IMG/VR virus record: IMGVR_UViG_3300024303_000028
Location: 44,613 to 108,612 of that record
From: a virus
Taxonomy: Duplodnaviria; Heunggongvirae; Uroviricota; Caudoviricetes
Direction: 5' to 3' (one strand)
Length of the DNA: 64,000 bases
Below, in pieces: positions 1-64,000 of this stretch (its first letter is position 1; each line of letters starts with the position of its first letter). The position numbers were made by a program, and so were the translations under genes. The notes below the pieces were generated by a model. That model worked only from the letters and a program-made list of their open reading frames with translations. It was not told where the DNA came from and did no database searches.

Positions 1-2
1 GC

Positions 3-3000
3 GTGCGTAGTGCTGTTGAATTCTTCTACGCATTTACTCACCGGTATACCATGATGGATAATCGAGCGAAAAATACGTTCTGGCATTTTGCCAAGACCGG
101 CGTTTTCCGCGAAGTGACAAAGCCCGTTGTCGAGTTGCTGCATGTGTACTGCGAGAAGGTCGGAGAAGATTATGTTACGACAGCCGATACGGCAATCGAT
201 ACTTCCAAGACCTACTACACAGAGTACGCGTTTGATCTATGGGACTATGATAACGATACTGCTCTTGGTATCGACAACAATGGCTCTCTGAGCTTCCCCT
301 ATGGTCGAGAGGATCGCGATTACAACATCGAAGGCAACCCCGCCAGCGGTTATGTTTTCAACGGTGCGCAGAGCACTTTCTGGTGTCGTCTCCGCGATTT
401 GCTGCCCGGCGAAATCACCAGCACGTTCAATTCTGTTGAGGCGGAATGCTTTAGCGCAAGCAACCTGATTAACGAGTTTGACGCATTCCAGGAATGCTAC
501 CCCGAGGAGCTGTGGAGGCTGGATGTAACTCGTAAGTACATTCGTACTTTTACCGGTCTGTCTGTTGATAACTCCAAGCCCAAGCACGATACTTCATACC
601 TTGGATCTATGATGCAGGGACGCAAGAAGTATCAGCGCCGGCAGTGGGAGCGCGATCAGGAAATGTATTTTGGTACGATGAACCTGATGAATAATGTGGT
701 CGGCGATAGCAACCGTATCACATTCCGCTGCTTCACTCCGAGTGGCGATGATATTGCGGTCAGGCCGGACTACACACTGCGAATGGTTCCGTTCTCCGAT
801 ATGTACCTGTCTGTCATGTTCGGTAACGGCAACACCCGTCAGGTGCGTGCGAAGGCAGGACAGGAATATACTATCGAATGTCCGCTGTCCTTCATGGACG
901 ATACGCAGGTGACAATTTACGGTGCGAACCGTATTCAGGCTCTGAACGACTTGTCTGCATGCTATATCGCAGCGAACAACTTCTCAATGGCTACCAAGCT
1001 TCGCAAGCTTGTTGTCGGTAATACAACCGAGGGTTACAGCAATCCGAAGCTGACGTCTCTGACGCTTGGTTCAAACAAGTTGCTTCAGGAGCTGGATATC
1101 CGTAATTGCGAGAACCTAACCGGCGCTCTGAATTTGTCTCAGTGTAGTAACCTTGTGAAGCTGCTTGCAGAAGGAACGAGCCTAACCGGCGTCACCTTCG
1201 CGACAAACGGTAAGGTGGAGACTGCCCACCTGCCGGATACTGTCAATACGCTGATCATGCGCAACCTGAATAATCTGACCGACTTCCAGATGGACCTCGA
1301 TTCTCTGGAGACGCTTACTTTGCAGGGCGGCGCTATCGACGGACTTGACCTAATCAATCAGAGTATTGACACACTTCGCGTGCTGAACTTGTATGATATT
1401 GACTGGACGCTGCCTGATACTACGTTGCTGAATGAAATGCTGGATTTATTCTACAGCATGGTGACTGGTAAGGTGTACGTGTCTGGCGCAATTCGTCAAC
1501 AGGAGCTACTGCAGTATGAAGAAGCGTGGGACGATTTGACTGTCAGCTATAACGCAGACAACATCGTCACCCAATACTTAGCGACATACGTGAATGCAGA
1601 TGGCGAAGTGCTGCGCGAGATCTATGTAGACCGTGGCGCTCTGCCTCCAGATCCCGTGGAATTAGGTCTAATCGCAACGCCGACAATGGAAAGCACCGCC
1701 CAATACAATTTCACCTTCAGCGGGTGGGACGGACTTGACACTGAGATGCTTGCTCCGCGTACGATCACAGCTACTTACGCTACTACTGTGCGTACATATA
1801 CTGTGACTTGGTACGCCCGTGCAGGTCTACCGCTAACTTCTGTATCCGCGGAATATGGCGCTGATGTGACTTACCCAGGTGAGACACCAACCAATACCAG
1901 CGAGGAAAGTACCTATGTGTACAATCTGTTCGCTGGATGGAATAAGTCTACCGGCTTCATTACCGGAGATACGGATGTGTATGCGATCTGGGATCGTGCC
2001 GAGCTACCTGCTGTCGGTAAAGATATGAAGGATATGACCCCGGGCGAACTATTCGCCGTCACCAGCTCCGGTAAGACTGCGAATTATTTCGTCAAGAAGG
2101 ACTATATCGACATCGACATCGGTCATGATTTTGCATTTGAGAATGTTGAGTCGCAACTACTCGCCGAGAATCATGTGCTTGATGGAACCATGTCTACCGT
2201 CATCGATACTGGTATCAAGCTGTTCGGAGAAGATGCGCGTTCCTTCACGCTGGCGATCTCCTACAAGTATAATGATACTACGGCGGATGGCACGATTGCA
2301 TCCTGTTTCGAGTACGACGGCTCTGAGGGATTCCGGTTGCGCTACAATAGCAATCCCGGCGTTCAGTGGGGCGATAAGAACGTTGCTGTCGGCTATCAGA
2401 AGCAGATGGAAATGCTTGTTGTTCGCTGGAACAAGGATGACCCGCTGCGCTTGCACGTGTATGCATACAACGAGCCGAGCGCACAGTTCTCTAACGCCTA
2501 TGTAAATGCACAGCTGATTCGCTCCAGGGCGACGAGCAGTGAGGCAACCTTGATCCTTGGTGGCTTCCGCTTCCTGGGTGACGGCGTGCTGGACGGATTC
2601 GCAAAGGGAAAGATCCACTGGTGTAAGATCTGGTTCGACGATCTCGGCCATACCAACTCCCAGCAACTGGCTTCCTGGCCACATGAAACATGGCGTGCAG
2701 AGTATGGCGGAACGGGTTGTTACTACCTTGCGCCCGATGGTACAAGCCAGAAGACCAACGCCACCTTCATTCTGAATAACCTTGTTGCAGATCGTACGAA
2801 GCGTATGAATCCGACGAGCACCAACGCCGGCGGTTGGGACAAGTGTGAGATGCGAACCTTCTTGAATGAAAAGCTGATCGACGCATTCCCCACTTCATGG
2901 CGTACAATGCTGAAGCAAGTCAAGGTAAATGCTACAGCGGGTGAGCAATCACACGATATTGTTGTATCAAAGGACTTTGTCCATCTGGCTGCTCGCCAGG

Positions 3001-3377
3001 AGATTGAGGCAAACCCGGGCGCTCCGTATTCCAGTGAGGGTTCGTATATCTTCAACTGGTATACAAATGATCCGTCTCGAATCAAGTTCCAAGGGCTGAT
3101 CGTCAAAGAGAATCCGCAATACTTCTTGTCAGATACTGACCCACGCGACATCACAACAAACAATGTGCAGGAGGGAGACATCTGGTGTAAGTCTACGGAA
3201 AGCAACCGAGGTTACATGCTGGTCAATGGTGAATGGATTGCCGCTATCGGCTGGTGGGAGCGTTCGCCTCTTGCGGCCAATTCCACGAACTTCTGTGGTG
3301 TGAACTATGTCGGTTGGTCCGGCAGCTACAGCCTTGCCGCGAACACCATTGGCGTTTGCCCCTGCTTCCATATCTAA
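3..3377 (+). CDS. Phage tail fibre / receptor-binding protein and DGR target gene; the 5' end probably continues upstream of the window; C-terminal variable region
   Basis: 1124-aa ORF with alternative GTG start at the window edge. Leucine-rich-repeat-like N-terminal segments (LTSLTLGSNKLLQELDIRNCENLTGALNLSQCSNLVKLL). The last ~43 codons (3241-3368) are a near-copy of the downstream template repeat. Confidence 0.8.
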   Translation: MRSAVEFFYAFTHRYTMMDNRAKNTFWHFAKTGVFREVTKPVVELLHVYCEKVGEDYVTTADTAIDTSKTYYTEYAFDLWDYDNDTALGIDNNGSLSFPYGREDRDYNIEGNPASGYVFNGAQSTFWCRLRDLLPGEITSTFNSVEAECFSASNLINEFDAFQECYPEELWRLDVTRKYIRTFTGLSVDNSKPKHDTSYLGSMMQGRKKYQRRQWERDQEMYFGTMNLMNNVVGDSNRITFRCFTPSGDDIAVRPDYTLRMVPFSDMYLSVMFGNGNTRQVRAKAGQEYTIECPLSFMDDTQVTIYGANRIQALNDLSACYIAANNFSMATKLRKLVVGNTTEGYSNPKLTSLTLGSNKLLQELDIRNCENLTGALNLSQCSNLVKLLAEGTSLTGVTFATNGKVETAHLPDTVNTLIMRNLNNLTDFQMDLDSLETLTLQGGAIDGLDLINQSIDTLRVLNLYDIDWTLPDTTLLNEMLDLFYSMVTGKVYVSGAIRQQELLQYEEAWDDLTVSYNADNIVTQYLATYVNADGEVLREIYVDRGALPPDPVELGLIATPTMESTAQYNFTFSGWDGLDTEMLAPRTITATYATTVRTYTVTWYARAGLPLTSVSAEYGADVTYPGETPTNTSEESTYVYNLFAGWNKSTGFITGDTDVYAIWDRAELPAVGKDMKDMTPGELFAVTSSGKTANYFVKKDYIDIDIGHDFAFENVESQLLAENHVLDGTMSTVIDTGIKLFGEDARSFTLAISYKYNDTTADGTIASCFEYDGSEGFRLRYNSNPGVQWGDKNVAVGYQKQMEMLVVRWNKDDPLRLHVYAYNEPSAQFSNAYVNAQLIRSRATSSEATLILGGFRFLGDGVLDGFAKGKIHWCKIWFDDLGHTNSQQLASWPHETWRAEYGGTGCYYLAPDGTSQKTNATFILNNLVADRTKRMNPTSTNAGGWDKCEMRTFLNEKLIDAFPTSWRTMLKQVKVNATAGEQSHDIVVSKDFVHLAARQEIEANPGAPYSSEGSYIFNWYTNDPSRIKFQGLIVKENPQYFLSDTDPRDITTNNVQEGDIWCKSTESNRGYMLVNGEWIAAIGWWERSPLAANSTNFCGVNYVGWSGSYSLAANTIGVCPCFHI
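3241..3368 (+). repeat. DGR variable region (VR) at the 3' end of the tail-fibre gene
   Basis: 128 nt aligned base-for-base to TR 4303-4430. The 18 mismatches all fall at positions where TR carries A (A->G/T/C). Both copies end in the shared GC-rich segment GGCGTTTGCCCCTG. Confidence 0.9.
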
Positions 3378-3472
3378 TATCTTTTCCGGGAGGGCGTGGA
3401 CGGCCCATGCTCTCCCTTATCTTCGTGCTGGCGGCTTGCCGTCCAGCACATCATGAAAACGAGGAATACAAT

Positions 3473-4276
3473 ATGTCGGTACATCGATCTAAACGGCGCA
3501 TATCGCGCTTTGAACTTGAACATTCGTTTTCGATCTTATATGCACATACGATCGAACAGCTATCGCACGTTAGTAAACGTCGGCGGAAGTGGCTCTGCCC
3601 TGCGATTGCTGAGCTTATGAATCACATGTACGACTTGCTGATGCGTGCATCAATCCGCATCAGCAGAAAAGGTATCGTAGACGAGACACGCTCAGAATTG
3701 ATTGTGTCCACCTTAAAGGACTTGTCGGCACTACAAAAACCATTATGGGTTTTGTGGAATGTCTGCGAATACCCTACCAAGAAAATGATCCGATGGATTA
3801 CTCTGATCAACGAGGCGAAGAGAATCATGCTGTATGAGTTAGCCAAGGACACTACGGATGTGAAGGATTTTACTATATATACCCTTGATTGGGATAAGGT
3901 GAAACGTGCAAAGTTTTTGCATATGATGAGCAAGCTACATCGCTACACTCATGGCAAAGTGGTGCATGCCCAGAGCAAGTACGATTCTACATCCGGCTCA
4001 ATGCTGATCGATCTTGTTGACGAGGCTTTCTATCAATTGATTCGTGCGAATGCCCGTATCCCTACGACTCGCGCAGAATACATTGAACGTCGTGACTGTA
4101 TCAACCAGGCTATCGTATGTTTGAGAGAGATGAACCGGCCTTTGCTGATGTATTTCAACACGCAACACTATAGCGAGAGCACTATGTGTGAGTGGTCTGA
4201 AATGCTGAGGCAAGAAATCAATATGCTGATTGCATTATCAAAATCTGATCAGAAACGTTTTGATTCCTTGAAATAA
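3473..4276 (+). CDS. avd: DGR accessory protein (Avd-like candidate, unusually long at 268 aa)
   Basis: Start chosen at the ATG 7 nt after RBS GAGGAA (3461-3466); the ORF-track start at 3233 would overlap the VR. Sits between target gene and TR as in canonical mtd-avd-TR-rt cassettes; helical-looking basic protein. Family assignment is by position only. Confidence 0.5.
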   Translation: MSVHRSKRRISRFELEHSFSILYAHTIEQLSHVSKRRRKWLCPAIAELMNHMYDLLMRASIRISRKGIVDETRSELIVSTLKDLSALQKPLWVLWNVCEYPTKKMIRWITLINEAKRIMLYELAKDTTDVKDFTIYTLDWDKVKRAKFLHMMSKLHRYTHGKVVHAQSKYDSTSGSMLIDLVDEAFYQLIRANARIPTTRAEYIERRDCINQAIVCLREMNRPLLMYFNTQHYSESTMCEWSEMLRQEINMLIALSKSDQKRFDSLK

Positions 4277-4302
4277 ACAACATACAGGTTATGTTCTGCC
4301 AT

Positions 4303-4430
4303 CCGCTATCAACTGGTGGGAGCGTTCGCCTAATGCGGCCAATTCCACGAACTTCTGTAATGTGAACAATAACGGTTGGTCCGACAACAACAACAATGCC
4401 ACGAACACCAATGGCGTTTGCCCCTGATTC
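4303..4430 (+). repeat. DGR template repeat (TR)
   Basis: Invariant copy of the VR; contains in-frame AAC AAC AAC AAC AAT codon run (Asn codons, typical of DGR templates); intergenic between avd-like gene and RT. Confidence 0.9.
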
Positions 4431-4725
4431 TCATATGAATAGTAACCACGTAATGAGGGTGAAGTTTATTTCTTGACGTAAGTCGACGACGACGCTATGA
4501 GAAGGAGAGCATGACCTTTCACAGATACTGTGACAAATATTACATGCCCATGATGCAATGGGCGTATGCTATGACAGCATTCCGTACGAATGGGTGGACG
4601 CTTCTTGCATGGACTGCTGGCTGATCAGCGCCACGGTTTTCATACCCAAACATTCCGGCTACACATGCTGATTGATTTCAAGCCGGACGGAGTAACATCA
4701 AAAACGAATCGGAGGATCACAAGGA

Positions 4726-6015
4726 TTGAATAATGCTGAACGTATCCAAGCGCGAATTCAGCGGGATAAGCAACGCAAGCTTGCCCGACGAATGGAGCGC
4801 AACAAGGAATACGACAATTTTGATCGCGTACTAACCATGCAGCATTACATGGAAGCGCTGAAGAAATGCAGACGCGGCGTTGACTGGAAGGGCAGTGTCC
4901 AGCAATACTCGCACAACTGCATCACCACAATCAAAGATACTATTGTTATGTTGCAGAAGGGAAAGCTGCCAAAGCTTGCCAACCCTAACGAAATCACCCT
5001 ATACGAACGTGGCAAACTGCGTGTTATCACGCCCATCATTATCGATGACAGAATGACACAGCGAGTATTGTGTGATTACTCCTTGGCACCAATGGTACAA
5101 GGGTCTTTGATTTACGATAATGGTGCGAGTATGCAGGGCAAAGGAGTCACGTTTGCCAGAGATCGTATGGATAAGCAACTCCGGAGTGCGATACGCAAAT
5201 GGGGCTCTGACTTCTATGTACTTGCTTTCGACTTCAAAAATTTCTTCGGCAGCATTCCTCATCAAGTGTGTCTGCAGGAGCTGGAACGGATATACACGGA
5301 TAAGCGCATCATTGATTTAGTGATGGGGATTATCAAATCATACCAGGTAATTCCTGCAAGCAAGATCAAAGATGAAAGGCTTCGACAGAAATACATGGAC
5401 GGGGTCGAAAAGAACCGGGCCGTTGGTATTTGTCTTGGAAGTCAGATCTCTCAGATTATGGCTTTGACTGTGCCGAATAAGCTCGATCACTATGTTAAGG
5501 ACGTTCGTTCTGTTAAGTATTACGCACGATATATGGACGACGGCGTGTTATTCTCTGACAGCAAAGAGTATCTGATGGATATCTACCGAGGTATGCAGGT
5601 AATTGCCAAGCAACTTGGGTTGCATTTCAATCAGAAGAAAACACGGATCGTCAAAATCACGAAGGGATTTACGTTCCTTAAAATCAAATATCGTGTGGTA
5701 TGCGGTAAGGTTATCAAGACACTGACGCGCAGCGGAACGGTTAGGATGCGACGCAAGTTGAAAAAGTTTAGGGGACTTGTTGATCGCGGGCGGATTATGA
5801 TGGATGACGTATTTGCATCCATGCAATCCTGGCTATCTCACACCAAGTATGCCAGGTCATATCGTACTAAGAAGAACATGGTCAATCTATATAACAACCT
5901 GTTTGACGGATACAGGTTGACAAAGAAATTTTCTCACACGAAAGGAGGAAGACAATATGCTGTACTACAAGCTGATCGACGGAACCAATATCGTTGGTGT
6001 TGGGACTTCGCTTGA
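4726..6015 (+). CDS. DGR reverse transcriptase
   Basis: TTG start 9 nt after RBS GGAGGA. RT catalytic motif ARYMDDGVLFSD (YxDD). DGR-type motif VGICLGSQISQ ([ILV]GxxxSQ instead of group-II QGxxxSP). Motif GLHFNQKKTRIV. Confidence 0.9.
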   Translation: MNNAERIQARIQRDKQRKLARRMERNKEYDNFDRVLTMQHYMEALKKCRRGVDWKGSVQQYSHNCITTIKDTIVMLQKGKLPKLANPNEITLYERGKLRVITPIIIDDRMTQRVLCDYSLAPMVQGSLIYDNGASMQGKGVTFARDRMDKQLRSAIRKWGSDFYVLAFDFKNFFGSIPHQVCLQELERIYTDKRIIDLVMGIIKSYQVIPASKIKDERLRQKYMDGVEKNRAVGICLGSQISQIMALTVPNKLDHYVKDVRSVKYYARYMDDGVLFSDSKEYLMDIYRGMQVIAKQLGLHFNQKKTRIVKITKGFTFLKIKYRVVCGKVIKTLTRSGTVRMRRKLKKFRGLVDRGRIMMDDVFASMQSWLSHTKYARSYRTKKNMVNLYNNLFDGYRLTKKFSHTKGGRQYAVLQADRRNQYRWCWDFA

Positions 6016-6703
6016 TATGCTGTGCTTCCAGCGCAAGCATCGTATTCTGTTAGGTTGTGATGTATCCGCGGCTCAGTATATTTCCTACAACGGGAAACTA
6101 TATCGTGCGATTTGGATGGCTCCTGAAACAGACCACCAGGAATGCACTCTGTTGGATGTAATCGAAATCGACTATACCGAGTATGATGCACTTCGGAAGG
6201 CATTAGAGGTCGATCAGGAAATCACAGTCGAGACGCCGAGCGATACGCAACCCGAAGCCGGCCTTCCTTCAGACGCAACGGTGGAATATGTGCGTGATAT
6301 GAAGATTGCGGAAATGAGTATCGCGTGTAATTCAGCCATTGAAAGCGGGTTCGACACCATATTGAGTGATGGTAACGTATATCATTTCTCATTAACTACA
6401 CAGGATCAGATTAACCTTCTGTCTCTATCTACTCTGATTGCTAACGGCATGACATCCATTCCATACCATGCAGATGGTGCGCTTTGCACTTATTACAGCG
6501 TTCAAGATATGATGCAGATTATCACGACTGCCACGCAGTATAAGACATATCATACATCGTACTTTAACAGCCTGCGAAATTGGATCAATGCCATGACTGA
6601 AATCTCTGAGATTTATGGTGTCAGTTACGGCGTTACTGTTCCGGAGGAATATTGTTCTGTCGTGTTGTCAGAGCTAAACAAGGTCTCACGGGTATCGGAG
6701 TGA
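5957..6703 (+). CDS. hypothetical protein
   Basis: 248-aa ORF with strong RBS AAAGGAGGAAG 6 nt upstream of ATG; overlaps the RT 3' end by 59 nt. Confidence 0.6.
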   Translation: MLYYKLIDGTNIVGVGTSLDMLCFQRKHRILLGCDVSAAQYISYNGKLYRAIWMAPETDHQECTLLDVIEIDYTEYDALRKALEVDQEITVETPSDTQPEAGLPSDATVEYVRDMKIAEMSIACNSAIESGFDTILSDGNVYHFSLTTQDQINLLSLSTLIANGMTSIPYHADGALCTYYSVQDMMQIITTATQYKTYHTSYFNSLRNWINAMTEISEIYGVSYGVTVPEEYCSVVLSELNKVSRVSE

Positions 6704-6709
6704 TGCCAT

Positions 6710-7141
6710 ATGAGGAACATATGTAAACACATGCTGCTGTTCGCTATGGGCGGCAGCATTTATTTATGCATTGAAATCATTTGGCGATGGCTGACGCAAA
6801 GCGCCCCTACACATTGGGCAATGTTTATCGTGGGTGGTGTTGTATTCCTACTTCTGGGATGGATCAACGAAGGACTCCCATGGACGATGCCGTTTGTATG
6901 GCAGTGTTTGCTTGGGACAATTACAGTTCTCTTTGTTGAATTTGTCAGCGGATGCATTTTGAATATTTGGCTTGGTCTTGCGATCTGGGATTATTCCGCG
7001 ATGCCGCTGAACATCCTCGGGCAAATCTGCCCACAGTTTGCACTCGCCTGGTTTGTGCTATCCGGTGTAGGGATCGTCGTAGACGATTGGCTAAGATACC
7101 ATCTGTTTCGTGAAGAACGCCCACATTATACGCTGCTTTGA
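6710..7141 (+). CDS. integral membrane protein (4 predicted TM helices)
   Basis: 143 aa, hydrophobic segments LLFAMGGSIYLCIEIIW, AMFIVGGVVFLLLGWI, LLGTITVLFVEFVSGCIL, FALAWFVLSGVGIVV. Confidence 0.55.
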   Translation: MRNICKHMLLFAMGGSIYLCIEIIWRWLTQSAPTHWAMFIVGGVVFLLLGWINEGLPWTMPFVWQCLLGTITVLFVEFVSGCILNIWLGLAIWDYSAMPLNILGQICPQFALAWFVLSGVGIVVDDWLRYHLFREERPHYTLL

Positions 7142-7165
7142 GCAGAAAGGAACGGAGGCGTAGAT

Positions 7166-7570
7166 ATGAAACGAATGATTATTATTGCAGCGGTCATTAT
7201 TTTCGTTGTCATGATCGCTGTCATCCACGTCTGTCCCGGCGGTCTGTACACTTGTGGTATGCTCCGTATTCCAGAGGCAGGACTTGATGTAGAGCTAACA
7301 ACTTCTATACATGGCTCTGATTGCGGGTGCTGCGGCGTATTGTACCAGGGAGGCGTGACTTATACTGACGACGACATGGAAGGTATACAGCTATATACCA
7401 TGGTATATCTGGCTATCATTGATTATAGTGTGACAGTTTTAGAATATGTGGGAAGCGAACCATGTCTTCGTTTTGGCAACCTGCTAATTGGGAACCATGG
7501 AATCATCAAAACAGACGGCGATTTGCTTGTTGTCAATGGTTGCGTTGTGTACCGTTTTGTACGGTTGTAA
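7166..7570 (+). CDS. hypothetical protein with N-terminal signal/anchor
   Basis: MKRMIIIAAVIIFVVMIAVIHV hydrophobic N-terminus; Cys-rich middle (GSDCGCCGV). Confidence 0.45.
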   Translation: MKRMIIIAAVIIFVVMIAVIHVCPGGLYTCGMLRIPEAGLDVELTTSIHGSDCGCCGVLYQGGVTYTDDDMEGIQLYTMVYLAIIDYSVTVLEYVGSEPCLRFGNLLIGNHGIIKTDGDLLVVNGCVVYRFVRL

Positions 7571-7648
7571 GCGTGAAAATTGATAATAAAAACTAAGTTT
7601 TATGTAGGTGGTTTTTTACATCAAGATAGAGAGGAAGATACATATCAC

Positions 7649-8098
7649 ATGGAATGGATACAACGAATTGGTTCAGTTCTCGGATATATCGCCACCGCTA
7701 TTGGTCTTTTCACAGTGATCAAGAGCGGTATCCTTAAGAAGGCGAAGCAGTACGTCGAGGAAACTGCGTGTACTGAAGAAAGTGATAAGATCCATCATGA
7801 TCTGGAGGAGCGTATGAACTCTATTGAGGATAAGTTCAGCGAGTTCTTAGATCGTGATACGGAGTTTAAGGAAAATTGGGAAGAACATATTAAGACCCAG
7901 CAACTTGTAGATCGCAAGGTGATGGCAGACATTATTGAACGTTTATATTACCAGAATCGTGATCACAAAACATTGGACGATAATGAGTTCCGCAGGTTGA
8001 CTGAGGTATATGAGATCTATCATAATTCTCCTGTTAACGGCAACTCCTATATCTCTGAGTTGTACCACACAATGCTGACATGGGAGCGTGTCCACTAA
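7649..8098 (+). CDS. hypothetical membrane-anchored protein (lysis-cassette neighbour)
   Basis: Start moved to the ATG after RBS GAGGAAG; N-terminal TM (IGSVLGYIATAIGLFTVI) then charged coiled region. Confidence 0.45.
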   Translation: MEWIQRIGSVLGYIATAIGLFTVIKSGILKKAKQYVEETACTEESDKIHHDLEERMNSIEDKFSEFLDRDTEFKENWEEHIKTQQLVDRKVMADIIERLYYQNRDHKTLDDNEFRRLTEVYEIYHNSPVNGNSYISELYHTMLTWERVH

Positions 8099-8110
8099 GG
8101 CGGTGATCGT

Positions 8111-8371
8111 TTGAAGAAGAAACGAGAATTCTCAAAGGTTCTTTGGGTCGTAGCGATGATTCACGCTACGGCCCTTACGATTTACACAATGATAGCTATC
8201 CTGATTACCGGAGATATCTCTCCTCTTGATACTTTAATTCCATCTGTGTTTGCTGAACTTGCGGCAGCCACAGGTTTCTATTACAGCAAGGCTAAGGCGG
8301 AGAACCTGATTAAACTGCGTAAGCAACACGGATCAGAAGTCTTCGGTGAATCTGGGGCCGCTGACACATAA
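8111..8371 (+). CDS. holin
   Basis: 86 aa, two TM segments (VLWVVAMIHATALTIYTMIAILI; LIPSVFAELAAATGFYY), charged C-terminus, immediately upstream of the endolysin. Confidence 0.65.
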   Translation: MKKKREFSKVLWVVAMIHATALTIYTMIAILITGDISPLDTLIPSVFAELAAATGFYYSKAKAENLIKLRKQHGSEVFGESGAADT

Positions 8372-8384
8372 GGAGGTACTGTCA

Positions 8385-9419
8385 GTGAATGAATTGATTC
8401 AAAAGGTGCTGGACATTGCGTTAGGCGAAGTAGGTTATCTTGAAAAAGAAACCTACGACCAGCTCGATCATGCAACTGCTAACGCCGGCGATGAGAACTT
8501 CACTAAATACCAAAGAGACCTCGCAAAGCTTAGCTATTTTAACGGGTCAAAAAAGGGAGTTGCATGGTGTGCTGTATTCGTGTGCTGGTGTTTCGTCCAA
8601 GTGATGGGCGAAGCGCTAGCAAAATCATTGCTTTGTCAACCCGATAAGGGAAATTGTGGTGCTGGGTGTAACTCACAGATGAATTACTACAAAAGCAAGA
8701 AGTGCTGGCATACCAGCAATCCGCAACCTGGTGATCAGATTATTTTCTGGAATAGTGCAAAGAAGGAGGGCTCTCACACCGGCATCGTATACAAAGTTGA
8801 TAAGACCTATGTTTACACGGTGGAGGGGAACACTTCCGGAGCAAGCGGCGTGATTGCCAACGGCGGCGGCGTGTGCAGCAAAAAGTATAAGCTGACCAAT
8901 ACCCGCATCGCCGGCTACGGTAGGCCGCGGTGGGAACTGGCTGTTGAGGTTGAATCAGATGTTACGCCCGTTCAGCCCGAAACCGAAAAGCCAGAGTCGG
9001 TAGAGATTCCTAACATGGTAACCGGCAATGCATGGGTACATGTGACCAGCGGATCTACAGTTAACTACCGTACCGGTCCGAGCACATCATATAAGCTTGT
9101 GTCTGCTATGCCACGCATTAAGCAGGGTGAGCAGGTCTACATCAAGACTAGCGACAGCACATGGGCTGCGGTTGAGTACAAGGGGCATCGCGGGTACGTT
9201 ATGATGAAGTATCTGACGCAAGAGCATCAAGATAATGACGCGACTATCTCTCCTGTAGAGCCGCAACCGATTACCTACACTACGGTTCAGGGAGATACTC
9301 TGTGGAAGATCTCTAGCAAGTTCCTTGGGAAGGGTAATCAGTATAAGAAGATCATGCAGGCGAACGGTATGAAGAATACTATCATTCGCCCTGGTATGGT
9401 CTTGAAGATTCCGGCATAA
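8385..9419 (+). CDS. endolysin: CHAP amidase/peptidase + bacterial SH3 + LysM
   Basis: GTG start 8 nt after AGGAGG. CHAP Cys/His pair (GVAWCAVFVCW ... GSHTGIVYKV ... VEGNTSG). SH3-like segment (GNAWVHVTSGSTVNYRTGPSTSYKLV). C-terminal LysM (YTTVQGDTLWKISSKFLG...MVLKIP). Confidence 0.85.
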   Translation: MNELIQKVLDIALGEVGYLEKETYDQLDHATANAGDENFTKYQRDLAKLSYFNGSKKGVAWCAVFVCWCFVQVMGEALAKSLLCQPDKGNCGAGCNSQMNYYKSKKCWHTSNPQPGDQIIFWNSAKKEGSHTGIVYKVDKTYVYTVEGNTSGASGVIANGGGVCSKKYKLTNTRIAGYGRPRWELAVEVESDVTPVQPETEKPESVEIPNMVTGNAWVHVTSGSTVNYRTGPSTSYKLVSAMPRIKQGEQVYIKTSDSTWAAVEYKGHRGYVMMKYLTQEHQDNDATISPVEPQPITYTTVQGDTLWKISSKFLGKGNQYKKIMQANGMKNTIIRPGMVLKIPA

Positions 9420-9441
9420 TCCGGTTAGTGGGTAAACAAAA

Positions 9442-9471
9442 AGGCTGGCTACGCACTACGCGCTGCCAGCC
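9442..9471 (+). terminator. stem-loop after the endolysin gene (weak terminator candidate)
   Basis: GGCTGGCtacgcactacgcgctGCCAGCC hairpin right after the endolysin stop; no strong T-tract. Confidence 0.35.
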
Positions 9472-9482
9472 CATAATTACCA

Positions 9483-9511
9483 TTGACACCAACCCAATGG
9501 TATGTTAAGAT
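9483..9511 (+). promoter_or_regulatory. sigma70-like promoter candidate for the integrase
   Basis: TTGACA (9483-9488), 17-nt spacer, TAAGAT (9506-9511); 120 nt upstream of the int start. Confidence 0.45.
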
Positions 9512-9629
9512 TTACTTAGGTTCATACCGCCGTTAATCGGCGTAAAGTCGAGGTATCACCCGACGCAAAGCAGATGGCAATCACGCCGTCTTGTTAGCGT
9601 TGGGTGATTTTTTTTACGGAGGTACTATC

Positions 9630-10838
9630 ATGGCAGGAGTTAGCGTTGAGAAACGCGGTAACAAGTGGCGGTATCGGTTCGATACCTCGTCTATGGACGG
9701 CAAACGTGCGCGAATCAGTAAGGGCGGATTTAACACAGAGAAGGAGGCGATGGCCGCCGGGATCAAGCACCTTGCCGAGTTTAACTCGACAGGTGTAATC
9801 TTTACCCCGTCTGAGATGTCGTACGGAGACTACTTAGCCGAGTGGATGGAGAAATACTGCCGACCTAATCTTAAACCAGAGACGTTGGTAAACTACGAAA
9901 AGCGAATCAGAATCCACATTAAGCCGAAACTGGGCAAGCACAAACTCAAGAACATAACGGCCTCTGTGATGCAGGAGCTGATCAACGAGATGTTCCAGAA
10001 TGGATATTCACGGAATACTCTGGCAACAATCCGCGGTATCCTGTCATCAAGTCTTGACTATGCAGTAGAACCGATGCGGTACATCGACAAGAATCCTGTG
10101 GTCTATGTACGGCTTCCTTCTGTTCGTGTGAAAAGCCAGGTTCCTACAAGATCTGAGCCCCATGTGTATATTACACCAGAACAAATGGAGGCAATATTTA
10201 AGCGCTTCCCAGAGAAGACTTCCCCTCACATCCCTTTGCAATTCGGCTATCGGTGCGGTTTGCGTATTGGTGAGGCGTTCGCTGTTTGTTGGAGCGATAT
10301 CGACTTCGAGAATAAGAAGTTAACCATCAATCGACAGATCCAGTATAACAGCCCACGTAAACTATGGTACTTCACTGAGCCAAAGTATGAATCTTCCAGA
10401 ACGATTGATCTTGATGATGAGATGGTTGCTCTACTTCTTCGTGAAAGGGAGAGACAAGAAAAGTCGAAAGCATACCACGCAGATGATTATCATCAGCAGT
10501 ACGAGGGGGCGTCTCGTCTTATCAACGACAAGAAGGATGGAGACCCTATCGACTTGGTTGCGGTACGTCCGGATGGTAGTTTAATTTCTCCGCGGGTGAT
10601 GTTGCACACCTCTTCGATTATCCACAAGGATCTTCACTTCCCGGAGTTCGACTTCCATTCATTGCGCCATACGCATACGTCTATGATGTTAGCAGCTGGA
10701 GCACCGATCAAATATGTGCAATATCGATTGGGTCATAAGCGACCAGACGTGACGTTGCGGGTGTATCAACACATGACTGAAGTTGTGGAGCGAAACGGAC
10801 AGGACGTACTTAGCGAGGTATTTAGGAAATCAGAGTAA
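9630..10838 (+). CDS. int: tyrosine site-specific integrase
   Basis: ATG after RBS ACGGAGG. N-terminal SAM-like domain. C-terminal catalytic signature HSLRHTHTSMMLAAGAPIKYVQYRLGHKRPDVTLRVYQHM (R..HxxR..Y). Confidence 0.9.
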   Translation: MAGVSVEKRGNKWRYRFDTSSMDGKRARISKGGFNTEKEAMAAGIKHLAEFNSTGVIFTPSEMSYGDYLAEWMEKYCRPNLKPETLVNYEKRIRIHIKPKLGKHKLKNITASVMQELINEMFQNGYSRNTLATIRGILSSSLDYAVEPMRYIDKNPVVYVRLPSVRVKSQVPTRSEPHVYITPEQMEAIFKRFPEKTSPHIPLQFGYRCGLRIGEAFAVCWSDIDFENKKLTINRQIQYNSPRKLWYFTEPKYESSRTIDLDDEMVALLLRERERQEKSKAYHADDYHQQYEGASRLINDKKDGDPIDLVAVRPDGSLISPRVMLHTSSIIHKDLHFPEFDFHSLRHTHTSMMLAAGAPIKYVQYRLGHKRPDVTLRVYQHMTEVVERNGQDVLSEVFRKSE

Positions 10839-10846
10839 AAAAAGAG

Positions 10847-10887
10847 GGACGGAAGCAAATCCGTCCCTCAAATTTTTGTTTGAAACT
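10847..10887 (+). terminator. rho-independent terminator after int
   Basis: GAGGGACGGaagcaaatCCGTCCCTC hairpin followed by AAATTTTTG. Confidence 0.7.
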
Positions 10888-10888
10888 T

Positions 10889-10999
10889 GTCCCCAGTCTG
10901 TCCCCACTTTGTCCCCATTCCTCCGTAAAGTGGGGACACGGGAAGTTTTCGTCCCCAATCTGTCCCCAGTCCTTCAAAAATCCGAGGTTTCTGTCCCCA
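10889..10999. repeat. cluster of six direct TGTCCCCA repeats plus one inverted copy (arm-type integrase binding sites, P-arm candidate)
   Basis: GTCCCCA at 10889, 10900, 10911, 10951, 10962, 10993 with 11-bp phasing inside sub-clusters; inverted TGGGGAC at 10931. Confidence 0.6.
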
Positions 11000-11195
11000 G
11001 TTTTGATTAGGTGAGTTAGGATGTATGGTACAAAAGTGCGGGATTTTCCGGGTTTTGATTACTTGGAGGCGTTCTCCACAGCCACGGCCACGGCGACGGT
11101 CGCGCCGACCATGGGGTTGTTGCCCATACCTACAAGTCCGACTCTTTTTGCAGGCTTATGTAAAAGTATGATGTTTATCACGCTTTGTTTCTATA

Positions 11196-11221
11196 GGGTT
11201 GGAGCGTTTATGTTCCAACCC
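11196..11221. other. candidate attP core: inverted repeat GGGTTGGA-gcgtttatgt-TCCAACCC
   Basis: 8-bp perfect inverted repeat around a 10-bp spacer, located between the two GTCCCCA arm clusters; role inferred. Confidence 0.35.
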
Positions 11222-11274
11222 TATTTCTTTTCTGACGGGGTGCAGAAATGCCGATTCATTCGCAATGATCTTTT

Positions 11275-11292
11275 GTCCCCATTTTGTCCCCA
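11275..11292. repeat. two further TGTCCCCA direct repeats (P'-arm candidate)
   Basis: TTTTGTCCCCATTTTGTCCCCAC, 11-bp spacing. Confidence 0.55.
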
Positions 11293-11385
11293 CTCGTACC
11301 GTGATAGACGGTTCCGATACACAACCCTATGGTATAGTACCAAAGTTGTTATATATTGTCAATAGTTGGAAGCGGCGGATGGGTA

Positions 11386-11422
11386 AAAAAAAATACGCCG
11401 CCCCGAAATAGGGACGGCGTAT
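11386..11422. terminator. bidirectional rho-independent terminator ending the leftward operon
   Basis: TACGCCGCCCCGaaatagGGACGGCGTA hairpin flanked by A9 on plus and T9 on minus. Confidence 0.7.
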
Positions 11423-11424
11423 AG

Positions 11425-11625
11425 TTATTGCATTATAGTGCCTGCATTGTTGATGCCGAGTTCAGAATCCAAATCGTAATCACAGTAGACCCCATCAAAT
11501 CGATACTGAATGATACAATTGGGGTGCTTTGATACGAAGTCGGCAACAAATTCATCGACGCTCTTAAAGCCAAGTTGCTTAATCATTCCGTTAGTGTATA
11601 GCATGAGACTCCCTCCGTTATACAT
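11425..11625 (-). CDS. hypothetical small protein
   Basis: 66-aa ORF at the end of the minus-strand operon. Confidence 0.35.
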   Translation of the reverse strand: MYNGGSLMLYTNGMIKQLGFKSVDEFVADFVSKHPNCIIQYRFDGVYCDYDLDSELGINNAGTIMQ

Positions 11626-11803
11626 TGTTGTGGTCGCGTAACTGATCTTTTATTTTTTCAAGCTGTCTATTGGTCTGGTATCGGCGATTGCTCAAACAAT
11701 ACTCACAACCTCCGTGGTTACGACACGAACGATCAACCGCCTTACCCCCACGATATGGTTTTCGCTTTGACTTTCCATAGATAATTGCTTTCTCCTCGCT
11801 CAT
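11618..11803 (-). CDS. hypothetical small basic Cys-rich protein
   Basis: 61 aa, CRNHGGCEYC; overlaps the HD gene end in another frame, so uncertain. Confidence 0.3.
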   Translation of the reverse strand: MSEEKAIIYGKSKRKPYRGGKAVDRSCRNHGGCEYCLSNRRYQTNRQLEKIKDQLRDHNNV

Positions 11804-12269
11804 AACCGTCTATCCCCCGATCCTCTTCACACGAAAGCAAATATACCAGATCCCGGCTGTATTTCCGCTGCCGCTGTGCGTCCATCAAGCTTATGTCTTG
11901 CAGTCTCGACAGATTCATGTTGTCAATGAGATCTGCGATTTTGACCTCTCGCGCAATGGGACTGTATGAAATGAATTTGATATAAGTTTTACGATCTCCG
12001 CATCCCACAGTATGATTTTGCGATAGCAACCGAACTTCGAAAGCTATTTCGTCTCCAAAGCGTTCGGTCAGTTCGTGGAATGTGGTAGCTGTATCCTCCA
12101 ACGTGTCGTGTAACAGTGCTACGATTTTTGCGTCTGGTGTTTTGCAACGATGACTGACGCGCAGAAGATGCCAGAAGTATGACTTGCCACCCTTATCGAC
12201 TTGTCCAGCATGCACCCTGGCTGCGAAAAACATAGCCCGATAATATGTAATCCATTCGTTTAATGTCAT
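11742..12269 (-). CDS. HD-domain phosphohydrolase
   Basis: H...HD...D metal-binding motifs (HLLRVSH ... ALLHDTLEDT). Confidence 0.7.
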   Translation of the reverse strand: MTLNEWITYYRAMFFAARVHAGQVDKGGKSYFWHLLRVSHRCKTPDAKIVALLHDTLEDTATTFHELTERFGDEIAFEVRLLSQNHTVGCGDRKTYIKFISYSPIAREVKIADLIDNMNLSRLQDISLMDAQRQRKYSRDLVYLLSCEEDRGIDGYERGESNYLWKVKAKTISWG

Positions 12270-12529
12270 GGCTTTTGATGCTCCTTTTGAATATTAAACC
12301 TGCGGCACCATTTACGTACAGCGTTATCAGATACCCGAAAGTATCTACCAGCAGCACAATAGTTCCATCCGAATAAATCAAGCACACGACGAATCGTCAC
12401 AGGATCCGGCAGTTCACTTTCTCTTTGCTGGTTACGGCAGTCCCGGCAGTACTTTGCTTTTGCGTCTTTTTGTGATCCGCAGATTGGGCATATCCATCGC
12501 TTGGTCGTTCGCATTTTATATGAACTCAA
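12266..12529 (-). CDS. small zinc-ribbon + HTH DNA-binding protein (homing-endonuclease-type DNA-binding module)
   Basis: CPICGSQ...CRDC zinc ribbon; C-terminal GRYFRVSDNAVRKWC nearly identical to the C-terminus of the HNH endonuclease at 48769-49332. Confidence 0.55.
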   Translation of the reverse strand: MSSYKMRTTKRWICPICGSQKDAKAKYCRDCRNQQRESELPDPVTIRRVLDLFGWNYCAAGRYFRVSDNAVRKWCRRFNIQKEHQKP

Positions 12530-12533
12530 TGCA

Positions 12534-12764
12534 TCACTCCCGATCAGTTTGCTTCATTTCAAAATGATCCATGGTAACATTACATTTACCATGTTCGCAG
12601 TCAAATACCCAAGAGCACAATTCTTCCTTGATCGCGTTCGCAGCCCATCCATCTACAAACATTTTCCTGATTTCATCTTCTGATCGTAGATCCGGGTTAT
12701 TCTCGTCGAGATTAAACTCGTATTCAATGCGGAAAATGCATTTGCCGTTAAGCACTGATCTCAC
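12534..12764 (-). CDS. hypothetical protein
   Basis: 76-aa ORF filling the gap between neighbouring genes. Confidence 0.4.
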   Translation of the reverse strand: MRSVLNGKCIFRIEYEFNLDENNPDLRSEDEIRKMFVDGWAANAIKEELCSWVFDCEHGKCNVTMDHFEMKQTDRE

Positions 12765-13191
12765 CTCGATGACCTGTGCTTCCGAACCCTCCGCGGGATT
12801 CGTCTTCCATACAGTTTACCTCGACAAACTCGACCGGTTCCATCTTCTTCATAATTCGGAACTGCGCGATTCGATCACCCTTGTGAATGATAGTATCTTC
12901 GACGGCCAGTGCAGCAAAACCCCAGATATCATTTTCACCGCAATATGAGTTATCAATGACGCCAACTGAATTTGCCATCAGGATACGCCACTTTTTATAT
13001 GTAGAAGAGCGGGGCGCCAAGTGTGCTTCGTATCCATCTGGAAGCTTCATCGACACACCAAGAGAGATGATGCGGAAAGTGCCGGCTGTCATTGGAACAT
13101 CCTCAGCAGCGTACAGATCAATCCAATCGCCATTCTGGATATGTTGAATTTTGGGGATATCGGCATCATGATACTTAATCTTTATTTCCAT
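12748..13191 (-). CDS. dut: dUTP diphosphatase
   Basis: dUTPase motifs: AGTFRIISLG, RSSTYKK, GVIDNSYCGEND, C-terminal RGGFGSTG. Confidence 0.85.
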   Translation of the reverse strand: MEIKIKYHDADIPKIQHIQNGDWIDLYAAEDVPMTAGTFRIISLGVSMKLPDGYEAHLAPRSSTYKKWRILMANSVGVIDNSYCGENDIWGFAALAVEDTIIHKGDRIAQFRIMKKMEPVEFVEVNCMEDESRGGFGSTGHRGEISA

Positions 13192-13678
13192 CTGTATTCT
13201 CCTTTGTCAGCATTTTTACGCAACGTGGAATATGCTTCTGCTTGAAGCCGCCGCTTACAAAACTTGTTTGAACGATATGGGGCATCACCCCATAGGTCTT
13301 GTAGTCCTCGAAGATATCATCGTCAAGCACGACCCAATTTGTCACTTCTGGATGACGATCAAGCCATTCGTGGATACCGCGTCCACGATCAAACATTTGG
13401 TCAGTCGTCTTATCATAGATCTCGATGCCTACGCTCAGCAATTTATCGTGCAGGTACTGTCCGTCTTTAGAGCGTAACTCTGGCGTTAAAGCCCATCCAC
13501 GTTTCCAAGTTGACGTCAGGACAACTTTCGCTTCTGTACGCTTCGCCAATTCTGCCAGAGCTTCAAGCGGTTCGTTGGCGACACCGATACATCCACTGGG
13601 TGCAAACTCTTTGGTGTATGCATAATTCAAAACACCATCTACATCTAAAAACACGACCCTCATTGTACCGCCTCCCAT
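13175..13678 (-). CDS. HAD-superfamily hydrolase (nucleotidase/phosphatase-like)
   Basis: VVFLDVDGVLN (DxDG motif I), small HAD core. Confidence 0.6.
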   Translation of the reverse strand: MGGGTMRVVFLDVDGVLNYAYTKEFAPSGCIGVANEPLEALAELAKRTEAKVVLTSTWKRGWALTPELRSKDGQYLHDKLLSVGIEIYDKTTDQMFDRGRGIHEWLDRHPEVTNWVVLDDDIFEDYKTYGVMPHIVQTSFVSGGFKQKHIPRCVKMLTKENTDGNKD

Positions 13679-13932
13679 TGTCCAGCTCCAATGTACCGGT
13701 ACAGTGACGCATCTCCTGAATATGTATAGAGGGATAATCCGTTGTACTGTTGGATATTCTTATCATTTTCAACAAAGTCAACGGCTTCGTTTTGATGCTT
13801 GAACTTTTTGACGAGATGACCGAGTGGATCATCCGTTGCGTTTATGGAATAATCTTCATATACATAGTATTGCTTTTTCATAGGTTTACCCCCGCCGCCC
13901 AGATAGCTGTGCAGATTATCGCAATCACACAC
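13660..13932 (-). CDS. hypothetical protein
   Basis: 90-aa ORF in operon context. Confidence 0.4.
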   Translation of the reverse strand: MCDCDNLHSYLGGGGKPMKKQYYVYEDYSINATDDPLGHLVKKFKHQNEAVDFVENDKNIQQYNGLSLYTYSGDASLYRYIGAGQWEAVQ

Positions 13933-13997
13933 ATGAGGAATACGCAGGCGACGAACTTGACAATACCGCGATGCTTTTTAGTTGACATACTTTCTCC

Positions 13998-14372
13998 TTA
14001 TTTCATATCACAGAGTTCTCGTAAGATATCTTCATTAAAGGGAAGAATTTTCTTTTCAGTATCAGATGAGTTGAAAGGTTTAAGCAAATCATTTAACCAT
14101 AACGTGTCCATGTCATATATATTATTAGGTAGTACGTTGATGGCGTTTTGAATATCAGTATGTGAAATTCGCATATCTTCGTCGCGTGGCATCGAAATTT
14201 CTCGCAACCCCGCGGCCCATCCTCTTTCTCGGCGTAACACTGGTGTTAAGCCTTCACGATTTTCATTGGATTGATGGCGTATTCGTTCACTAACTCTTCT
14301 CCATATATCTGCCGAAATCATATTACACACTGAGGTAGGTTCTTCATACCATCCGTTTCTAGTCATATACAA
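13998..14372 (-). CDS. hypothetical protein, paralog pair member (C-terminal LPFNEDILRELCDMK)
   Basis: Shares the C-terminal motif PF[ND][ED]xxLRE[LI]CD with the adjacent gene. Confidence 0.45.
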   Translation of the reverse strand: MYMTRNGWYEEPTSVCNMISADIWRRVSERIRHQSNENREGLTPVLRRERGWAAGLREISMPRDEDMRISHTDIQNAINVLPNNIYDMDTLWLNDLLKPFNSSDTEKKILPFNEDILRELCDMK

Positions 14373-14387
14373 CTCCTGTATATCAGC

Positions 14388-14750
14388 TTATTGATCACAA
14401 ATCTCTCGTAGCATATGATCGTCAAACGGAACCGCCTTTTCAGGAATATCCGGTTCCTCATCGAATAGATAAAACGATGCGTTATAGCGTTCGAAATTCG
14501 AGATACGTTCTGCATATTCTGACAAGCTATCCATTGTTTCAGGAGCTTTGTCTATAATAGGGGGAAAGAAATTGAATATGTCGGCCTTAAATACAGACTC
14601 TCCTGAGTTGCTATATTCAACAACCGGAAGCGATCCTCTATAAGGATTAAAAGGATGTTCAAGCTCATCTAGCGCTTGATCAATAGATGGTTCATACGAC
14701 GGCGTTTCGATGATAAATCTTTCATTACCGTAGATCCGGTTAACATCCAT
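14388..14750 (-). CDS. hypothetical protein, paralog pair member (C-terminal VPFDDHMLREICDQ)
   Basis: See above. Confidence 0.45.
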   Translation of the reverse strand: MDVNRIYGNERFIIETPSYEPSIDQALDELEHPFNPYRGSLPVVEYSNSGESVFKADIFNFFPPIIDKAPETMDSLSEYAERISNFERYNASFYLFDEEPDIPEKAVPFDDHMLREICDQ

Positions 14751-15291
14751 AGATTACAACCTCATTTTCTTTTATTGATCGCTTGGCATCAATCACTCGT
14801 TGATTCGACGATCCCTTATATTGCAGTCGCTTGTCTGCACAGCTGATATCATAATGACCATCGATAACTACATCGACCATTGAAATAACAGGAAGATGCG
14901 CAATCTCTTCCCAGAGAAATCCAGTATAAAGCCACACGTTAACATCACGATTCGCATGCGTATGCAAATACATCATAATCATTTCCAGCTGATATGGACG
15001 ATATAACGGATCACCGCCCGTCAGTGTAATCCCCGACAAGTATGGTCGCATATTAAACTCTTGAACGATCTGATCCAGCATTTCTGTTGTAATAATCTCG
15101 CCAGAATAAAAGTCGTGTGTGCCTGGATTGTGGCAACCAGGACAATGATGGTCGCATCCACTGAAATACAAGGCCAGACGAACACCCTCGCCATCTGCTA
15201 AACTGTCGTAACATATACCAGACAAACGAATCGCGTCCTTTATACCATCTTCCCTAATAGGTAGCTCTCGCATTATGCTGCCTCCTGACAA
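14740..15291 (-). CDS. nrdG: anaerobic ribonucleotide reductase activating protein (radical SAM)
   Basis: FSGCDHHCPGCHN cysteine cluster, small size, directly downstream of nrdD in the operon. Confidence 0.8.
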   Translation of the reverse strand: MSGGSIMRELPIREDGIKDAIRLSGICYDSLADGEGVRLALYFSGCDHHCPGCHNPGTHDFYSGEIITTEMLDQIVQEFNMRPYLSGITLTGGDPLYRPYQLEMIMMYLHTHANRDVNVWLYTGFLWEEIAHLPVISMVDVVIDGHYDISCADKRLQYKGSSNQRVIDAKRSIKENEVVIYGC

Positions 15292-15965
15292 AATTCGTGC
15301 TCACACGGACCAGCCCATTGCATTGCCATAGCTTTGGCGATGCCTGGGAATGTCTTGCTCCGCGTTTTCTGGTCGCGCTCTCTACGCCCTCGGAATCTTC
15401 GATAGTTTCCATAAGCGTCTTTGTGGCCTCCGTTTACATATGGTTCGTGATTTTCTATAACACACGTCGGCTCAAGTGGATCAACACCCTTCAGCCATAA
15501 GCACGTACGCTTGCTGTATGGGTGCCCGTGATGATAAGGTTGAATAATTTGATCATATGGTGGTAAGTTAACAAGCTTCATCGGAACTGGGTTTTCAATA
15601 ACAACCCGGTCACAATCTGCATGATAAAAGGCCAAGAAAAACTCCTTGGCCTTCATCGCCTTCTCGAAGCGTTCTTGTTGAATGACGCCGTTGACACGCA
15701 TCCTGACTGCACCGGCATTTGAAAGATAAGTACATGGAGGATGCGCTATAATCATATCCCATTTTCCCGGGATACTGTGCCATTTCGAATCCATCGTCTG
15801 GAATCTGCAACGTCCGTTAATAAGAGGGAGGACATCCCCGATGATATGCCATTCGGGGTGTCCTCCGGAACATTGTTGAATATCGCATGAATACGCCTCG
15901 TGGCCTAATTCACGCATGGCGATGGTAATGGCTTGAGATTCCTCACATGCAATTAGTACTCTCAT
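15273..15965 (-). CDS. DNA cytosine-C5 methyltransferase-like protein with divergent motif I
   Basis: Start set at MRVLIACEES. Motif IV-like HPPCTYLSNAG (catalytic Pro-Cys). Motif VI-like VVIENPVPM (ENV). The usual SAM-binding FxGxGG position reads IACEESQ. Confidence 0.5.
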   Translation of the reverse strand: MRVLIACEESQAITIAMRELGHEAYSCDIQQCSGGHPEWHIIGDVLPLINGRCRFQTMDSKWHSIPGKWDMIIAHPPCTYLSNAGAVRMRVNGVIQQERFEKAMKAKEFFLAFYHADCDRVVIENPVPMKLVNLPPYDQIIQPYHHGHPYSKRTCLWLKGVDPLEPTCVIENHEPYVNGGHKDAYGNYRRFRGRRERDQKTRSKTFPGIAKAMAMQWAGPCEHEFCQEAA

Positions 15966-18225
15966 AGCTCTCCTGTGAATCAATGGTATGACGAACGCGA
16001 TCACAAACCTCAGTCTGCTTGCCATGATTGAAACGGCGATAATCAGAAGACAGATAGCCGGTTACCCGACGCAATTGAGTAATATTTTCACTTCCGCATT
16101 CAGGACAGGTACTGTCAAACTCGGACTGGAAACCGCAGTCGTTGCACGTGTCCAGCGGGAAATTGAAGGCGAGGTATGGGATATCAAGTTTTTGGAACGC
16201 ATAGTCGATAATGTCTTCAACGGCCTTATGGTTAGACATGAGGCTTGAATCACACTCGATATAGGTGATTGTTCCGCCAGTACAAAGCTTTGTAAACGGC
16301 GCTTCGATACGGAGCTTCTCGTAGATGCCGACCTTTTCCCACACAGGAACGTGGTGTGAGTTTGTCAGGTACTCACGCTCGGTTACATTAGGAATAATGC
16401 CGTACTGATCACGGAGCTTCTTCATTGCGGTGAAGCAAAGATTCTCCGCGGGCGTTGCGTAGCAACTACCATTCAGATTGTTACGTTCACTAAACTCCTG
16501 AGCGTATAGATTGATGCGGCGTACAACACTATATGCGAACTCCCAGACCTCGCGATCGTAGACATGACTCTTGCCGAACAGCGCTTGACACATTTCGGCA
16601 ATGCCAATAAAGCCAAACGCAAACGTTCCGTGCTTCAGCGCTTCAGACACGTCGTCCTGACACTTATCAGCATCCTTGATCGTGCCGTTCTGATACATAA
16701 AGGGAGCCGCCTTCGGTGACTGCGCCTTCATGATCTCAAAGCGCTTCAGGTGTGCACGCTCAACCATTTGTAGTGTAGACTCTAGAGCAGCCCAGAAACC
16801 TTCCAGGTCGGGCTCGGTACGTTCTCCGCGGCAAATGCCATACTCAATTCCTAGCTTGGGGAGGATAATCGTAATGGGCGTGTTATTTCCACGACCTACC
16901 CGAGTATATCCCAGACCATTGCGGTCGTAGCCGATCAAGGTGCGGCAGCCCATGGTGCTGAAGATTGTATCGGGATCATTCGGATCCTCATGTGCTTCTG
17001 ACCAGTCGCCATTGCACCAGTTCGGGAAGATGCGTTTCGGCATTGATTCAATGCCCTTTAGCTTCTCACGGTAGTTCGGGTCACCCGGAGCAGCATTAAC
17101 GCCTTTCTTATAAGAAAAGATACTGATAGGGAAAATGCTGGTCGTATGGTGCTTGCCGACACCTTCGATGCTTGCCTGAAGGAACCAGCGGGTAACGAGC
17201 TTGCCTTCAGGAGTCGTATCGCGGCCATAGTTCAATGAACTGAATGGCACCTGAGCGCCTGCACGGGATTCAAGCGTTCCAAGATTGTGCCATAGCGCCT
17301 GCGCTGCCTGCATACCCTCACGCTCTAACATGTCTTTGGCATATGTATAAGCGTCGGAATAAGAACATAGCAATGCTTGGTTATCAATGGTAATGACGTT
17401 ATCAAACAGCGTCGTGTATGCTTCCTCAATTTCGTCATCGCTGCAAGCATAAATGTACTTCATGCCGTCGCGGTGGTGACGACGGAAACTCATGGCGACA
17501 TAAGGCGCCAAGTCGGTGTCAATGTGGGCAGAAGCCACACCACCGTACTGACATTGGCTCTGCAACTGCATCGCAACAGCGACCAGTTGACACGCGGTAG
17601 AGAAACTCGTGGGAGGGCGCACATCACAATTACGCGTTGCAAATCCCTCGGTAAAAAGTTTCTTAAAGTCGATGAATAGGCAATTGTGAGCGCCTACGTT
17701 GTAGTGATCCAGATCGTGCTGATAGATCAGACCTCCCTTATGAGCTTCTGCTACATCAGCATCCATATTGTACTCAAGAGCAATGTTCTTCTGCAGAATT
17801 CCCGCAGCTTCATTCTTGCGGCCACCAAATGTATGCTCGTCCACATTGGCATTTGCGTTATCAATGCTCTTGCCGGAAGTCTTCTCCTGAATCTGCTGGA
17901 CGGTGGTATTGCGCAGGTCGCGTTGGCGAGATCGTTCAGCGCGATACAGGATGTACTGCTTCGCCACATCCTTGCGATCAGAGGACATAAGATTGCTCTC
18001 TACCATGTCCTGAACTAGCTCTACAGTTGGAATGCTCTGCATCGCTTCGCATTCTGCATAAATCTTTTGGGCAATAGCGAACGCAAGAGCTTCATCAACT
18101 CCGGCTTCCGTTTCCCGCATAGCCCGTGAGATAGCGGAAATAATTCGCGTCTTCTGGAAGAGGACGGTGCGCCCATCCCTCTTGAGAATTTGCATTGGTT
18201 TATCTTGTGGAAAAAGTATTGTCAT
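15943..18225 (-). CDS. nrdD: anaerobic ribonucleoside-triphosphate reductase
   Basis: 760 aa; N-terminal ATP-cone-like segment. C-terminal Zn-ribbon (CNDCGF...CPECG). Glycyl-radical motif RRVTGYLS. Confidence 0.9.
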   Translation of the reverse strand: MTILFPQDKPMQILKRDGRTVLFQKTRIISAISRAMRETEAGVDEALAFAIAQKIYAECEAMQSIPTVELVQDMVESNLMSSDRKDVAKQYILYRAERSRQRDLRNTTVQQIQEKTSGKSIDNANANVDEHTFGGRKNEAAGILQKNIALEYNMDADVAEAHKGGLIYQHDLDHYNVGAHNCLFIDFKKLFTEGFATRNCDVRPPTSFSTACQLVAVAMQLQSQCQYGGVASAHIDTDLAPYVAMSFRRHHRDGMKYIYACSDDEIEEAYTTLFDNVITIDNQALLCSYSDAYTYAKDMLEREGMQAAQALWHNLGTLESRAGAQVPFSSLNYGRDTTPEGKLVTRWFLQASIEGVGKHHTTSIFPISIFSYKKGVNAAPGDPNYREKLKGIESMPKRIFPNWCNGDWSEAHEDPNDPDTIFSTMGCRTLIGYDRNGLGYTRVGRGNNTPITIILPKLGIEYGICRGERTEPDLEGFWAALESTLQMVERAHLKRFEIMKAQSPKAAPFMYQNGTIKDADKCQDDVSEALKHGTFAFGFIGIAEMCQALFGKSHVYDREVWEFAYSVVRRINLYAQEFSERNNLNGSCYATPAENLCFTAMKKLRDQYGIIPNVTEREYLTNSHHVPVWEKVGIYEKLRIEAPFTKLCTGGTITYIECDSSLMSNHKAVEDIIDYAFQKLDIPYLAFNFPLDTCNDCGFQSEFDSTCPECGSENITQLRRVTGYLSSDYRRFNHGKQTEVCDRVRHTIDSQESYESTNCM

Positions 18226-18270
18226 CGTAAAAACCTTCCTTAATATGTATGGTTTCTAGATGGCGCTCTG

Positions 18271-18789
18271 TCACGAAGCCACCACAACACAAATGTTGTG
18301 ACGAAGATCGTCGATCGTGCCGTTATTTACTACAACATAGTCTGGCGTAACCGTGTTCATAGCTGTTTCAGAGGGGTGGTTGCGCTGTTCCTCTGTTAAT
18401 GTAGACGCAACATCTCGATCAACACGGATATGCGTCACGCGATAGCCCGCTTCCTTAAGACGATCGATCTCATTGGGGAAACGACAATCTGGGATAATTG
18501 CATAATCCCAATTCTCACCAAACAGATCGAAAATGCTGATCAGGAAGTTGACCCAGAAGTCAGGGTGCTGCTTACGCACGACATCGGTCCCGACATACTG
18601 AAGCAGTGACCTGCCAGCCTCATCTTTCTGGCCATCCCAATCGAAGAGAGTCCTGCAAAGATGCTTCAAAAGATCGGCATTATGAGTAACAAGCACAGAC
18701 TGACCATGCTGCTCCAGCTTTTCTTTCATAATCTGGGCTACCGTATCTTTACCAGCGCCGGCGTGGCCGGAAATGCAGATCACGCGCAT
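18271..18789 (-). CDS. P-loop deoxynucleoside monophosphate kinase-like protein
   Basis: Walker A ISGHAGAGKDT; ~170 aa like phage dNMP kinases. Confidence 0.6.
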   Translation of the reverse strand: MRVICISGHAGAGKDTVAQIMKEKLEQHGQSVLVTHNADLLKHLCRTLFDWDGQKDEAGRSLLQYVGTDVVRKQHPDFWVNFLISIFDLFGENWDYAIIPDCRFPNEIDRLKEAGYRVTHIRVDRDVASTLTEEQRNHPSETAMNTVTPDYVVVNNGTIDDLRHNICVVVAS

Positions 18790-19616
18790 AGACGTTCCAC
18801 CTCCATATCCTGACCATCTTTATCAGGCTCTACGCCAAGAACCTGATAGATCTCGGAAAGATCAAGTTGAAGAATACCGTCCGTCTCTTCATTGGTTTTC
18901 ATATAGCCTTTCAGTTCGTTAACGATACTGTGGATTCTCATACGAACGGCATCAGCATCTGGTGTAAGTTCATCAATAAAGATAAACTCCTGCGCATAGG
19001 GAAGATCACGAGCCCACTCAATGAACGAGCCGCTCCATTCTGTAAGCTTATGATTACGACGCTGGTCCCTGCTGCACATTGCGGCGAGATTCTCGTATGT
19101 CATGGTGACAGTACGAGTCTGGAGCCATCCTTCCGGTAACCACCGAATCAGTTCTTTCCAGTACCGCTTGTCCTTGGTCTGCAAATACAATTGACGCAAC
19201 TGCTCCAAATCTTCAAGGAAACACTCGACTCGAATACTCAGAGAAATCGGATCGATCAGCTGGAGAGAACCGTTGTAGTCATCGATCTCAAAACGCTCCT
19301 TGGTAATTGGGGTCGTTGCAAGCTTATGCATAGTTGACGTAGAGTTGGCAGTAGTGCCAACATGATATGTATCAAATTCCTTCCACCAAAAAAGAGGCGC
19401 CGTGATATCCACAGACACCATGATTTGACGAAGAAACTTACGATGAACGCTGCCGGCGCGAATAAGCTGTTGCGCAAGACGCATATCATTTGGCCCGATC
19501 ATATACCTTGTTGCATCAATCGGATAGCTGTCAGACTTATGCCAACTCTCCTTTGGATTGCGCATGCCGCGAAGAGCATGCTCGAAGCCCCATACCTGCG
19601 TGTGTTCAAACTTCAT
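18780..19616 (-). CDS. ThyX-like (flavin-dependent thymidylate synthase family) protein with a non-canonical substrate motif
   Basis: ThyX-like blocks (APLFWWKEF ... ARDLP/WLPEGWLQTRTVTMTYENL). The expected RHRxxS reads TYHVGTTANSTS. Alignment is by eye. Confidence 0.45.
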   Translation of the reverse strand: MKFEHTQVWGFEHALRGMRNPKESWHKSDSYPIDATRYMIGPNDMRLAQQLIRAGSVHRKFLRQIMVSVDITAPLFWWKEFDTYHVGTTANSTSTMHKLATTPITKERFEIDDYNGSLQLIDPISLSIRVECFLEDLEQLRQLYLQTKDKRYWKELIRWLPEGWLQTRTVTMTYENLAAMCSRDQRRNHKLTEWSGSFIEWARDLPYAQEFIFIDELTPDADAVRMRIHSIVNELKGYMKTNEETDGILQLDLSEIYQVLGVEPDKDGQDMEVERLCA

Positions 19617-19742
19617 TATACGTCTTTTCCTTCCCGTCGTTCTTGCTCAGAGCAATCACCTGCAATTTTCATACAGGCGGCAATCATAATCAGAATGAAA
19701 ATCAATATCATCGCAATGATGACAATGACTCCAATGGCGGTA

Positions 19743-20036
19743 TCACTCATTTACAGCGCCCTCTGCATCCGACTCCTTTGCCTTGGAATCGGCTGACTCA
19801 GCGGTATCTTCTGATTTCTGATCGGGGTTGCGTGCCTTGGAGCAGAAATCAATGATATCATTCAAACGCTCCTCTGGCGTAATAGCAGCATTGGTCGCCT
19901 TATTCATGATCACCTGTGCCATAGCATAGGTACCACGGGACAGGCCGAGCGTATGCGCTTTGGAAAGTTGCTGACGAATTGCTTCCTCCGCAGCAAGCCT
20001 GTTCTTCTGGCGAAGTTCTTCACTTCTACGAGACAT
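19743..20036 (-). CDS. hypothetical protein
   Basis: 97-aa hydrophilic ORF. Confidence 0.4.
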   Translation of the reverse strand: MSRRSEELRQKNRLAAEEAIRQQLSKAHTLGLSRGTYAMAQVIMNKATNAAITPEERLNDIIDFCSKARNPDQKSEDTAESADSKAKESDAEGAVNE

Positions 20037-20058
20037 ATGTATACCCCCTTATGTATTG

Positions 20059-20268
20059 TTACTCCCATTCTTCAGGAGCGATTGTACACTTAGCAACGAG
20101 CGAACTATATAGTTCATCTAAACATGTCATACACAAACTGAAGCGGCTCTGCGTCCCATCCATTTTCGAACCGTATCCAAATTGAATACGGAACGATACT
20201 CCCAAATAACCTATGGACGGATCTAACATTTTCCCGCAGCAATTACACACATGATTTTGTTGATCCAT
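20059..20268 (-). CDS. hypothetical zinc-ribbon protein
   Basis: CNCCGK...CMTC; start trimmed to an internal Met to limit overlap with the phosphoesterase gene. Confidence 0.35.
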   Translation of the reverse strand: MDQQNHVCNCCGKMLDPSIGYLGVSFRIQFGYGSKMDGTQSRFSLCMTCLDELYSSLVAKCTIAPEEWE

Positions 20269-20995
20269 ATGTATCCTCCCTATATGGGAAAGCAATAATA
20301 TCATGGTACAACATCTTGTGGTTGTCAATCGTTTCATCCACATGATAATGTGCATTGTACCAGTATAAAATTCGTGTTTTATCTTTTAGGGTCTGAAGCC
20401 ACTCTTCTGTGCTGGTATCGACAACAGACTGATCAACTTGCGGGAGAAAGGCATGTACCGGCCGAACACTCATCGGACAGGTATGCGTCAGCATAACATC
20501 GATTCGGTTCCCGCGGGATTCGAGCACCTGTTCGCACAATGCCTTGGTTTCATCGCTGGGCTGCTCGCTGGCAAACCAACGATACTGATCAAAACCACAT
20601 GACATTGCCTCTATCCGTTCTTCCTTATCAACGCTGTATGCGCCGCCAATGACCATCGTGTCCAGACCATTAAGATGATAGACCGATCCGTCTACTGCGA
20701 AAAGAATATTGGGAAATTCCGGCTCATACATGACCTCTGCACCATTCCATTCTTTTGTGCAATACCCGTCGATATTTTGAGGTCGTTCTTCGTGGTTGCC
20801 ATGGATGCAGAAGAAGGTTAACGGCATGGAAGAAAGCTGTCTTTTTGCATGATGATCTCGCCATCCACCATAATAATTCAACCCGACGTCGCCAAGTATG
20901 ATCATGACGTCCTTCTCCACACTGGTCTGGTGGCTCTTGCAAAACCAGAATAGTCGCTCAAAGTCTCGATGTGTGTCTCCGGTCATGTAAATCAT
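20243..20995 (-). CDS. calcineurin-like metallophosphoesterase
   Basis: GDTHRD, ILGDVGLNYYGG, GNHE motifs. Confidence 0.75.
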   Translation of the reverse strand: MIYMTGDTHRDFERLFWFCKSHQTSVEKDVMIILGDVGLNYYGGWRDHHAKRQLSSMPLTFFCIHGNHEERPQNIDGYCTKEWNGAEVMYEPEFPNILFAVDGSVYHLNGLDTMVIGGAYSVDKEERIEAMSCGFDQYRWFASEQPSDETKALCEQVLESRGNRIDVMLTHTCPMSVRPVHAFLPQVDQSVVDTSTEEWLQTLKDKTRILYWYNAHYHVDETIDNHKMLYHDIIAFPYREDTYGSTKSCV

Positions 20996-21155
20996 TCAAT
21001 ATCCCTCCGGAAAATGTACTCATCAAACCACACTTCATCCTGATAGTGGCCGTCGCGGAAGATACTGAATCGATACATTCCACGATCAGGATCGTAGTCG
21101 ATACGTAATAGATCGCTTTCAGCAATCCACTGAAGGGATTGATGTTGATCGCTCA

Positions 21156-24100
21156 TCATTCAGATTCCTCCTCGAACACTTCTTGTTCACCAGGATAATG
21201 TTTACGATATCCTGTCATAGTAAAATATTGACCTTCTCTGGTATAACCCGTACATGTGATGACGTCACCTTTGTCGATCGGCTCTTTGTCATAGACTCGA
21301 TTGAACACGGTAAAACGTGTTTCAATCCCGCTTCCGATGGACTGTGTGATGATGCTCCATCCGAATTGCTTTCCATCCTTTTTCCTATGAAGCGGATAGA
21401 TCTCTTTCACGTAAAGCAATGGACGATCTTCATCACGCCCAGTCACATATCCGGAATAACCCATTGCTTCATTGAAATATCTGATTTTGGAAATCACATC
21501 AAGGTCCGGTAGATTCAGACCGAGGATCCTTTCTTCACACTCACGGAGAATCGAACGGATATCCAGAATCGTATAACTCGCGGATTCCTTCCCGGACTTA
21601 GTCACGGATGTACTATACTTCTGGACAATCGGCTCTGCATATGAACCAGCTACCTTCTCTTTCTTGATCTGCTTCGCCTCGCCGCATTTGAAGAAATCAA
21701 AAACACCAACGATGCGTTCAAGCTCTCGCTGGTTTCCGAACTTCCTGAAGAAGTCAATATGTAGCAGGATATCAATCTGGCGATGATCTACGCCGCCAAC
21801 AGCCGTAAGATCCATAAGCACGTCCATAAAATGAGTATACTCTTTTTCTGAACCAAGACTATGCAAAATCTTTGATGCCTTCGTGCTCATGAACTTAATC
21901 GACGAGATCCCCTTCGCGATGGTCTTGTCCTCCGGAGAGCATGCGTATTCTCCCCCGGAGATACCGAATCGAGGAGATGTAACAGAAATACCATACTGGC
22001 GAGCGGTTGTCGTACCATTATGGATATCCTCATCATTTGCAGCGTTATTCAGAAATGCAGTGATGAACTCTGCCGGATAGTAATACCTGTAATACGCACA
22101 CAAATAACCGAGCAAACAGTAAGCAATGGAATGATTATACCCGAATTGATAACTTGCTGAGTCCTCGATGATCTGAAGGAATTCTTTTGCTTCCTCCTCC
22201 GCCTCGTTGCGTGGGCGTGGAGACTTTCGACAGTAGCCCTCAAGAATGCTTGGCATCGCCTTATCCAGTCGATCCTTCTGCTTTCGTCCAATCGCCCGTC
22301 GAATGTTATCTGCTTCGCTACCGGAAAGACCGCAAATCTGTTGAAGGAACTTAATCGTGTCCTCCTGATAAATCAGGTAGCCAAGGTTCTCCTTCAGAAG
22401 GTCATCGATAATTTCTGATGGATTATGATGCTGCATTCTGGCCAGCAGTTGGTCGCGATACGATGCTCCTGACGGGCGAATACACGCCGTCACTAGTGAC
22501 ATATCAAAAATACTTTGTGGCCTGAATTTCTTCAGGCTTTCAAAAGCATATCCGCCTTCAAACTGAAAGATGCCGCCGGGCGACTTCAGCATATCCTGCC
22601 ACACAGCCTTGTCTTCCCAGTCGATCTCATGAGAACGAGGATAAGGGATACCGATCAAGCGGCATGTATCACGGATAACCGTCACAGTTTTTAGAATCAG
22701 GAAATCATATTTCGCCAGACCCACCTCATGGGCTTCGTCCATATCCATCACTAGACATAGATCGTCGTCCTTATAAAAGCAACCGAATTCCTGCTGAAGA
22801 TCCACAGGAGAGATAACGATGCCGGCGGGATGTACAGACTGGCTCGACTTCGTGCCATGAAGACCATCATAATAATAAAAGACTTCCGGATGCGCCTTCC
22901 TTGCAGCATCTGGATCAGACGAGTATTCCTTCTTCATCTTGTCAATACGTTTCAGATGATAAGGATTGTCTGGATCGATGGTGATAGACTGCCAGTTCAG
23001 ACGCTTACTGTTTTCGAGAAATTTGGCGAGCTTGTCCGGATGGTTCTTTTCCTCCCACCGTTTACGAAGTGCGCCGCCGATCGCATCGATAGTTGCCAGA
23101 TCTGCGAGTGTGCCGTATGCACCGACTCGGGCGGTGTACTTCTTACCAAAACGTCCGATGATGTGTTTGAAGATGGCCGGACGATCTGTGTCGATAACAT
23201 CGACGTCGATATCACCGATCTCTTCTCGATCTTCATTACAAAAGCGAGAGAATACGGTATGCCATGTTTCTGGATTCAGGTCGATAACATCGGTAACATA
23301 TGCGATTCGTGATCCGCCTACAGAGCCTCTGGCAGGACCAACCGGAATATTGTTTTCTCTGCACCATCCCAGCAGCTCTGCCATGGAAAGCATGAAGCCA
23401 TCCATATGAAGCTTTCGGAAAACGCGGAGTTCTTCAGCGATTGCATCGCGGAAAGCGGATTCCTGATGACGAGGAATCACGCCCGTATTTAGCTTCTCCG
23501 TCAACTTCTCTTCGATGAGCGCTTCAAATTTTTGCGAATCGTTCTCGTGCGTTCCGTACAGAATTGGGTACTTGATGCGGCGGTCAAGCTCAAATTCTTC
23601 TACAGAGTCTGCCATGCGATTTGTCGCATCGATCGCGTCGAGGTATACTTCCTTCGGCAACGCACCTTGAAGTCTGAACATCTCTTCCAGCTCCTCACGG
23701 GTGTGCCAAGTCAGGTCGAAATCATCTTCATTTCCATAACTCTTATCCTTATACTTCATTAGGATACTTCTGCATTCCGCCTTATAGCGAGAGGAGTTAT
23801 GGGTGTCTGTGCCGGCAATTAGTTGCTTGTTGAACTCCAAAGCGAGTTGCAACAAGAACGAGTTGTATTCCCGCTGATCATCACAGATGTGAGGCTGGAC
23901 TTCAAGATAGTCATATCGTTCGACCAGTCGATTGAACATATGATGATCCCTTGGCAACTTGGCCAGTGGTGATGCAAGACACGCGCTGGTTGTGATAATG
24001 TTATCGGACAGAGACAGGAATTCTTCAAACGAAATACGATTGGTGTAGTAAAAATGGTGTTCGTCAGATGAAAGAGCAATCAGCTCATTCAGCTCCCGAA

Positions 24101-24377
24101 CGCCTGCTAAATTCTTAGCGATGAGTACAGTATGGAAATTGTCACGAACCCTTGGTTCGAGTTGCTCCGTTAGATATATTTCAACAGCATGTATGTATTT
24201 GATCCCGCGTTTATCACATTCAATCTTCTTGGACACCCATCCCAACGGTTTGCCATGTTCTGAAAACGCGATGGATTTCATTCCTTGCTGTTCCGCAAGA
24301 TCCAAGTACTCCTTAAAGTTAGAGCAACTATCCAGAAGAGAATCATCGGAATGTAAATGATATACGGTATAACTCAT
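21156..24377 (-). CDS. dnaE: DNA polymerase III alpha-type replicative polymerase (PHP + polymerase core)
   Basis: Start at MSYTVYHLHSDDS (PHP-domain His motif); ~1070 aa; consistent with a phage-encoded DnaE. Confidence 0.8.
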   Translation of the reverse strand: MSYTVYHLHSDDSLLDSCSNFKEYLDLAEQQGMKSIAFSEHGKPLGWVSKKIECDKRGIKYIHAVEIYLTEQLEPRVRDNFHTVLIAKNLAGVRELNELIALSSDEHHFYYTNRISFEEFLSLSDNIITTSACLASPLAKLPRDHHMFNRLVERYDYLEVQPHICDDQREYNSFLLQLALEFNKQLIAGTDTHNSSRYKAECRSILMKYKDKSYGNEDDFDLTWHTREELEEMFRLQGALPKEVYLDAIDATNRMADSVEEFELDRRIKYPILYGTHENDSQKFEALIEEKLTEKLNTGVIPRHQESAFRDAIAEELRVFRKLHMDGFMLSMAELLGWCRENNIPVGPARGSVGGSRIAYVTDVIDLNPETWHTVFSRFCNEDREEIGDIDVDVIDTDRPAIFKHIIGRFGKKYTARVGAYGTLADLATIDAIGGALRKRWEEKNHPDKLAKFLENSKRLNWQSITIDPDNPYHLKRIDKMKKEYSSDPDAARKAHPEVFYYYDGLHGTKSSQSVHPAGIVISPVDLQQEFGCFYKDDDLCLVMDMDEAHEVGLAKYDFLILKTVTVIRDTCRLIGIPYPRSHEIDWEDKAVWQDMLKSPGGIFQFEGGYAFESLKKFRPQSIFDMSLVTACIRPSGASYRDQLLARMQHHNPSEIIDDLLKENLGYLIYQEDTIKFLQQICGLSGSEADNIRRAIGRKQKDRLDKAMPSILEGYCRKSPRPRNEAEEEAKEFLQIIEDSASYQFGYNHSIAYCLLGYLCAYYRYYYPAEFITAFLNNAANDEDIHNGTTTARQYGISVTSPRFGISGGEYACSPEDKTIAKGISSIKFMSTKASKILHSLGSEKEYTHFMDVLMDLTAVGGVDHRQIDILLHIDFFRKFGNQRELERIVGVFDFFKCGEAKQIKKEKVAGSYAEPIVQKYSTSVTKSGKESASYTILDIRSILRECEERILGLNLPDLDVISKIRYFNEAMGYSGYVTGRDEDRPLLYVKEIYPLHRKKDGKQFGWSIITQSIGSGIETRFTVFNRVYDKEPIDKGDVITCTGYTREGQYFTMTGYRKHYPGEQEVFEEESE

Positions 24378-24844
24378 GCAGCAATACCCTCTGAGCATTC
24401 TTCCACAGGTTTGCCGTCTTCCCACTTCCTGAAATCAAAATTCATCCAATACTCCGGATAATTTGATAGTTTGGAAAGAACGTCGTCGCCGAAGTAGAAT
24501 GAAACGGCCGGCCTGGATCCAAGCCACCACGAGAAATCCCGCTCCTTCCAAGGATGCTTTTCAAGTTCCTTTGCGGGGATAACCAGGATACATGGAACAA
24601 TATTATGTATCATGTCTTCCTTTGTATAGCCGCAGTTCAATACACCATCGCATGGTTCAAGCACAGCACAATCGAAGGGGAAATACACATCGACCTGTCC
24701 TGAAACGAATCGCTCGTATACCGTACCTGCATTGCAATCATACGGCGCATCGTTCCAGTCATCGCCGTAGTATTCTTGTAGGTCGTCATCGCCCAAGAAA
24801 AAACGGACGATGTTACCCTTTCTCTCGAAGTCGATAATCTTCAT
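24374..24844 (-). CDS. hypothetical protein
   Basis: 156 aa; its stop abuts the dnaE start. Confidence 0.45.
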   Translation of the reverse strand: MKIIDFERKGNIVRFFLGDDDLQEYYGDDWNDAPYDCNAGTVYERFVSGQVDVYFPFDCAVLEPCDGVLNCGYTKEDMIHNIVPCILVIPAKELEKHPWKERDFSWWLGSRPAVSFYFGDDVLSKLSNYPEYWMNFDFRKWEDGKPVEECSEGIAA

Positions 24845-25856
24845 TGTTTAGAGTCCTTTCATTCAAAGGTTCCCGTTGATTATAAAGCCATTCCCAGATA
24901 TCCCGCCCCTTATCAACCGGCGCCATTTTGTCCTCCAATGCTTTGTGTCGGTTCCTGACCCAGAAGACCTGCGCGTATTGCGTCAACTTCATAATCCTCG
25001 CATCCTTCGTGATATCCACATCGGCGTCGAGAGCAAACGTAATACGAATTTGATGGAAGTTAGATAGACGCAAAAGAGCTTCGAACTGGCTCTGTGAAAG
25101 ATGCGAAGTCATCAGTGCTCCACAATTCTCATAACCCCAGCCCCATGCCATCATTACAGATTTGGCGCCCTCGAAAAGAATGATTTCCTTCATATCCTGA
25201 ATGGCTTTCTGATTCTCAGCAAAGCCATAAATCGTATCCAGAGTGCCGATGGATCCCATGTATGTATATTTTCTGATGCCCTTCTGTTTGAAATCTGGGT
25301 CGCAAGTACGGCCGCTGACGCAAAAAATACGACCAGCATAGTCTCTGACCGGATAGACGATGCGGTTGTCTACGGCGTCATACCGAACTCCGAAGCGCTT
25401 CATAGCTTCCCATGAAATGCCCTCGTCAGCCCATGGCTGTAATTTTTCCTTGCGCATTTCATATCGGTCCATGTATCTTTCGGGAAGTGGTTTAGCCGTT
25501 GTCTGAGGGGTCGGCTTCTCTTGGTGACGATATTTCTTGGCGATCCTTGAAGCCTCCAGCCGGGTGACTACTCCATCCTCTGTTTCGGTGATATGTGCGA
25601 ACGCCTTTAGCTTCTGCACTGCTTGGCGTACAGAAATACCGTCAACCTTCGTGATGAAGTCAATGATGTTGCCGCCAAACCCCACAGAGAAATCGTAAAA
25701 GAACTTTGTCTCTGGCCGCAAAGAAAAAGATGGCGTTTTTTCATTCGGGTTGAATGGAGAAATCGCCCACAGCTCGCCACCCTTTTCTTCAAACTCGCAG
25801 TACTGAGACATATATTCGACAATATCGACAGCTTCTATGATATCAGCAACTTCCAC
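24813..25856 (-). CDS. DnaG-like DNA primase (TOPRIM) with a degenerate zinc-binding domain
   Basis: ISPFNPNEKTPSF aligns to DnaG CPFHxEKTPSF, but the Cys/His ligands are replaced; TOPRIM-like ILFEGAKSVMMAWG. Confidence 0.65.
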   Translation of the reverse strand: MEVADIIEAVDIVEYMSQYCEFEEKGGELWAISPFNPNEKTPSFSLRPETKFFYDFSVGFGGNIIDFITKVDGISVRQAVQKLKAFAHITETEDGVVTRLEASRIAKKYRHQEKPTPQTTAKPLPERYMDRYEMRKEKLQPWADEGISWEAMKRFGVRYDAVDNRIVYPVRDYAGRIFCVSGRTCDPDFKQKGIRKYTYMGSIGTLDTIYGFAENQKAIQDMKEIILFEGAKSVMMAWGWGYENCGALMTSHLSQSQFEALLRLSNFHQIRITFALDADVDITKDARIMKLTQYAQVFWVRNRHKALEDKMAPVDKGRDIWEWLYNQREPLNERTLNNEDYRLREKG

Positions 25857-25868
25857 CCAACCACCTCC

Positions 25869-27212
25869 TTAATACGGGGTTGTCGGCATATGTTGTTGAG
25901 CCTCTTCGTAGCTAATGATGTTGCCGTCAAAAACCATATCGATGTATTCACCGTCGGCCATTTGCTCACCATTACGATTAAACTTGACGATCAGCTTTTT
26001 ATTCCCGCATGCGGCTCCGTCTGCATCCAGTTCTTCCTGAGTTTTGCTTTGAAGCATCAGAATTGTTGAGGCGTTGCGGGCGATCTTAGCGGAATCAGCA
26101 AGACGACCGGTGGAGGTTGCCTGTGCTGCACCAATACCCGCGATATTCATCTCTCCACAAATACGATTCTTGACCGTATCCACAAGCCCGCCGAGTGATT
26201 GATACGAAGCGAATGCATCCTTCTCATCAGCTCCTTTGAAGTAGTCTACAATCAGGACATCAATTCCCTGCGTGTGGAATACTTTTTTAACTGATGTATA
26301 AATGCTCTGCTCGTCAAAGCTCGGCATGTACAGATGCGTAAAACCACACGACTTCAGCCATTCCTTTGCCTGCAGAATTAACGCACGCTCCTCATCGTTA
26401 TATAATCCAAACCTGATTGTGCGGAAAGACAGGCCGGTTAAATGAGATAGCATTCGACAAGTAAATAGCTCCGAATTCAATTCGCTGTCTATGTAGAAAA
26501 CACGATACCCTCGTTTGAGCAGATCGGCAGCGCAGTTCAGAAGCATCATGGACTTACCCATCTTCTGTTCCGCGCCGAAGATGATCAACTCTCCTCGTTC
26601 GATCTGGACATATCGATTCAGATTCTCGAACTTAAATGGAATGATGCCGGCCGCATTTGGTTGGTGCTTTCGTTCGATCGATTCAAAATACCCATCAACC
26701 ACGTCTTTGAATTGCGGAATTTCAGTGGCTGTGGAAAACTCCAACATTACATTATCCAGCGTCGAATAGATCTGATGCTCGATATCCGCGCTTCCACCGG
26801 TTTCGCATATCCGTTTGCAGGCTTCCAACTTTTCGTATGTATGCCGTCTGAACGCTGAATCAAGCACTGCGCCAACGACCACCATGTAATCTTCTCGATT
26901 TGTTCTGGCAATGAATCTTGCGTTGTTCAACAGATCCTGTAGAGACGGAATCGAAATGATACGCGTTGCGTCATTCCCGACATGTTCAGTGCCCTTATAC
27001 ATGTTAAGAATGTTCATGATGTTATACGCATCAACTTTATCCACGCCCTTCTTGGCCAGCTCCTGCACAGCAAAATAGACATAGGCGTTCTGCGGATTCG
27101 TGAAATGGTTGGGTCGAAGCTGTTCAGAAAAGAATATCAGCTCCGGGTCCAAAACAACCGAGGCGATGACACCCGCCTCGGCTTCTACGTTTTTGATATC
27201 GCTTGCTGCCAT
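25869..27212 (-). CDS. dnaB: replicative DNA helicase (DnaB family)
   Basis: Start set at MAASDIKNVEAEAGVIASVVL (DnaB N-terminal motif); Walker A GAEQKMGKSMMLLN; RecA-like core. Confidence 0.8.
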   Translation of the reverse strand: MAASDIKNVEAEAGVIASVVLDPELIFFSEQLRPNHFTNPQNAYVYFAVQELAKKGVDKVDAYNIMNILNMYKGTEHVGNDATRIISIPSLQDLLNNARFIARTNREDYMVVVGAVLDSAFRRHTYEKLEACKRICETGGSADIEHQIYSTLDNVMLEFSTATEIPQFKDVVDGYFESIERKHQPNAAGIIPFKFENLNRYVQIERGELIIFGAEQKMGKSMMLLNCAADLLKRGYRVFYIDSELNSELFTCRMLSHLTGLSFRTIRFGLYNDEERALILQAKEWLKSCGFTHLYMPSFDEQSIYTSVKKVFHTQGIDVLIVDYFKGADEKDAFASYQSLGGLVDTVKNRICGEMNIAGIGAAQATSTGRLADSAKIARNASTILMLQSKTQEELDADGAACGNKKLIVKFNRNGEQMADGEYIDMVFDGNIISYEEAQQHMPTTPY

Positions 27213-27220
27213 GACTGACG

Positions 27221-27994
27221 TCAACCTCCCATTTCGTAGTAGACACAAGCTCCATGTACACCGCATATATGCTGACACTGGAAAAACTCGATTTGTGGTG
27301 GGAAATCATCCGCGGCTTCAAGACTATGGATCAGATTCAATGCCCACCTCTTTGCCTCTTCGTAAGCTGGCAGAGAAAATTTTTCACGAACGATTTCGCC
27401 AGTTCGATAACAATGAAATACGAGTTCTTCCGGTAGTTTGCCATAATGCTTTTCCACCCATACTGAATACAGATAAAGCTGACGAAGATATGCATCGAGC
27501 TCTTTATCGGATTTGGTCGGCTTTGTCCGTTTGCTTCTTTGCTTAAGCGGATGAGATTTATGATCCACCAGAATCAACCCACCATCTTGTTTGCGAAGAA
27601 GCATATCGACATATCCGATAAACGGGTAGCCGTCCAATTCAAACTCAATTTGATTCTCAATGCCAAGAATTTCAACATCACATGGCTTGATCCGCTCCAT
27701 GCATTCTAAACCTTGATTAAAAAACTTTCGTTTGATACTGGATTGGATTCGACCTTTGATCTCGGTGAAAAAGCCAGATATATATCGAATGAATAAAGCA
27801 TCACGGCTTATATGCCCAGAATAGTATCCGGCGAGCAACCGGTGAATGAAGGAGCCATACTCCGCATAGAAGCATGGCTCCTCCTCTTCCGGATATATGT
27901 AGGTGAGCAGGAAGCGGTAGGGGCAATCCTCATAACTTCTCAGACGTGAATAACTCCATGTCATTTGAGAAATCAGGTATGAATATCTCCCCAT
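27221..27994 (-). CDS. PD-(D/E)XK nuclease of the Cas4/RecB family with Fe-S cysteine cluster
   Basis: N-terminal Cys (EDCPYRF). C-terminal CQHICGVHGAC cluster. ILVDHK nuclease core. Confidence 0.65.
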   Translation of the reverse strand: MGRYSYLISQMTWSYSRLRSYEDCPYRFLLTYIYPEEEEPCFYAEYGSFIHRLLAGYYSGHISRDALFIRYISGFFTEIKGRIQSSIKRKFFNQGLECMERIKPCDVEILGIENQIEFELDGYPFIGYVDMLLRKQDGGLILVDHKSHPLKQRSKRTKPTKSDKELDAYLRQLYLYSVWVEKHYGKLPEELVFHCYRTGEIVREKFSLPAYEEAKRWALNLIHSLEAADDFPPQIEFFQCQHICGVHGACVYYEMGG

Positions 27995-28005
27995 TTATAT
28001 CCTCA

Positions 28006-28386
28006 TCAGAACGGAAGCTCGTTGCTGTCAGATTCTACGGGGTTTGCTTCGGGTACTTCCTGGACGGGCGCGGCGTCTGGACGTACGGCGTTGCCGGACT
28101 CAGCACGTTCAAAAGAGAACACGGCGTAATTCACATACTCCTTCCGCGCCTCCTTATCATAACGAGAAGTCACGTCCACATCGCCGAGCTTAATGCGATC
28201 CCTTTCTCGAAGTTGTAGCGCATCTACAGCGCAGTTGCCGACAAAGTTACAAAAGCCGGAGAAATCCTGTTCATATTCGCCAGTCTGCTTATTCTTGCGG
28301 CTCGTAGACAGACGAACCTTGGTTACATTGGGACGTGTAGATTCCACGCTCCACACAGTTGCATAACCACCATTACGGAAACCCAT
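28006..28386 (-). CDS. ssb: single-stranded DNA-binding protein
   Basis: OB-fold-sized protein with acidic tail ending DSNELPF (SSB C-terminal D-x-P-F type). Confidence 0.7.
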   Translation of the reverse strand: MGFRNGGYATVWSVESTRPNVTKVRLSTSRKNKQTGEYEQDFSGFCNFVGNCAVDALQLRERDRIKLGDVDVTSRYDKEARKEYVNYAVFSFERAESGNAVRPDAAPVQEVPEANPVESDSNELPF

Positions 28387-28415
28387 ATGAAAACCTCCTA
28401 CTATTTATACAGTTC

Positions 28416-28871
28416 TTACAGTTTAGAGAGATCCCAATTGAACGGGAGCTCGCTCTTGCAATATGGATAGATCGGGCAGTCCGGACAGTACTCGTGGTGA
28501 TCACAACACCACTTGATGAACTTCATTGCAAGTGCAACGTTGCCAAACGTAACTTCCTTCTCAGCAGTATCGGGAAGTGCCTTTCCAGTCGCCGTCACCT
28601 CGGAACAGCATTCACAAGGGGCGTTTACAAACTCCTCCTTCGAGAACGTTGACTTGCTGTTCTTAGGAAAGCAGATCTCTTCTTGGGGATCATCTTCAAC
28701 ATCAAAGCCGGAAATCGGATCGTACTTAAACAGCTCGGCATAGAGCTTGTATGCACGCGGGCCGACCTGGCAGACGTCTCGACGAATAAGCGAATAGCCA
28801 TCAGCAACGGCTGCGTTGACCAGGTTATCAAACGATTCCGGGACATCATGAACAATTGTCTTGATTTGCAT
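28416..28871 (-). CDS. hypothetical Cys-rich protein
   Basis: 151 aa, CECC, CCDHHEYCPDCPIYPYC. Confidence 0.45.
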   Translation of the reverse strand: MQIKTIVHDVPESFDNLVNAAVADGYSLIRRDVCQVGPRAYKLYAELFKYDPISGFDVEDDPQEEICFPKNSKSTFSKEEFVNAPCECCSEVTATGKALPDTAEKEVTFGNVALAMKFIKWCCDHHEYCPDCPIYPYCKSELPFNWDLSKL

Positions 28872-28881
28872 CGGTAACTCC

Positions 28882-29601
28882 TTACTGGTTCTCCGTCAGC
28901 TTATTCAGCTCTTCGAGCAGTTGAGCTGCGACAACCGGATCAGTTATGTTATTGTAGTTCGCGCACGGCTTTCCAGCCTTGTCCTTTGCGAACTTCTTAA
29001 TGATATCGACCACATGATCCTTCTGGTCAGGATGTTCGGCCAAATAAGACTGCACCGACAGATTGATCACTGAAGTGATCTGCTTGGCAGTTTCCCGATC
29101 CTCCTGTTCCTCTGCTTCCTTCTTCTTGGAGCGCCAGTTATCAGGATCATCCTCCGTGGTAGAAATATTGAAATACTTCAGCAGGAAATAACGTGATGTG
29201 TAGCTCAGACCAGAACCTAATGCCTGAGATGCGTCACTCTGTTGACCTACGAGTGTCCACGGAACAATAATACGGTCGTTCGGATTAGCATTGTTGATCC
29301 AATGCCATTCCATATCGCACCACACAAGTACCTCGTTGATCTTTTCTTCAAACACCTTACCGTCCCTGGCGGCCTTGGTTTTGACATAATGATACGGTTC
29401 GACGTGAGTAGTACCGGGTACGATCCGAGGAATCAAAGACACCCCATGCTTGCGCATCAAACCTTTGATGCTTGCAAGAATGAGGTCGTCTGTTACATAT
29501 TTATAGTTGTATCCCGCGCGGTTCTTCTGCAGGACTTCAACAGGCTTGCCAATTTCAGCAAGCTTCTGATAGATGTTTAGGGGCGCTGCCGTTTCAGCCA
29601 T
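28882..29601 (-). CDS. ERF-family single-strand annealing recombinase
   Basis: Start at MAETAAPLNIY with AAGGAG RBS; ERF-like core (GYNYKYVTDDLILASI). Confidence 0.7.
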   Translation of the reverse strand: MAETAAPLNIYQKLAEIGKPVEVLQKNRAGYNYKYVTDDLILASIKGLMRKHGVSLIPRIVPGTTHVEPYHYVKTKAARDGKVFEEKINEVLVWCDMEWHWINNANPNDRIIVPWTLVGQQSDASQALGSGLSYTSRYFLLKYFNISTTEDDPDNWRSKKKEAEEQEDRETAKQITSVINLSVQSYLAEHPDQKDHVVDIIKKFAKDKAGKPCANYNNITDPVVAAQLLEELNKLTENQ

Positions 29602-29963
29602 TGTTGAAAGCTCTCCTTGTCTTTCTGATAAATATATATACAATTCGGGGCTTCGGCAATCCGAAGTTCCGTTAGAATATCAGTCCATTGTTCTCTGCTT
29701 GTTATTCGATATGGACGCCATCCAGACGGATTTGGCTCATAACGACATTGCATCAGCTTTCGCCTACACTTCTCCGCATCATCCTTGGACAAAAACACGG
29801 CAAGCATCCAATAGAAACCTGTCATGTATTCGGCTAGACAATATCCGTTTGAACTTTGTTTCAACTTGACCAATCGTAGCGGCCATCTCTTGCTGTCCTG
29901 GCAGATCATTTGAACAATGGCGTAAAACTCATTAGGCAGAGGATTCTTATTCATCTGCATCAT
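29577..29963 (-). CDS. hypothetical protein
   Basis: 128-aa ORF, 4-nt overlap chain with neighbours. Confidence 0.45.
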   Translation of the reverse strand: MMQMNKNPLPNEFYAIVQMICQDSKRWPLRLVKLKQSSNGYCLAEYMTGFYWMLAVFLSKDDAEKCRRKLMQCRYEPNPSGWRPYRITSREQWTDILTELRIAEAPNCIYIYQKDKESFQQWLKRQRP

Positions 29964-30412
29964 GGTCTATGGATCGAAGACGAAAACCCGAATGCCTCAC
30001 GAAGTTTGGATTGCACTGCAATCTTCACCTGCTGATCGAGGTATTCCTTAAGAGTACTACCCACCTGTGCCTGAACAGCACGATCCATATGGTCTGCAAC
30101 AATGTCGTTGAAGGATTCACCGCGAAGGGAAAATTGCTCACGAACAGCATCGCACAGTGTATCGCGAATAGTCTCAGCCACCTTTTCCTTAAACTTCCGG
30201 GAAGGCTCAGACCATATGTTTTTGATGCTGGCAACCTTGTCCTCGATAACACGATTACACTCACCTTCAATTGTTACGGCGATGGTTTCTCGCGTGATCT
30301 GTTTAACCCGATCGCGAATCAATTTTTCGATTTCTTCATCAAGAATCTGATTATCATCCAGATCCAGATTAAGTATAATTCGTTTCATACATTTCCTTTC
30401 TAGTTTTGACAT
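29960..30412 (-). CDS. hypothetical protein
   Basis: 150 aa. Confidence 0.45.
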   Translation of the reverse strand: MSKLERKCMKRIILNLDLDDNQILDEEIEKLIRDRVKQITRETIAVTIEGECNRVIEDKVASIKNIWSEPSRKFKEKVAETIRDTLCDAVREQFSLRGESFNDIVADHMDRAVQAQVGSTLKEYLDQQVKIAVQSKLREAFGFSSSIHRP

Positions 30413-30425
30413 GTCCTCCAGTACA

Positions 30426-30725
30426 TCAAATGATGCTCTTTTGACTCCAGTAATTGTATGAATCTTTCAGGGTGTAAGCTTTTCCCTCCAACCACAGAAT
30501 GTCTCTTGCGGACACGGACCCCGAGGCTTGAACAACTTCTTCGATGTCTTCTTCTGTGATCTCATATACCTCAATCCGAGGCATACAAGTATAGGATGAA
30601 TTTCGGTTGAGATTACCGAGGACTGCTTTGAAGAGTTCAAATTCTTCGTCGGTAAGATACGCGATGCCTATAGTACTATCGTCGCAACCTATGTTATGGA
30701 TAAAATATAGCTTAGCGTCCATCAT
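30426..30725 (-). CDS. hypothetical protein
   Basis: 99 aa. Confidence 0.4.
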   Translation of the reverse strand: MMDAKLYFIHNIGCDDSTIGIAYLTDEEFELFKAVLGNLNRNSSYTCMPRIEVYEITEEDIEEVVQASGSVSARDILWLEGKAYTLKDSYNYWSQKSII

Positions 30726-30739
30726 ATGATACCTCTGAT

Positions 30740-31162
30740 TTATGTAGGCATATCATTCAACACGTCAGTACGGCACCGGTAAGCTCGCCCTTCTATCTTC
30801 TCTCTGGCAACCCTGGTCTTGCCTTGTATGGATGCAAACTGATCAGGCAGGTTGCCATACTTTAATGCGAATTGATACATAGGTTCCAGCAACTCTATCT
30901 CAATTTTACAAGCACGTCTGTTACGTAGAGCTTCCGTTAGTTTCTGATAAAGCTTATTACCTTTTGAAGCGCTCAGATTTGGATGGAGTTCAGCATAATG
31001 CTGAATATCAATCACCTGATTCTCATACTCTTGCTGGAGACGCACTGCTTCTTCATATCGAGGCCGGATTTCCCGGAAGAACTTTGCGAAATCTCGCAAA
31101 GTTTCTTCGGGGGAAATTTCCAGCAGAACCTCGGAGGGATGCGTTTGTGCAAACTGAACCAC
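30740..31162 (-). CDS. hypothetical protein
   Basis: 140 aa. Confidence 0.45.
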   Translation of the reverse strand: MVQFAQTHPSEVLLEISPEETLRDFAKFFREIRPRYEEAVRLQQEYENQVIDIQHYAELHPNLSASKGNKLYQKLTEALRNRRACKIEIELLEPMYQFALKYGNLPDQFASIQGKTRVAREKIEGRAYRCRTDVLNDMPT

Positions 31163-31528
31163 GGTTTAAAAAACCTCCATGTACATATTTATATCAAGCG
31201 GCAATCTGTTGTTTAGTTATTAACAGCAGTTGCTGTTCCTGAGCAATATCACATTGATATGTATCAAGCGCCATTTTTATAGTTTCATACAGTTTCTCCA
31301 TTGGAGATTTCACAATTCGTTCATGAAAAACAATATATGGTTCAATCATCTTGTAGTGTTCGGGGGTGATTGTCGAATACTTCCCGTTAGTGAGCCACAG
31401 CCTGTAAGAGCCATAATAGAGATTTTCATCTTTTTCACCTTAAAGCAATGAATTCTTTGATTTATAGGCTCATTGTTTTTTATTGCTTTAAGTATAGTTT
31501 GTACATCAGTCATAAACCACCCGGCAAA

Positions 31529-32443
31529 TCAATCCGGGTCGATGATCGGAAGCACACCATAGTCGCCGCCAATATAAGTAGTAGGCAGCTGACCATTCCA
31601 AAGATTTGTCTCCATATACTGAATCAGGGCATCAGTCAAAGACTCTGAGATCAACTGGTTTGCTTCGGCCTCGGCTTCGGCCTTAACCTTAACCGCATAC
31701 GCTTCTGCGTCAGCCTTCATCTTGGCGACGTCTGCATTTGCCTGCGCCTCAATCTTTTCGCGCTCGGCACGCTGCTGTGCGACCATGGTTTCTTGCTCCT
31801 GTTCGGTCTGGGTCTTCTGAAGAACCTGAGTGGCAACCTGCTTGGCTTCAATAGCATCAGTAAAAGAATCAGCAAAATCAATATCCAGAGAAACAGAGAT
31901 GATATTCAGACCGTAGGGTTCAACTGCTGACCGAATGGCAGACAGCAGCTCCGGAGAAAGAACTTCGCGGTTTGCAATCAGCTCCTCCGCACTACGGGTT
32001 GAAATCAGAACACGACCTGATTCTTCCAGGCGATGAGGAACAAGCACATCATAATAATCCTTACCAACGCTTCGATACAGCTTCATCGCTGCAGTCTTAT
32101 CAATTGCGAACGAAATGCGACCAGACACCTTGACCTCCTGCATATCTGCAGAGAACGCCAAGAATGTAAACTCCTTGGTCTGCTCGCGATTATCCATCAT
32201 AACAATAGACTGCCACGGAGCCTTCATATTTAAGCCGGCCTCAATGGTGGTATCGCTGACTCTGCCGAACGTTGTCAAAATGCCGGTATAACCAGTCGGT
32301 ACGGTAGAGATCGTGGACATGCCGAGAAGAATGATGGCGGCGATCAGAGCAACGACGCCCATGGGCGTGCATTCTCTACGGATAACAAGAGCCATAACGA
32401 TGCCGACCAGCAACGCAATAATGCCCAGTACAAACAAAAACAT
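31529..32443 (-). CDS. SPFH/band-7 (stomatin/prohibitin-like) membrane protein
   Basis: N-terminal TM, SPFH core, C-terminal Ala/Glu/Lys-rich coiled coil. Confidence 0.7.
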   Translation of the reverse strand: MFLFVLGIIALLVGIVMALVIRRECTPMGVVALIAAIILLGMSTISTVPTGYTGILTTFGRVSDTTIEAGLNMKAPWQSIVMMDNREQTKEFTFLAFSADMQEVKVSGRISFAIDKTAAMKLYRSVGKDYYDVLVPHRLEESGRVLISTRSAEELIANREVLSPELLSAIRSAVEPYGLNIISVSLDIDFADSFTDAIEAKQVATQVLQKTQTEQEQETMVAQQRAEREKIEAQANADVAKMKADAEAYAVKVKAEAEAEANQLISESLTDALIQYMETNLWNGQLPTTYIGGDYGVLPIIDPD

Positions 32444-32477
32444 GAGTATATCCTCCTTAAATTCCTTGTCTTACAGA

Positions 32478-33098
32478 TCACGAAATATGGAAAACAATAC
32501 GAGTATTTGACCAGTCTACCTCCTCAGGAACGAAGGCATGTTGCTGGCTATCCCAATGTCGACAATAGTCTTCGAATGCATTGATCCGAAGTCTAACTCC
32601 CTCTTTGATGCGACGCCAGACATCTCTCGTTCCCCACGACTCCGTCCACTCATAATACTGATAAGCCATCTGCTCGTCTGCAGTCAGCTGCCGATACTCC
32701 GCCGGCGTCAGCATTTCGCAATTCGGATCTGGATCATTTGTGATCCCAGCTTCATACTGAAGGAGTGACTGCCGCGGGATGTATCCACTGAATTCCGGGG
32801 TGTCCAGACGCTTCGACAGAAACCAGGACGCCGGCAACGTGCGAAGGTACAGGTCGCCATAATCCCGATACTCCCGAAGCTCATCCTTCAGCTTCTCGCT
32901 CAAATCTTCATATGGAAGCGAGACGACATCTTCGATGTCCATCATGGCATTCCGTACTGCACTTGCGCCGCTGACGACCGGGACCAGATGAAATCCGTTG
33001 TGGTTCGGATTTGTATTCGGATAGTAGGTATACATGTCAATGTTGACCCACTTTCCGTCGATCTTTGCTTCGGTGTAAACATCAACTGAGACGCTCAT
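32478..33098 (-). CDS. hypothetical protein
   Basis: 206 aa. Confidence 0.45.
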   Translation of the reverse strand: MSVSVDVYTEAKIDGKWVNIDMYTYYPNTNPNHNGFHLVPVVSGASAVRNAMMDIEDVVSLPYEDLSEKLKDELREYRDYGDLYLRTLPASWFLSKRLDTPEFSGYIPRQSLLQYEAGITNDPDPNCEMLTPAEYRQLTADEQMAYQYYEWTESWGTRDVWRRIKEGVRLRINAFEDYCRHWDSQQHAFVPEEVDWSNTRIVFHIS

Positions 33099-33149
33099 AA
33101 ATTACCTCCTTGCGCATTCGGGGAACCTTTTTACGGTACATACGTTTTC

Positions 33150-33186
33150 CTTCCTTTTAATTATTGCAATCAAAAAGAGACGGCGT
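33150..33186 (-). terminator. rho-independent terminator
   Basis: GAGACGACGTGATACGCCGTCTC hairpin followed by TTTTTG on the minus strand, just after the 33188 gene. Confidence 0.6.
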
Positions 33187-33187
33187 A

Positions 33188-33934
33188 TCACGTCGTCTCC
33201 TGATGCTCTGAAAATATGTCCTCGGGGCGATATCGCCACGCGAGGTACTGAGGGAGAATGTGAGGGTCAAACCACTCAAGAGTTCCCATCCGCTCGTCAT
33301 GATATGCACGGTAGAACTTCCCGGAAGTCTCAACCTTTTTGCACGACAGTTGCATAGGAAACCACTTTGGCGGTTCTTCTCCCGACATCTCATAATGCCG
33401 TCTCACTCTGGAAACAGCATTCTGAATGGCAGGCCGTAGCGTATTCTTCAAGCGCTGGTAGTCGCTTTGACCCTCTCCATTTTTATGTGTTCGCAGAATG
33501 GTTGTTCCGTCTGCACGGACACAATGGCGTTCTTTGTGAGGACCACGGGGCGGATCAATGAACTCTCGAAGATCGCAAGCCACACGAAGGTCTTCAACGG
33601 CCTCTGCGTAGATTGGGTAATACCCCTCCAAAGGAAGGGTGGAGGATCGATAAAGAGGTTTGGACGGCATGCCTGCGTAATCATGCGGTGCTCTGATACG
33701 CATTCTGATAAAGTCGATATCATATGGCTTAACACACACCGTCATGTCGGCATCCATACCGCTATACAACAACCACAGAAAAGCACGATAAACATGGTTG
33801 ATCGTGCTTGTCGGAGTGATTGGAAGGGCGACATCCATCACCAGCTTCAAATGAAGCGGCGAGGTAACATACTCACTAAGTATGCCCTCATAGTCCTTTG
33901 TTGTGAAAAAATCTTGACGCTTTTCCCGAGCCAT
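33188..33934 (-). CDS. hypothetical protein
   Basis: 248 aa, directly downstream of the MazF-like gene. Confidence 0.45.
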   Translation of the reverse strand: MAREKRQDFFTTKDYEGILSEYVTSPLHLKLVMDVALPITPTSTINHVYRAFLWLLYSGMDADMTVCVKPYDIDFIRMRIRAPHDYAGMPSKPLYRSSTLPLEGYYPIYAEAVEDLRVACDLREFIDPPRGPHKERHCVRADGTTILRTHKNGEGQSDYQRLKNTLRPAIQNAVSRVRRHYEMSGEEPPKWFPMQLSCKKVETSGKFYRAYHDERMGTLEWFDPHILPQYLAWRYRPEDIFSEHQETT

Positions 33935-33943
33935 AATAGCACC

Positions 33944-34381
33944 TCATGCGACAGTATTTAGTCTAATAGCTTGTTCATGTGCTTCCAGCAAAGACGCGAC
34001 ATCCAGAAATGAGATGGCGGCTGTTGCGGCAAGATGAGCCGACGCGACCGGACGCATCAAATGCTTGGGTAACGTCGTGATATATTGTCCAATCGCCGAT
34101 TTCGGCAAACATTTAGGACATTCCGCTAAAACCATACTGTCATACATGAGTCCTGTTTCAGACGCATTCAGCAAAACATGTGTTGGCATGTTCAGCTTCT
34201 TGAGCGAAGTGGTTAATGGCAATGCAATGATGTTCGGGCTATGGATGTTTCCGACATTGTTCTGAAATACAACGCCGGGTCTCATCCCATTTTGCTCGTG
34301 AGGTACGTCACCGAAGTTCATCAGATAAACTTCTCCGCACCTGACGTGTGATGATGCAGTCATGGGACTACGTTTGTTCAC
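33944..34381 (-). CDS. MazF/PemK-family endoribonuclease toxin-like protein
   Basis: GEVYLMNFGDVPHEQNGMRPGVVFQNNVGN...PTHVLL...TGLMYDSMVLAEC; GTG start after AAGGAG. Confidence 0.6.
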   Translation of the reverse strand: MNKRSPMTASSHVRCGEVYLMNFGDVPHEQNGMRPGVVFQNNVGNIHSPNIIALPLTTSLKKLNMPTHVLLNASETGLMYDSMVLAECPKCLPKSAIGQYITTLPKHLMRPVASAHLAATAAISFLDVASLLEAHEQAIRLNTVA

Positions 34382-34486
34382 GTACGATCTCCTTTCTTCG
34401 TCGAATCAGGAAAACAGCTGGTTAAGCATATAGATCGTACCACAACAATCGACACTCTGTCAAGATACTTCTTTTTCGATTCCTCC

Positions 34487-34852
34487 TTAATTTTTCGAAC
34501 CGTCGCTATATCGACATACGCGACGCGCCTGCTCAGCTACATTATCTTTGGTAACCTCGCTCGGCAATTGTTCCTCTTTCACTGAATCTTTATGGGCTTC
34601 CATTTCCCACTTGAAAACATTGACAAGAAATACACATCCTCCAATACCGACAATAGATTGAAGGATGATAGTACCCGCGTTGAACTCAGATATGGTCATC
34701 AATAAAACACCAATGACGATGATGCCCACAATGACTAGGAAAAGCTTCAGGCAGGCATCAAATGATGACAGCTTTAGCTCTTCGACAAAAAACTTGTATA
34801 CGACATAGACTATACCAATAATAATCCATGCCAGTCCGACTGCAAGACTCAC
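34487..34852 (-). CDS. integral membrane protein
   Basis: 121 aa with three hydrophobic helices. Confidence 0.5.
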   Translation of the reverse strand: MSLAVGLAWIIIGIVYVVYKFFVEELKLSSFDACLKLFLVIVGIIVIGVLLMTISEFNAGTIILQSIVGIGGCVFLVNVFKWEMEAHKDSVKEEQLPSEVTKDNVAEQARRVCRYSDGSKN

Positions 34853-34869
34853 ACAATCACCGCCGTTTC

Positions 34870-35100
34870 TTAATGTGAAGCCTCGTCAAGATGTTCGATC
34901 GCTTCTGAAATTGAGTCCATTGCACTATCCATGGCATCGATGGCTTCCTCCATCATCTGACCACGCTCGGACTCTTGGATCCCTTCTGGAAGATTATCGA
35001 AGGAATCCTGTTCGTCATCTCTTACCTGTATCACGAGCTCAGAAGCTTGCTCTAACATATGACGAGCCTGCTGCAATGTTTTGCGTTTCTTCTGGTTCAC
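34870..35100 (-). CDS. small acidic helical protein
   Basis: 76 aa. Confidence 0.4.
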   Translation of the reverse strand: MNQKKRKTLQQARHMLEQASELVIQVRDDEQDSFDNLPEGIQESERGQMMEEAIDAMDSAMDSISEAIEHLDEASH

Positions 35101-35154
35101 AAATGATCACCTGCCTTTATTGTAGTCGAGAGATGGAATAGTGTCAAGTATATA

Positions 35155-35928
35155 TCAAATGAGATACCACTTAACAATATCTTCAGACACACCAATGATT
35201 CGCGTATACGCTAATGCATCGACGCCATTGGGATCCCCGTCATATACAATGTTTGGCGGATAAGCGTACTCAGACATTTCAGCATCTATCATGATATCAA
35301 TGATTGCCTCGTGAAGCTTCTGTTCGATCAAATCATATTGAGAACGACTGTGTACCTTAGTGCAGGCATTACCCAGTTCTTTCACAACTTCATATACAGC
35401 CATTGTAATTGGTACAGTAATGAAGCGACCGCAGTACTTCTCTTTGATTTCATCGATACACCTCGGATATTTTGTCTCCAGATTAGGAATATCTACACAT
35501 ACGATGTTCTCTTTACCATATGCGTTGCATAGTAGGGCGACGTGAAGAAGGCCAGCTACACCTTCTGGTGCCTTGATGAGAATTTTCTTGCCAGGCATCA
35601 GCGGATGTTTAGATCGGATTTTTGAGACCATCTCGTCTAAGCTCATATCGAGATACAGAAAAATGTACGGATCCATGTTCCTCCTGAGTACGAAAGCCCG
35701 GCCTGCTTGGACAGAGCTGAAGGATTCGATTGAGACATCTTGTAAAGAATTTTTATTAAATATTGAATATCCAATATATTCTTGGCGAAACGTATGATCG
35801 GATAGGTGCGGAAGATCGAGCTGCACAGCAGCTTTGAGCGAGTTGACGTAAAAGCGATTGAGTGAATGGCGTTCCACGAAACAAGGGACGATCTTCGACT
35901 TAACTTGCAGAAATTGCAAAGAGTACAT
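35155..35928 (-). CDS. hypothetical protein
   Basis: 257 aa. Confidence 0.45.
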   Translation of the reverse strand: MYSLQFLQVKSKIVPCFVERHSLNRFYVNSLKAAVQLDLPHLSDHTFRQEYIGYSIFNKNSLQDVSIESFSSVQAGRAFVLRRNMDPYIFLYLDMSLDEMVSKIRSKHPLMPGKKILIKAPEGVAGLLHVALLCNAYGKENIVCVDIPNLETKYPRCIDEIKEKYCGRFITVPITMAVYEVVKELGNACTKVHSRSQYDLIEQKLHEAIIDIMIDAEMSEYAYPPNIVYDGDPNGVDALAYTRIIGVSEDIVKWYLI

Positions 35929-36135
35929 ATTCCCAATATATGTATCCTACCAAATCTTTTCAGATCCAAATGAAGCCGCATAGAGCAGCGGCGGCGCTGG
36001 CACAGATCCTTATGATATAAACCATAAAGTTCCCGCCGAAGGCAACACTGTGCATCAAATAAGACGCTTTGTTGCTATAAAACAAGATGAATCATATCTT
36101 CTTTCAGCCCTGACCGAGCAGGCCGGACATGTAGA

Positions 36136-36846
36136 TTATGCGTTTAGTTTGTCCAGGAAATACTCAATGGCTTCATCGAAAGAGTCATTGACATTAAACT
36201 GAGGGGTGAAATTCAATGTCGTCTCCAGCATGAAGCATTCGGCTCGATTAGAAACCTCGTCCGCCCTTGCCAGCAGTTCTTTGGATATGCAACGAATCTT
36301 CTGCTGGTCAAATGTGACAGACTGCTGTTCTTCAACATCGTATGTGTATGTGACCTGATTCCCTTCTGCATTGAAGCGACGAGCAGTTCCGGTCGTCATG
36401 TTGGTACGCGGACGGGTGTTGGCCAATGCGCCGAGCCGGCGAGCAACACTCTGTACGATCTTATTACATGCAAGTTCGTGATCCAGCTGGAAGGAAGAAA
36501 ACCTTTTCGCATTCGTAATCTCGCTGGACAGAACGCGCTTTTCCTCCATGATGGCAAGTATGAAGTTGACAACGCCACCAACATCATAATGTGGACCGCG
36601 AGATGGGTAAAGCTGATCAGATGTAAATGTTTCATCGGTCGCTTCTGGATCTGCCTTAGATCGATGATGTACTTGGATGACTTCAATTGTGTGAAGTGAA
36701 TTACTGAGATACATTTCGGCTTTCATGAGCAATGTATCAAGGTAATTCTGGTATCGGAAACCTTCCTTTAGATTCATTGGATATCCCTCCTTATGTATTG
36801 TGAGACATCTGTCTCTTGATAGCCAACTTTTCCAGACGGGCATCAT
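36136..36846 (-). CDS. hypothetical protein
   Basis: 236 aa. Confidence 0.45.
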   Translation of the reverse strand: MMPVWKSWLSRDRCLTIHKEGYPMNLKEGFRYQNYLDTLLMKAEMYLSNSLHTIEVIQVHHRSKADPEATDETFTSDQLYPSRGPHYDVGGVVNFILAIMEEKRVLSSEITNAKRFSSFQLDHELACNKIVQSVARRLGALANTRPRTNMTTGTARRFNAEGNQVTYTYDVEEQQSVTFDQQKIRCISKELLARADEVSNRAECFMLETTLNFTPQFNVNDSFDEAIEYFLDKLNA

Positions 36847-37069
36847 AGATCGTTACCTGATGAGACGGCTCGCGATGCTTGGGCTCGCCAAACACCTTCA
36901 CATTGACGCTCATGTCATCAGGATCGAACTGATCAACCTCAACGATTGCCAACTCAAATTCTTCACCATGCACATCAATGGAAATGCTGACGTCCGGCAA
37001 CTTATCGTGATCATTGATCCGGATGCGAAGCGGACCCATTTGGGTATCGAGTTTCATTTCTGAAATCAT
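36791..37069 (-). CDS. hypothetical protein
   Basis: 92 aa. Confidence 0.4.
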   Translation of the reverse strand: MISEMKLDTQMGPLRIRINDHDKLPDVSISIDVHGEEFELAIVEVDQFDPDDMSVNVKVFGEPKHREPSHQVTIYDARLEKLAIKRQMSHNT

Positions 37070-37087
37070 TGGAATGCACCTCCTGAT

Positions 37088-37336
37088 TTAGTTTCTTTTT
37101 GCAAAATGAATAATCAAATCAATACCTTCTGTTGTGTATTCGCAATGGTAACTATCATAGATATACTCATGCTCATCCAACGGCAATCGTAGTGTGATGA
37201 GTTCTCCATAGAGAGATGGGTCGATTCTTACATGCGGATACTTTCGATAGCCCAAGGTTTGACTTGAGCATCCTGTTAGTAAGAATGCGGCTAGTGTAAA
37301 TATAACTAGCAATACAACAACTTTCTTAACGCTCAC
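37088..37336 (-). CDS. small lipoprotein
   Basis: Signal peptide with lipobox LLTGC. Confidence 0.5.
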   Translation of the reverse strand: MSVKKVVVLLVIFTLAAFLLTGCSSQTLGYRKYPHVRIDPSLYGELITLRLPLDEHEYIYDSYHCEYTTEGIDLIIHFAKRN

Positions 37337-37362
37337 TGTTATCCCCTCACGAAATGATAGTT

Positions 37363-37758
37363 TTATTCGTTACCGAGCCAGAGGATTAAACACCCCAACA
37401 TCTCTCTTTTCTTCCAGAACTGCCACCACCTCTTGCGCTTATAGTCAATATGAGAAATAATAGCAGGGTAGTTTTCGTATTTGTCACCGACTTTAACATC
37501 CCGACTTCCTGTCAAATAGAATGTATCGCCTTTCGCCAACGGAACAACTCTTACGTTGTCTGGATAGTCTTCTGCTTTGATGATCATCTTCCACATCTCA
37601 CACATAGCTTGCCTCTCAAAAACCAGTTTGCTTGCCAACCAGGTATATCTTTTTCTTGCATTTAGGGCAGACAATATAATACCAACATACCTCTTCGCAA
37701 CATGGAGGAAGCATCTCACGTTGCACCTCATGATCGTAATAAGCAATTTCGCTATCAC
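37363..37758 (-). CDS. hypothetical protein
   Basis: 131 aa. Confidence 0.4.
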   Translation of the reverse strand: MIAKLLITIMRCNVRCFLHVAKRYVGIILSALNARKRYTWLASKLVFERQAMCEMWKMIIKAEDYPDNVRVVPLAKGDTFYLTGSRDVKVGDKYENYPAIISHIDYKRKRWWQFWKKREMLGCLILWLGNE

Positions 37759-37804
37759 ACTTACTACATGAAGCTACTTTTTCTGTCTCGTTGAGAATCC
37801 TCAT
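37616..37804 (-). CDS. small zinc-ribbon protein
   Basis: CSKCDSE...CPKCKKK; overlaps the previous ORF, so only one of the two may be real. Confidence 0.3.
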   Translation of the reverse strand: MRILNETEKVASCSKCDSEIAYYDHEVQREMLPPCCEEVCWYYIVCPKCKKKIYLVGKQTGF

Positions 37805-37894
37805 TCCGGTCCCTTCTGCTTATAAGAAAGCAACTCCTAGAGATATGCGAGGTACCGTTCATGTACCTCAACATTATTGCCAATGTTCCACACT

Positions 37895-38185
37895 CTACTC
37901 ATATTCGCATAGCTTTATTGTTTCTGGCTTCATTTCATGCCACCAACCGGTTTGAGGCGGTTTCATGCCTTGCCTTCCGCATTCGTCAAATGTATATGGA
38001 ACATTGTTACATATATAATAATGACCTCTAAACCAGAAAAGCTGACCACGAATAAAGGTGCCGTCTAAAGTTTCACCTTCGTAGAACAATTCTGTCAAGC
38101 TGATCGCCATGTTGCTCACCTCAACAAATGAAATTATACTTTTAGTCGTTGATCGATGGTATGTAGGCCGCGCTCCAGCATCCAT
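37895..38185 (-). CDS. hypothetical protein
   Basis: 96 aa. Confidence 0.4.
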   Translation of the reverse strand: MDAGARPTYHRSTTKSIISFVEVSNMAISLTELFYEGETLDGTFIRGQLFWFRGHYYICNNVPYTFDECGRQGMKPPQTGWWHEMKPETIKLCEYE

Positions 38186-38520
38186 TGGATAGCTTTCTCT
38201 CCGTCATGAAAATGAATTACATCATGTAAACTTGGAACAAGCTTCTGATATTCAACCTTCAATGTTAATTCCATATCTGCATCATCCCACTCTCGAAATA
38301 CCACTTCACCACTTACACAAAGCATACGACCTTTGCTTCGACTTTCGGTGTAGGCGTATATCAAATTGCTGTTACAAAGCTCGTGAATATTTGTCCAAGT
38401 ATAATGCCACTCAGAATTTCTGACCTCGGACTCATCTTTAATGCACGTCCCGCACCAACGATGTGCTACTTCCTTCCCCTGATAAAAGAGCCCTGTCCTA
38501 ATTTTATAAAAATGCGTCAT
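38134..38520 (-). CDS. hypothetical protein
   Basis: 128 aa. Confidence 0.4.
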   Translation of the reverse strand: MTHFYKIRTGLFYQGKEVAHRWCGTCIKDESEVRNSEWHYTWTNIHELCNSNLIYAYTESRSKGRMLCVSGEVVFREWDDADMELTLKVEYQKLVPSLHDVIHFHDGEKAIQWMLERGLHTIDQRLKV

Positions 38521-38552
38521 CTGAATACCTCGCTTCCGTGCTTATCTCTTGC

Positions 38553-38774
38553 TCACGCATTACAACAATCAACGACGTAGAACCTCGCGCCGCATGGCGG
38601 AACGAATCCCGGCGGTTGATTGTTGCGAAGCCGGCTGCGTCTGATAGCCGAATAAATCGTGAACGGCAGCATACCCATCATCTTGGCAAGCTCAGGAACG
38701 CTGTCCGCAACGGCTAATGGAAGTTCGTACTGATCTGGTGTAACGGCTATGTATAGCTTAGCTCTCATACGCAA
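38553..38774 (-). CDS. hypothetical protein
   Basis: 73 aa. Confidence 0.35.
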   Translation of the reverse strand: MRMRAKLYIAVTPDQYELPLAVADSVPELAKMMGMLPFTIYSAIRRSRLRNNQPPGFVPPCGARFYVVDCCNA

Positions 38775-39430
38775 TCACTCCTAAATACTCCATCTGAGTT
38801 TTCTTTAGGGAGTATTGTGAGCCTTGCATAGATGTCACAATATGATCGGTCAAAATAATCATCCACCTTACCGAGGAACCATGTATGTCTGCAATTCTCC
38901 CAACGGCGATCGCCACCGGTTCTGGAGTGGATATACAAAACATCTTCGCGACCAACATACCGATTCCACATATGAAACTGGTCTCGTATTCGCTTCTCGG
39001 CCTGCCTGATACGCCATTTGAGAATCTTTCTTCGCTTACCGTGGATGCGCTCCCAACGAATGCCAGTGTAGGTGGGTCTAACGACCTTACGCCCTGCGAA
39101 TACGGCTTCCTCGAGAACATAGGTGAGATAACGCCTTCGGATTGCGTCGGTACGTTTACTGTACTCATGCGACCAACTTTTTCCCCAGTTACTGACACAA
39201 AGACATGTCGCCTCTTCGATGGCCTGTTCGCGAATAATGTTTTGAATGGAGTTTTCGGAAACTGCTTCTTCGTCCTTCATCAAGCGATACCCGCGCAGTC
39301 TGGGAACGATAATACCGTTCAGTTCTGCTAATTCCTGTAAGTTATCGATTTGCGCATACGCCTTTAGATCCATAGCAGTCGTCTCCTTAATGTTCGTCAA
39401 ACACGACACAATCGACCTCGCCGTCTTCAT
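38765..39430 (-). CDS. hypothetical protein
   Basis: 221 aa. Confidence 0.45.
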   Translation of the reverse strand: MKTARSIVSCLTNIKETTAMDLKAYAQIDNLQELAELNGIIVPRLRGYRLMKDEEAVSENSIQNIIREQAIEEATCLCVSNWGKSWSHEYSKRTDAIRRRYLTYVLEEAVFAGRKVVRPTYTGIRWERIHGKRRKILKWRIRQAEKRIRDQFHMWNRYVGREDVLYIHSRTGGDRRWENCRHTWFLGKVDDYFDRSYCDIYARLTILPKENSDGVFRSDCV

Positions 39431-40022
39431 AAAATCCGCGTTTTAGATCCCAACATGAGCATCCGGTTGCAACACAATCACCGCAATACTTGGGGCATTT
39501 GACCGCCCGATCAGGAATTGCCTCGTCATCGTGTTTGAAACGAATGTAAGCAACAGGCAAACCATATGGATTATCGGGCTTCCAGTCTCCCCATGAGGAG
39601 AAGACGATGCTCAGGTTGGAAGGAAGATCACCGGCCGCTTCTATGTATGCATTTACCAACTCATACTGCTTGGTAAAGCAGAGAAATTTCGTGTCCGGAA
39701 TATGTTGAGCAACGCGAACGATCATCTCCATATACTCAGCATCCGGAATGTCGCCAGAGGAGTGCCAGCGGAAAAATTTCGCCTTGAACGCAGCGATCAT
39801 TACATCGCGTTCGTATTGAAGCGGATCCTCCCGCCAGATCTGGAGGTTTGTTTCGGCTAATTCCCGAACATGCGGGAATAAAAAACGCCCTTTCCGGGCG
39901 TAACACTTCTTGAAGCAGGGTGCATCTGGTCTGCAGGTCGTGCCTGCCGGTAGATTGACGGATGGAATGTCCGTCCCAAGCTTGGTATTTCCTCTTGAAA
40001 TATGCACACGCTCTAGGATCAA
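39387..40022 (-). CDS. hypothetical Cys-rich protein
   Basis: 211 aa; N-terminal CRPDAPCFKKCYA and C-terminal CPKYCGDCVATGCSC clusters. Confidence 0.45.
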   Translation of the reverse strand: MILERVHISRGNTKLGTDIPSVNLPAGTTCRPDAPCFKKCYARKGRFLFPHVRELAETNLQIWREDPLQYERDVMIAAFKAKFFRWHSSGDIPDAEYMEMIVRVAQHIPDTKFLCFTKQYELVNAYIEAAGDLPSNLSIVFSSWGDWKPDNPYGLPVAYIRFKHDDEAIPDRAVKCPKYCGDCVATGCSCWDLKRGFYEDGEVDCVVFDEH

Positions 40023-40088
40023 AATGAACCTCCTTATTCACTTGTCAAATGATTGCAATGAAAAAGAGCGCCGAAGCGCTCTGATGAC

Positions 40089-40571
40089 TTATTTGAACTT
40101 GGGATAGAAAACTTCGACATCCCAATCTGACAGATGTTTTTCCAGCTTCTTATTGAACACTTGCGTTTTACTATCGTACCGCTCGCATTCAAAGAAGCGT
40201 CCGTCATTATACACAGCGATCTTTAACGGCATCCCCGTCGCTTTAATCCATGAGGCAAGAAGCTCCAGGGACAAATCCACGTCCTGATCTTCTTCTGCTT
40301 TTTGCTGAGGAATAATCGCACACCATACAACACGGGAGTCCTTATCGTTCGGCGTCTTCACCATACTCCCAGGCCACTTTAGCTTTGTTGGGTAAACCCA
40401 AAGTCTGCCCGGACGTTTCTTGTATCCGACCGCTTCGCATATTTCATCTGATTTGCTATACAGATCCATCGTTGGTGCGCCTAGGAGCGCACCATCCTTG
40501 GTCATAATACAAACGAAAATATGAGCTAATGAGTTGGAGACGTCGGATCCGGCTCGAGCAATGTGCACCAT
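40089..40571 (-). CDS. hypothetical protein
   Basis: 160 aa. Confidence 0.45.
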   Translation of the reverse strand: MVHIARAGSDVSNSLAHIFVCIMTKDGALLGAPTMDLYSKSDEICEAVGYKKRPGRLWVYPTKLKWPGSMVKTPNDKDSRVVWCAIIPQQKAEEDQDVDLSLELLASWIKATGMPLKIAVYNDGRFFECERYDSKTQVFNKKLEKHLSDWDVEVFYPKFK

Positions 40572-40616
40572 GTGTATGACTCCTTCAGTATCAGGATATA
40601 TATGTATTCGGCGTGT

Positions 40617-41087
40617 TTATCCTTTATCCTTCCTGCAAACCAGGACATCGAAGTCTTTCAGTTCTCTTTCCAGTAAATTGAGAACTTTACTCCAGTCTCC
40701 GCCTCCTCGAACACACCCCATCATATACGGAACGGCGACGCTTCGAAATCCGCGCCGGCGCATTTCATGAGCAAGATCCTTTAGGCAAGATGCCAACGCG
40801 GCATAGTTCGTCTGTTGCTTATCCCTGCCGAATGAGAGCTGTGCAAACAAATTGGCGATCGCAAACGGCTTTGTCTCTTCTCCTCTGATTAGTACCGTTT
40901 GCGTCATCCCGAGTAAGTTTTGAGGACGTATCTCTCGACAGACAGTGCGGTGGCGGACATATACATCCGGAAACAAGGCTTTGACCTGCGCCGCAACTCC
41001 GCTGCCCATTACGCCCATACAATTAACCTGATGGGCAATAATATCCACATCGGTGTCGAACAGATCTGCATCGATGATTTTCATCAA
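40617..41087 (-). CDS. macro-domain protein (ADP-ribose binding/hydrolase-like)
   Basis: IIAHQVNCMGVMGSGVAAQ resembles the macro-domain glycine-rich ADP-ribose loop; ~155 aa. Confidence 0.55.
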   Translation of the reverse strand: MMKIIDADLFDTDVDIIAHQVNCMGVMGSGVAAQVKALFPDVYVRHRTVCREIRPQNLLGMTQTVLIRGEETKPFAIANLFAQLSFGRDKQQTNYAALASCLKDLAHEMRRRGFRSVAVPYMMGCVRGGGDWSKVLNLLERELKDFDVLVCRKDKG

Positions 41088-41758
41088 GCATGATCCTCCA
41101 TAATAAGAGAACGTAAAAGACCTTCCTGTAAAGGAGAGGGTGGAGCCACCTTTCTGGTGATCACGTCAAAAAGTGTATGCGCGATGGCTTCGAGAACGCT
41201 TGGTGTTTTGAAAGACCGGATCGCCTCGATGATTTCTTGGGGAATCTGAGATGCAAGATCAGTGCCGAAAATAACAGCGAGATTACTTTCGATGCTTGAG
41301 CCGGCGTCCAGAACACGATTTGGAAGCTCACTTGGCATCCCGGGGAAACATGTGATGCCGTAGTATTCTTCCCACGATGTACCATCAAAGTAGTAAGCCC
41401 ACATGTTATCGTCTTCACCCTGAAATGAAATGTACGATCCGGGCTTTACAAAAGGAGCGATGATGTTGAAGAGATCTTCTGCGTCTTCGGAATGCCAATT
41501 ATTATGCTCAAACCAAAACGTCAGATTGTTCTCAACTCCGTTATTGTTTCGGATACAATACATAGGCTCAAGCACGAATCCGAAACGCGAAAAGACTTCA
41601 TAAACATCCTTTGTGTGAGGTCCGCCAGTCCGATCTTGATATTCATTATACCCCGCAATCAAATGTGGAATATACTCTACGGGAATAGCACAATCACTTG
41701 TGCAGGAATGTGCATAGTAAGACATCAGAAATCTCCCTTCACGAATCTTGGCCACCAC
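41084..41758 (-). CDS. hypothetical protein
   Basis: 224 aa. Confidence 0.45.
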   Translation of the reverse strand: MVAKIREGRFLMSYYAHSCTSDCAIPVEYIPHLIAGYNEYQDRTGGPHTKDVYEVFSRFGFVLEPMYCIRNNNGVENNLTFWFEHNNWHSEDAEDLFNIIAPFVKPGSYISFQGEDDNMWAYYFDGTSWEEYYGITCFPGMPSELPNRVLDAGSSIESNLAVIFGTDLASQIPQEIIEAIRSFKTPSVLEAIAHTLFDVITRKVAPPSPLQEGLLRSLIMEDHA

Positions 41759-42030
41759 TCAACGGTATCGCCGACTTCATACAAACCCCATCGGTCTTCG
41801 CTAACGACCCATGACGAACAACATTTCCCTGCTGGATCTGTGATGGCCAGAACGAAAACCTCCGGCGTCTTCGCATCAGCTGGATAATACGCCGGGTGAT
41901 GATTCTTCCCGGTGATCGTACCAGTCATGGGTGGAGGATTTATGAGATTCCACGCAACTGATCCGACTGCGAAAACAAGTGCAATGATGAGCGCCAGAAA
42001 AGGAATGAGAAGCGATTCTTCACGCTGCAT
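41725..42030 (-). CDS. small membrane protein
   Basis: 101 aa, N-terminal TM. Confidence 0.4.
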   Translation of the reverse strand: MQREESLLIPFLALIIALVFAVGSVAWNLINPPPMTGTITGKNHHPAYYPADAKTPEVFVLAITDPAGKCCSSWVVSEDRWGLYEVGDTVEWWPRFVKGDF

Positions 42031-42081
42031 AAAAGCCTCCTATGTGTATGTGGTGTTTTGTATGTATTCGTATGCGAATAT

Positions 42082-42450
42082 TTATGCAAAGATAGATGTC
42101 AGATCGAGAGGAACTGGACAAAACTTGTTGGATCGCCCACGCTGTATATGCTCTAACAATTCGAACGCAGAACATACGTAGAACGGTATACCGACAATTT
42201 GTAGTTTATTACGTAAGATCTTAGAGGAAATAAGGTATTGTTTATTTGGTTTGATATCATGTCTGATTCGATGATATAGAAAGTCTTCTATACAGTGACC
42301 GCACGCATTTGCCGGGGTACCATCGCACCATACAATACCAAGTAACGCGAGCTGATCCAATAACTCATCGACTGTTTCGTGGCTATCCTCACGGAAATCT
42401 ACTAGGAGTTCCCCGTTTAAGAACTCCTGAATGAGATCTCTATGGATCAT
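42082..42450 (-). CDS. hypothetical protein
   Basis: 122 aa. Confidence 0.4.
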   Translation of the reverse strand: MIHRDLIQEFLNGELLVDFREDSHETVDELLDQLALLGIVWCDGTPANACGHCIEDFLYHRIRHDIKPNKQYLISSKILRNKLQIVGIPFYVCSAFELLEHIQRGRSNKFCPVPLDLTSIFA

Positions 42451-43577
42451 GCAATCGAACTCCTTGCACTCATCCTATGAAATACTTTGGCGCAATCTAC
42501 AATCTGTTCTGCGGCGAACTCTGCTTCCTCCTCCGTGATATACGGTGGGATGGTAATTCGGATAGAATTCATTGCGTCTTCGTCGCTCATGCCGATCGCT
42601 TTGAGAACGTAGCTTGGCGTATACTCACCAGACGAGCAGGCGCTTCCTCTGCTGACATATACACCGCGTCCGGACAAGGCGAGTGTAAATGCTTCGCCGT
42701 CAATCCCCGGGAAACAAAGGTTCAAATTGTTCGCCGCGCGAGATTCGAGGTTTGCACCATTTAGTTTCGTATTCGGCAACTCACTCATGATGTACTGATA
42801 CATTTTGTCTCGCATACTGCGAACATGACTCATCTGGATCAATGCATATTGCTCATCAACAAAACTGGCATCGAGGCTGGTTGCCAGATTCAGGATCAGC
42901 TGGTCTGGTTCTGTACCGGCTCTCAGGCCGAATTGCTGATGGCCACCATGGATTAGCGGATCAATCTTCGTCCCGCCCTTAATATACAGGATCCCGATCC
43001 CCTTCGGAGCGCCGAATTTATGGCCGGAAATCGAAACAAGGTCTGCAAATACCATAGTGTTGATGCACATGGGTAAATGATACGCTGCTGCCTGAACGCA
43101 ATCAGAATGGAAAAGCACTCCATGGCTTTTCGCATAGACTTGATACGGGGCAAGACTCTGGTATGTACCAAGCTCGTGATTCAGAGTTCCAATAGAAATG
43201 AGGATGGTATCCTGATCAACCGCTTGGTAAAAAGCTTCTGGTTGAATGTATCCGCCGGGATTAACAGGCAGATATGTAACACGGAACCCCTGACGCTCCA
43301 GAAACCTACAGCTTTCCAACACGGACGGGTGTTCGATCTGCGTAGTAATGATGTGTTTTCCCTTATCCTGATTGGCGTAAGCAACGCCCTTGATTGCCCA
43401 GTTGTTGCTTTCTGAACCACCGGATGTAAAAAAAAGTTCATCCGGACTACAACCCAGTACGTTTGCAATGTCCTGCTTGGCAAATGTGATCCGGGACTTA
43501 GCGGTCTGACCGCCCTTATGAATGGATGATGGGTTATATCCAAATCCACTTGCTGCGTGATCCAAATTGACGATCAT
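42447..43577 (-). CDS. cysteine desulfurase (NifS/IscS-type PLP aminotransferase class V)
   Basis: PLP-lysine motif SISGHKFGAPKGIG; catalytic-cysteine loop SRGSACSSGE; 376 aa. Confidence 0.75.
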   Translation of the reverse strand: MIVNLDHAASGFGYNPSSIHKGGQTAKSRITFAKQDIANVLGCSPDELFFTSGGSESNNWAIKGVAYANQDKGKHIITTQIEHPSVLESCRFLERQGFRVTYLPVNPGGYIQPEAFYQAVDQDTILISIGTLNHELGTYQSLAPYQVYAKSHGVLFHSDCVQAAAYHLPMCINTMVFADLVSISGHKFGAPKGIGILYIKGGTKIDPLIHGGHQQFGLRAGTEPDQLILNLATSLDASFVDEQYALIQMSHVRSMRDKMYQYIMSELPNTKLNGANLESRAANNLNLCFPGIDGEAFTLALSGRGVYVSRGSACSSGEYTPSYVLKAIGMSDEDAMNSIRITIPPYITEEEAEFAAEQIVDCAKVFHRMSARSSIA

Positions 43578-43604
43578 ATCCTATACCTCCTTGTGTTCAA
43601 TGAG

Positions 43605-43675
43605 AGCGCATGACGGGGATCGAACCCGCGCTGCCTGCTTGGAAGGCAGGTGTGCTGCCGCTACACCACATGCGC
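43605..43675 (-). tRNA. tRNA-Gly (anticodon UCC)
   Basis: Acceptor GCGCATG/CATGCGC, anticodon arm CCTGC-CTTCCAA-GCAGG, T-arm GCGGG-TTCGATC-CCCGT; cloverleaf folded by hand. Confidence 0.75.
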
Positions 43676-43689
43676 AAAAAGATCTACCC

Positions 43690-44274
43690 TTACGAGTAGA
43701 TCAGACTAAGATTCAATGGGAATATTTCTGGACGTTCAGGGAACGAAAGAACATCCCATACATCTTCAAGATATACTTCCACATATGCAGTCTCAAGAAC
43801 TGGTGCTTTGAGAGCGCATTCACTACCGTTACAGAAAAACCAGCAACCACGTTTTTTCACTGGGTTCTCACGGCCGAAATAACCAAATCGCTCTTCAATC
43901 TCAGCACAACCGATGTTCATATCGGGATAGCTATCGAAGAAATCAGCTATAAAACGTGGCAAGTATTTTCGCGGAACAAAAACACGTATACCGCATTCGA
44001 ATGGGTCAGTAACACGTCCGAATGGTAATGACACTGTGCCTCGCTCAGTCACTTCCCGCATCTTGTTCACCTTCCAGTATCCTAATATACTTATACACCG
44101 TCGGCCGGCTGATATCACACAGCTTTGCGACCTGACAGATATTAAGCTCGCCGTTCTTATATCGCGGATAAATGCGTTTGAACTTCGATGGGATTTTGGC
44201 CAGAGTCGTTGGGGGTCTGCCTGGCCGGGAGTTCTTAACTGACACGTTTTCCTGATGATCTTCAGAGTCCACAA
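43690..44274 (-). CDS. hypothetical protein, PLDL-motif family member (true start probably internal)
   Basis: C-terminus EIFPLNLSLIYS matches the P-L-[DN]-L-x-x-[IL]-[FY] family motif. Confidence 0.4.
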   Translation of the reverse strand: MWTLKIIRKTCQLRTPGQADPQRLWPKSHRSSNAFIRDIRTASLISVRSQSCVISAGRRCISILGYWKVNKMREVTERGTVSLPFGRVTDPFECGIRVFVPRKYLPRFIADFFDSYPDMNIGCAEIEERFGYFGRENPVKKRGCWFFCNGSECALKAPVLETAYVEVYLEDVWDVLSFPERPEIFPLNLSLIYS

Positions 44275-44413
44275 ACCAAGACATGTGCTGATGATATGCA
44301 GGACTGATCAAGAGCTTCAAAATGTTCTCGATACTTGAGTCGCTCCCGTCGATCATACTGATCCACATTTCCACATCCGGTAATAAACCTTGGAATGAGA
44401 CGACGATCTTCAT
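44045..44413 (-). CDS. helix-turn-helix DNA-binding protein
   Basis: C-terminal HTH ICQVAKLCDISRPTVYKYIRIL; partially overlaps the previous ORF. Confidence 0.45.
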   Translation of the reverse strand: MKIVVSFQGLLPDVEMWISMIDGSDSSIENILKLLISPAYHQHMSWFVDSEDHQENVSVKNSRPGRPPTTLAKIPSKFKRIYPRYKNGELNICQVAKLCDISRPTVYKYIRILEGEQDAGSD

Positions 44414-44417
44414 TTTC

Positions 44418-44762
44418 TTACTCCTCTTCCAGTAGACTGATCAGAGCATTTGCGTTCTCGCCGATGGTGATCATGTCCTCAAAGTTGGATGTATTCACAA
44501 AGTGAATCAGCTGGTCAATGGTGGTAAAGATGATCTCATCCATTAGTTCTCCATCGACGCAAACCGTAATCATCCTGAGATACGGAAGAACTGCGACCTG
44601 AACCTCAGTCTCTTCTTTGCCATACTCGGTATACGCAATATCCATGCTGGGCTGGAGACTCTGGAAAACATTGTGCTGACCATATTCGCGAATGCAAAAG
44701 GCGTTCATGGCCGTCAGCATACGAACGAGCTGACTCGCGTTCAGTGATGTCTGAGTTGTCAT
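44418..44762 (-). CDS. hypothetical protein
   Basis: 114 aa. Confidence 0.4.
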   Translation of the reverse strand: MTTQTSLNASQLVRMLTAMNAFCIREYGQHNVFQSLQPSMDIAYTEYGKEETEVQVAVLPYLRMITVCVDGELMDEIIFTTIDQLIHFVNTSNFEDMITIGENANALISLLEEE

Positions 44763-44772
44763 ATTACCCTCC

Positions 44773-45036
44773 TCAAAACTTCAGTTTGTTCAAAATACAC
44801 TCTGCTATATTTCTCAGGTGTTCGTGGCGCTGTTCTTCGCTCTGGAAACAACCAGTCCAGCCATCGCCGACTGCAGCCTCATAAATGATCTCACCATCTA
44901 CGTCTGGATAGGAGCAATACAGTGATCCACACCGAAGACGAACATAGCCCACAAGATGGTCGTTAGGGTCATAGACATCGTACTGTTCCGGACATGCGGA
45001 GCATGTACGAACAAACAGCAAATTACCAATTTGCAT
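44773..45036 (-). CDS. hypothetical protein
   Basis: 87 aa. Confidence 0.4.
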   Translation of the reverse strand: MQIGNLLFVRTCSACPEQYDVYDPNDHLVGYVRLRCGSLYCSYPDVDGEIIYEAAVGDGWTGCFQSEEQRHEHLRNIAECILNKLKF

Positions 45037-45136
45037 GTTACGCCTCCTGATTACTTCTTTACAATGTAACGATCACAGCCAACATAAGCACTCACCACAC
45101 GCATGATTGATCCCTTTGGAATCTCTTGGTGCTTTC

Positions 45137-45397
45137 TCACAACTCCTGAAAAATATATCTAGAGTTCATGGTTTCGACGATCAAATCATTCTGATCGCGG
45201 AAAATGTTCTCGACACGAGAAGTTTGGAGATAGCCATCCTTGAGGTTGCCATCTCTATCCTTATGGTACATCAGCCACATGCACCAGCCAATGGTCAGCT
45301 CTTCGCAAAACGAAACGGTGCAACCAATACGGAGTGGATAACGGCCGTCAGTACGGGTTTCCCCGGTCTTGATATGTTGAATATCTTTAATAATCAT
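45137..45397 (-). CDS. hypothetical protein
   Basis: 86 aa. Confidence 0.4.
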   Translation of the reverse strand: MIIKDIQHIKTGETRTDGRYPLRIGCTVSFCEELTIGWCMWLMYHKDRDGNLKDGYLQTSRVENIFRDQNDLIVETMNSRYIFQEL

Positions 45398-45415
45398 GAT
45401 TGAGACTCCTTCTAT

Positions 45416-45661
45416 TTACTCTGACAGAGTTAACACATGCTGTTTTCTGGTGTTCCTCGCGCGAACAATTTCAGATCGCAGGCAACCACATGAACGCGTC
45501 AGTTGCCTACGCAAAGACTGTCCAGAAACAATGCACGTGTTTCCGCACTTACATTTGCAGTACCACATGGCTGCGGTGGAGGTCCCGAACTTTTGGCGTG
45601 GAGCTCGTCCGGACACATATAAGTTGCCGACAGTTCTGCCGGTCATATCAACAACGCGCAT
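45416..45661 (-). CDS. small zinc-ribbon protein
   Basis: CKCKCGNTC...CGC. Confidence 0.4.
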   Translation of the reverse strand: MRVVDMTGRTVGNLYVSGRAPRQKFGTSTAAMWYCKCKCGNTCIVSGQSLRRQLTRSCGCLRSEIVRARNTRKQHVLTLSE

Positions 45662-45850
45662 ACTTCCTCCATATTATCTTATGAATGTTTGAGATAAGCC
45701 GCTATGAGACGATATGGTAACCGTCGTCCCGGGCATGAACCAAGATTTCACCGACAGCCAAACCACGTCGATAGAGACTTCACACATGGCGGAAATCTCG
45801 TATGTCCGTCCCGTCTGATGATTTCTGACAGTATAAATCATCGTCGCACC

Positions 45851-46219
45851 TCACTCGATAGTGAACTTTTTGACTCGAACAGGAGCATCCGGCTTTAGTG
45901 AGCGCATGGTTTCTATCATATGCTGTGTGCCTCTGCTCTCTCCGTCATGGAATGCAACCAGTGCATCTGCATACTTGGCCATCTGGACATTCCTGCGGAA
46001 GCCGGCAAGCTTACCAAATGACGCCCAGTCCGCAGGGAATGTAATAAGGCCATACCCTCGCTCCTTTGCATATCGTTCGCCCAGCGCATCCGCTCCGCGG
46101 GCATGACCGCTTACGATCTCAATCGGCTCTTTGACATTGGCGAGTACCTTATCGAGATAAGACTTGAGCATCTCGTAATCACTGAAGCTCCGACTTCCGG
46201 CAACGATAACACGAAACAT
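45851..46219 (-). CDS. Rossmann-like DprA/SLOG-type small protein (phage-associated DUF)
   Basis: RVIVAGSRSF...IVSGHARGAD glycine-rich nucleotide-binding-like loops. Confidence 0.45.
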   Translation of the reverse strand: MFRVIVAGSRSFSDYEMLKSYLDKVLANVKEPIEIVSGHARGADALGERYAKERGYGLITFPADWASFGKLAGFRRNVQMAKYADALVAFHDGESRGTQHMIETMRSLKPDAPVRVKKFTIE

Positions 46220-46244
46220 GGTTGACCTCCTTCAAATTTTTAAG

Positions 46245-46328
46245 TGGCGCAGGTGGGACTCGAACCCACACGCTGTTCCCAGCACCGGATTTTGAGACCG
46301 GTTCGTCTGCCATTCCGTACACTGCGCC
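46245..46328 (-). tRNA. tRNA-Leu (anticodon CAA), class II
   Basis: Acceptor GGCGCAG/CTGCGCC, loop CTCAAAA, extra arm GCTG-GGAA-CAGC, T-arm GTGGG-TTCGAGT-CCCAC. Confidence 0.65.
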
Positions 46329-46329
46329 G

Positions 46330-46440
46330 AAAGAAAATCCAGCCTGAATAATCGGCTGGATCTGTTTGCGGGTACTCTTTCAGCCCGCGGCTTAGGCGGG
46401 GAACTTCCCCGCTTTATGAGCCGCGCCCGCCCGGCATATG
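46330..46440 (-). ncRNA. hairpin-rich noncoding segment (terminator and/or small RNA candidate)
   Basis: Minus strand: GCGGGGaagttCCCCGC and CCAGCCgattattcaGGCTGG hairpins, the second followed by ATTTTCTTTC. Confidence 0.3.
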
Positions 46441-46462
46441 GTTATAAATCCCTTCTTCATCC

Positions 46463-46550
46463 AAGGCTCAGCCGAGATTCGAACTCGGTTCACCATAAGC
46501 ATCACACCATCGCCAATGCTTAAGACCCAAGGACTCAGAGAATTTGCGTT
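46463..46550 (-). pseudogene. tRNA-like fragment (T-arm plus 3' acceptor remnant, no matching 5' acceptor)
   Basis: CCGAG-TTCGAAT-CTCGG T-arm followed by CTGAGCC, but no complementary 5' strand found. Confidence 0.3.
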
Positions 46551-46755
46551 TCAAGATCTGTAATTTCATATTTTTCTTGGGCATGAAAATACGATCTGCC
46601 TTTGAAGTACGCGCCGCACTTACACTTATAGTGTCGCACAACCTCAATTTCCCAATCATTTTCGTTGTAGTCCGTTTCCAATATCTTGAGATTCAGGGCG
46701 TCATTGCACTGCGGGCATCTCGTCGTGTGTTAGCGCTCCTCAAATTTTATTTTTA

Positions 46756-47061
46756 TTACTTCCAATCCAACATCTGTCCACACTGAGTACAATAAATATC
46801 GTCTTTGGTTACATCTGGATGGTATTTATTTTCTCCGCAAGCACAGCCACAAGTAGGACATCCATATTTCCAACCATCATCAATCAACAACTTATATGTC
46901 AGCTTCTCAGGCTTCTTTGGAATCTGTTTCTCAAGGGCTTCTTTTGCCATCTCTAACCATTCAATATCGTCTGAAGTTAGTTGATATCCTAATGTTTCAT
47001 CGTAATGATAATCAGAGGATAAAACATCATCAATGTATTTAATTGCTTCTTTTACATCCAT
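46756..47061 (-). CDS. small Cys-rich (zinc-binding) protein
   Basis: GCPTCGCACGENKYH...CTQCG. Confidence 0.45.
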   Translation of the reverse strand: MDVKEAIKYIDDVLSSDYHYDETLGYQLTSDDIEWLEMAKEALEKQIPKKPEKLTYKLLIDDGWKYGCPTCGCACGENKYHPDVTKDDIYCTQCGQMLDWK

Positions 47062-47100
47062 AAATTTACCCCTTAAAAGTTTGTTTTTATAATATTTCCG

Positions 47101-47406
47101 TTAGCTCAACGATGGCTTTCCGAAGTCAACCATCTCCAGAGTACTTGTATTTGCATTATTGATAAGCATTGTTAGTTGTTTTTGTAAGATTTTTGCCTCA
47201 TCAATGGTAAGTCTAATAGTTGAACACCACTGCCCTTGATATCTGCGATATGTCTCCAAGCTAATGCGTACTTTGCCATTATCATCTTCTATCCACATTG
47301 TAGTGTTAAGAGACTCGTCTCCTTGTTTGAATCGGAAACTTGTTTGTGTCTTGTCATTACAACGTTTTGCCGCTTCGAGTATGTCCTTTTTTAAATTCGC
47401 TGACAA
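47101..47406 (-). CDS. hypothetical protein
   Basis: 101 aa; TTG start. Confidence 0.4.
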   Translation of the reverse strand: MSANLKKDILEAAKRCNDKTQTSFRFKQGDESLNTTMWIEDDNGKVRISLETYRRYQGQWCSTIRLTIDEAKILQKQLTMLINNANTSTLEMVDFGKPSLS

Positions 47407-47436
47407 ATAATCACCTCATAAAATTCGTATTATAAG

Positions 47437-47508
47437 TGGATCCAGAGGGATTCGAACCCCCGACTCCCTGCTTGCAAAGCAGGTACGCTACCGCTGCGTC
47501 ATGAACCC
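47437..47508 (-). tRNA. tRNA-Ala (anticodon UGC)
   Basis: Anticodon arm CCTGC-TTTGCAA-GCAGG; G3:U70 wobble in the acceptor stem (Ala identity element); T-arm GGGGG-TTCGAAT-CCCTC. Confidence 0.75.
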
Positions 47509-47790
47509 ATGAAGCACAGCAATGGACGAACGTTTTTACCTGTTAAACTAACCGCCAGCTATTGACGGTATCGGGTTTGAACCAATGTGTTCGGACCATT
47601 GCTGTGGAGAGTCGGCTCGTTCAGGGCGACCATTCCTTATTAGATGCAACGCTCTCTATGCATTAACCAAGACTGGAGCGCAAGCTGAGGAGGTCGATCT
47701 CAGTTGCATTCTCCAATGGAACATGGATTTCTGTTCTCTGGGGAAGATCCAACGGGTTGCGCTTACAGCATGGCAGAGGCGTGTTGGATA

Positions 47791-47879
47791 TGGTGCCGAT
47801 GGCGGGGGTCGAACCCGCGGTGTATCGATGTAACGGTTTTTAAGACCGCTGTGTCTCGTCCTGTCTGCACCACATCGGC
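47791..47879 (-). tRNA. tRNA-Leu (anticodon UAA), class II, encoded CCA
   Basis: Acceptor GCCGATG/CATCGGC then ACCA; loop CTTAAAA; 14-nt variable arm; T-arm GCGGG-TTCGACC-CCCGC. Confidence 0.75.
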
Positions 47880-47912
47880 ATGTGTATCATTTCATCCGGA
47901 CATGTTTCAAAT

Positions 47913-48242
47913 TCATTGAAAGATTTCTTTCAAATCCAACGGGATGACAGAATCTTCAATAGTCTCGAGTTCTTCGATGCCGATGATCTTGTACCCATGT
48001 CTTTTGAAATAAGACGCCTGATCCCAGCCAACGCCAAGATCGTATAGGGACTTGCCGATGGTAACATTCTCTCCATACTTTTCATAAGCGAACTTCAGCC
48101 ATTTCTCGTCATACTTATCATATATGCACGTCTCAGGATGTAGTGTCTTTCTAGCAAATAGCATGAAGGTAAGTGCGTTCATGCCACAACGAACTGCAAC
48201 TTTACCTTCCTCAAAGCCGTCTGGTAGAACGAATTGCTTCAT
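47913..48242 (-). CDS. PLDL-motif family small protein (paralog 1)
   Basis: 109 aa, N-terminal VAVRC...LTFMLFA, C-terminal VIPLDLKEIFQ. Confidence 0.55.
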   Translation of the reverse strand: MKQFVLPDGFEEGKVAVRCGMNALTFMLFARKTLHPETCIYDKYDEKWLKFAYEKYGENVTIGKSLYDLGVGWDQASYFKRHGYKIIGIEELETIEDSVIPLDLKEIFQ

Positions 48243-48258
48243 CTGTCCATCTCCCTCT

Positions 48259-48588
48259 TTATGAGTAAATATCGGTTAGATTCAATGGATTTGGGTTGCA
48301 TCGACCGGTGACATGGGCATCGAAGTATTCCTCAAATTCTGTAAATGGGATAACCGGAAAGCCATACTCAGAATAAAAAATTTCCTCACCCGTACTTAAT
48401 CTACCGTCTAGCTTACGAACGCCAAGCCCATGCGCATAACACACCGTCTTGAAGTCATAACGATCCAGCTCGCCGCCGAGCGGATAATGCGAGAAACCAA
48501 ATTCCTCGGCAAGATCACAGAAGAGATCGTTGTCCTTTGCTTCGACCTTAACGGCCATCCGAGTATTCATCAAGTCTCTAAAATTCAT
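48259..48588 (-). CDS. PLDL-motif family small protein (paralog 2)
   Basis: 109 aa, C-terminal NPNPLNLTDIYS. Confidence 0.55.
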   Translation of the reverse strand: MNFRDLMNTRMAVKVEAKDNDLFCDLAEEFGFSHYPLGGELDRYDFKTVCYAHGLGVRKLDGRLSTGEEIFYSEYGFPVIPFTEFEEYFDAHVTGRCNPNPLNLTDIYS

Positions 48589-48606
48589 ACGATCCCTCCA
48601 TTAAAG

Positions 48607-48686
48607 TGCAGGAAGCGGGACTTGAACCCGCACGTGCTGGACACCAGATCCTAAGTCTGGCGCGTCTGCCATTCCGCCATTCCTGC
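48607..48686 (-). tRNA. tRNA-Leu (anticodon UAG), class II
   Basis: Acceptor GCAGGAA/TTCCTGC; arm CCAGA-CTTAGGA-TCTGG; 13-nt variable region; T-arm GCGGG-TTCAAGT-CCCGC. Confidence 0.7.
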
Positions 48687-48687
48687 A

Positions 48688-48778
48688 TGGTAGGAGCTCC
48701 CGGATTCGAACCGGGGTTTACCTTGCTAGGGCTTCCGGTTTATAAGACCGGGGCTCTCACCGGCTGAGCTAAGCTCCC
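48688..48778 (-). tRNA. unusual tRNA: anticodon UAU (Ile-like), class-I-type D-arm but a 19-nt extra arm, encoded CCA
   Basis: Acceptor GGGAGCT/AGCTCCT+ACCA; D-arm GCTC-AGCCGGTGA-GAGC; anticodon arm CCGGT-CTTATAA-ACCGG; T-arm CCCGG-TTCGAAT-CCGGG; 5' end overlaps the HNH gene's last 3 codons. Confidence 0.5.
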
Positions 48779-49332
48779 ATTTGATAAGCTCTTGAATGTG
48801 ATTCCAATCCGTAACTCTTGCACCATTTTCTGACAGCATTATCAGTAACTGAGTACATTCTCCCCACAGCAGTGAAGTTCCCGTGCTGCTCACTAATCAC
48901 CGATCTCAGTTCTTTCTTGGAAGGCTTAGCTGATACACGCTGTCGTCTCACTACGGTGCGCTGCTTTCGCTTTGAATGGCTAGCGCCTTTCATATTTTCT
49001 TTATGGTCAACCCATCGCAAATTACCTAGATGATTGTTTGCACGATTACGATCGATGTGGTCTACCTCTGGAAGTGATAACGGATTGTCAAGAAATGCTT
49101 CTGCAACTAAGCGATGAATGTACTTTTTATATTGTTTTCCATCGACATTCAGACCAATTTGCATATAACCAGTAGTAGTTACATATGATTGCCGAAGATG
49201 CTCGGGTTGCCACACCAATGCGCCGTTATTCTTTATATACCGTCCCTTCGTAAGAACCCTTCCATGAGATGAAATCATGTGAGAAGATTCAAAGCCGACT
49301 ACATCTTTCCAAACCTCCTGTGTATAATCCAT
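48769..49332 (-). CDS. HNH homing endonuclease (NUMOD4-like N-terminus, HNH core, C-terminal HTH)
   Basis: Start at MDYTQEVW after a GGAG RBS. VDHIDRNRANNHLGNLRWVDHKEN HNH motif. C-terminal GRMYSVTDNAVRKWC shared with ORF 12266-12529. Confidence 0.8.
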   Translation of the reverse strand: MDYTQEVWKDVVGFESSHMISSHGRVLTKGRYIKNNGALVWQPEHLRQSYVTTTGYMQIGLNVDGKQYKKYIHRLVAEAFLDNPLSLPEVDHIDRNRANNHLGNLRWVDHKENMKGASHSKRKQRTVVRRQRVSAKPSKKELRSVISEQHGNFTAVGRMYSVTDNAVRKWCKSYGLESHSRAYQMGA

Positions 49333-49697
49333 ACCATTCACTCCAAACATAAATAGAATGGGACAGCAGGTCTGACGGACTGCTGTCCCAAGGCACTGTC
49401 TTACTCCTGTCAGTGGAGCGTAAAGACGATGCCACAATCCGCGCCTCCGCTACCCTTTATGCATGGGGCGTGAGGCACTTGCGCTTTGCCAGTCATCAGC
49501 GTTTGTCAACAGGCAACTGATCAGGCCGCCGCGGCGCCGCTCGAAAACATAACTAGCATGCCACGCCGCTTGTTGTTTTGGGACTTTGAACCCACAGGGA
49601 TTCCGGACTCCCCGGTAGCTTTACTGGCGGACCTTAACGTCGGTCCAAACGGCGGATGGGTTGTGATCGGCTAACCTCTTTTGCTCTAAATGCCGTG

Positions 49698-49770
49698 AGC
49701 TACTGGTGGGACTTGAACCCACGACCTACTGATTACGAGACAGTTGCTCTACCTGCTGAGCTACAGCAGC
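49698..49770 (-). tRNA. tRNA-Thr (anticodon CGU)
   Basis: Acceptor GCTGCTG/CAGTAGC; arm ACTGT-CTCGTAA-TCAGT (U31-U39 mismatch); T-arm GTGGG-TTCAAGT-CCCAC. Confidence 0.65.
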
Positions 49771-50030
49771 ATATGGTACAGACTAAAGTCGCGTACTTCA
49801 GTTGTACCACACGTTTGCAAACACTCTGGCCTGTATACAAGCCATTGTCGGGAGCGAGAGGAATCGAACCTCATCAAACCATCTCTCCCATACCAACCCG
49901 GTTAGGTCCGGGCAGCCCGCGCATCTGCCGTTTGATCGCAGTGAGAACGTACCCGCCATTCGACTTGATATTGATCGTCCTCACTCTGCCTTTGAGTAGT
50001 GGCGCAATTTGCTATCATATCTACTCGTGG

Positions 50031-50114
50031 AGCTGGTAGCCAGATTCGAACTGGCGATGCGGTTTCCCATCCGGCTTACAAAACCGGCGCACTCGGCCGC
50101 TGTGCGATACCAGC
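50031..50114 (-). tRNA. unusual tRNA: anticodon UGU (Thr-like) with a 15-nt extra arm
   Basis: Acceptor GCTGGTA/TACCAGC; arm CCGGT-TTTGTAA-GCCGG; extra arm (G)ATG-GGAAACCG-CAT(C); T-arm GCCAG-TTCGAAT-CTGGC. Confidence 0.5.
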
Positions 50115-50121
50115 ATGATTG

Positions 50122-50451
50122 TTATTCGTTTATATCCCAACATGTGAAAATCAACGATAGATCAAGCGGAGAAACACGTTCAATTTCTCCACAAACATCG
50201 CTTAATGTAAGAATCGGATCTTTGCCAACGCTGTCTCGACTAAGGTGTATTCCGAGACGCCTGTCGCCATGTCGACCTCGCGTCATACCAAGATACATAT
50301 GCTTGAAGGGCTTAATCGAACAATGGCGACTGCATTCCTCACCGTTAATCCAAACAATGTTTTCTCGAGCACACAAATCCATGAACGCGTAGAACTCGTC
50401 CGCCCCATTGATTTCGATCGCATAATTCCCGTGAATAATCCGGTCCATCAT
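50122..50451 (-). CDS. PLDL-motif family small protein (paralog 3)
   Basis: 109 aa, AIEINGADEFYAFMDLCARENIVW, C-terminal VSPLDLSLIFTCW. Confidence 0.55.
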   Translation of the reverse strand: MMDRIIHGNYAIEINGADEFYAFMDLCARENIVWINGEECSRHCSIKPFKHMYLGMTRGRHGDRRLGIHLSRDSVGKDPILTLSDVCGEIERVSPLDLSLIFTCWDINE

Positions 50452-50475
50452 ACCCCTCCATGTTAGAATTAAAAG

Positions 50476-50856
50476 TCATAAACCGGCATCCTCCATGTAT
50501 ATGTCATTTAGATCAATCGGTGCAACACATGTGCTGGGCACATACCCACACGCATCGAGAAGATCCTCATATGTATAAACGACCTGTGGACTCAGAGGTT
50601 TATGAGCATATCGGCCGACACATCCATACGTGGTGAGAGCAATACACGGTTCCCATCCACGTTCTTCATCCTTTCGATATAATTCGTCTATATGATCGGA
50701 TAACAAAGATGCACCGCTTGCAAACACCCATCCAAGCTCATGAAGCATTTCACATACATGGCGAAAGTCGTCTGCGTGGATACGGAATGCAACCGTACCA
50801 TTTTTATTCATTACGAAACCATTTGTGATGTCGACATATTGTCTTATTGCATCCAT
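50476..50856 (-). CDS. PLDL-motif family protein (paralog 4)
   Basis: Start trimmed to MDAIRQY (AAGGTGG RBS) because the track N-terminus (GTGGSNPS) is a translation of tRNA-Ser; C-terminal APIDLNDIYMEDAGL. Confidence 0.5.
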   Translation of the reverse strand: MDAIRQYVDITNGFVMNKNGTVAFRIHADDFRHVCEMLHELGWVFASGASLLSDHIDELYRKDEERGWEPCIALTTYGCVGRYAHKPLSPQVVYTYEDLLDACGYVPSTCVAPIDLNDIYMEDAGL

Positions 50857-50894
50857 ACTTCCGCCCACCTTACATCTTAATGCTGAATACCAAG

Positions 50895-50980
50895 CGCAGC
50901 GAGAGGGATTCGAACCCCCGGTGCCTTTCGACATCACTGGTTTTCAAGACCAGCGCCTTAAACCGCTCGGCCATCGCTGC
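50895..50980 (-). tRNA. tRNA-Ser (anticodon UGA), class II
   Basis: Acceptor GCAGCGA/TCGCTGC; arm CTGGT-CTTGAAA-ACCAG; 17-nt variable arm; T-arm GGGGG-TTCGAAT-CCCTC. Confidence 0.75.
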
Positions 50981-50994
50981 ACAAAACAAATGAA

Positions 50995-51309
50995 TTACTC
51001 ACTATATAACTGAATAAGATCCAGGGGAACTGGATCAGATTGATTTCGGATATCAATCTCAAGCTCTTCAAAACTAATCACATGACACGGATAATACTTA
51101 CGATCACACACCGTATCATACATTAAATGATAGCATCGATTGAAAATGATTGTGCGATCGATTTTCCCTATGCTGAGAAACTTACTATAATCCGTTGGCT
51201 TATCGCCGCTACCCCATACCAGACCGCATTTTTCACATAGATTCATGAACTCTACAAGCTGACTTTTGTTGCATAGAACAGCAACTTCTCCGTCCAAAAA
51301 TCTCTGCAT
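50995..51309 (-). CDS. PLDL-motif family small protein (paralog 5)
   Basis: 104 aa, GEVAVLCNKSQLVEFMNLCEKCGLVW, C-terminal DPVPLDLIQLYSE. Confidence 0.55.
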   Translation of the reverse strand: MQRFLDGEVAVLCNKSQLVEFMNLCEKCGLVWGSGDKPTDYSKFLSIGKIDRTIIFNRCYHLMYDTVCDRKYYPCHVISFEELEIDIRNQSDPVPLDLIQLYSE

Positions 51310-51472
51310 ACATCCTCCTAATTAGAAAACATTCAGGCTCCCTTATGCACCTTTGCCGAAGCGAGGGAGCCACCGTGCTTGGAGTGGGCGCGGCCCGAGC
51401 TCATATATTTGCTCGGATATGAACAGACAATGTGAAATGCTATGCGTACACAAGACTCAGGCGGCAACCTGA

Positions 51473-51548
51473 ATGGCTGGGGATGCAGGACTTGAACCTG
51501 CGCATACGGGAGTCAAAGTCCCGTGCCTTCACCAACTTGGCGAATCCC
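51473..51548 (-). tRNA. tRNA-Gln (anticodon UUG), encoded CCA
   Basis: U1:A72 acceptor TGGGGAT/ATCCCCA then GCCA; arm CGGGA-CTTTGAC-TCCCG; T-arm GCAGG-TTCAAGT-CCTGC. Confidence 0.75.
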
Positions 51549-52050
51549 CAACGGGGGTCGGTTTCACCGGGCGTCCACCCAAGACCAGGGGTCTTGGATT
51601 GCTTTCTCTAACCGACAAGGATGCACTTTCTCTTTAGCCCCGCGCAGAAGGCAGCGTTTCCTCCCGCTTGCACACTTTCGTAGTGCCCACGCTATCAACG
51701 CCAGTTATTCGGCGATCATTCCGGGAGCGACCCGGTCGCACGGGACTCATCCCTCTGGTTACCACCCTGTCAAGGCGTGGATAGTCTAAGCGTTAGGCGA
51801 CCTCCCCGCTTCCCGGAAGGGAGATCTGCCTGCTGGAATCGTACCAGCCCCTCCATGCTTCTTCGATACTTCTCCACATGGATTCGAACCTCGCTTATTC
51901 AGGATCACACACAACCTGATCGCTCCCTCATCTACAGCTCAGAGGAAGCTTTGGCGTAGCACAGAGGCTGTACAGTGAGCCCGCCGGATGTTTATGCTCT
52001 TTACGCCACATTATTGCGAGCAGACTTTTACCCGGTACTGCCATAAGGGG

Positions 52051-52124
52051 CGTCTGAGTGAAGGGATTCGAACCCCCGACCCCCTGACCCCAAATCAGGC
52101 GCGCTACCAAACTGCGCTACACTC
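52051..52124 (-). tRNA. tRNA-Pro (anticodon UGG)
   Basis: C1:G72 acceptor CTGAGTG/CACTCAG; arm CCTGA-TTTGGGG-TCAGG; T-arm GGGGG-TTCGAAT-CCCTT. Confidence 0.75.
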
Positions 52125-52135
52125 AGATATGAGCC

Positions 52136-52357
52136 TTACGGCTCATTGGAACCAACCAATCTACAAAAGTTAAGCCGAACCAGTTCCTTCGTCTTCGTCC
52201 GAACCCGATCGATCGCTTCATGATATGCGTCAGCAATATCCTTAGCTTGGATTCGGAAGTAGAAACGCATTTCTCCGGGCGTGGTTACAAGTTTATTTCG
52301 ATTGCATGCGAATGCCACTTCAACGAACATGACCTCATATGTATTCATTATGGCCAC
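52136..52357 (-). CDS. hypothetical protein
   Basis: 73 aa. Confidence 0.4.
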   Translation of the reverse strand: MAIMNTYEVMFVEVAFACNRNKLVTTPGEMRFYFRIQAKDIADAYHEAIDRVRTKTKELVRLNFCRLVGSNEP

Positions 52358-52505
52358 CTCCGATGGTTACATACGATACTCCTGACCGCACTTCTTGCAG
52401 ATTTTCTCGTAGTGATACCGGCTATCCCGATACTTCTGATAGTTGATGACCTGGACGGTCTGCCATTCGTGACGATGGAACAGTTTCTTAATCCACTTGA
52501 TCATG

Positions 52506-52880
52506 TTATATTTCTCCCTTCATGTTTGTACGAAAAGATTGCAGTACATCCTCCGGAAACGGTATTCTTTCCGGTGCTGTCCGACGAAAGCCTTTATGTG
52601 CATGTGTCAGATGCTCGTAAGTGATGAGCGCGGCATCCGAAGCAAGTATATTATGATTCGCGATCGAAATACAATAGAGGCTCATGTCCTTAACCTGGAA
52701 GTAGTAGTGATCGAAGCAATCATCTGTGAGAAAGTCCGGATCAACACGAACTTCCAAATTCAACAGCTCATTTCCAAACTGGCGCCGTTGATTTCCTGAT
52801 GCGCAGTGAACCAAAAACTCACCATTCAGGATCTTATCTGATATCTCCGTTTCGTACCAAGGAACGAACTTACTTTCCAT
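52506..52880 (-). CDS. hypothetical protein
   Basis: 124 aa. Confidence 0.45.
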   Translation of the reverse strand: MESKFVPWYETEISDKILNGEFLVHCASGNQRRQFGNELLNLEVRVDPDFLTDDCFDHYYFQVKDMSLYCISIANHNILASDAALITYEHLTHAHKGFRRTAPERIPFPEDVLQSFRTNMKGEI

Positions 52881-52889
52881 GGTGCCTCC

Positions 52890-53120
52890 TCACATACCGT
52901 ATTGACGGATCCTGTCAATCTCAACCAGTACACCTTCCAGATCACCACGATCAAACAAGCCGTCGATGATTCGTTGCTGGTAATACGGTGATAATAAAAC
53001 GACGGTTTCGTCAGGCCAATCAGAACACTTGACCAGGATCTGCGTCTTCTTATTCTGTATCTTACAAGCAAACGTATCGTCGTGCTCGATGATCTGTGCG
53101 GCGATCTCTTTCAGTGTCAT
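52890..53120 (-). CDS. hypothetical protein
   Basis: 76 aa. Confidence 0.4.
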   Translation of the reverse strand: MTLKEIAAQIIEHDDTFACKIQNKKTQILVKCSDWPDETVVLLSPYYQQRIIDGLFDRGDLEGVLVEIDRIRQYGM

Positions 53121-53479
53121 TGTCCGTTCCTTTCAGATCCAAGGTACATTGTAGCTTGCCCGGTAGTTTGAAATCGCGAAACGAATTCTGAGTTATCGCC
53201 TGGAAGCTCCACATGTCTCTTCCGTTCGTATACCAGAGGTTGCATTTGCGGAACATCAGGGACTTGACAACTGGACGCCCAGCGCCTATAGGATTCGGCA
53301 GAGTAGTATGTATGGTTCACGTAGTTCTGGTACTCTTGGACACACGCCTTGGCGAATTCAACCGATTGCGTATGGAACGCAGACTCGACGTGCCGACCGT
53401 AATTAAATGCAGATAGGATAACCAGAAGAAAAATGGCTACGCCGATTGCGGTTAAGAAAACATCCATATGTACCTCCAA
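53117..53479 (-). CDS. membrane-anchored hypothetical protein
   Basis: 120 aa, N-terminal TM (VFLTAIGVAIFLLVILSAF). Confidence 0.45.
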   Translation of the reverse strand: MEVHMDVFLTAIGVAIFLLVILSAFNYGRHVESAFHTQSVEFAKACVQEYQNYVNHTYYSAESYRRWASSCQVPDVPQMQPLVYERKRHVELPGDNSEFVSRFQTTGQATMYLGSERNGQ

Positions 53480-53535
53480 TACTCAATTATGATGTAGTAA
53501 GACTCGTCATCCTGCAAAGCTTGATGAATCTAATA

Positions 53536-53587
53536 AATTCTGAGACCCCTGGGCTAATACCGTATTAGCACTAGGGTCTTAGAATTT
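53536..53587. terminator. long nested palindrome / bidirectional terminator-like hairpin
   Basis: AATTCTGAGACCC ... GGGTCTTAGAATT 13-bp stem (1 mismatch) enclosing inner palindrome GCTAATAccgTATTAGC; T-rich both sides. Confidence 0.5.
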
Positions 53588-54059
53588 ATTTGATTGATCC
53601 AGCGTGCGGCCAAAGGTTATTGAGAATATACGATACATCAGGTCACACCTTGATGTCCTGTTCGCTAAGCGTCAGGTATGCATGACGAGTGATTGTGCTT
53701 CACAATCTGAAAGTGAGGCTCGTGACGTCTTCTCGAGGAGGAAGGCGCCATGGACCAGGTTCCTGAGCTGATCCGGAGCGGAGTTCAACGATCGTCAGTG
53801 TCTGGAGTCTGGGCAGAAGAACGAACGATATATGCGCAGTGGGACGAAGCGTTCGTGTGCTCGACCAGGACTAAGAGGTGAGCGGCCGCTTGAGTCGCAG
53901 CGAGCTGTCTCTCAAGGGCCCGCGGGACGACCGGTACCCGCAGGCGGGCAGGCTCCTCCTCCCTGACAATTCGTTACCACCGGTGAAACCTGATGGTGTT
54001 CGGTTGAAACGAACTATTCATTGTGAAGCGAAGGCTGATATTACATCAGCACGGATTGG

Positions 54060-54314
54060 TTACGGGACTCGGTATACGTCAACACAACCAGGAATGTGGC
54101 CGTCCATGGAGTCGTTGACGAGGTACATTTCATCCTGAAGGTCGAAGGAAAAGTACATCACACCAAGAACAGACTTGGCGTCGATCCTTCGGGTGCCGTC
54201 TTTATTCTCGATAGAGAAGGCGTAGGGCAGCGGGAGAAGCGTCTGAACGAAGTTCATGACTTCCGCCTGATTCGTCAGGCGAATATGAGCACGAGAATGA
54301 GGAACATGGTTCAT
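54060..54314 (-). CDS. HPr-like (PTS phosphocarrier fold) small protein
   Basis: 84 aa; IDAKSVLGVMYFSF resembles the HPr AKS[IL]xxxxxLG core; N-terminal PHSRAHI near the HPr His15 position. Tentative. Confidence 0.4.
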   Translation of the reverse strand: MNHVPHSRAHIRLTNQAEVMNFVQTLLPLPYAFSIENKDGTRRIDAKSVLGVMYFSFDLQDEMYLVNDSMDGHIPGCVDVYRVP

Positions 54315-54387
54315 CTTGAAAACCTCCTTGTGTTAGAGAAGCCTGTTGCTTTCTCTTTATCATATATAAGGAAATTGACACGCCCTC

Positions 54388-54588
54388 TCAAAGTACGGTA
54401 AGTTCCGTCCGTTGAAAGGGGTCAAAAATGCGTAAATTTTGAAAATGATTCGCCGAAGATACCTCCAACACCGACTCTTGGAAGTACTCTTCGTACTCCT
54501 TTCTGGTGGGGAAAAGCATCCAACTGCCATCCGGGAGCCGGCCTCTGTGACCGCTCGGAACATCAAAGCCGCAGGGCGAATCATACAT
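54388..54588 (-). CDS. small ORF translationally coupled to the RT gene
   Basis: 66 aa; its start overlaps the RT stop by 8 nt. Confidence 0.3.
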   Translation of the reverse strand: MYDSPCGFDVPSGHRGRLPDGSWMLFPTRKEYEEYFQESVLEVSSANHFQNLRIFDPFQRTELTVL

Positions 54589-55723
54589 TACCGGACAGCT
54601 CCTTTCTGACCATTTCCATCAGGTCGACATTGAACTTCTCATTGTAGCGGCGAATGATATGTTCAATGTAGTCCTTTTCAACCATCTTGTAATAGGAAAT
54701 CAAACCGGAGAAAACCTGCACATCATGCAGTTCCCAATGCGTACCTTTCTGGACATCACAAATGAAGGAGTGACACATGGCTTTGAAACGATCCACGTTC
54801 TTCCAACCAATAGTGATTTGATTTCGACCGTTGAGCATCAGACCGAGACACCAATTGCTGCCGGAAGAAGAACCGTAGTGAGTCTTCTTACCATTGATAG
54901 AAAAAGGAGCGTTGAATGCCTTCAGGGTTGCAACGACCCTTGCTTCGATCTTTTTATAATTGAAGTCATGGGGACAGCTGATCAGAATATCGTCGGCATA
55001 TCGGGTATACGTCATATGCACTTCATGAAGTCCGTTGGCTAGGCGATGGTCAAGGGGGATCATCATGAGGTTGGTCAACATGGGAGAGATCGGCGTACCC
55101 TGAGGCAACCCACCGTTCAGCGTGCAGAGATTCAAACATTTCCTCAAAGCGACAGGGCCTTCAGGATCTCGCACAACCTCCGTAAAGGGGAAGATCTGTG
55201 TGATCTGATCGAACAAAAAGTTCTCAGTGGTAGACGGAAAAAAACCGGAAAAGTCCAGCTTCAAAAACCATCGTGCACCGGTGGCCTGATGGCGCTTCAG
55301 GACATCAACCGTGCTACGATCTTTGACGTATGCGAAAGCGGATGTATGATGGAGAGCGAAAAACTTCGTCTCAAAGATCGTTTTCAGCTCGTTCAGCGCC
55401 GCTTTCAACTCTTCATTCGGAGCGTCGATCTGGCGCAAACCGCCGGTCTTCTTCGGAATGTGGAAGGTATGGTACAGTTCTTGACGAGGCCGGTTGTACA
55501 ATGCGGCATGACGATCTGCAAAATCTTTCAAAACCGCGGTCAGAAGTGATGGGGATACCTGTGCTCTGAGACGTTCCGGAATTTGAGACACGTGACGGGT
55601 GATCGTTCCGCCACCGGCGACACGGTCAGGCTCATTCAGAAGGGACTCGAATGATCCATAAATCATTTCCTCGAGAGTCAGCTGTCGAGCTTTACGAAGA
55701 ATATGAGTAGTAATGTAAGGCAT
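54581..55723 (-). CDS. retron-type reverse transcriptase
   Basis: Start at the ATG 9 nt after GGAGG. Motifs LKLDFSGFFPST (xDxxxFFxSI-like), LPQGTPISPMLTNL, RYADDILIS (YADD), KKTHYGSSSGSNWCLGLMLN (retron NxxH...VTG-type region, here CLG). No maturase X or endonuclease domain. Confidence 0.75.
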   Translation of the reverse strand: MPYITTHILRKARQLTLEEMIYGSFESLLNEPDRVAGGGTITRHVSQIPERLRAQVSPSLLTAVLKDFADRHAALYNRPRQELYHTFHIPKKTGGLRQIDAPNEELKAALNELKTIFETKFFALHHTSAFAYVKDRSTVDVLKRHQATGARWFLKLDFSGFFPSTTENFLFDQITQIFPFTEVVRDPEGPVALRKCLNLCTLNGGLPQGTPISPMLTNLMMIPLDHRLANGLHEVHMTYTRYADDILISCPHDFNYKKIEARVVATLKAFNAPFSINGKKTHYGSSSGSNWCLGLMLNGRNQITIGWKNVDRFKAMCHSFICDVQKGTHWELHDVQVFSGLISYYKMVEKDYIEHIIRRYNEKFNVDLMEMVRKELSGNV

Positions 55724-56076
55724 GGATGAACCTCCTCTGTAACCTGTGATATCTGTGTGGATGAGGGGCACGCAAGTTAGTTAGTGCTCGTTGCAGTAAC
55801 TTAGCGATTGGTGCCTTAGAGAAAAATTTGTCGATGAGTGCGAACAACATGTTGCTTTGGTAAAGGTTGAAGGAACTGATATCTTGGGGTTGACAATCGA
55901 GTCGAAATCTGTTACCAGAAGCGAGCAGTTGCCTGAAGAGAAGAGGCGCGCGTAATACGTGGATCCTGCAGCTGGCTGCCTCTCTCTCCTCGCCGACGAT
56001 TCGTTACTCCCGGTAAGACCTGAGAGTCCTCCTAAAGATAGAAGGTATGCGTTACAGAATTAACATTTTAGGTGCG
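55724..56076 (-). ncRNA. candidate retron ncRNA (msr/msd) region upstream of the RT
   Basis: 353-nt ORF-poor leader. 8-nt inverted repeat UCUGUAAC (plus 56051-56058) ... GUUACAGA (plus 55736-55743) at its two ends, like a2/a1. Five GTWAC motifs. 10-nt palindrome CAACATGTTG. Confidence 0.3.
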
Positions 56077-56730
56077 TTAGCACATAGTGATGAAACTCAA
56101 GAGGGTTTCATCACTGAATGTAAAGGTCGGTTCGCTAATGACAAAACGACCAGCAGCATCGGGGGCGAAATGGACGTTCGGATCGATCTTGATGATGGGG
56201 TTAAGGGGATGAGGTTTCTGAGGGTCCAGTCTCGTTGTACCGCCCCTGTATGTATATTTGAAATAGGACTTCATACCGCAGAAGGAACGTGTGACGGCGG
56301 ATTGACGAAGAACGTCGGCAATTTTCCACGACTCACCCTCATCCTGTACGGTGTTATGTCTTTCTGGGAACTGCAGAAGTTGCGAAATAGCAGGAAGTGA
56401 AGCGATGCATTGCGCCGCTTGAAGCTTCCCCTGTGTTTTCCTCAAATGCTTGGGGACCGACACCTTGATAACGAACGGCTGGAGCATATTGCGTTCTTCT
56501 TCTGAGAAGAGGCGCAACAAACCATCGTCCTTATTCAGCCACTTGTGAATCCGGCTTGTCAGGTAAAAATTGTCAGGGACGCCATAGTCAGAGAACGAAG
56601 AGTACGCAACGCTGTTTCTGGCAAGAAGAAACTCTTCGCTTACTTTCGTCCACGGGATAGGATCTTTGAAGTATCCATCCTTTCGGCCGAAAAGCACGAT
56701 CGAACCGACAGGGATATCGGCGAAACGCAT
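56077..56730 (-). CDS. hypothetical protein upstream of the retron-like unit
   Basis: 217 aa. Confidence 0.45.
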   Translation of the reverse strand: MRFADIPVGSIVLFGRKDGYFKDPIPWTKVSEEFLLARNSVAYSSFSDYGVPDNFYLTSRIHKWLNKDDGLLRLFSEEERNMLQPFVIKVSVPKHLRKTQGKLQAAQCIASLPAISQLLQFPERHNTVQDEGESWKIADVLRQSAVTRSFCGMKSYFKYTYRGGTTRLDPQKPHPLNPIIKIDPNVHFAPDAAGRFVISEPTFTFSDETLLSFITMC

Positions 56731-56754
56731 AGCCTTTCACTCCTTTCTGCTATA

Positions 56755-57429
56755 TTAAAGGGCGACGAGATCGAACTTGAAAGCGTCGAAGATGATCATC
56801 TTCTTCAGCTCCTCACCGCGGACGAAGTTGATGAAGTTTGCGACACCCATAGCGACGATGTTACGAATGGTGGGGCATACGGAAAGCTCCACGCCACAGG
56901 CGGAAACAGGCGTTTCGGCTTTTGCTTCCTCATGGGTGAAATCCATAGAGGCGATGAAGGATTTGACCATCTGCTGGTCAGACCAGTCGGCAGCATAATG
57001 CTGAGCGTCGGTCAGACGAGTTCGGAAGTCGAAGAAACCCTTGATGAATGAATTACCGACACAGGACTTCGCGATCTTCTGACGGAGCTCGATGGAGTCG
57101 ACACAGAGGAAGACATATCCCGCCAGGTTTTGATTGACATACCCCTTCGTCTGCACCCGCAGATCCTTCTTCACATCAGGGTTGATGCGGGCGAGGTGGT
57201 CGGCTAGTGCTTCAACCTTCGGGCGACCAATATCTTCATGGTCGAAAAGCTGGTTGGAAATGTTCTTGGACTCCACGACATCGAAGTCGTAGAGAGTCAT
57301 CTGAGTGATGCCAAAGCGTGCAAGGTTTTCAGCGACAACGGAACCAACAGAACCGCAACCGATGATGTGTACACGGCCCTTCACGTCGTTCGGGCTGAAC
57401 CAGCCGTGAAACTTGATCTGGTTGAACAT
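56755..57429 (-). CDS. ThiF/MoeB/HesA-family E1-like adenylyltransferase
   Basis: Rossmann loop HIIGCGSVGSVVAENLARFG; DIGRPKVEALADHLARINPDV matches the ThiF/MoeB signature; C-terminal Cys pair SACGVELSVC. Confidence 0.75.
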   Translation of the reverse strand: MFNQIKFHGWFSPNDVKGRVHIIGCGSVGSVVAENLARFGITQMTLYDFDVVESKNISNQLFDHEDIGRPKVEALADHLARINPDVKKDLRVQTKGYVNQNLAGYVFLCVDSIELRQKIAKSCVGNSFIKGFFDFRTRLTDAQHYAADWSDQQMVKSFIASMDFTHEEAKAETPVSACGVELSVCPTIRNIVAMGVANFINFVRGEELKKMIIFDAFKFDLVAL

Positions 57430-57443
57430 GTGATTGATCCTCC

Positions 57444-58304
57444 TTAATACTGATGGTATCCGCCGCCCCAGATGAAATCATCATAATCATCGACATCGTC
57501 GATATCAAAACCCTGATTGTTAACAGGATTCGCGTAAGACGGGCGCGTTTTGGTGGTATCCGCTTTGGTACGAGCTTTCTTAGGCGTCTGGGGCTGCTTC
57601 GTAGACGCCGTCTGAGTTTTGGCAGCAGCACCAGACTTTCCACCGACGGTAGTAGGCGTGGCGGGGGTGTACCTGCGGGTTGCGATCAGAGAATTTGCTT
57701 CCTCAATGAAAGTACGAATCTTGGACTGCGGGAAAATGATGTCCACATCTTCCTTTTCATAGAGGGTGTTGTTGTCTGCATCGTACACCTTGACGATGTA
57801 CTCACGACGCTTATTCAGAATCATGAAGATATAAAAACCTTCATCGTTCAGCTGCGCAACGATCTTGCCCTGATGCTCAAGGTCAGTACCAGACGGGGAA
57901 CACGCCATGTTGACATGACTATGAGCCTGGAACTTCAGCTTCGCGAAGTCCTCATCATTGATCGTCATCAGCCAGGCATCATAAGCCTCCTGGTCGGTTT
58001 CGACAGTTACACCAGTAACCGTCTGAGGATACACCAGAATCTTTTCGACCAGGAAATGATTGGGGGCGACTCTGCTGACCAGACCATGCCAGGCGACTTC
58101 GGTACTGAAGTAGTCGATCAGGGCGAACATTTTTTCACAGGCTTCTTCAGTGAACTCAACCTTCACACGCTCATCGTTGCGAAAGGAAAAGTCCTGACTG
58201 AATGCAAGCTTGCCATCGAGGATCTGCATGCCGGGCAACTTCTTCATGAGTTGCTCAGCAATCTGACCCAAAATCTGAGGAGTGACACGCATAGGCTTAG
58301 GCAT
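57444..58304 (-). CDS. JAMM/JAB (MPN+) metallopeptidase
   Basis: HSHVNMACSPSGTD = HxHx7Sx2D JAMM motif, upstream Glu (EVAWHG); low-complexity Thr/Lys/Pro tail ending FIWGGGYHQY. Confidence 0.75.
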   Translation of the reverse strand: MPKPMRVTPQILGQIAEQLMKKLPGMQILDGKLAFSQDFSFRNDERVKVEFTEEACEKMFALIDYFSTEVAWHGLVSRVAPNHFLVEKILVYPQTVTGVTVETDQEAYDAWLMTINDEDFAKLKFQAHSHVNMACSPSGTDLEHQGKIVAQLNDEGFYIFMILNKRREYIVKVYDADNNTLYEKEDVDIIFPQSKIRTFIEEANSLIATRRYTPATPTTVGGKSGAAAKTQTASTKQPQTPKKARTKADTTKTRPSYANPVNNQGFDIDDVDDYDDFIWGGGYHQY

Positions 58305-59742
58305 TATTCAACTCTCCCTTCAAATACAGCAGAGCGTCCTCCGGACTAACGAACCGCCCATCAAGCAGTTCGATACATTTCTTGCTGGTACAGAACAGTT
58401 CTTCGAGGAAGTGGGTCATCGTCGGGGATTCACCGACATTCAGAGACGCAGCACTGGTCTTACACTGCATCACAGCGCCGATCAGATCACCTGCCTGAAT
58501 TCGATCCTGAATCAGCTCAAGATGCTGACCGAAGCAGGCGAAGTGGTACAGGTGCGGATTCGGCATATAGTCCTTGTATTCCGGAGCGAAGCTATAACTA
58601 CTCACGGTACTGATGGTTCCACGGGTATCGAGGTTATAGTACGCGACGAAACGAACCTTCATAATGGGATCAGGTCCGAAGATTGCTTTCAGAAGCATCA
58701 TGCGATCTTCCTCATCATCGAAGAAATCGCTGACGGATACATCATCCCAATAGAAAGAATCTTCATTGTTGGCGATAGACTCAAACATATCGGGATCCCA
58801 GAATTCGATAGGAGTGGTGACGATGAAGGAAAAACCCTCAGCTTTAGCTTCCACGGGATTAAACCACGTCTGATGATTCAGGAATTCGATGAGTTCTTCA
58901 TCGTTGCCGCCGGCGTTCTTACGGAGGATGTACGCAGACAGATCGAGATTCCGCTGATCCAGCATGAGACACAGTTCGCGGTAGCTCGCCATCAAATCGG
59001 ACATCCTGCGCCGAATGTGGCTGATATCTTCGTTGAGCGCATTGATATGAACGTCAGCGACGCGCTTCATCAAACCGCCGCAAACGCTTTTGATCTGATA
59101 CCCACGGAAGTCGATATTCTTTTCGAGAACTCGAATGGCGTTCAGATACGCTTCCTCGGTTTCGCTGTTAAGGCCGCGGATGACCTCGAACTCTTCGGGG
59201 GTAACCGGCTTACCCTCAAAAAGCGCAGGCAGCAGGGGCGGGATCAGACACTGCAGAGCATGCCATGTACGCGTATCCATCGTGTTGAGGAAGATCAGCA
59301 CAGCACACTTCTCCTTGTTGCAGAAGATGCGACAGTGAGAGACCAGCTTCGTGCTTTCGATATGACTGCTCAGTTTTGCAACATACTCAAAGTTGGAATC
59401 CTTGAACTTGTCGCTCAGATTCTGCATCGTATTGTCAGCCCGTTCTCCAGCCTGGCGAAGATTGACAATCGCAATCTCGTGATCCGGGACATGGCCAATG
59501 ACTCGCGTCATCAGATGTTCGTCGTCAAGGTAATTACCCGAGGATTCGATATTCACGGCAGAATCATTTACCCACATGGAAAACGTCTCTCCTTCGGGCA
59601 AACGGTTGCCGAGAAACGCTCTCAGGGTTGCGGTGAAAGAATAGTCGCCGCGGAAGGTGCGGCCCGAAATACGATCAAAGATCGCGTTACCAGCGGGACT
59701 GGTGAACTGGGTGTCCTGCTGGGTGACGGAATACATAAACAT
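58297..59742 (-). CDS. large protein with C-terminal E2/UBC-like signature (tentative)
   Basis: C-terminal YSFAPEYKDYMPNPHLYHFACFGQ resembles UBC FxPEYPxxPP...HPN...C. N-terminal ~350 aa unassigned. Operon order (this gene, JAB, E1) matches E2-JAB-E1 systems. Confidence 0.4.
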   Translation of the reverse strand: MFMYSVTQQDTQFTSPAGNAIFDRISGRTFRGDYSFTATLRAFLGNRLPEGETFSMWVNDSAVNIESSGNYLDDEHLMTRVIGHVPDHEIAIVNLRQAGERADNTMQNLSDKFKDSNFEYVAKLSSHIESTKLVSHCRIFCNKEKCAVLIFLNTMDTRTWHALQCLIPPLLPALFEGKPVTPEEFEVIRGLNSETEEAYLNAIRVLEKNIDFRGYQIKSVCGGLMKRVADVHINALNEDISHIRRRMSDLMASYRELCLMLDQRNLDLSAYILRKNAGGNDEELIEFLNHQTWFNPVEAKAEGFSFIVTTPIEFWDPDMFESIANNEDSFYWDDVSVSDFFDDEEDRMMLLKAIFGPDPIMKVRFVAYYNLDTRGTISTVSSYSFAPEYKDYMPNPHLYHFACFGQHLELIQDRIQAGDLIGAVMQCKTSAASLNVGESPTMTHFLEELFCTSKKCIELLDGRFVSPEDALLYLKGELNNA

Positions 59743-59835
59743 TTAGAAACCTCCTCACGGCGATTTGTACATGAGACCCTAATCAAAGGAAAGGCCGGGA
59801 CTTAACGCCCCGGCCTTGATTTTCGATTATTCCGA

Positions 59836-60534
59836 TCAGGCTTCGGTGATAGCCGCAGCGACGGCAGCCTTCTCAGCCTTGACCTCCGCCAGAGCGGCGG
59901 CGAAACCAGCCTCGACCTTGCGCAGCTGCAGGATGGCGACGCCGACCTCTTCCTGAACCCACGCCTTCATATCGACGGTGCCCTCGGGAGCAGTCAGGGT
60001 CACAAGGGCATTGCCCTCAGCGGTAGTGACGCGGGAGAACATCACACCGTTCTGACCGACACAACCGCCCTTATCGCCGTCAGTCAGGATGCTGAAAACC
60101 GCATGCTTTTCGGCACCGGAACCTTCCATCAGGGACAGGACGGCAGGGCGATACTTCTTCAGGAGCTTGATATCCTCGAGCTTCTGAGAGGAAATGATGT
60201 GGGCGATGTTGCCGATGATCTGGATCTTGGCGACGGGAGTGTCGTTGGCGGCCACAACTTCGGCCTCGCAATCGGAGGCGTTGTCGGCCTTGGTGGTCAC
60301 CATGACGAAGCAGCGAGGACTGGTGATGCCCAGGTCATCCAGGGACTTATCGATCGCGCCGGTGGGCAGGGAGGAACCGTCGATGGAGACGACGCCGGTG
60401 GCGTAGTCCATGCCGGCCTCATTGAAGATCTCACGCACGGTAGCGCCGGAGGAAACGTTGACGGTCTTGCTGGTGACGTTGTTGCGGACGGTAACGGAAA
60501 CGATCTGAGACATATTTATTCTCCTTTTATTCAA
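59836..60534 (-). CDS. hypothetical protein with N-terminal beta-grasp-like (ubiquitin-like?) region
   Basis: First ~80 aa alternate beta/alpha like a beta-grasp fold, but no C-terminal Gly-Gly; Ala-rich helical C-terminus. Assignment weak. Confidence 0.3.
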   Translation of the reverse strand: MNKRRINMSQIVSVTVRNNVTSKTVNVSSGATVREIFNEAGMDYATGVVSIDGSSLPTGAIDKSLDDLGITSPRCFVMVTTKADNASDCEAEVVAANDTPVAKIQIIGNIAHIISSQKLEDIKLLKKYRPAVLSLMEGSGAEKHAVFSILTDGDKGGCVGQNGVMFSRVTTAEGNALVTLTAPEGTVDMKAWVQEEVGVAILQLRKVEAGFAAALAEVKAEKAAVAAAITEA

Positions 60535-60860
60535 ATGATTTTGTATTTCGGAACTTTACCACGATTTACCGTGGTGGGGAGGTTGGTCGAGTTCAGTGGG
60601 GGAACGCGAACGCTGCTTCATGCTCTTCTCTCCTTTTCGGTCGTGAAGCGTACACCTTCAAATTGTCCGGGAAGTGAAAACTCCCCGCCGCAGTTCGTTA
60701 CCCTTTTGGGCATCCACCCTGCACCTCGTGGCGGTTGCGGCTCTGCAGGGCTACGGCCGCCTACCCACAATGGCGGCACGCATCCGATCCTCTGTTTAAT
60801 TAACATTTTTGTTAATCGATCGGCATTAAAAAACCTCGGCGACCATGACCGAGGTGAGGG

Positions 60861-61226
60861 TTAGCTGAAAACGAAATCCAGATTCAATGGGATTGCTTTT
60901 TCCAGATGAAGCACAGCATCTTCGAGAGCGTAACGGCGCTCTTTTTGGGAAAATTCAGGCTTTCTTGTACCTCCCACAATGATATCTCGATAGCCATTGT
61001 GACCGATCCAGCAATCGATCATACACCAATCGCAGTTACCAACGCAGTCATCTACAGATACTTTTGTTGGATTTATCCCGGCCGAAGTACGAATGCCTGC
61101 TTCTTCAAAAGCACGGAATACGTCAGCCGCATATGCCTTCTGAAAAAGCAGGGTAGAAACATGCTTATACTGATCCCCGTCAGGAATCGGCAATGTCGGG
61201 AACAGAAGGTTGAAATCAAGTTGCAC
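60861..61226 (-). CDS. PLDL-motif family small protein (paralog 6)
   Basis: C-terminal AIPLNLDFVFS. Confidence 0.5.
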   Translation of the reverse strand: MQLDFNLLFPTLPIPDGDQYKHVSTLLFQKAYAADVFRAFEEAGIRTSAGINPTKVSVDDCVGNCDWCMIDCWIGHNGYRDIIVGGTRKPEFSQKERRYALEDAVLHLEKAIPLNLDFVFS

Positions 61227-61369
61227 CTTAGAACCTCCTTAGCATAGGAAACAATCCACCGGAATCAGCTGACGCTCTTCAGCAGATAAAACAGGCATTT
61301 CAAACGCAATGGACGAGAAACGTTTCTTGAGCCAGGACTTTACAAGAGCGAGCATACGAACCTCCTTAA

Positions 61370-61732
61370 TTACCGCCGAAATTTGATCTTAGCAACGTCA
61401 TAGGCTTCAGGTACATTCGGAACAGGTGTGGGGCAGCGAATACAAAGAAACTGATCTGAATTAAAATATTTATCATATTCAGGATCTTTTTTGAATTCAT
61501 CAAACAATTCCTTCAGTACTATCAAAGATTCCTGAATGCACTGAACAGAAATATCCTGCTTAATCCCATCAGTAACCGCGTATATGTGCCTACCCTCACG
61601 AATAATACTGATTCGTTTCATTGATCTCACTCCAAAATATTTATTTAGCTCATTGAGGCGTATGCAATTTTCAAATGCAATCTTCGCAGGTGCAGTCATC
61701 GTATTCGACAACCCAAATCCAGTCATCACCAT
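61370..61732 (-). CDS. hypothetical protein
   Basis: 120 aa. Confidence 0.4.
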   Translation of the reverse strand: MVMTGFGLSNTMTAPAKIAFENCIRLNELNKYFGVRSMKRISIIREGRHIYAVTDGIKQDISVQCIQESLIVLKELFDEFKKDPEYDKYFNSDQFLCIRCPTPVPNVPEAYDVAKIKFRR

Positions 61733-61907
61733 AGTTGTTGAATGGATTCAGGAGCCAAATCCCGTGTGAGTCTTCATCGAACACGAGCAAGCCGTAACGA
61801 TGACGAGCAATCTGCCATGCGGCTTTAGGGAACGCGCTGTAGGCAACGGTAGCCGCAGCTGACAGAATCAGATAGGCGATCAGGACAGTGCCTAAAAACT
61901 TACGCAT
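61671..61907 (-). CDS. small secreted/membrane protein
   Basis: Signal-peptide-like MRKFLGTVLIAYLILSAAATVA. Confidence 0.4.
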   Translation of the reverse strand: MRKFLGTVLIAYLILSAAATVAYSAFPKAAWQIARHRYGLLVFDEDSHGIWLLNPFNNYGDDWIWVVEYDDCTCEDCI

Positions 61908-62050
61908 CGCATTACCTCCAAAGAGAATTGCCCTGTACTGGAATCGAACCAGCTTTAGAAATTCCGCTTACCGCGACAATTACTAAACCACTCAGGGCAT
62001 AAAAAGACGCCCGGCACAAACTGGGCGTCTTAGGCGATTCGTTTTTACTT

Positions 62051-62431
62051 TCAGGACTTCGGGACGAAAACATTCGGGACAGTACAATCAATACAAACAT
62101 CGCCATTTTCCAGCGAATCGATGCCCACGGAAGAGCAGTATGAAAGCACCTTACAGAACCTCTGCACATCCTCACCATGTGTATCGAATACCAAAAAGTG
62201 TGCGGTGATTCCGCCGTTAATTTCAGCGGGTCTCAAATTCACTTTCTGAACCTCGCCGTCCAGCGCCTTCGCTTTTGCAAGGAAGTAATTCAGGAGTTCA
62301 ATCAGCCTATCCATCTGGGGCTGATTGATTACATAATCCGAATCCTTGCGCAAAGACAAAACATGTTGGTAAATCTTACCCAACCTGGCGACATATTCTT
62401 CATCCGTCATATGACGATTTACTTCAGGCAT
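62051..62431 (-). CDS. hypothetical protein
   Basis: 126 aa. Confidence 0.4.
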   Translation of the reverse strand: MPEVNRHMTDEEYVARLGKIYQHVLSLRKDSDYVINQPQMDRLIELLNYFLAKAKALDGEVQKVNLRPAEINGGITAHFLVFDTHGEDVQRFCKVLSYCSSVGIDSLENGDVCIDCTVPNVFVPKS

Positions 62432-62448
62432 AAACCCTCCTTAAGCCA

Positions 62449-62835
62449 TTAGGAAACATTTGTTGGGATAACCTCGCCGAGTTCCTTTAGGATCTTTCTG
62501 GCGCTCGCATAGCAGAACGTCGGGTTATCCTTTTTGTGCGCAGCTTTATATGCGTACACCTCTTTTAGCGTAGAGGCGAAAACCTGCTTATCGACAGTCT
62601 CACCATTACGAGCCATAAAACTCAAACGATCTTTTACTTCTGGAATTGCTAAGCATTCGCTCATGGCGTAACGATGCTTACCGCAATACAGATACATAAA
62701 ATTCAAATTGACAGATGCGCTCGCTTCGCTCATGGTATCATCTCCCTTCGCGGGAATATTATACCATAAGCGATACAAGAATTGCAACGGCTTACGCAGG
62801 CATTCGACCTTTAGAGATGGAACTTTCCTGGTCAT
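62449..62835 (-). CDS. hypothetical protein
   Basis: 128 aa. Confidence 0.4.
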   Translation of the reverse strand: MTRKVPSLKVECLRKPLQFLYRLWYNIPAKGDDTMSEASASVNLNFMYLYCGKHRYAMSECLAIPEVKDRLSFMARNGETVDKQVFASTLKEVYAYKAAHKKDNPTFCYASARKILKELGEVIPTNVS

Positions 62836-63143
62836 ACGACGATGGTAATTCGTACAGGACGAACCGGATCAACGGAACGCGGAGCAGAAGCCGCTTCAGC
62901 TGCGCGAGCCTTAGCGATCCGTTCCTCATTCAAAAACCTCAGGACATCGAGTTTTTCTCGATGCGCCGCATTGATTTCACAGCGCTCACAGTCGATGCGG
63001 TAACCGCGCTCACAGCAAATCTGGCACGAGCGGCGAAAACTTTTGATGGCCTGGAACTGATTCATCGCAGATTCCTGCCATTCCGCGCCAATGCGCTCAA
63101 AGTTCGTCATGCAGAGAAACCCTCCATCAGTTCGACTTTGCAA
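62832..63143 (-). CDS. hypothetical zinc-finger protein
   Basis: CQICCERGYRIDCERCE. Confidence 0.4.
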   Translation of the reverse strand: MQSRTDGGFLCMTNFERIGAEWQESAMNQFQAIKSFRRSCQICCERGYRIDCERCEINAAHREKLDVLRFLNEERIAKARAAEAASAPRSVDPVRPVRITIVV

Positions 63144-63370
63144 ACCTCAGCGGTAACAACGTGGTAGGGCTTAAAGAATTCGGCCCTTTCAGGAGCGTCA
63201 GCAGAAAGCTCCATAAAGTGCTTTCGGTACGCATAAGCATCGCGCTCGTTCGTAAAAACCTTCAGAATCGAAACGCAACTCAGGAACCCGTTCTCCAGAC
63301 GGCCTGTGCCCATAACGGCATAAACCTTACTCGGACCACTTTTGTGCTCCATCATCATTCCTCCATTCAA
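63107..63370 (-). CDS. hypothetical protein
   Basis: 87 aa. Confidence 0.4.
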   Translation of the reverse strand: MNGGMMMEHKSGPSKVYAVMGTGRLENGFLSCVSILKVFTNERDAYAYRKHFMELSADAPERAEFFKPYHVVTAEVCKVELMEGFSA

Positions 63371-63515
63371 AACCTTCGGGGCTTATGCCCACACGAAAAG
63401 GTATGACGCGCTTCAGTACAGCTTGCACCTCCTTTCTGCGCGCCATACCCTTGGTGTGTAGGCACACACCTGGCTTTAAGTCGTCATCACCTCCGGATTT
63501 CAAACTTGGATCGGC

Positions 63516-63878
63516 TTACGCCGCAGAGTTTTCTTCAGTTGCCACAGGCTCCAGAACCACAGGTTCTTCAGCTGCAAGCTTTTCGGACTTCACAGGCTTA
63601 CGGGCGGGCTGGGCATCGGTGTCGGAAGTGGCATCCTTACGGGGCTTAAACTGCAGCTGGTAGGGCTTGCCGGTGACGATCATATGAACAGCCTCGAACA
63701 CATAGTCACAAACCTTGGTACCCTTCAGAACCTTGATGGAGCCAAGGCCCTTACCATGGGACGTGAAACAGTTGACGAGGAAGGCAACGTCCTTGCCGTT
63801 AGCCTTCACCTTGTTGCCATCCTTCCCATCGTCAACCCAAACGAGGGCGTCGATGATGGGCTGGAGCAGCTTCAGCAA
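63516..63878 (-). CDS. hypothetical protein
   Basis: 120 aa. Confidence 0.4.
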   Translation of the reverse strand: MLKLLQPIIDALVWVDDGKDGNKVKANGKDVAFLVNCFTSHGKGLGSIKVLKGTKVCDYVFEAVHMIVTGKPYQLQFKPRKDATSDTDAQPARKPVKSEKLAAEEPVVLEPVATEENSAA

Positions 63879-64000
63879 CTGCGAGTTGGAGGTGGGGGTA
63901 GCGCCGGCCTTTTCCTTCTGCGCGGCTTCACGGATGGGATAGGTCTTCAGAAGTTCAGTGAGGGCTTCAGGGGAACCGCCCAGCTCCTTCTGAGCACGGT

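What the first reader, a model, noticed from the sequence alone, without database searches (positions are those of the whole stretch)
56755..60534. E1-like / JAMM / E2-like operon: candidate ubiquitin-like conjugation (Bil/Bub/CBASS-Cap2/3-like) or sulfur-carrier module next to the retron-like unit
Four co-directional genes. The first is a 232-aa protein with a possible N-terminal beta-grasp. The second is a 481-aa protein whose C-terminus carries an E2/UBC-like FxPEY...NPH...C signature. The third is a JAMM peptidase with an intact HxHx7Sx2D site. The fourth is a 224-aa ThiF/MoeB-type E1. The E2-JAB-E1 order mirrors bacterial ubiquitination-like antiviral operons. However, no free Ubl with a C-terminal Gly-Gly and no cyclase or effector were seen, and the E1 is minimal (ThiF-sized). 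So this could be a divergent system, a counter-defence mimic, or a sulfur-transfer relay fed by the phage cysteine desulfurase.
Basis: partly seen in the sequence, partly recalled or inferred. Interest (0 to 1): 0.8.

Follow-up and report, generated by a model that had tools for sequence, protein, structure and literature searches.

The report
Phage ubiquitin-like conjugation cassette with retron
A gut phage carries its own ubiquitin-like protein-tagging kit (tag, activating enzyme, trimming protease and an unknown cysteine enzyme) that is almost always found joined to a retron-type reverse transcriptase, a combination I found described nowhere in the papers searched.

Summary

In 107 of 110 related loci with enough flank, from ~100-130-kb phages of gut Clostridia, the same block recurs: d134, Ubl, p481, JAB, E1, (p217), structured ncRNA, RT. 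The flanking genes vary. The ncRNA has retron-like terminal inverted repeats and covarying hairpins.

Cysteine desulfurase is not linked (3 of 111 loci), so a sulfur relay is unlikely.

Best reading: a phage-borne Ubl conjugation cascade coupled to a retron. It is a new variant of a known kind. Its target and biological role are unknown.

The parts
60277..60513 (-). Ubl domain (aa 1-79 of the 225-aa product), beta-grasp, ending Lys-Ala-Asp-Asn-Ala79
60232..60276 (-). Disordered linker after Ala79; proposed JAB cleavage site lies at its start
   Evidence: pLDDT is below 50 for residues 75-91. The linker is variable or absent in homologues, while the DNA(A) motif at the junction is kept in most fused forms. 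Cleavage is inferred, not shown.
59839..60231 (-). d134: ~131-aa partner domain of unknown fold family (beta-sheet plus helical hairpin)
   Evidence: It is a separate 133-134-aa gene just upstream of the Ubl gene in most loci, and is fused after the Ubl in 22 ORFs. No Pfam, PDB or PHROG match. There is no conserved Cys or His. One Lys, in the KYRP motif, is at least 90% conserved.
59791..59817 (-). Terminator-like hairpin (11 bp, 8 GC) between the Ubl-d134 gene and p481
   Evidence: The number of such sites in the region is not above shuffle expectation, so any function as an attenuator is inferred only.
58297..59742 (-). p481: 481-aa protein. N-terminal a/b domain (1-220), long helix (224-277), C-terminal a/b domain (282-481) with invariant His397 (58552-58554) and Cys403 (58534-58536), and Asn435 at 99%
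   Evidence: AF2 pLDDT 89. Conservation measured over 123 and 54 sequences. The family has 2,432 cluster representatives at E<=1e-3. No family, fold or PDB match. The candidate E2-like role is inferred.
57444..58304 (-). JAB/JAMM metallopeptidase (286 aa); motif His128..Asp141 at 57882-57923
56755..57429 (-). Minimal ThiF/MoeB/UBA5-type E1 adenylation domain (224 aa); Gly loop at 57343-57360; invariant Cys178 at 56896-56898
56077..56730 (-). p217: 217-aa protein of unknown function, an optional cassette member
   Evidence: Homologues sit in the same position in 52 of 147 loci. No family match.
55736..56058 (-). Retron-like ncRNA. 5' arm UCUGUAAC (56051-56058), then an invariant G, two covarying hairpins (down to ~56006), a GC-rich long hairpin, and the 3' arm GUUACAGA (55736-55743)
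54581..55723 (-). Retron-type reverse transcriptase (380 aa from the ATG at 55723, which follows a GGAGG)
   Evidence: RVT_1, E 3.7e-20. NCBIfam retron_St85_RT, E 1.7e-55, but 188 bits is below the 235-bit cut-off. PADLOC RT_II-A, E 4.7e-51. Present downstream of the E1 in 138 of 147 loci.

Best explanation
This is a phage-encoded ubiquitin-like protein conjugation cascade that forms one conserved module with a retron.

Proposed steps:
1. Gene 1 makes a Ubl-d134 precursor. The JAMM peptidase cuts after Asp-Asn-Ala79 and frees a Ubl with a C-terminal Ala. In most relatives the Ubl is made free and already ends in ...DNA, so the universal job of the JAB is more likely trimming short extensions and removing conjugates.
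2. The small ThiF/UBA5-like E1, presumably a homodimer, adenylates the Ubl C-terminus. It probably then holds the Ubl as a thioester on invariant Cys178.
3. The Ubl passes to invariant Cys403 of the 481-aa protein. That protein acts as the E2/ligase and picks the target with its N-terminal domain.
4. The Ubl ends up on a lysine of a target. The target is unknown. d134, which is always adjacent or fused, is the first candidate partner or substrate.
5. The adjacent ncRNA and RT make a retron-type RNA-DNA product that senses or gates the cascade, or is acted on by it.

The block sits in a long leftward gene array, apart from the virion and lysis genes identified in the window, in temperate ~100-130-kb phages of gut Clostridia. 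I therefore read it as a conflict system: either anti-defence or exclusion of competing phages.

Shown here: the identity of Ubl, E1 and JAB; the conserved catalytic-type residues; the Ubl tail motif; the fused and split forms; the near-universal co-occurrence; and the retron-like RNA architecture.

Inferred: every chemical step, the E2 role of p481, the target, the coupling to the retron, and the biological role.
For: Ubl and E1:
- The tail after beta-5 is 5 residues, as in ubiquitin.
- The tail motif is K-A-D-[N/G/S]-[A/G]. Rare GG variants occur (KADGGC, VKAYGG), and extensions of up to about 3 residues occur.
- The E1 keeps the Gly loop, Asp48, Lys71 and Asp111, plus invariant Cys178. Its closest solved relatives are UBA5 and Uba1 adenylation domains.

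JAB and p481:
- The JAMM site is 100% conserved, even in loci whose Ubl needs no processing.
- p481 has His397 and Cys403 at 100% and Asn435 at 99% over 123 sequences.
- p481 lies between the Ubl and JAB genes and overlaps the JAB gene by 8 nt.

The module:
- The fusion versus split-gene pattern of Ubl and d134 is a Rosetta-stone link.
- The block d134-Ubl-p481-JAB-E1-(p217)-RT is complete in 107 of 110 loci. The commonest flanking gene family is in at most 55 of 147 loci.
- E1 identity to the window falls to 47% and p481 identity to 21-28%, yet the order holds.

The retron:
- In the ncRNA, 12 of 14 predicted pairs show compensatory changes.
- Covarying terminal arms occur in 67 of 95 loci, against 1.9 expected from shuffles.

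Phage context: DNA polymerase III alpha, DnaB, primase, NrdD, endolysin, integrase and 11 tRNAs.
Against: - The C-terminal Ala (preceded by Asn) is not a canonical Ubl end.
- The E1 is a single 224-aa domain. It has no separate Cys domain or ubiquitin-fold domain, and its C-terminal half did not align to ThiF. The placement of Cys178 in a crossover loop is therefore inferred.
- No target is known.
- All loci were found through the E1 itself, so I cannot say how many related phages lack the cassette.
- Part of the synteny could be vertical inheritance in one phage clade.
- No experiment exists.
Confidence: 0.55

Rival explanations
1. E2-independent tagging. The E1 alone activates the Ubl and transfers it, as in archaeal SAMP/UbaA or Urm1/Uba4 urmylation. 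p481 would then be a target, a scaffold, a substrate adaptor or a second (cysteine) peptidase, not an E2.
For: No UBC fold or E2 family match was found for p481. Minimal ThiF-sized E1s work without an E2 in the SAMP and Urm1 systems (established knowledge). Bub operons also carry a second, non-JAB peptidase (PMC11601596).
Against: A 100% conserved His-x5-Cys plus Asn435 in a 2,432-cluster family points to catalysis, not a passive target. The His-before-Cys spacing does not fit the usual cysteine-peptidase order (from my own knowledge of those families). The gene is translationally coupled to the JAB gene.
Confidence: 0.2
2. Two independent neighbours. The Ubl cassette and the retron are separate systems that simply travel together in this phage lineage.
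For: All loci come from one related group of Clostridia phages and were retrieved through the E1. In the window a 353-nt gap separates the last cassette gene from the RT. Two loci with ample flank lack the RT. The crAss-like and Xanthomonas phage E1 loci show no RT.
Against: The RT is present in 138 of 147 loci at a fixed position, while every other flanking family is in at most 55 loci. That is hard to explain by inheritance alone at 47-63% E1 identity.
Confidence: 0.25
3. Sulfur-carrier relay. The Ubl is thiocarboxylated by the E1 using sulfur from the phage cysteine desulfurase, for example for thiolation of the phage tRNAs.
For: The E1's best NCBIfam hits are ThiF and MoeB, all far below cut-off. 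There is a weak SAMP2 hit. JAB trimming of sulfur carriers is known for CysO/Mec+ and QbsE/QbsD (my own knowledge). The window has a desulfurase at 42447-43577 and an 11-tRNA array.
Confidence: 0.06
4. C-terminal chemistry other than protein tagging. The E1 would act like MccB or PaaA and modify the Asn-Ala end of the small protein, for example through a succinimide or phosphoramidate, to make a toxin-like product.
For: MccB and PaaA are among the PDB relatives of the E1. MccB acts on a C-terminal Asn (my own knowledge), and the tail here has a conserved Asn.
Against: The substrate is a folded 79-aa beta-grasp, not a short peptide. The terminal residue is Ala or Gly, not Asn. The E1 lacks the N-terminal peptide-clamp region (224 aa). 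A JAB isopeptidase and a Cys protein are conserved alongside it.
Confidence: 0.05

Closest known systems
Bil (bacterial ISG15-like) systems, BilA-D
   Same: Both have a separate Ubl, a JAB peptidase, an E1 and one further Cys-bearing protein in one operon. The Ubl model's best structural match is BilA. Both sit in a phage-host conflict setting.
   Different: - BilD is a multidomain IAD-AAD-CYS E1 and BilB is a recognisable E2 (PMC11601596). Here the E1 is a 224-aa single domain, and p481 is a 481-aa three-part protein with no detectable UBC fold.
- The Ubl tail is Asn-Ala.
- The system is encoded by the phage, not the bacterium.
- It has an obligatory d134 partner and a retron.
Type II CBASS Cap2/Cap3 (also type II Pycsar and 6A-MBL)
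   Same: Both combine a ThiF-type adenylation domain with a JAB peptidase. The E1 here scores against the E1 part of PADLOC 'E1-E2' and NCBIfam cap2_3 models. From my own knowledge, Cap2 acts on CD-NTase C-termini that are not always Gly.
   Different: There is no CD-NTase or other signalling enzyme and no E2-E1 fusion. A dedicated Ubl is present. The matches cover only about 70 residues of the nucleotide-binding fold.
Type I Bub operons (BubAB precursor cut by the JAB of BubCD)
   Same: In both, the Ubl is made as a fusion protein that a JAB peptidase is expected to cleave to expose the reactive end.
   Different: In Bub the fusion partner is the E2, the JAB is fused to the E1, the catalytic residues are Ser/Tyr, and DUF6527 BubE is present. 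None of these holds here. Cys178 and Cys403 are invariant.
UBA5-UFM1-UFC1 and ThiF/MoeB-type minimal E1s
   Same: UBA5 is the best solved-structure match to the E1 profile, E 1.7e-16. Both are single adenylation domains without a separate Cys domain.
   Different: Only the N-terminal ~105 residues align. The C-terminal half here is family-specific, with motifs DAQHYAADW and TPVSAC. There is no Zn-binding CxxC pair (visible in the alignment).
Retrons, closest type II-A (St85/Sen2-like RT)
   Same: The RT is closest to retron RT models. An upstream ~320-nt ncRNA has terminal inverted repeats, a conserved G after the 5' arm, and covarying hairpins.
   Different: - The RT score is below the NCBIfam cut-off (188 vs 235 bits).
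- There is no Rfam match.
- The accessory genes are a Ubl conjugation set, which the retron classification paper does not list (PMC7736814: no mention of ThiF, JAB or ubiquitin).
- msDNA was not shown.
Lambda/T1 tail-assembly TAPI (Ubl) plus TAPK (JAB)
   Same: This is a phage-encoded Ubl domain fused through a linker to a small C-terminal domain, with a JAB predicted to release it (PMC1779556).
   Different: Those loci have no E1 and sit in the tail module. Here an E1 and a Cys protein are present, and the block lies outside the virion and lysis genes identified in the window.

Membership tests
Ubiquitin-like conjugation systems (generic: Ubl + E1 + peptidase) | Beta-grasp Ubl with a flexible C-terminal tail ending in a small residue | tested here: met
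Ubiquitin-like conjugation systems (generic: Ubl + E1 + peptidase) | E1 adenylation domain with an intact nucleotide-binding site | tested here: met
   Pfam ThiF, E 5e-27. Gly loop, Asp48, Lys71 and Asp111 conserved at 99% or more.
Ubiquitin-like conjugation systems (generic: Ubl + E1 + peptidase) | E2 with a UBC fold and a catalytic Cys | tested here: inconclusive
Ubiquitin-like conjugation systems (generic: Ubl + E1 + peptidase) | Formation of Ubl-target isopeptide bonds | not testable with these tools
   Needs biochemistry or mass spectrometry.
Bil system | BilD-type E1 with IAD-AAD-CYS domains | tested here: not met
   The E1 is 224 aa with one adenylation domain. The definition is from PMC11601596.
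Type II CBASS | CD-NTase plus a fused E2-E1 (Cap2) | tested here: not met
   There is no cyclase in the block. The E1 is a separate gene. PADLOC hits cover only the Rossmann part of the E1-E2 models.
Bub system | DUF6527 BubE protease; Ubl-E2 or E2-E1 fusions; Ser/Tyr oxyester chemistry | tested here: not met
   No such Pfam hit in any cassette protein. The domain arrangement differs. Cys is invariant in both the E1 and p481.
PRTRC (ParB-related, ThiF-related cassette) | PRTRC ThiF, proteins A/B/C/E/F and ParB above NCBIfam cut-offs | tested here: not met
   PRTRC_ThiF scores 33 bits against a cut-off of 144.75. No other PRTRC model hit.
ThiS/MoaD-type sulfur-carrier systems | Carrier ending in Gly-Gly, with a linked sulfur donor (desulfurase or rhodanese) | tested here: not met
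   Asn-Ala tail. Desulfurase linked in 3 of 111 loci. No rhodanese domain.
Retron | Retron-clade RT | tested here: inconclusive
   The best models are retron St85 and RT_II-A (E 1e-51 to 1e-55), but the score is below the NCBIfam cut-off.
Retron | Adjacent ncRNA with a1/a2 inverted repeats, a branching G and msr/msd hairpins | tested here: met
   8-nt perfect arms lie 307 nt apart. Covarying arms occur in 67 of 95 loci against 1.9 in shuffles. Two hairpins have compensatory changes in 12 of 14 pairs, and a G is invariant after the 5' arm. That this G is the branch point is inferred.
Retron | Production of msDNA | not testable with these tools
   Needs expression and a nucleic-acid gel or sequencing.

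The most novel reading that the evidence does not exclude
This is a new class of retron whose accessory or effector module is a complete ubiquitin-like conjugation cascade, carried by phages rather than bacteria. The RT-msDNA complex would gate Ubl conjugation, or be its substrate or scaffold. The phage would use this to tag host defence proteins or a competitor's virion proteins. In addition, p481 would be a previously unrecognised family of E2-type Ubl transferases with no detectable similarity to UBC enzymes.
Probability: 0.3. Interest if true: 0.9.

Novelty: new variant of a known kind. Interest (0 to 1): 0.8.

Why it matters
Prokaryotic ubiquitin-like conjugation (CBASS Cap2/3, Bil, Bub) has so far been described as a bacterial weapon against phages. 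Here the machinery is on the virus side.

It is also widespread. The p481 family has 2,432 clusters at 50% identity. The E1 has 252 IMG/VR matches and 61 loci in GTDB species representatives.

If it conjugates proteins, four things follow:
- It would be a viral use of Ubl tagging in prokaryotes, parallel to eukaryotic viruses that manipulate ubiquitin.
- It would widen the rules for Ubl C-termini, with Asn-Ala in place of Gly-Gly.
- It would add a new transferase family.
- It would give retrons a new kind of partner.

Similar E1 gene strings occur in Crassvirales isolates and in Xanthomonas and Erwinia jumbo phages. The JAB gene and the matching gene order were seen only in the Crassvirales locus. 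These offer culturable systems to test the idea, although homology of their upstream proteins to p481 was not shown.

Tried and rejected
p481:
- Profile searches of PDB sequences with 15- and 54-sequence alignments found nothing.
- Pfam on all 18 first homologues gave only coiled-coil noise.
- NCBIfam, PHROGs and PADLOC gave no meaningful hit for p481, d134 or p217.

Searches that failed or came back empty:
- The search for related loci with the p481 alignment failed for lack of a conserved stretch. The E1 alignment worked instead.
- tblastn of p481 against 50,697 GenBank phage records found no match.
- nhmmer with the window's RT-upstream region found almost nothing, and the region's overall fold z-score is only -1.6. 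The ncRNA emerged only after clustering the same region from 123 loci.
- Rfam had no match.
- No GG-ending small ORF lies in the two gaps.

Homology claims I do not make:
- Homology of p481 to the crAss-like 388-aa family or to the Xanthomonas 892-aa protein: hhalign probability is 0.2% or less. Only the gene order and an H..C-x-G motif are shared.
- p481 itself as an E1 substrate. Its C-termini are acidic tails that often end in N-E, N-G or N-A, with no Ubl-like tail.

Literature: nine searches found no description of this cassette.

Full report
**1. What is at the coordinates**

Four minus-strand ORFs occupy 56755-60534.
- p481 and the JAB gene overlap by 8 nt.
- The JAB-E1 gap is 14 nt and the E1-p217 gap is 24 nt.
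- A 93-nt gap with a strong terminator-like hairpin (59791-59817) separates gene 1 from p481.

The window is a phage. It carries:
- DNA polymerase III alpha, DnaB, primase, NrdD, endolysin, integrase and a second RT;
- 11 tRNAs at 43.6-52.1 kb.

Its polymerase is closest to large Clostridioides and Bacillus phages. Exact copies of the E1 and JAB proteins occur on about 20 metagenomic contigs, the longest 121.7 kb. No source gives them a name.

**2. The secure enzymes**

E1 (56755-57429):
- Pfam ThiF, E 5e-27.
- A five-sequence family profile hits UBA5 (1.7e-16), Uba1/UBA6 active adenylation domains, MoeB, TcdA, Cap2, MccB and ThiF.
- hhalign to E. coli ThiF gives 97.7% probability.
- Across 123 distinct homologues the Gly loop, Asp48, Lys71 and Asp111 are at least 99% conserved, and Cys178 (motif TPxSAC) is 100%.
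- Only the N-terminal half aligns to known E1s.

JAB (57444-58304):
- No Pfam hit.
- PADLOC JAB models match weakly, 5e-4.
- A family profile hits Rpn11, 0.0024.
- Glu69, His128-Ser-His130, Ser138 and Asp141 are 100% conserved in 127 homologues.

**3. The Ubl that was thought missing**

Homologues of gene 1 are 225 aa, so the start is probably the ATG at 60513. Alignment shows two modules.
- Residues 1-79 end in VTTKADNA.
- A C-terminal ~131-residue module starts AKIxIxG.
- In distant loci these are two separate genes, in the order d134 then Ubl. Examples: L001 has 133 aa plus an 80-aa gene ending KADNA-stop; L007 has 134 aa plus a 76-aa gene ending TDNAA-stop.

Among 109 free-standing Ubl ORFs:
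- 56 end exactly in ...DNA;
- 12 end in ...NAA;
- others end in KADGAR, KADNAR or KADGGC, and one ends in VKAYGG.

The mature end is therefore K-A-D-[N/G/S]-[A/G], the positional equivalent of ubiquitin's Gly-Gly. In 22 fused ORFs, most keep a DNA(A)-type junction; three have ENA.

**4. The 481-aa protein**

- The word-indexed search found 17 homologues.
- The exhaustive profile search found 2,432 cluster representatives, of which 1,198 have E <= 1e-30. The listed hits are nearly all full length.
- The AF2 model is confident: pLDDT 89.4. It has an N-terminal a/b domain, a 54-residue helix and a C-terminal a/b domain.
- Over 123 sequences, His397 and Cys403 are 100% conserved, Asn435 99%, and Gly405 and Ala423 97%.

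The order of elements around the Cys recalls a UBC fold: strands, a loop with N-P-H, a short helix, the Cys, then three helices. That resemblance is my reading of the secondary-structure string, not a test.

The tests were all negative or uninformative. So p481 is a conserved Cys/His protein in the E2 position of the operon. Membership of the UBC superfamily is open.

**5. The unit is bigger than reported, and it is a conserved block**

With the E1 profile I collected 61 loci from GTDB genomes and 80 of 252 matches in IMG/VR.
- Most of the GTDB loci are MAG contigs labelled Clostridia: Oscillospiraceae, Christensenellaceae, Lachnospiraceae, Acutalibacteraceae and Ruminococcus.
- They come from ruminant, termite, rabbit, chicken and human guts.
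- Many contigs are 100-130 kb and some are 180-360 kb. The longer ones may be integrated prophages; I did not check this.

HMM scans of all ORFs gave one dominant order: d134 > Ubl > p481 > JAB > E1 > (p217) > RT.
- Of 110 loci with at least 4.5 kb upstream and 3.5 kb downstream, 107 have all of Ubl, d134, p481, JAB and RT.
- Clustering all flanking ORFs shows the next most common same-strand family in only 55 of 147 loci.
- E1 identity to the window is 47-63% in these loci.

The block, RT included, is therefore kept together against a changing background.

**6. The RT is a retron-like unit**

- The RT's best models are retron St85 (1.7e-55, below cut-off) and PADLOC RT_II-A.
- The gap upstream of the RT is 250-400 nt in most loci.
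- Fifty of these gaps share sequence.
- A 29-sequence alignment that includes the window shows an invariant UGUAAYG, two hairpins and AACAA. Of 14 predicted pairs, 12 show compensatory changes.
- In the window the 5' motif UCUGUAAC (56051-56058) is perfectly complementary to GUUACAGA (55736-55743). The latter lies just before the RT's GGAGG and the ATG at 55723.
- The same arrangement, with arms that covary, occurs in 67 of 95 loci against 1.9 in shuffled controls.

This is the a1/a2 architecture of retron msr-msd RNAs, with a conserved G after the 5' arm. Rfam has no match. The retron classification paper does not mention ThiF, JAB or ubiquitin among retron-associated genes.

**7. Mechanism**

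The best-supported model is a Ubl cascade:
- the JAB processes the precursor and removes conjugates;
- the E1 adenylates the Ala or Gly end;
- thioesters form on Cys178 and then on Cys403;
- the Ubl is transferred to a lysine.

The JAB active site is invariant even where the Ubl gene ends exactly at ...DNA. Its conserved role is therefore likely deconjugation or trimming, not only precursor cleavage.

d134 is the first candidate partner or substrate, because it is always adjacent or fused. It has no conserved Cys or His, and one Lys (in KYRP) is at least 90% conserved.

How the retron connects is unknown. The block lies in the long leftward gene array, apart from the virion and lysis genes identified in the window, in temperate phages. 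I favour a conflict function.

**8. Rivals**

- The sulfur relay is disfavoured by the non-GG tail and by the lack of desulfurase linkage, 3 of 111 loci.
- E2-independent tagging remains plausible, with p481 as adaptor, target or peptidase.
- Mere adjacency of two systems also remains plausible.

**9. Comparison and novelty**

The cassette fails the defining features of Bil (E1 architecture), type II CBASS (no cyclase, no fusion), Bub (no DUF6527, and Cys is used) and PRTRC (scores far below cut-off). It works most like Bil and, for precursor cleavage, like type I Bub. Nine literature searches found no description of it.

Weaker E1 relatives (26-30% identity) sit in comparable positions in two other phage groups:
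- Crassvirales, e.g. Kolpuevirus: 388-aa protein with YMHSH...PCLGxGP, then JAB, then ThiF.
- Xanthomonas and Erwinia jumbo phages: 892-aa protein with IHPHM-x11-CLGSFHSELEDHI, then ThiF.

Profile comparison did not show these upstream proteins to be homologous to p481.

**Verdict:** a real, widespread and undescribed phage module. It is a new variant of a known kind.

Noticed in passing
window 55736-56058 (-): A structured ncRNA with retron-like terminal inverted repeats, an invariant G and two covarying hairpins lies directly upstream of the RT. It is conserved across the phage clade and has no Rfam family.
   Followed up: yes
window 59791-59817 (-) and 60833-60855 (-): GC-rich terminator-like hairpins flank the Ubl-d134 gene. 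This could give the Ubl a higher expression level than the enzymes. The number of such sites is not above shuffle expectation.
   Followed up: no
L151 (Kolpuevirus OQ198718) 3280-7493; L150 (Xanthomonas phage PhiXhv-12 PV764601) 3310-7560: Cultured Crassvirales and Xanthomonas/Erwinia jumbo phages carry ThiF-like E1 genes annotated 'thiamine biosynthesis protein'. In each, the E1 is preceded by a protein with an H..C-x-G motif, and in crAss-like phages a Prok-JAB gene lies between them. The gene order is the same as here, but homology to p481 was not demonstrable.
   Followed up: partly
window 4726-6015 (+) and 3-3377 (+): A second reverse transcriptase (phrog_1423, E 2e-64) sits next to a 1124-aa ORF near the endolysin and integrase. 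It looks like a diversity-generating retroelement, so the phage has two RTs of different kinds.
   Followed up: no
window 58297-58340 (C-terminus of p481) and homologues: p481 proteins end in acidic low-complexity tails. In 38 of 121 the last two residues are N-E, N-G or N-A. The E1 ends in -AF in 80 of 123. These may be docking motifs; they are unexplained.
   Followed up: partly
L006 10001-10744 and L007 109-852 (contig ERZ28633446 scaffold_10): The d134 plus Ubl gene pair is duplicated about 4.5 kb apart in one 131-kb phage contig, with an identical d134 protein in both copies. A Band_7 gene follows the first pair. A few other loci also show two pairs.
   Followed up: no
window 56077-56730 (-): p217 is an unannotated 217-aa protein inserted between the E1 and the ncRNA. 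It is present in only about one third of loci (52 of 147).
   Followed up: partly
window 42447-43577 (-): A cysteine desulfurase-like gene (phrog_12787; Aminotran_5 in L004) lies 14 kb from the E1. It is not a conserved neighbour of the cassette, being within 10 kb in 3 of 111 loci.
   Followed up: yes
window 43604-52126 (-): An array of 11 tRNA genes lies directly downstream of the RT. It includes a predicted tRNA-Ile with anticodon TAT and three tRNA-Leu.
   Followed up: no
L001 8380-8847 and L002 2608-3075: In some relatives an RNase H gene (PF00075) lies about 1 kb upstream of d134. RNase H matures retron msDNA in known systems, so this may be relevant.
   Followed up: no
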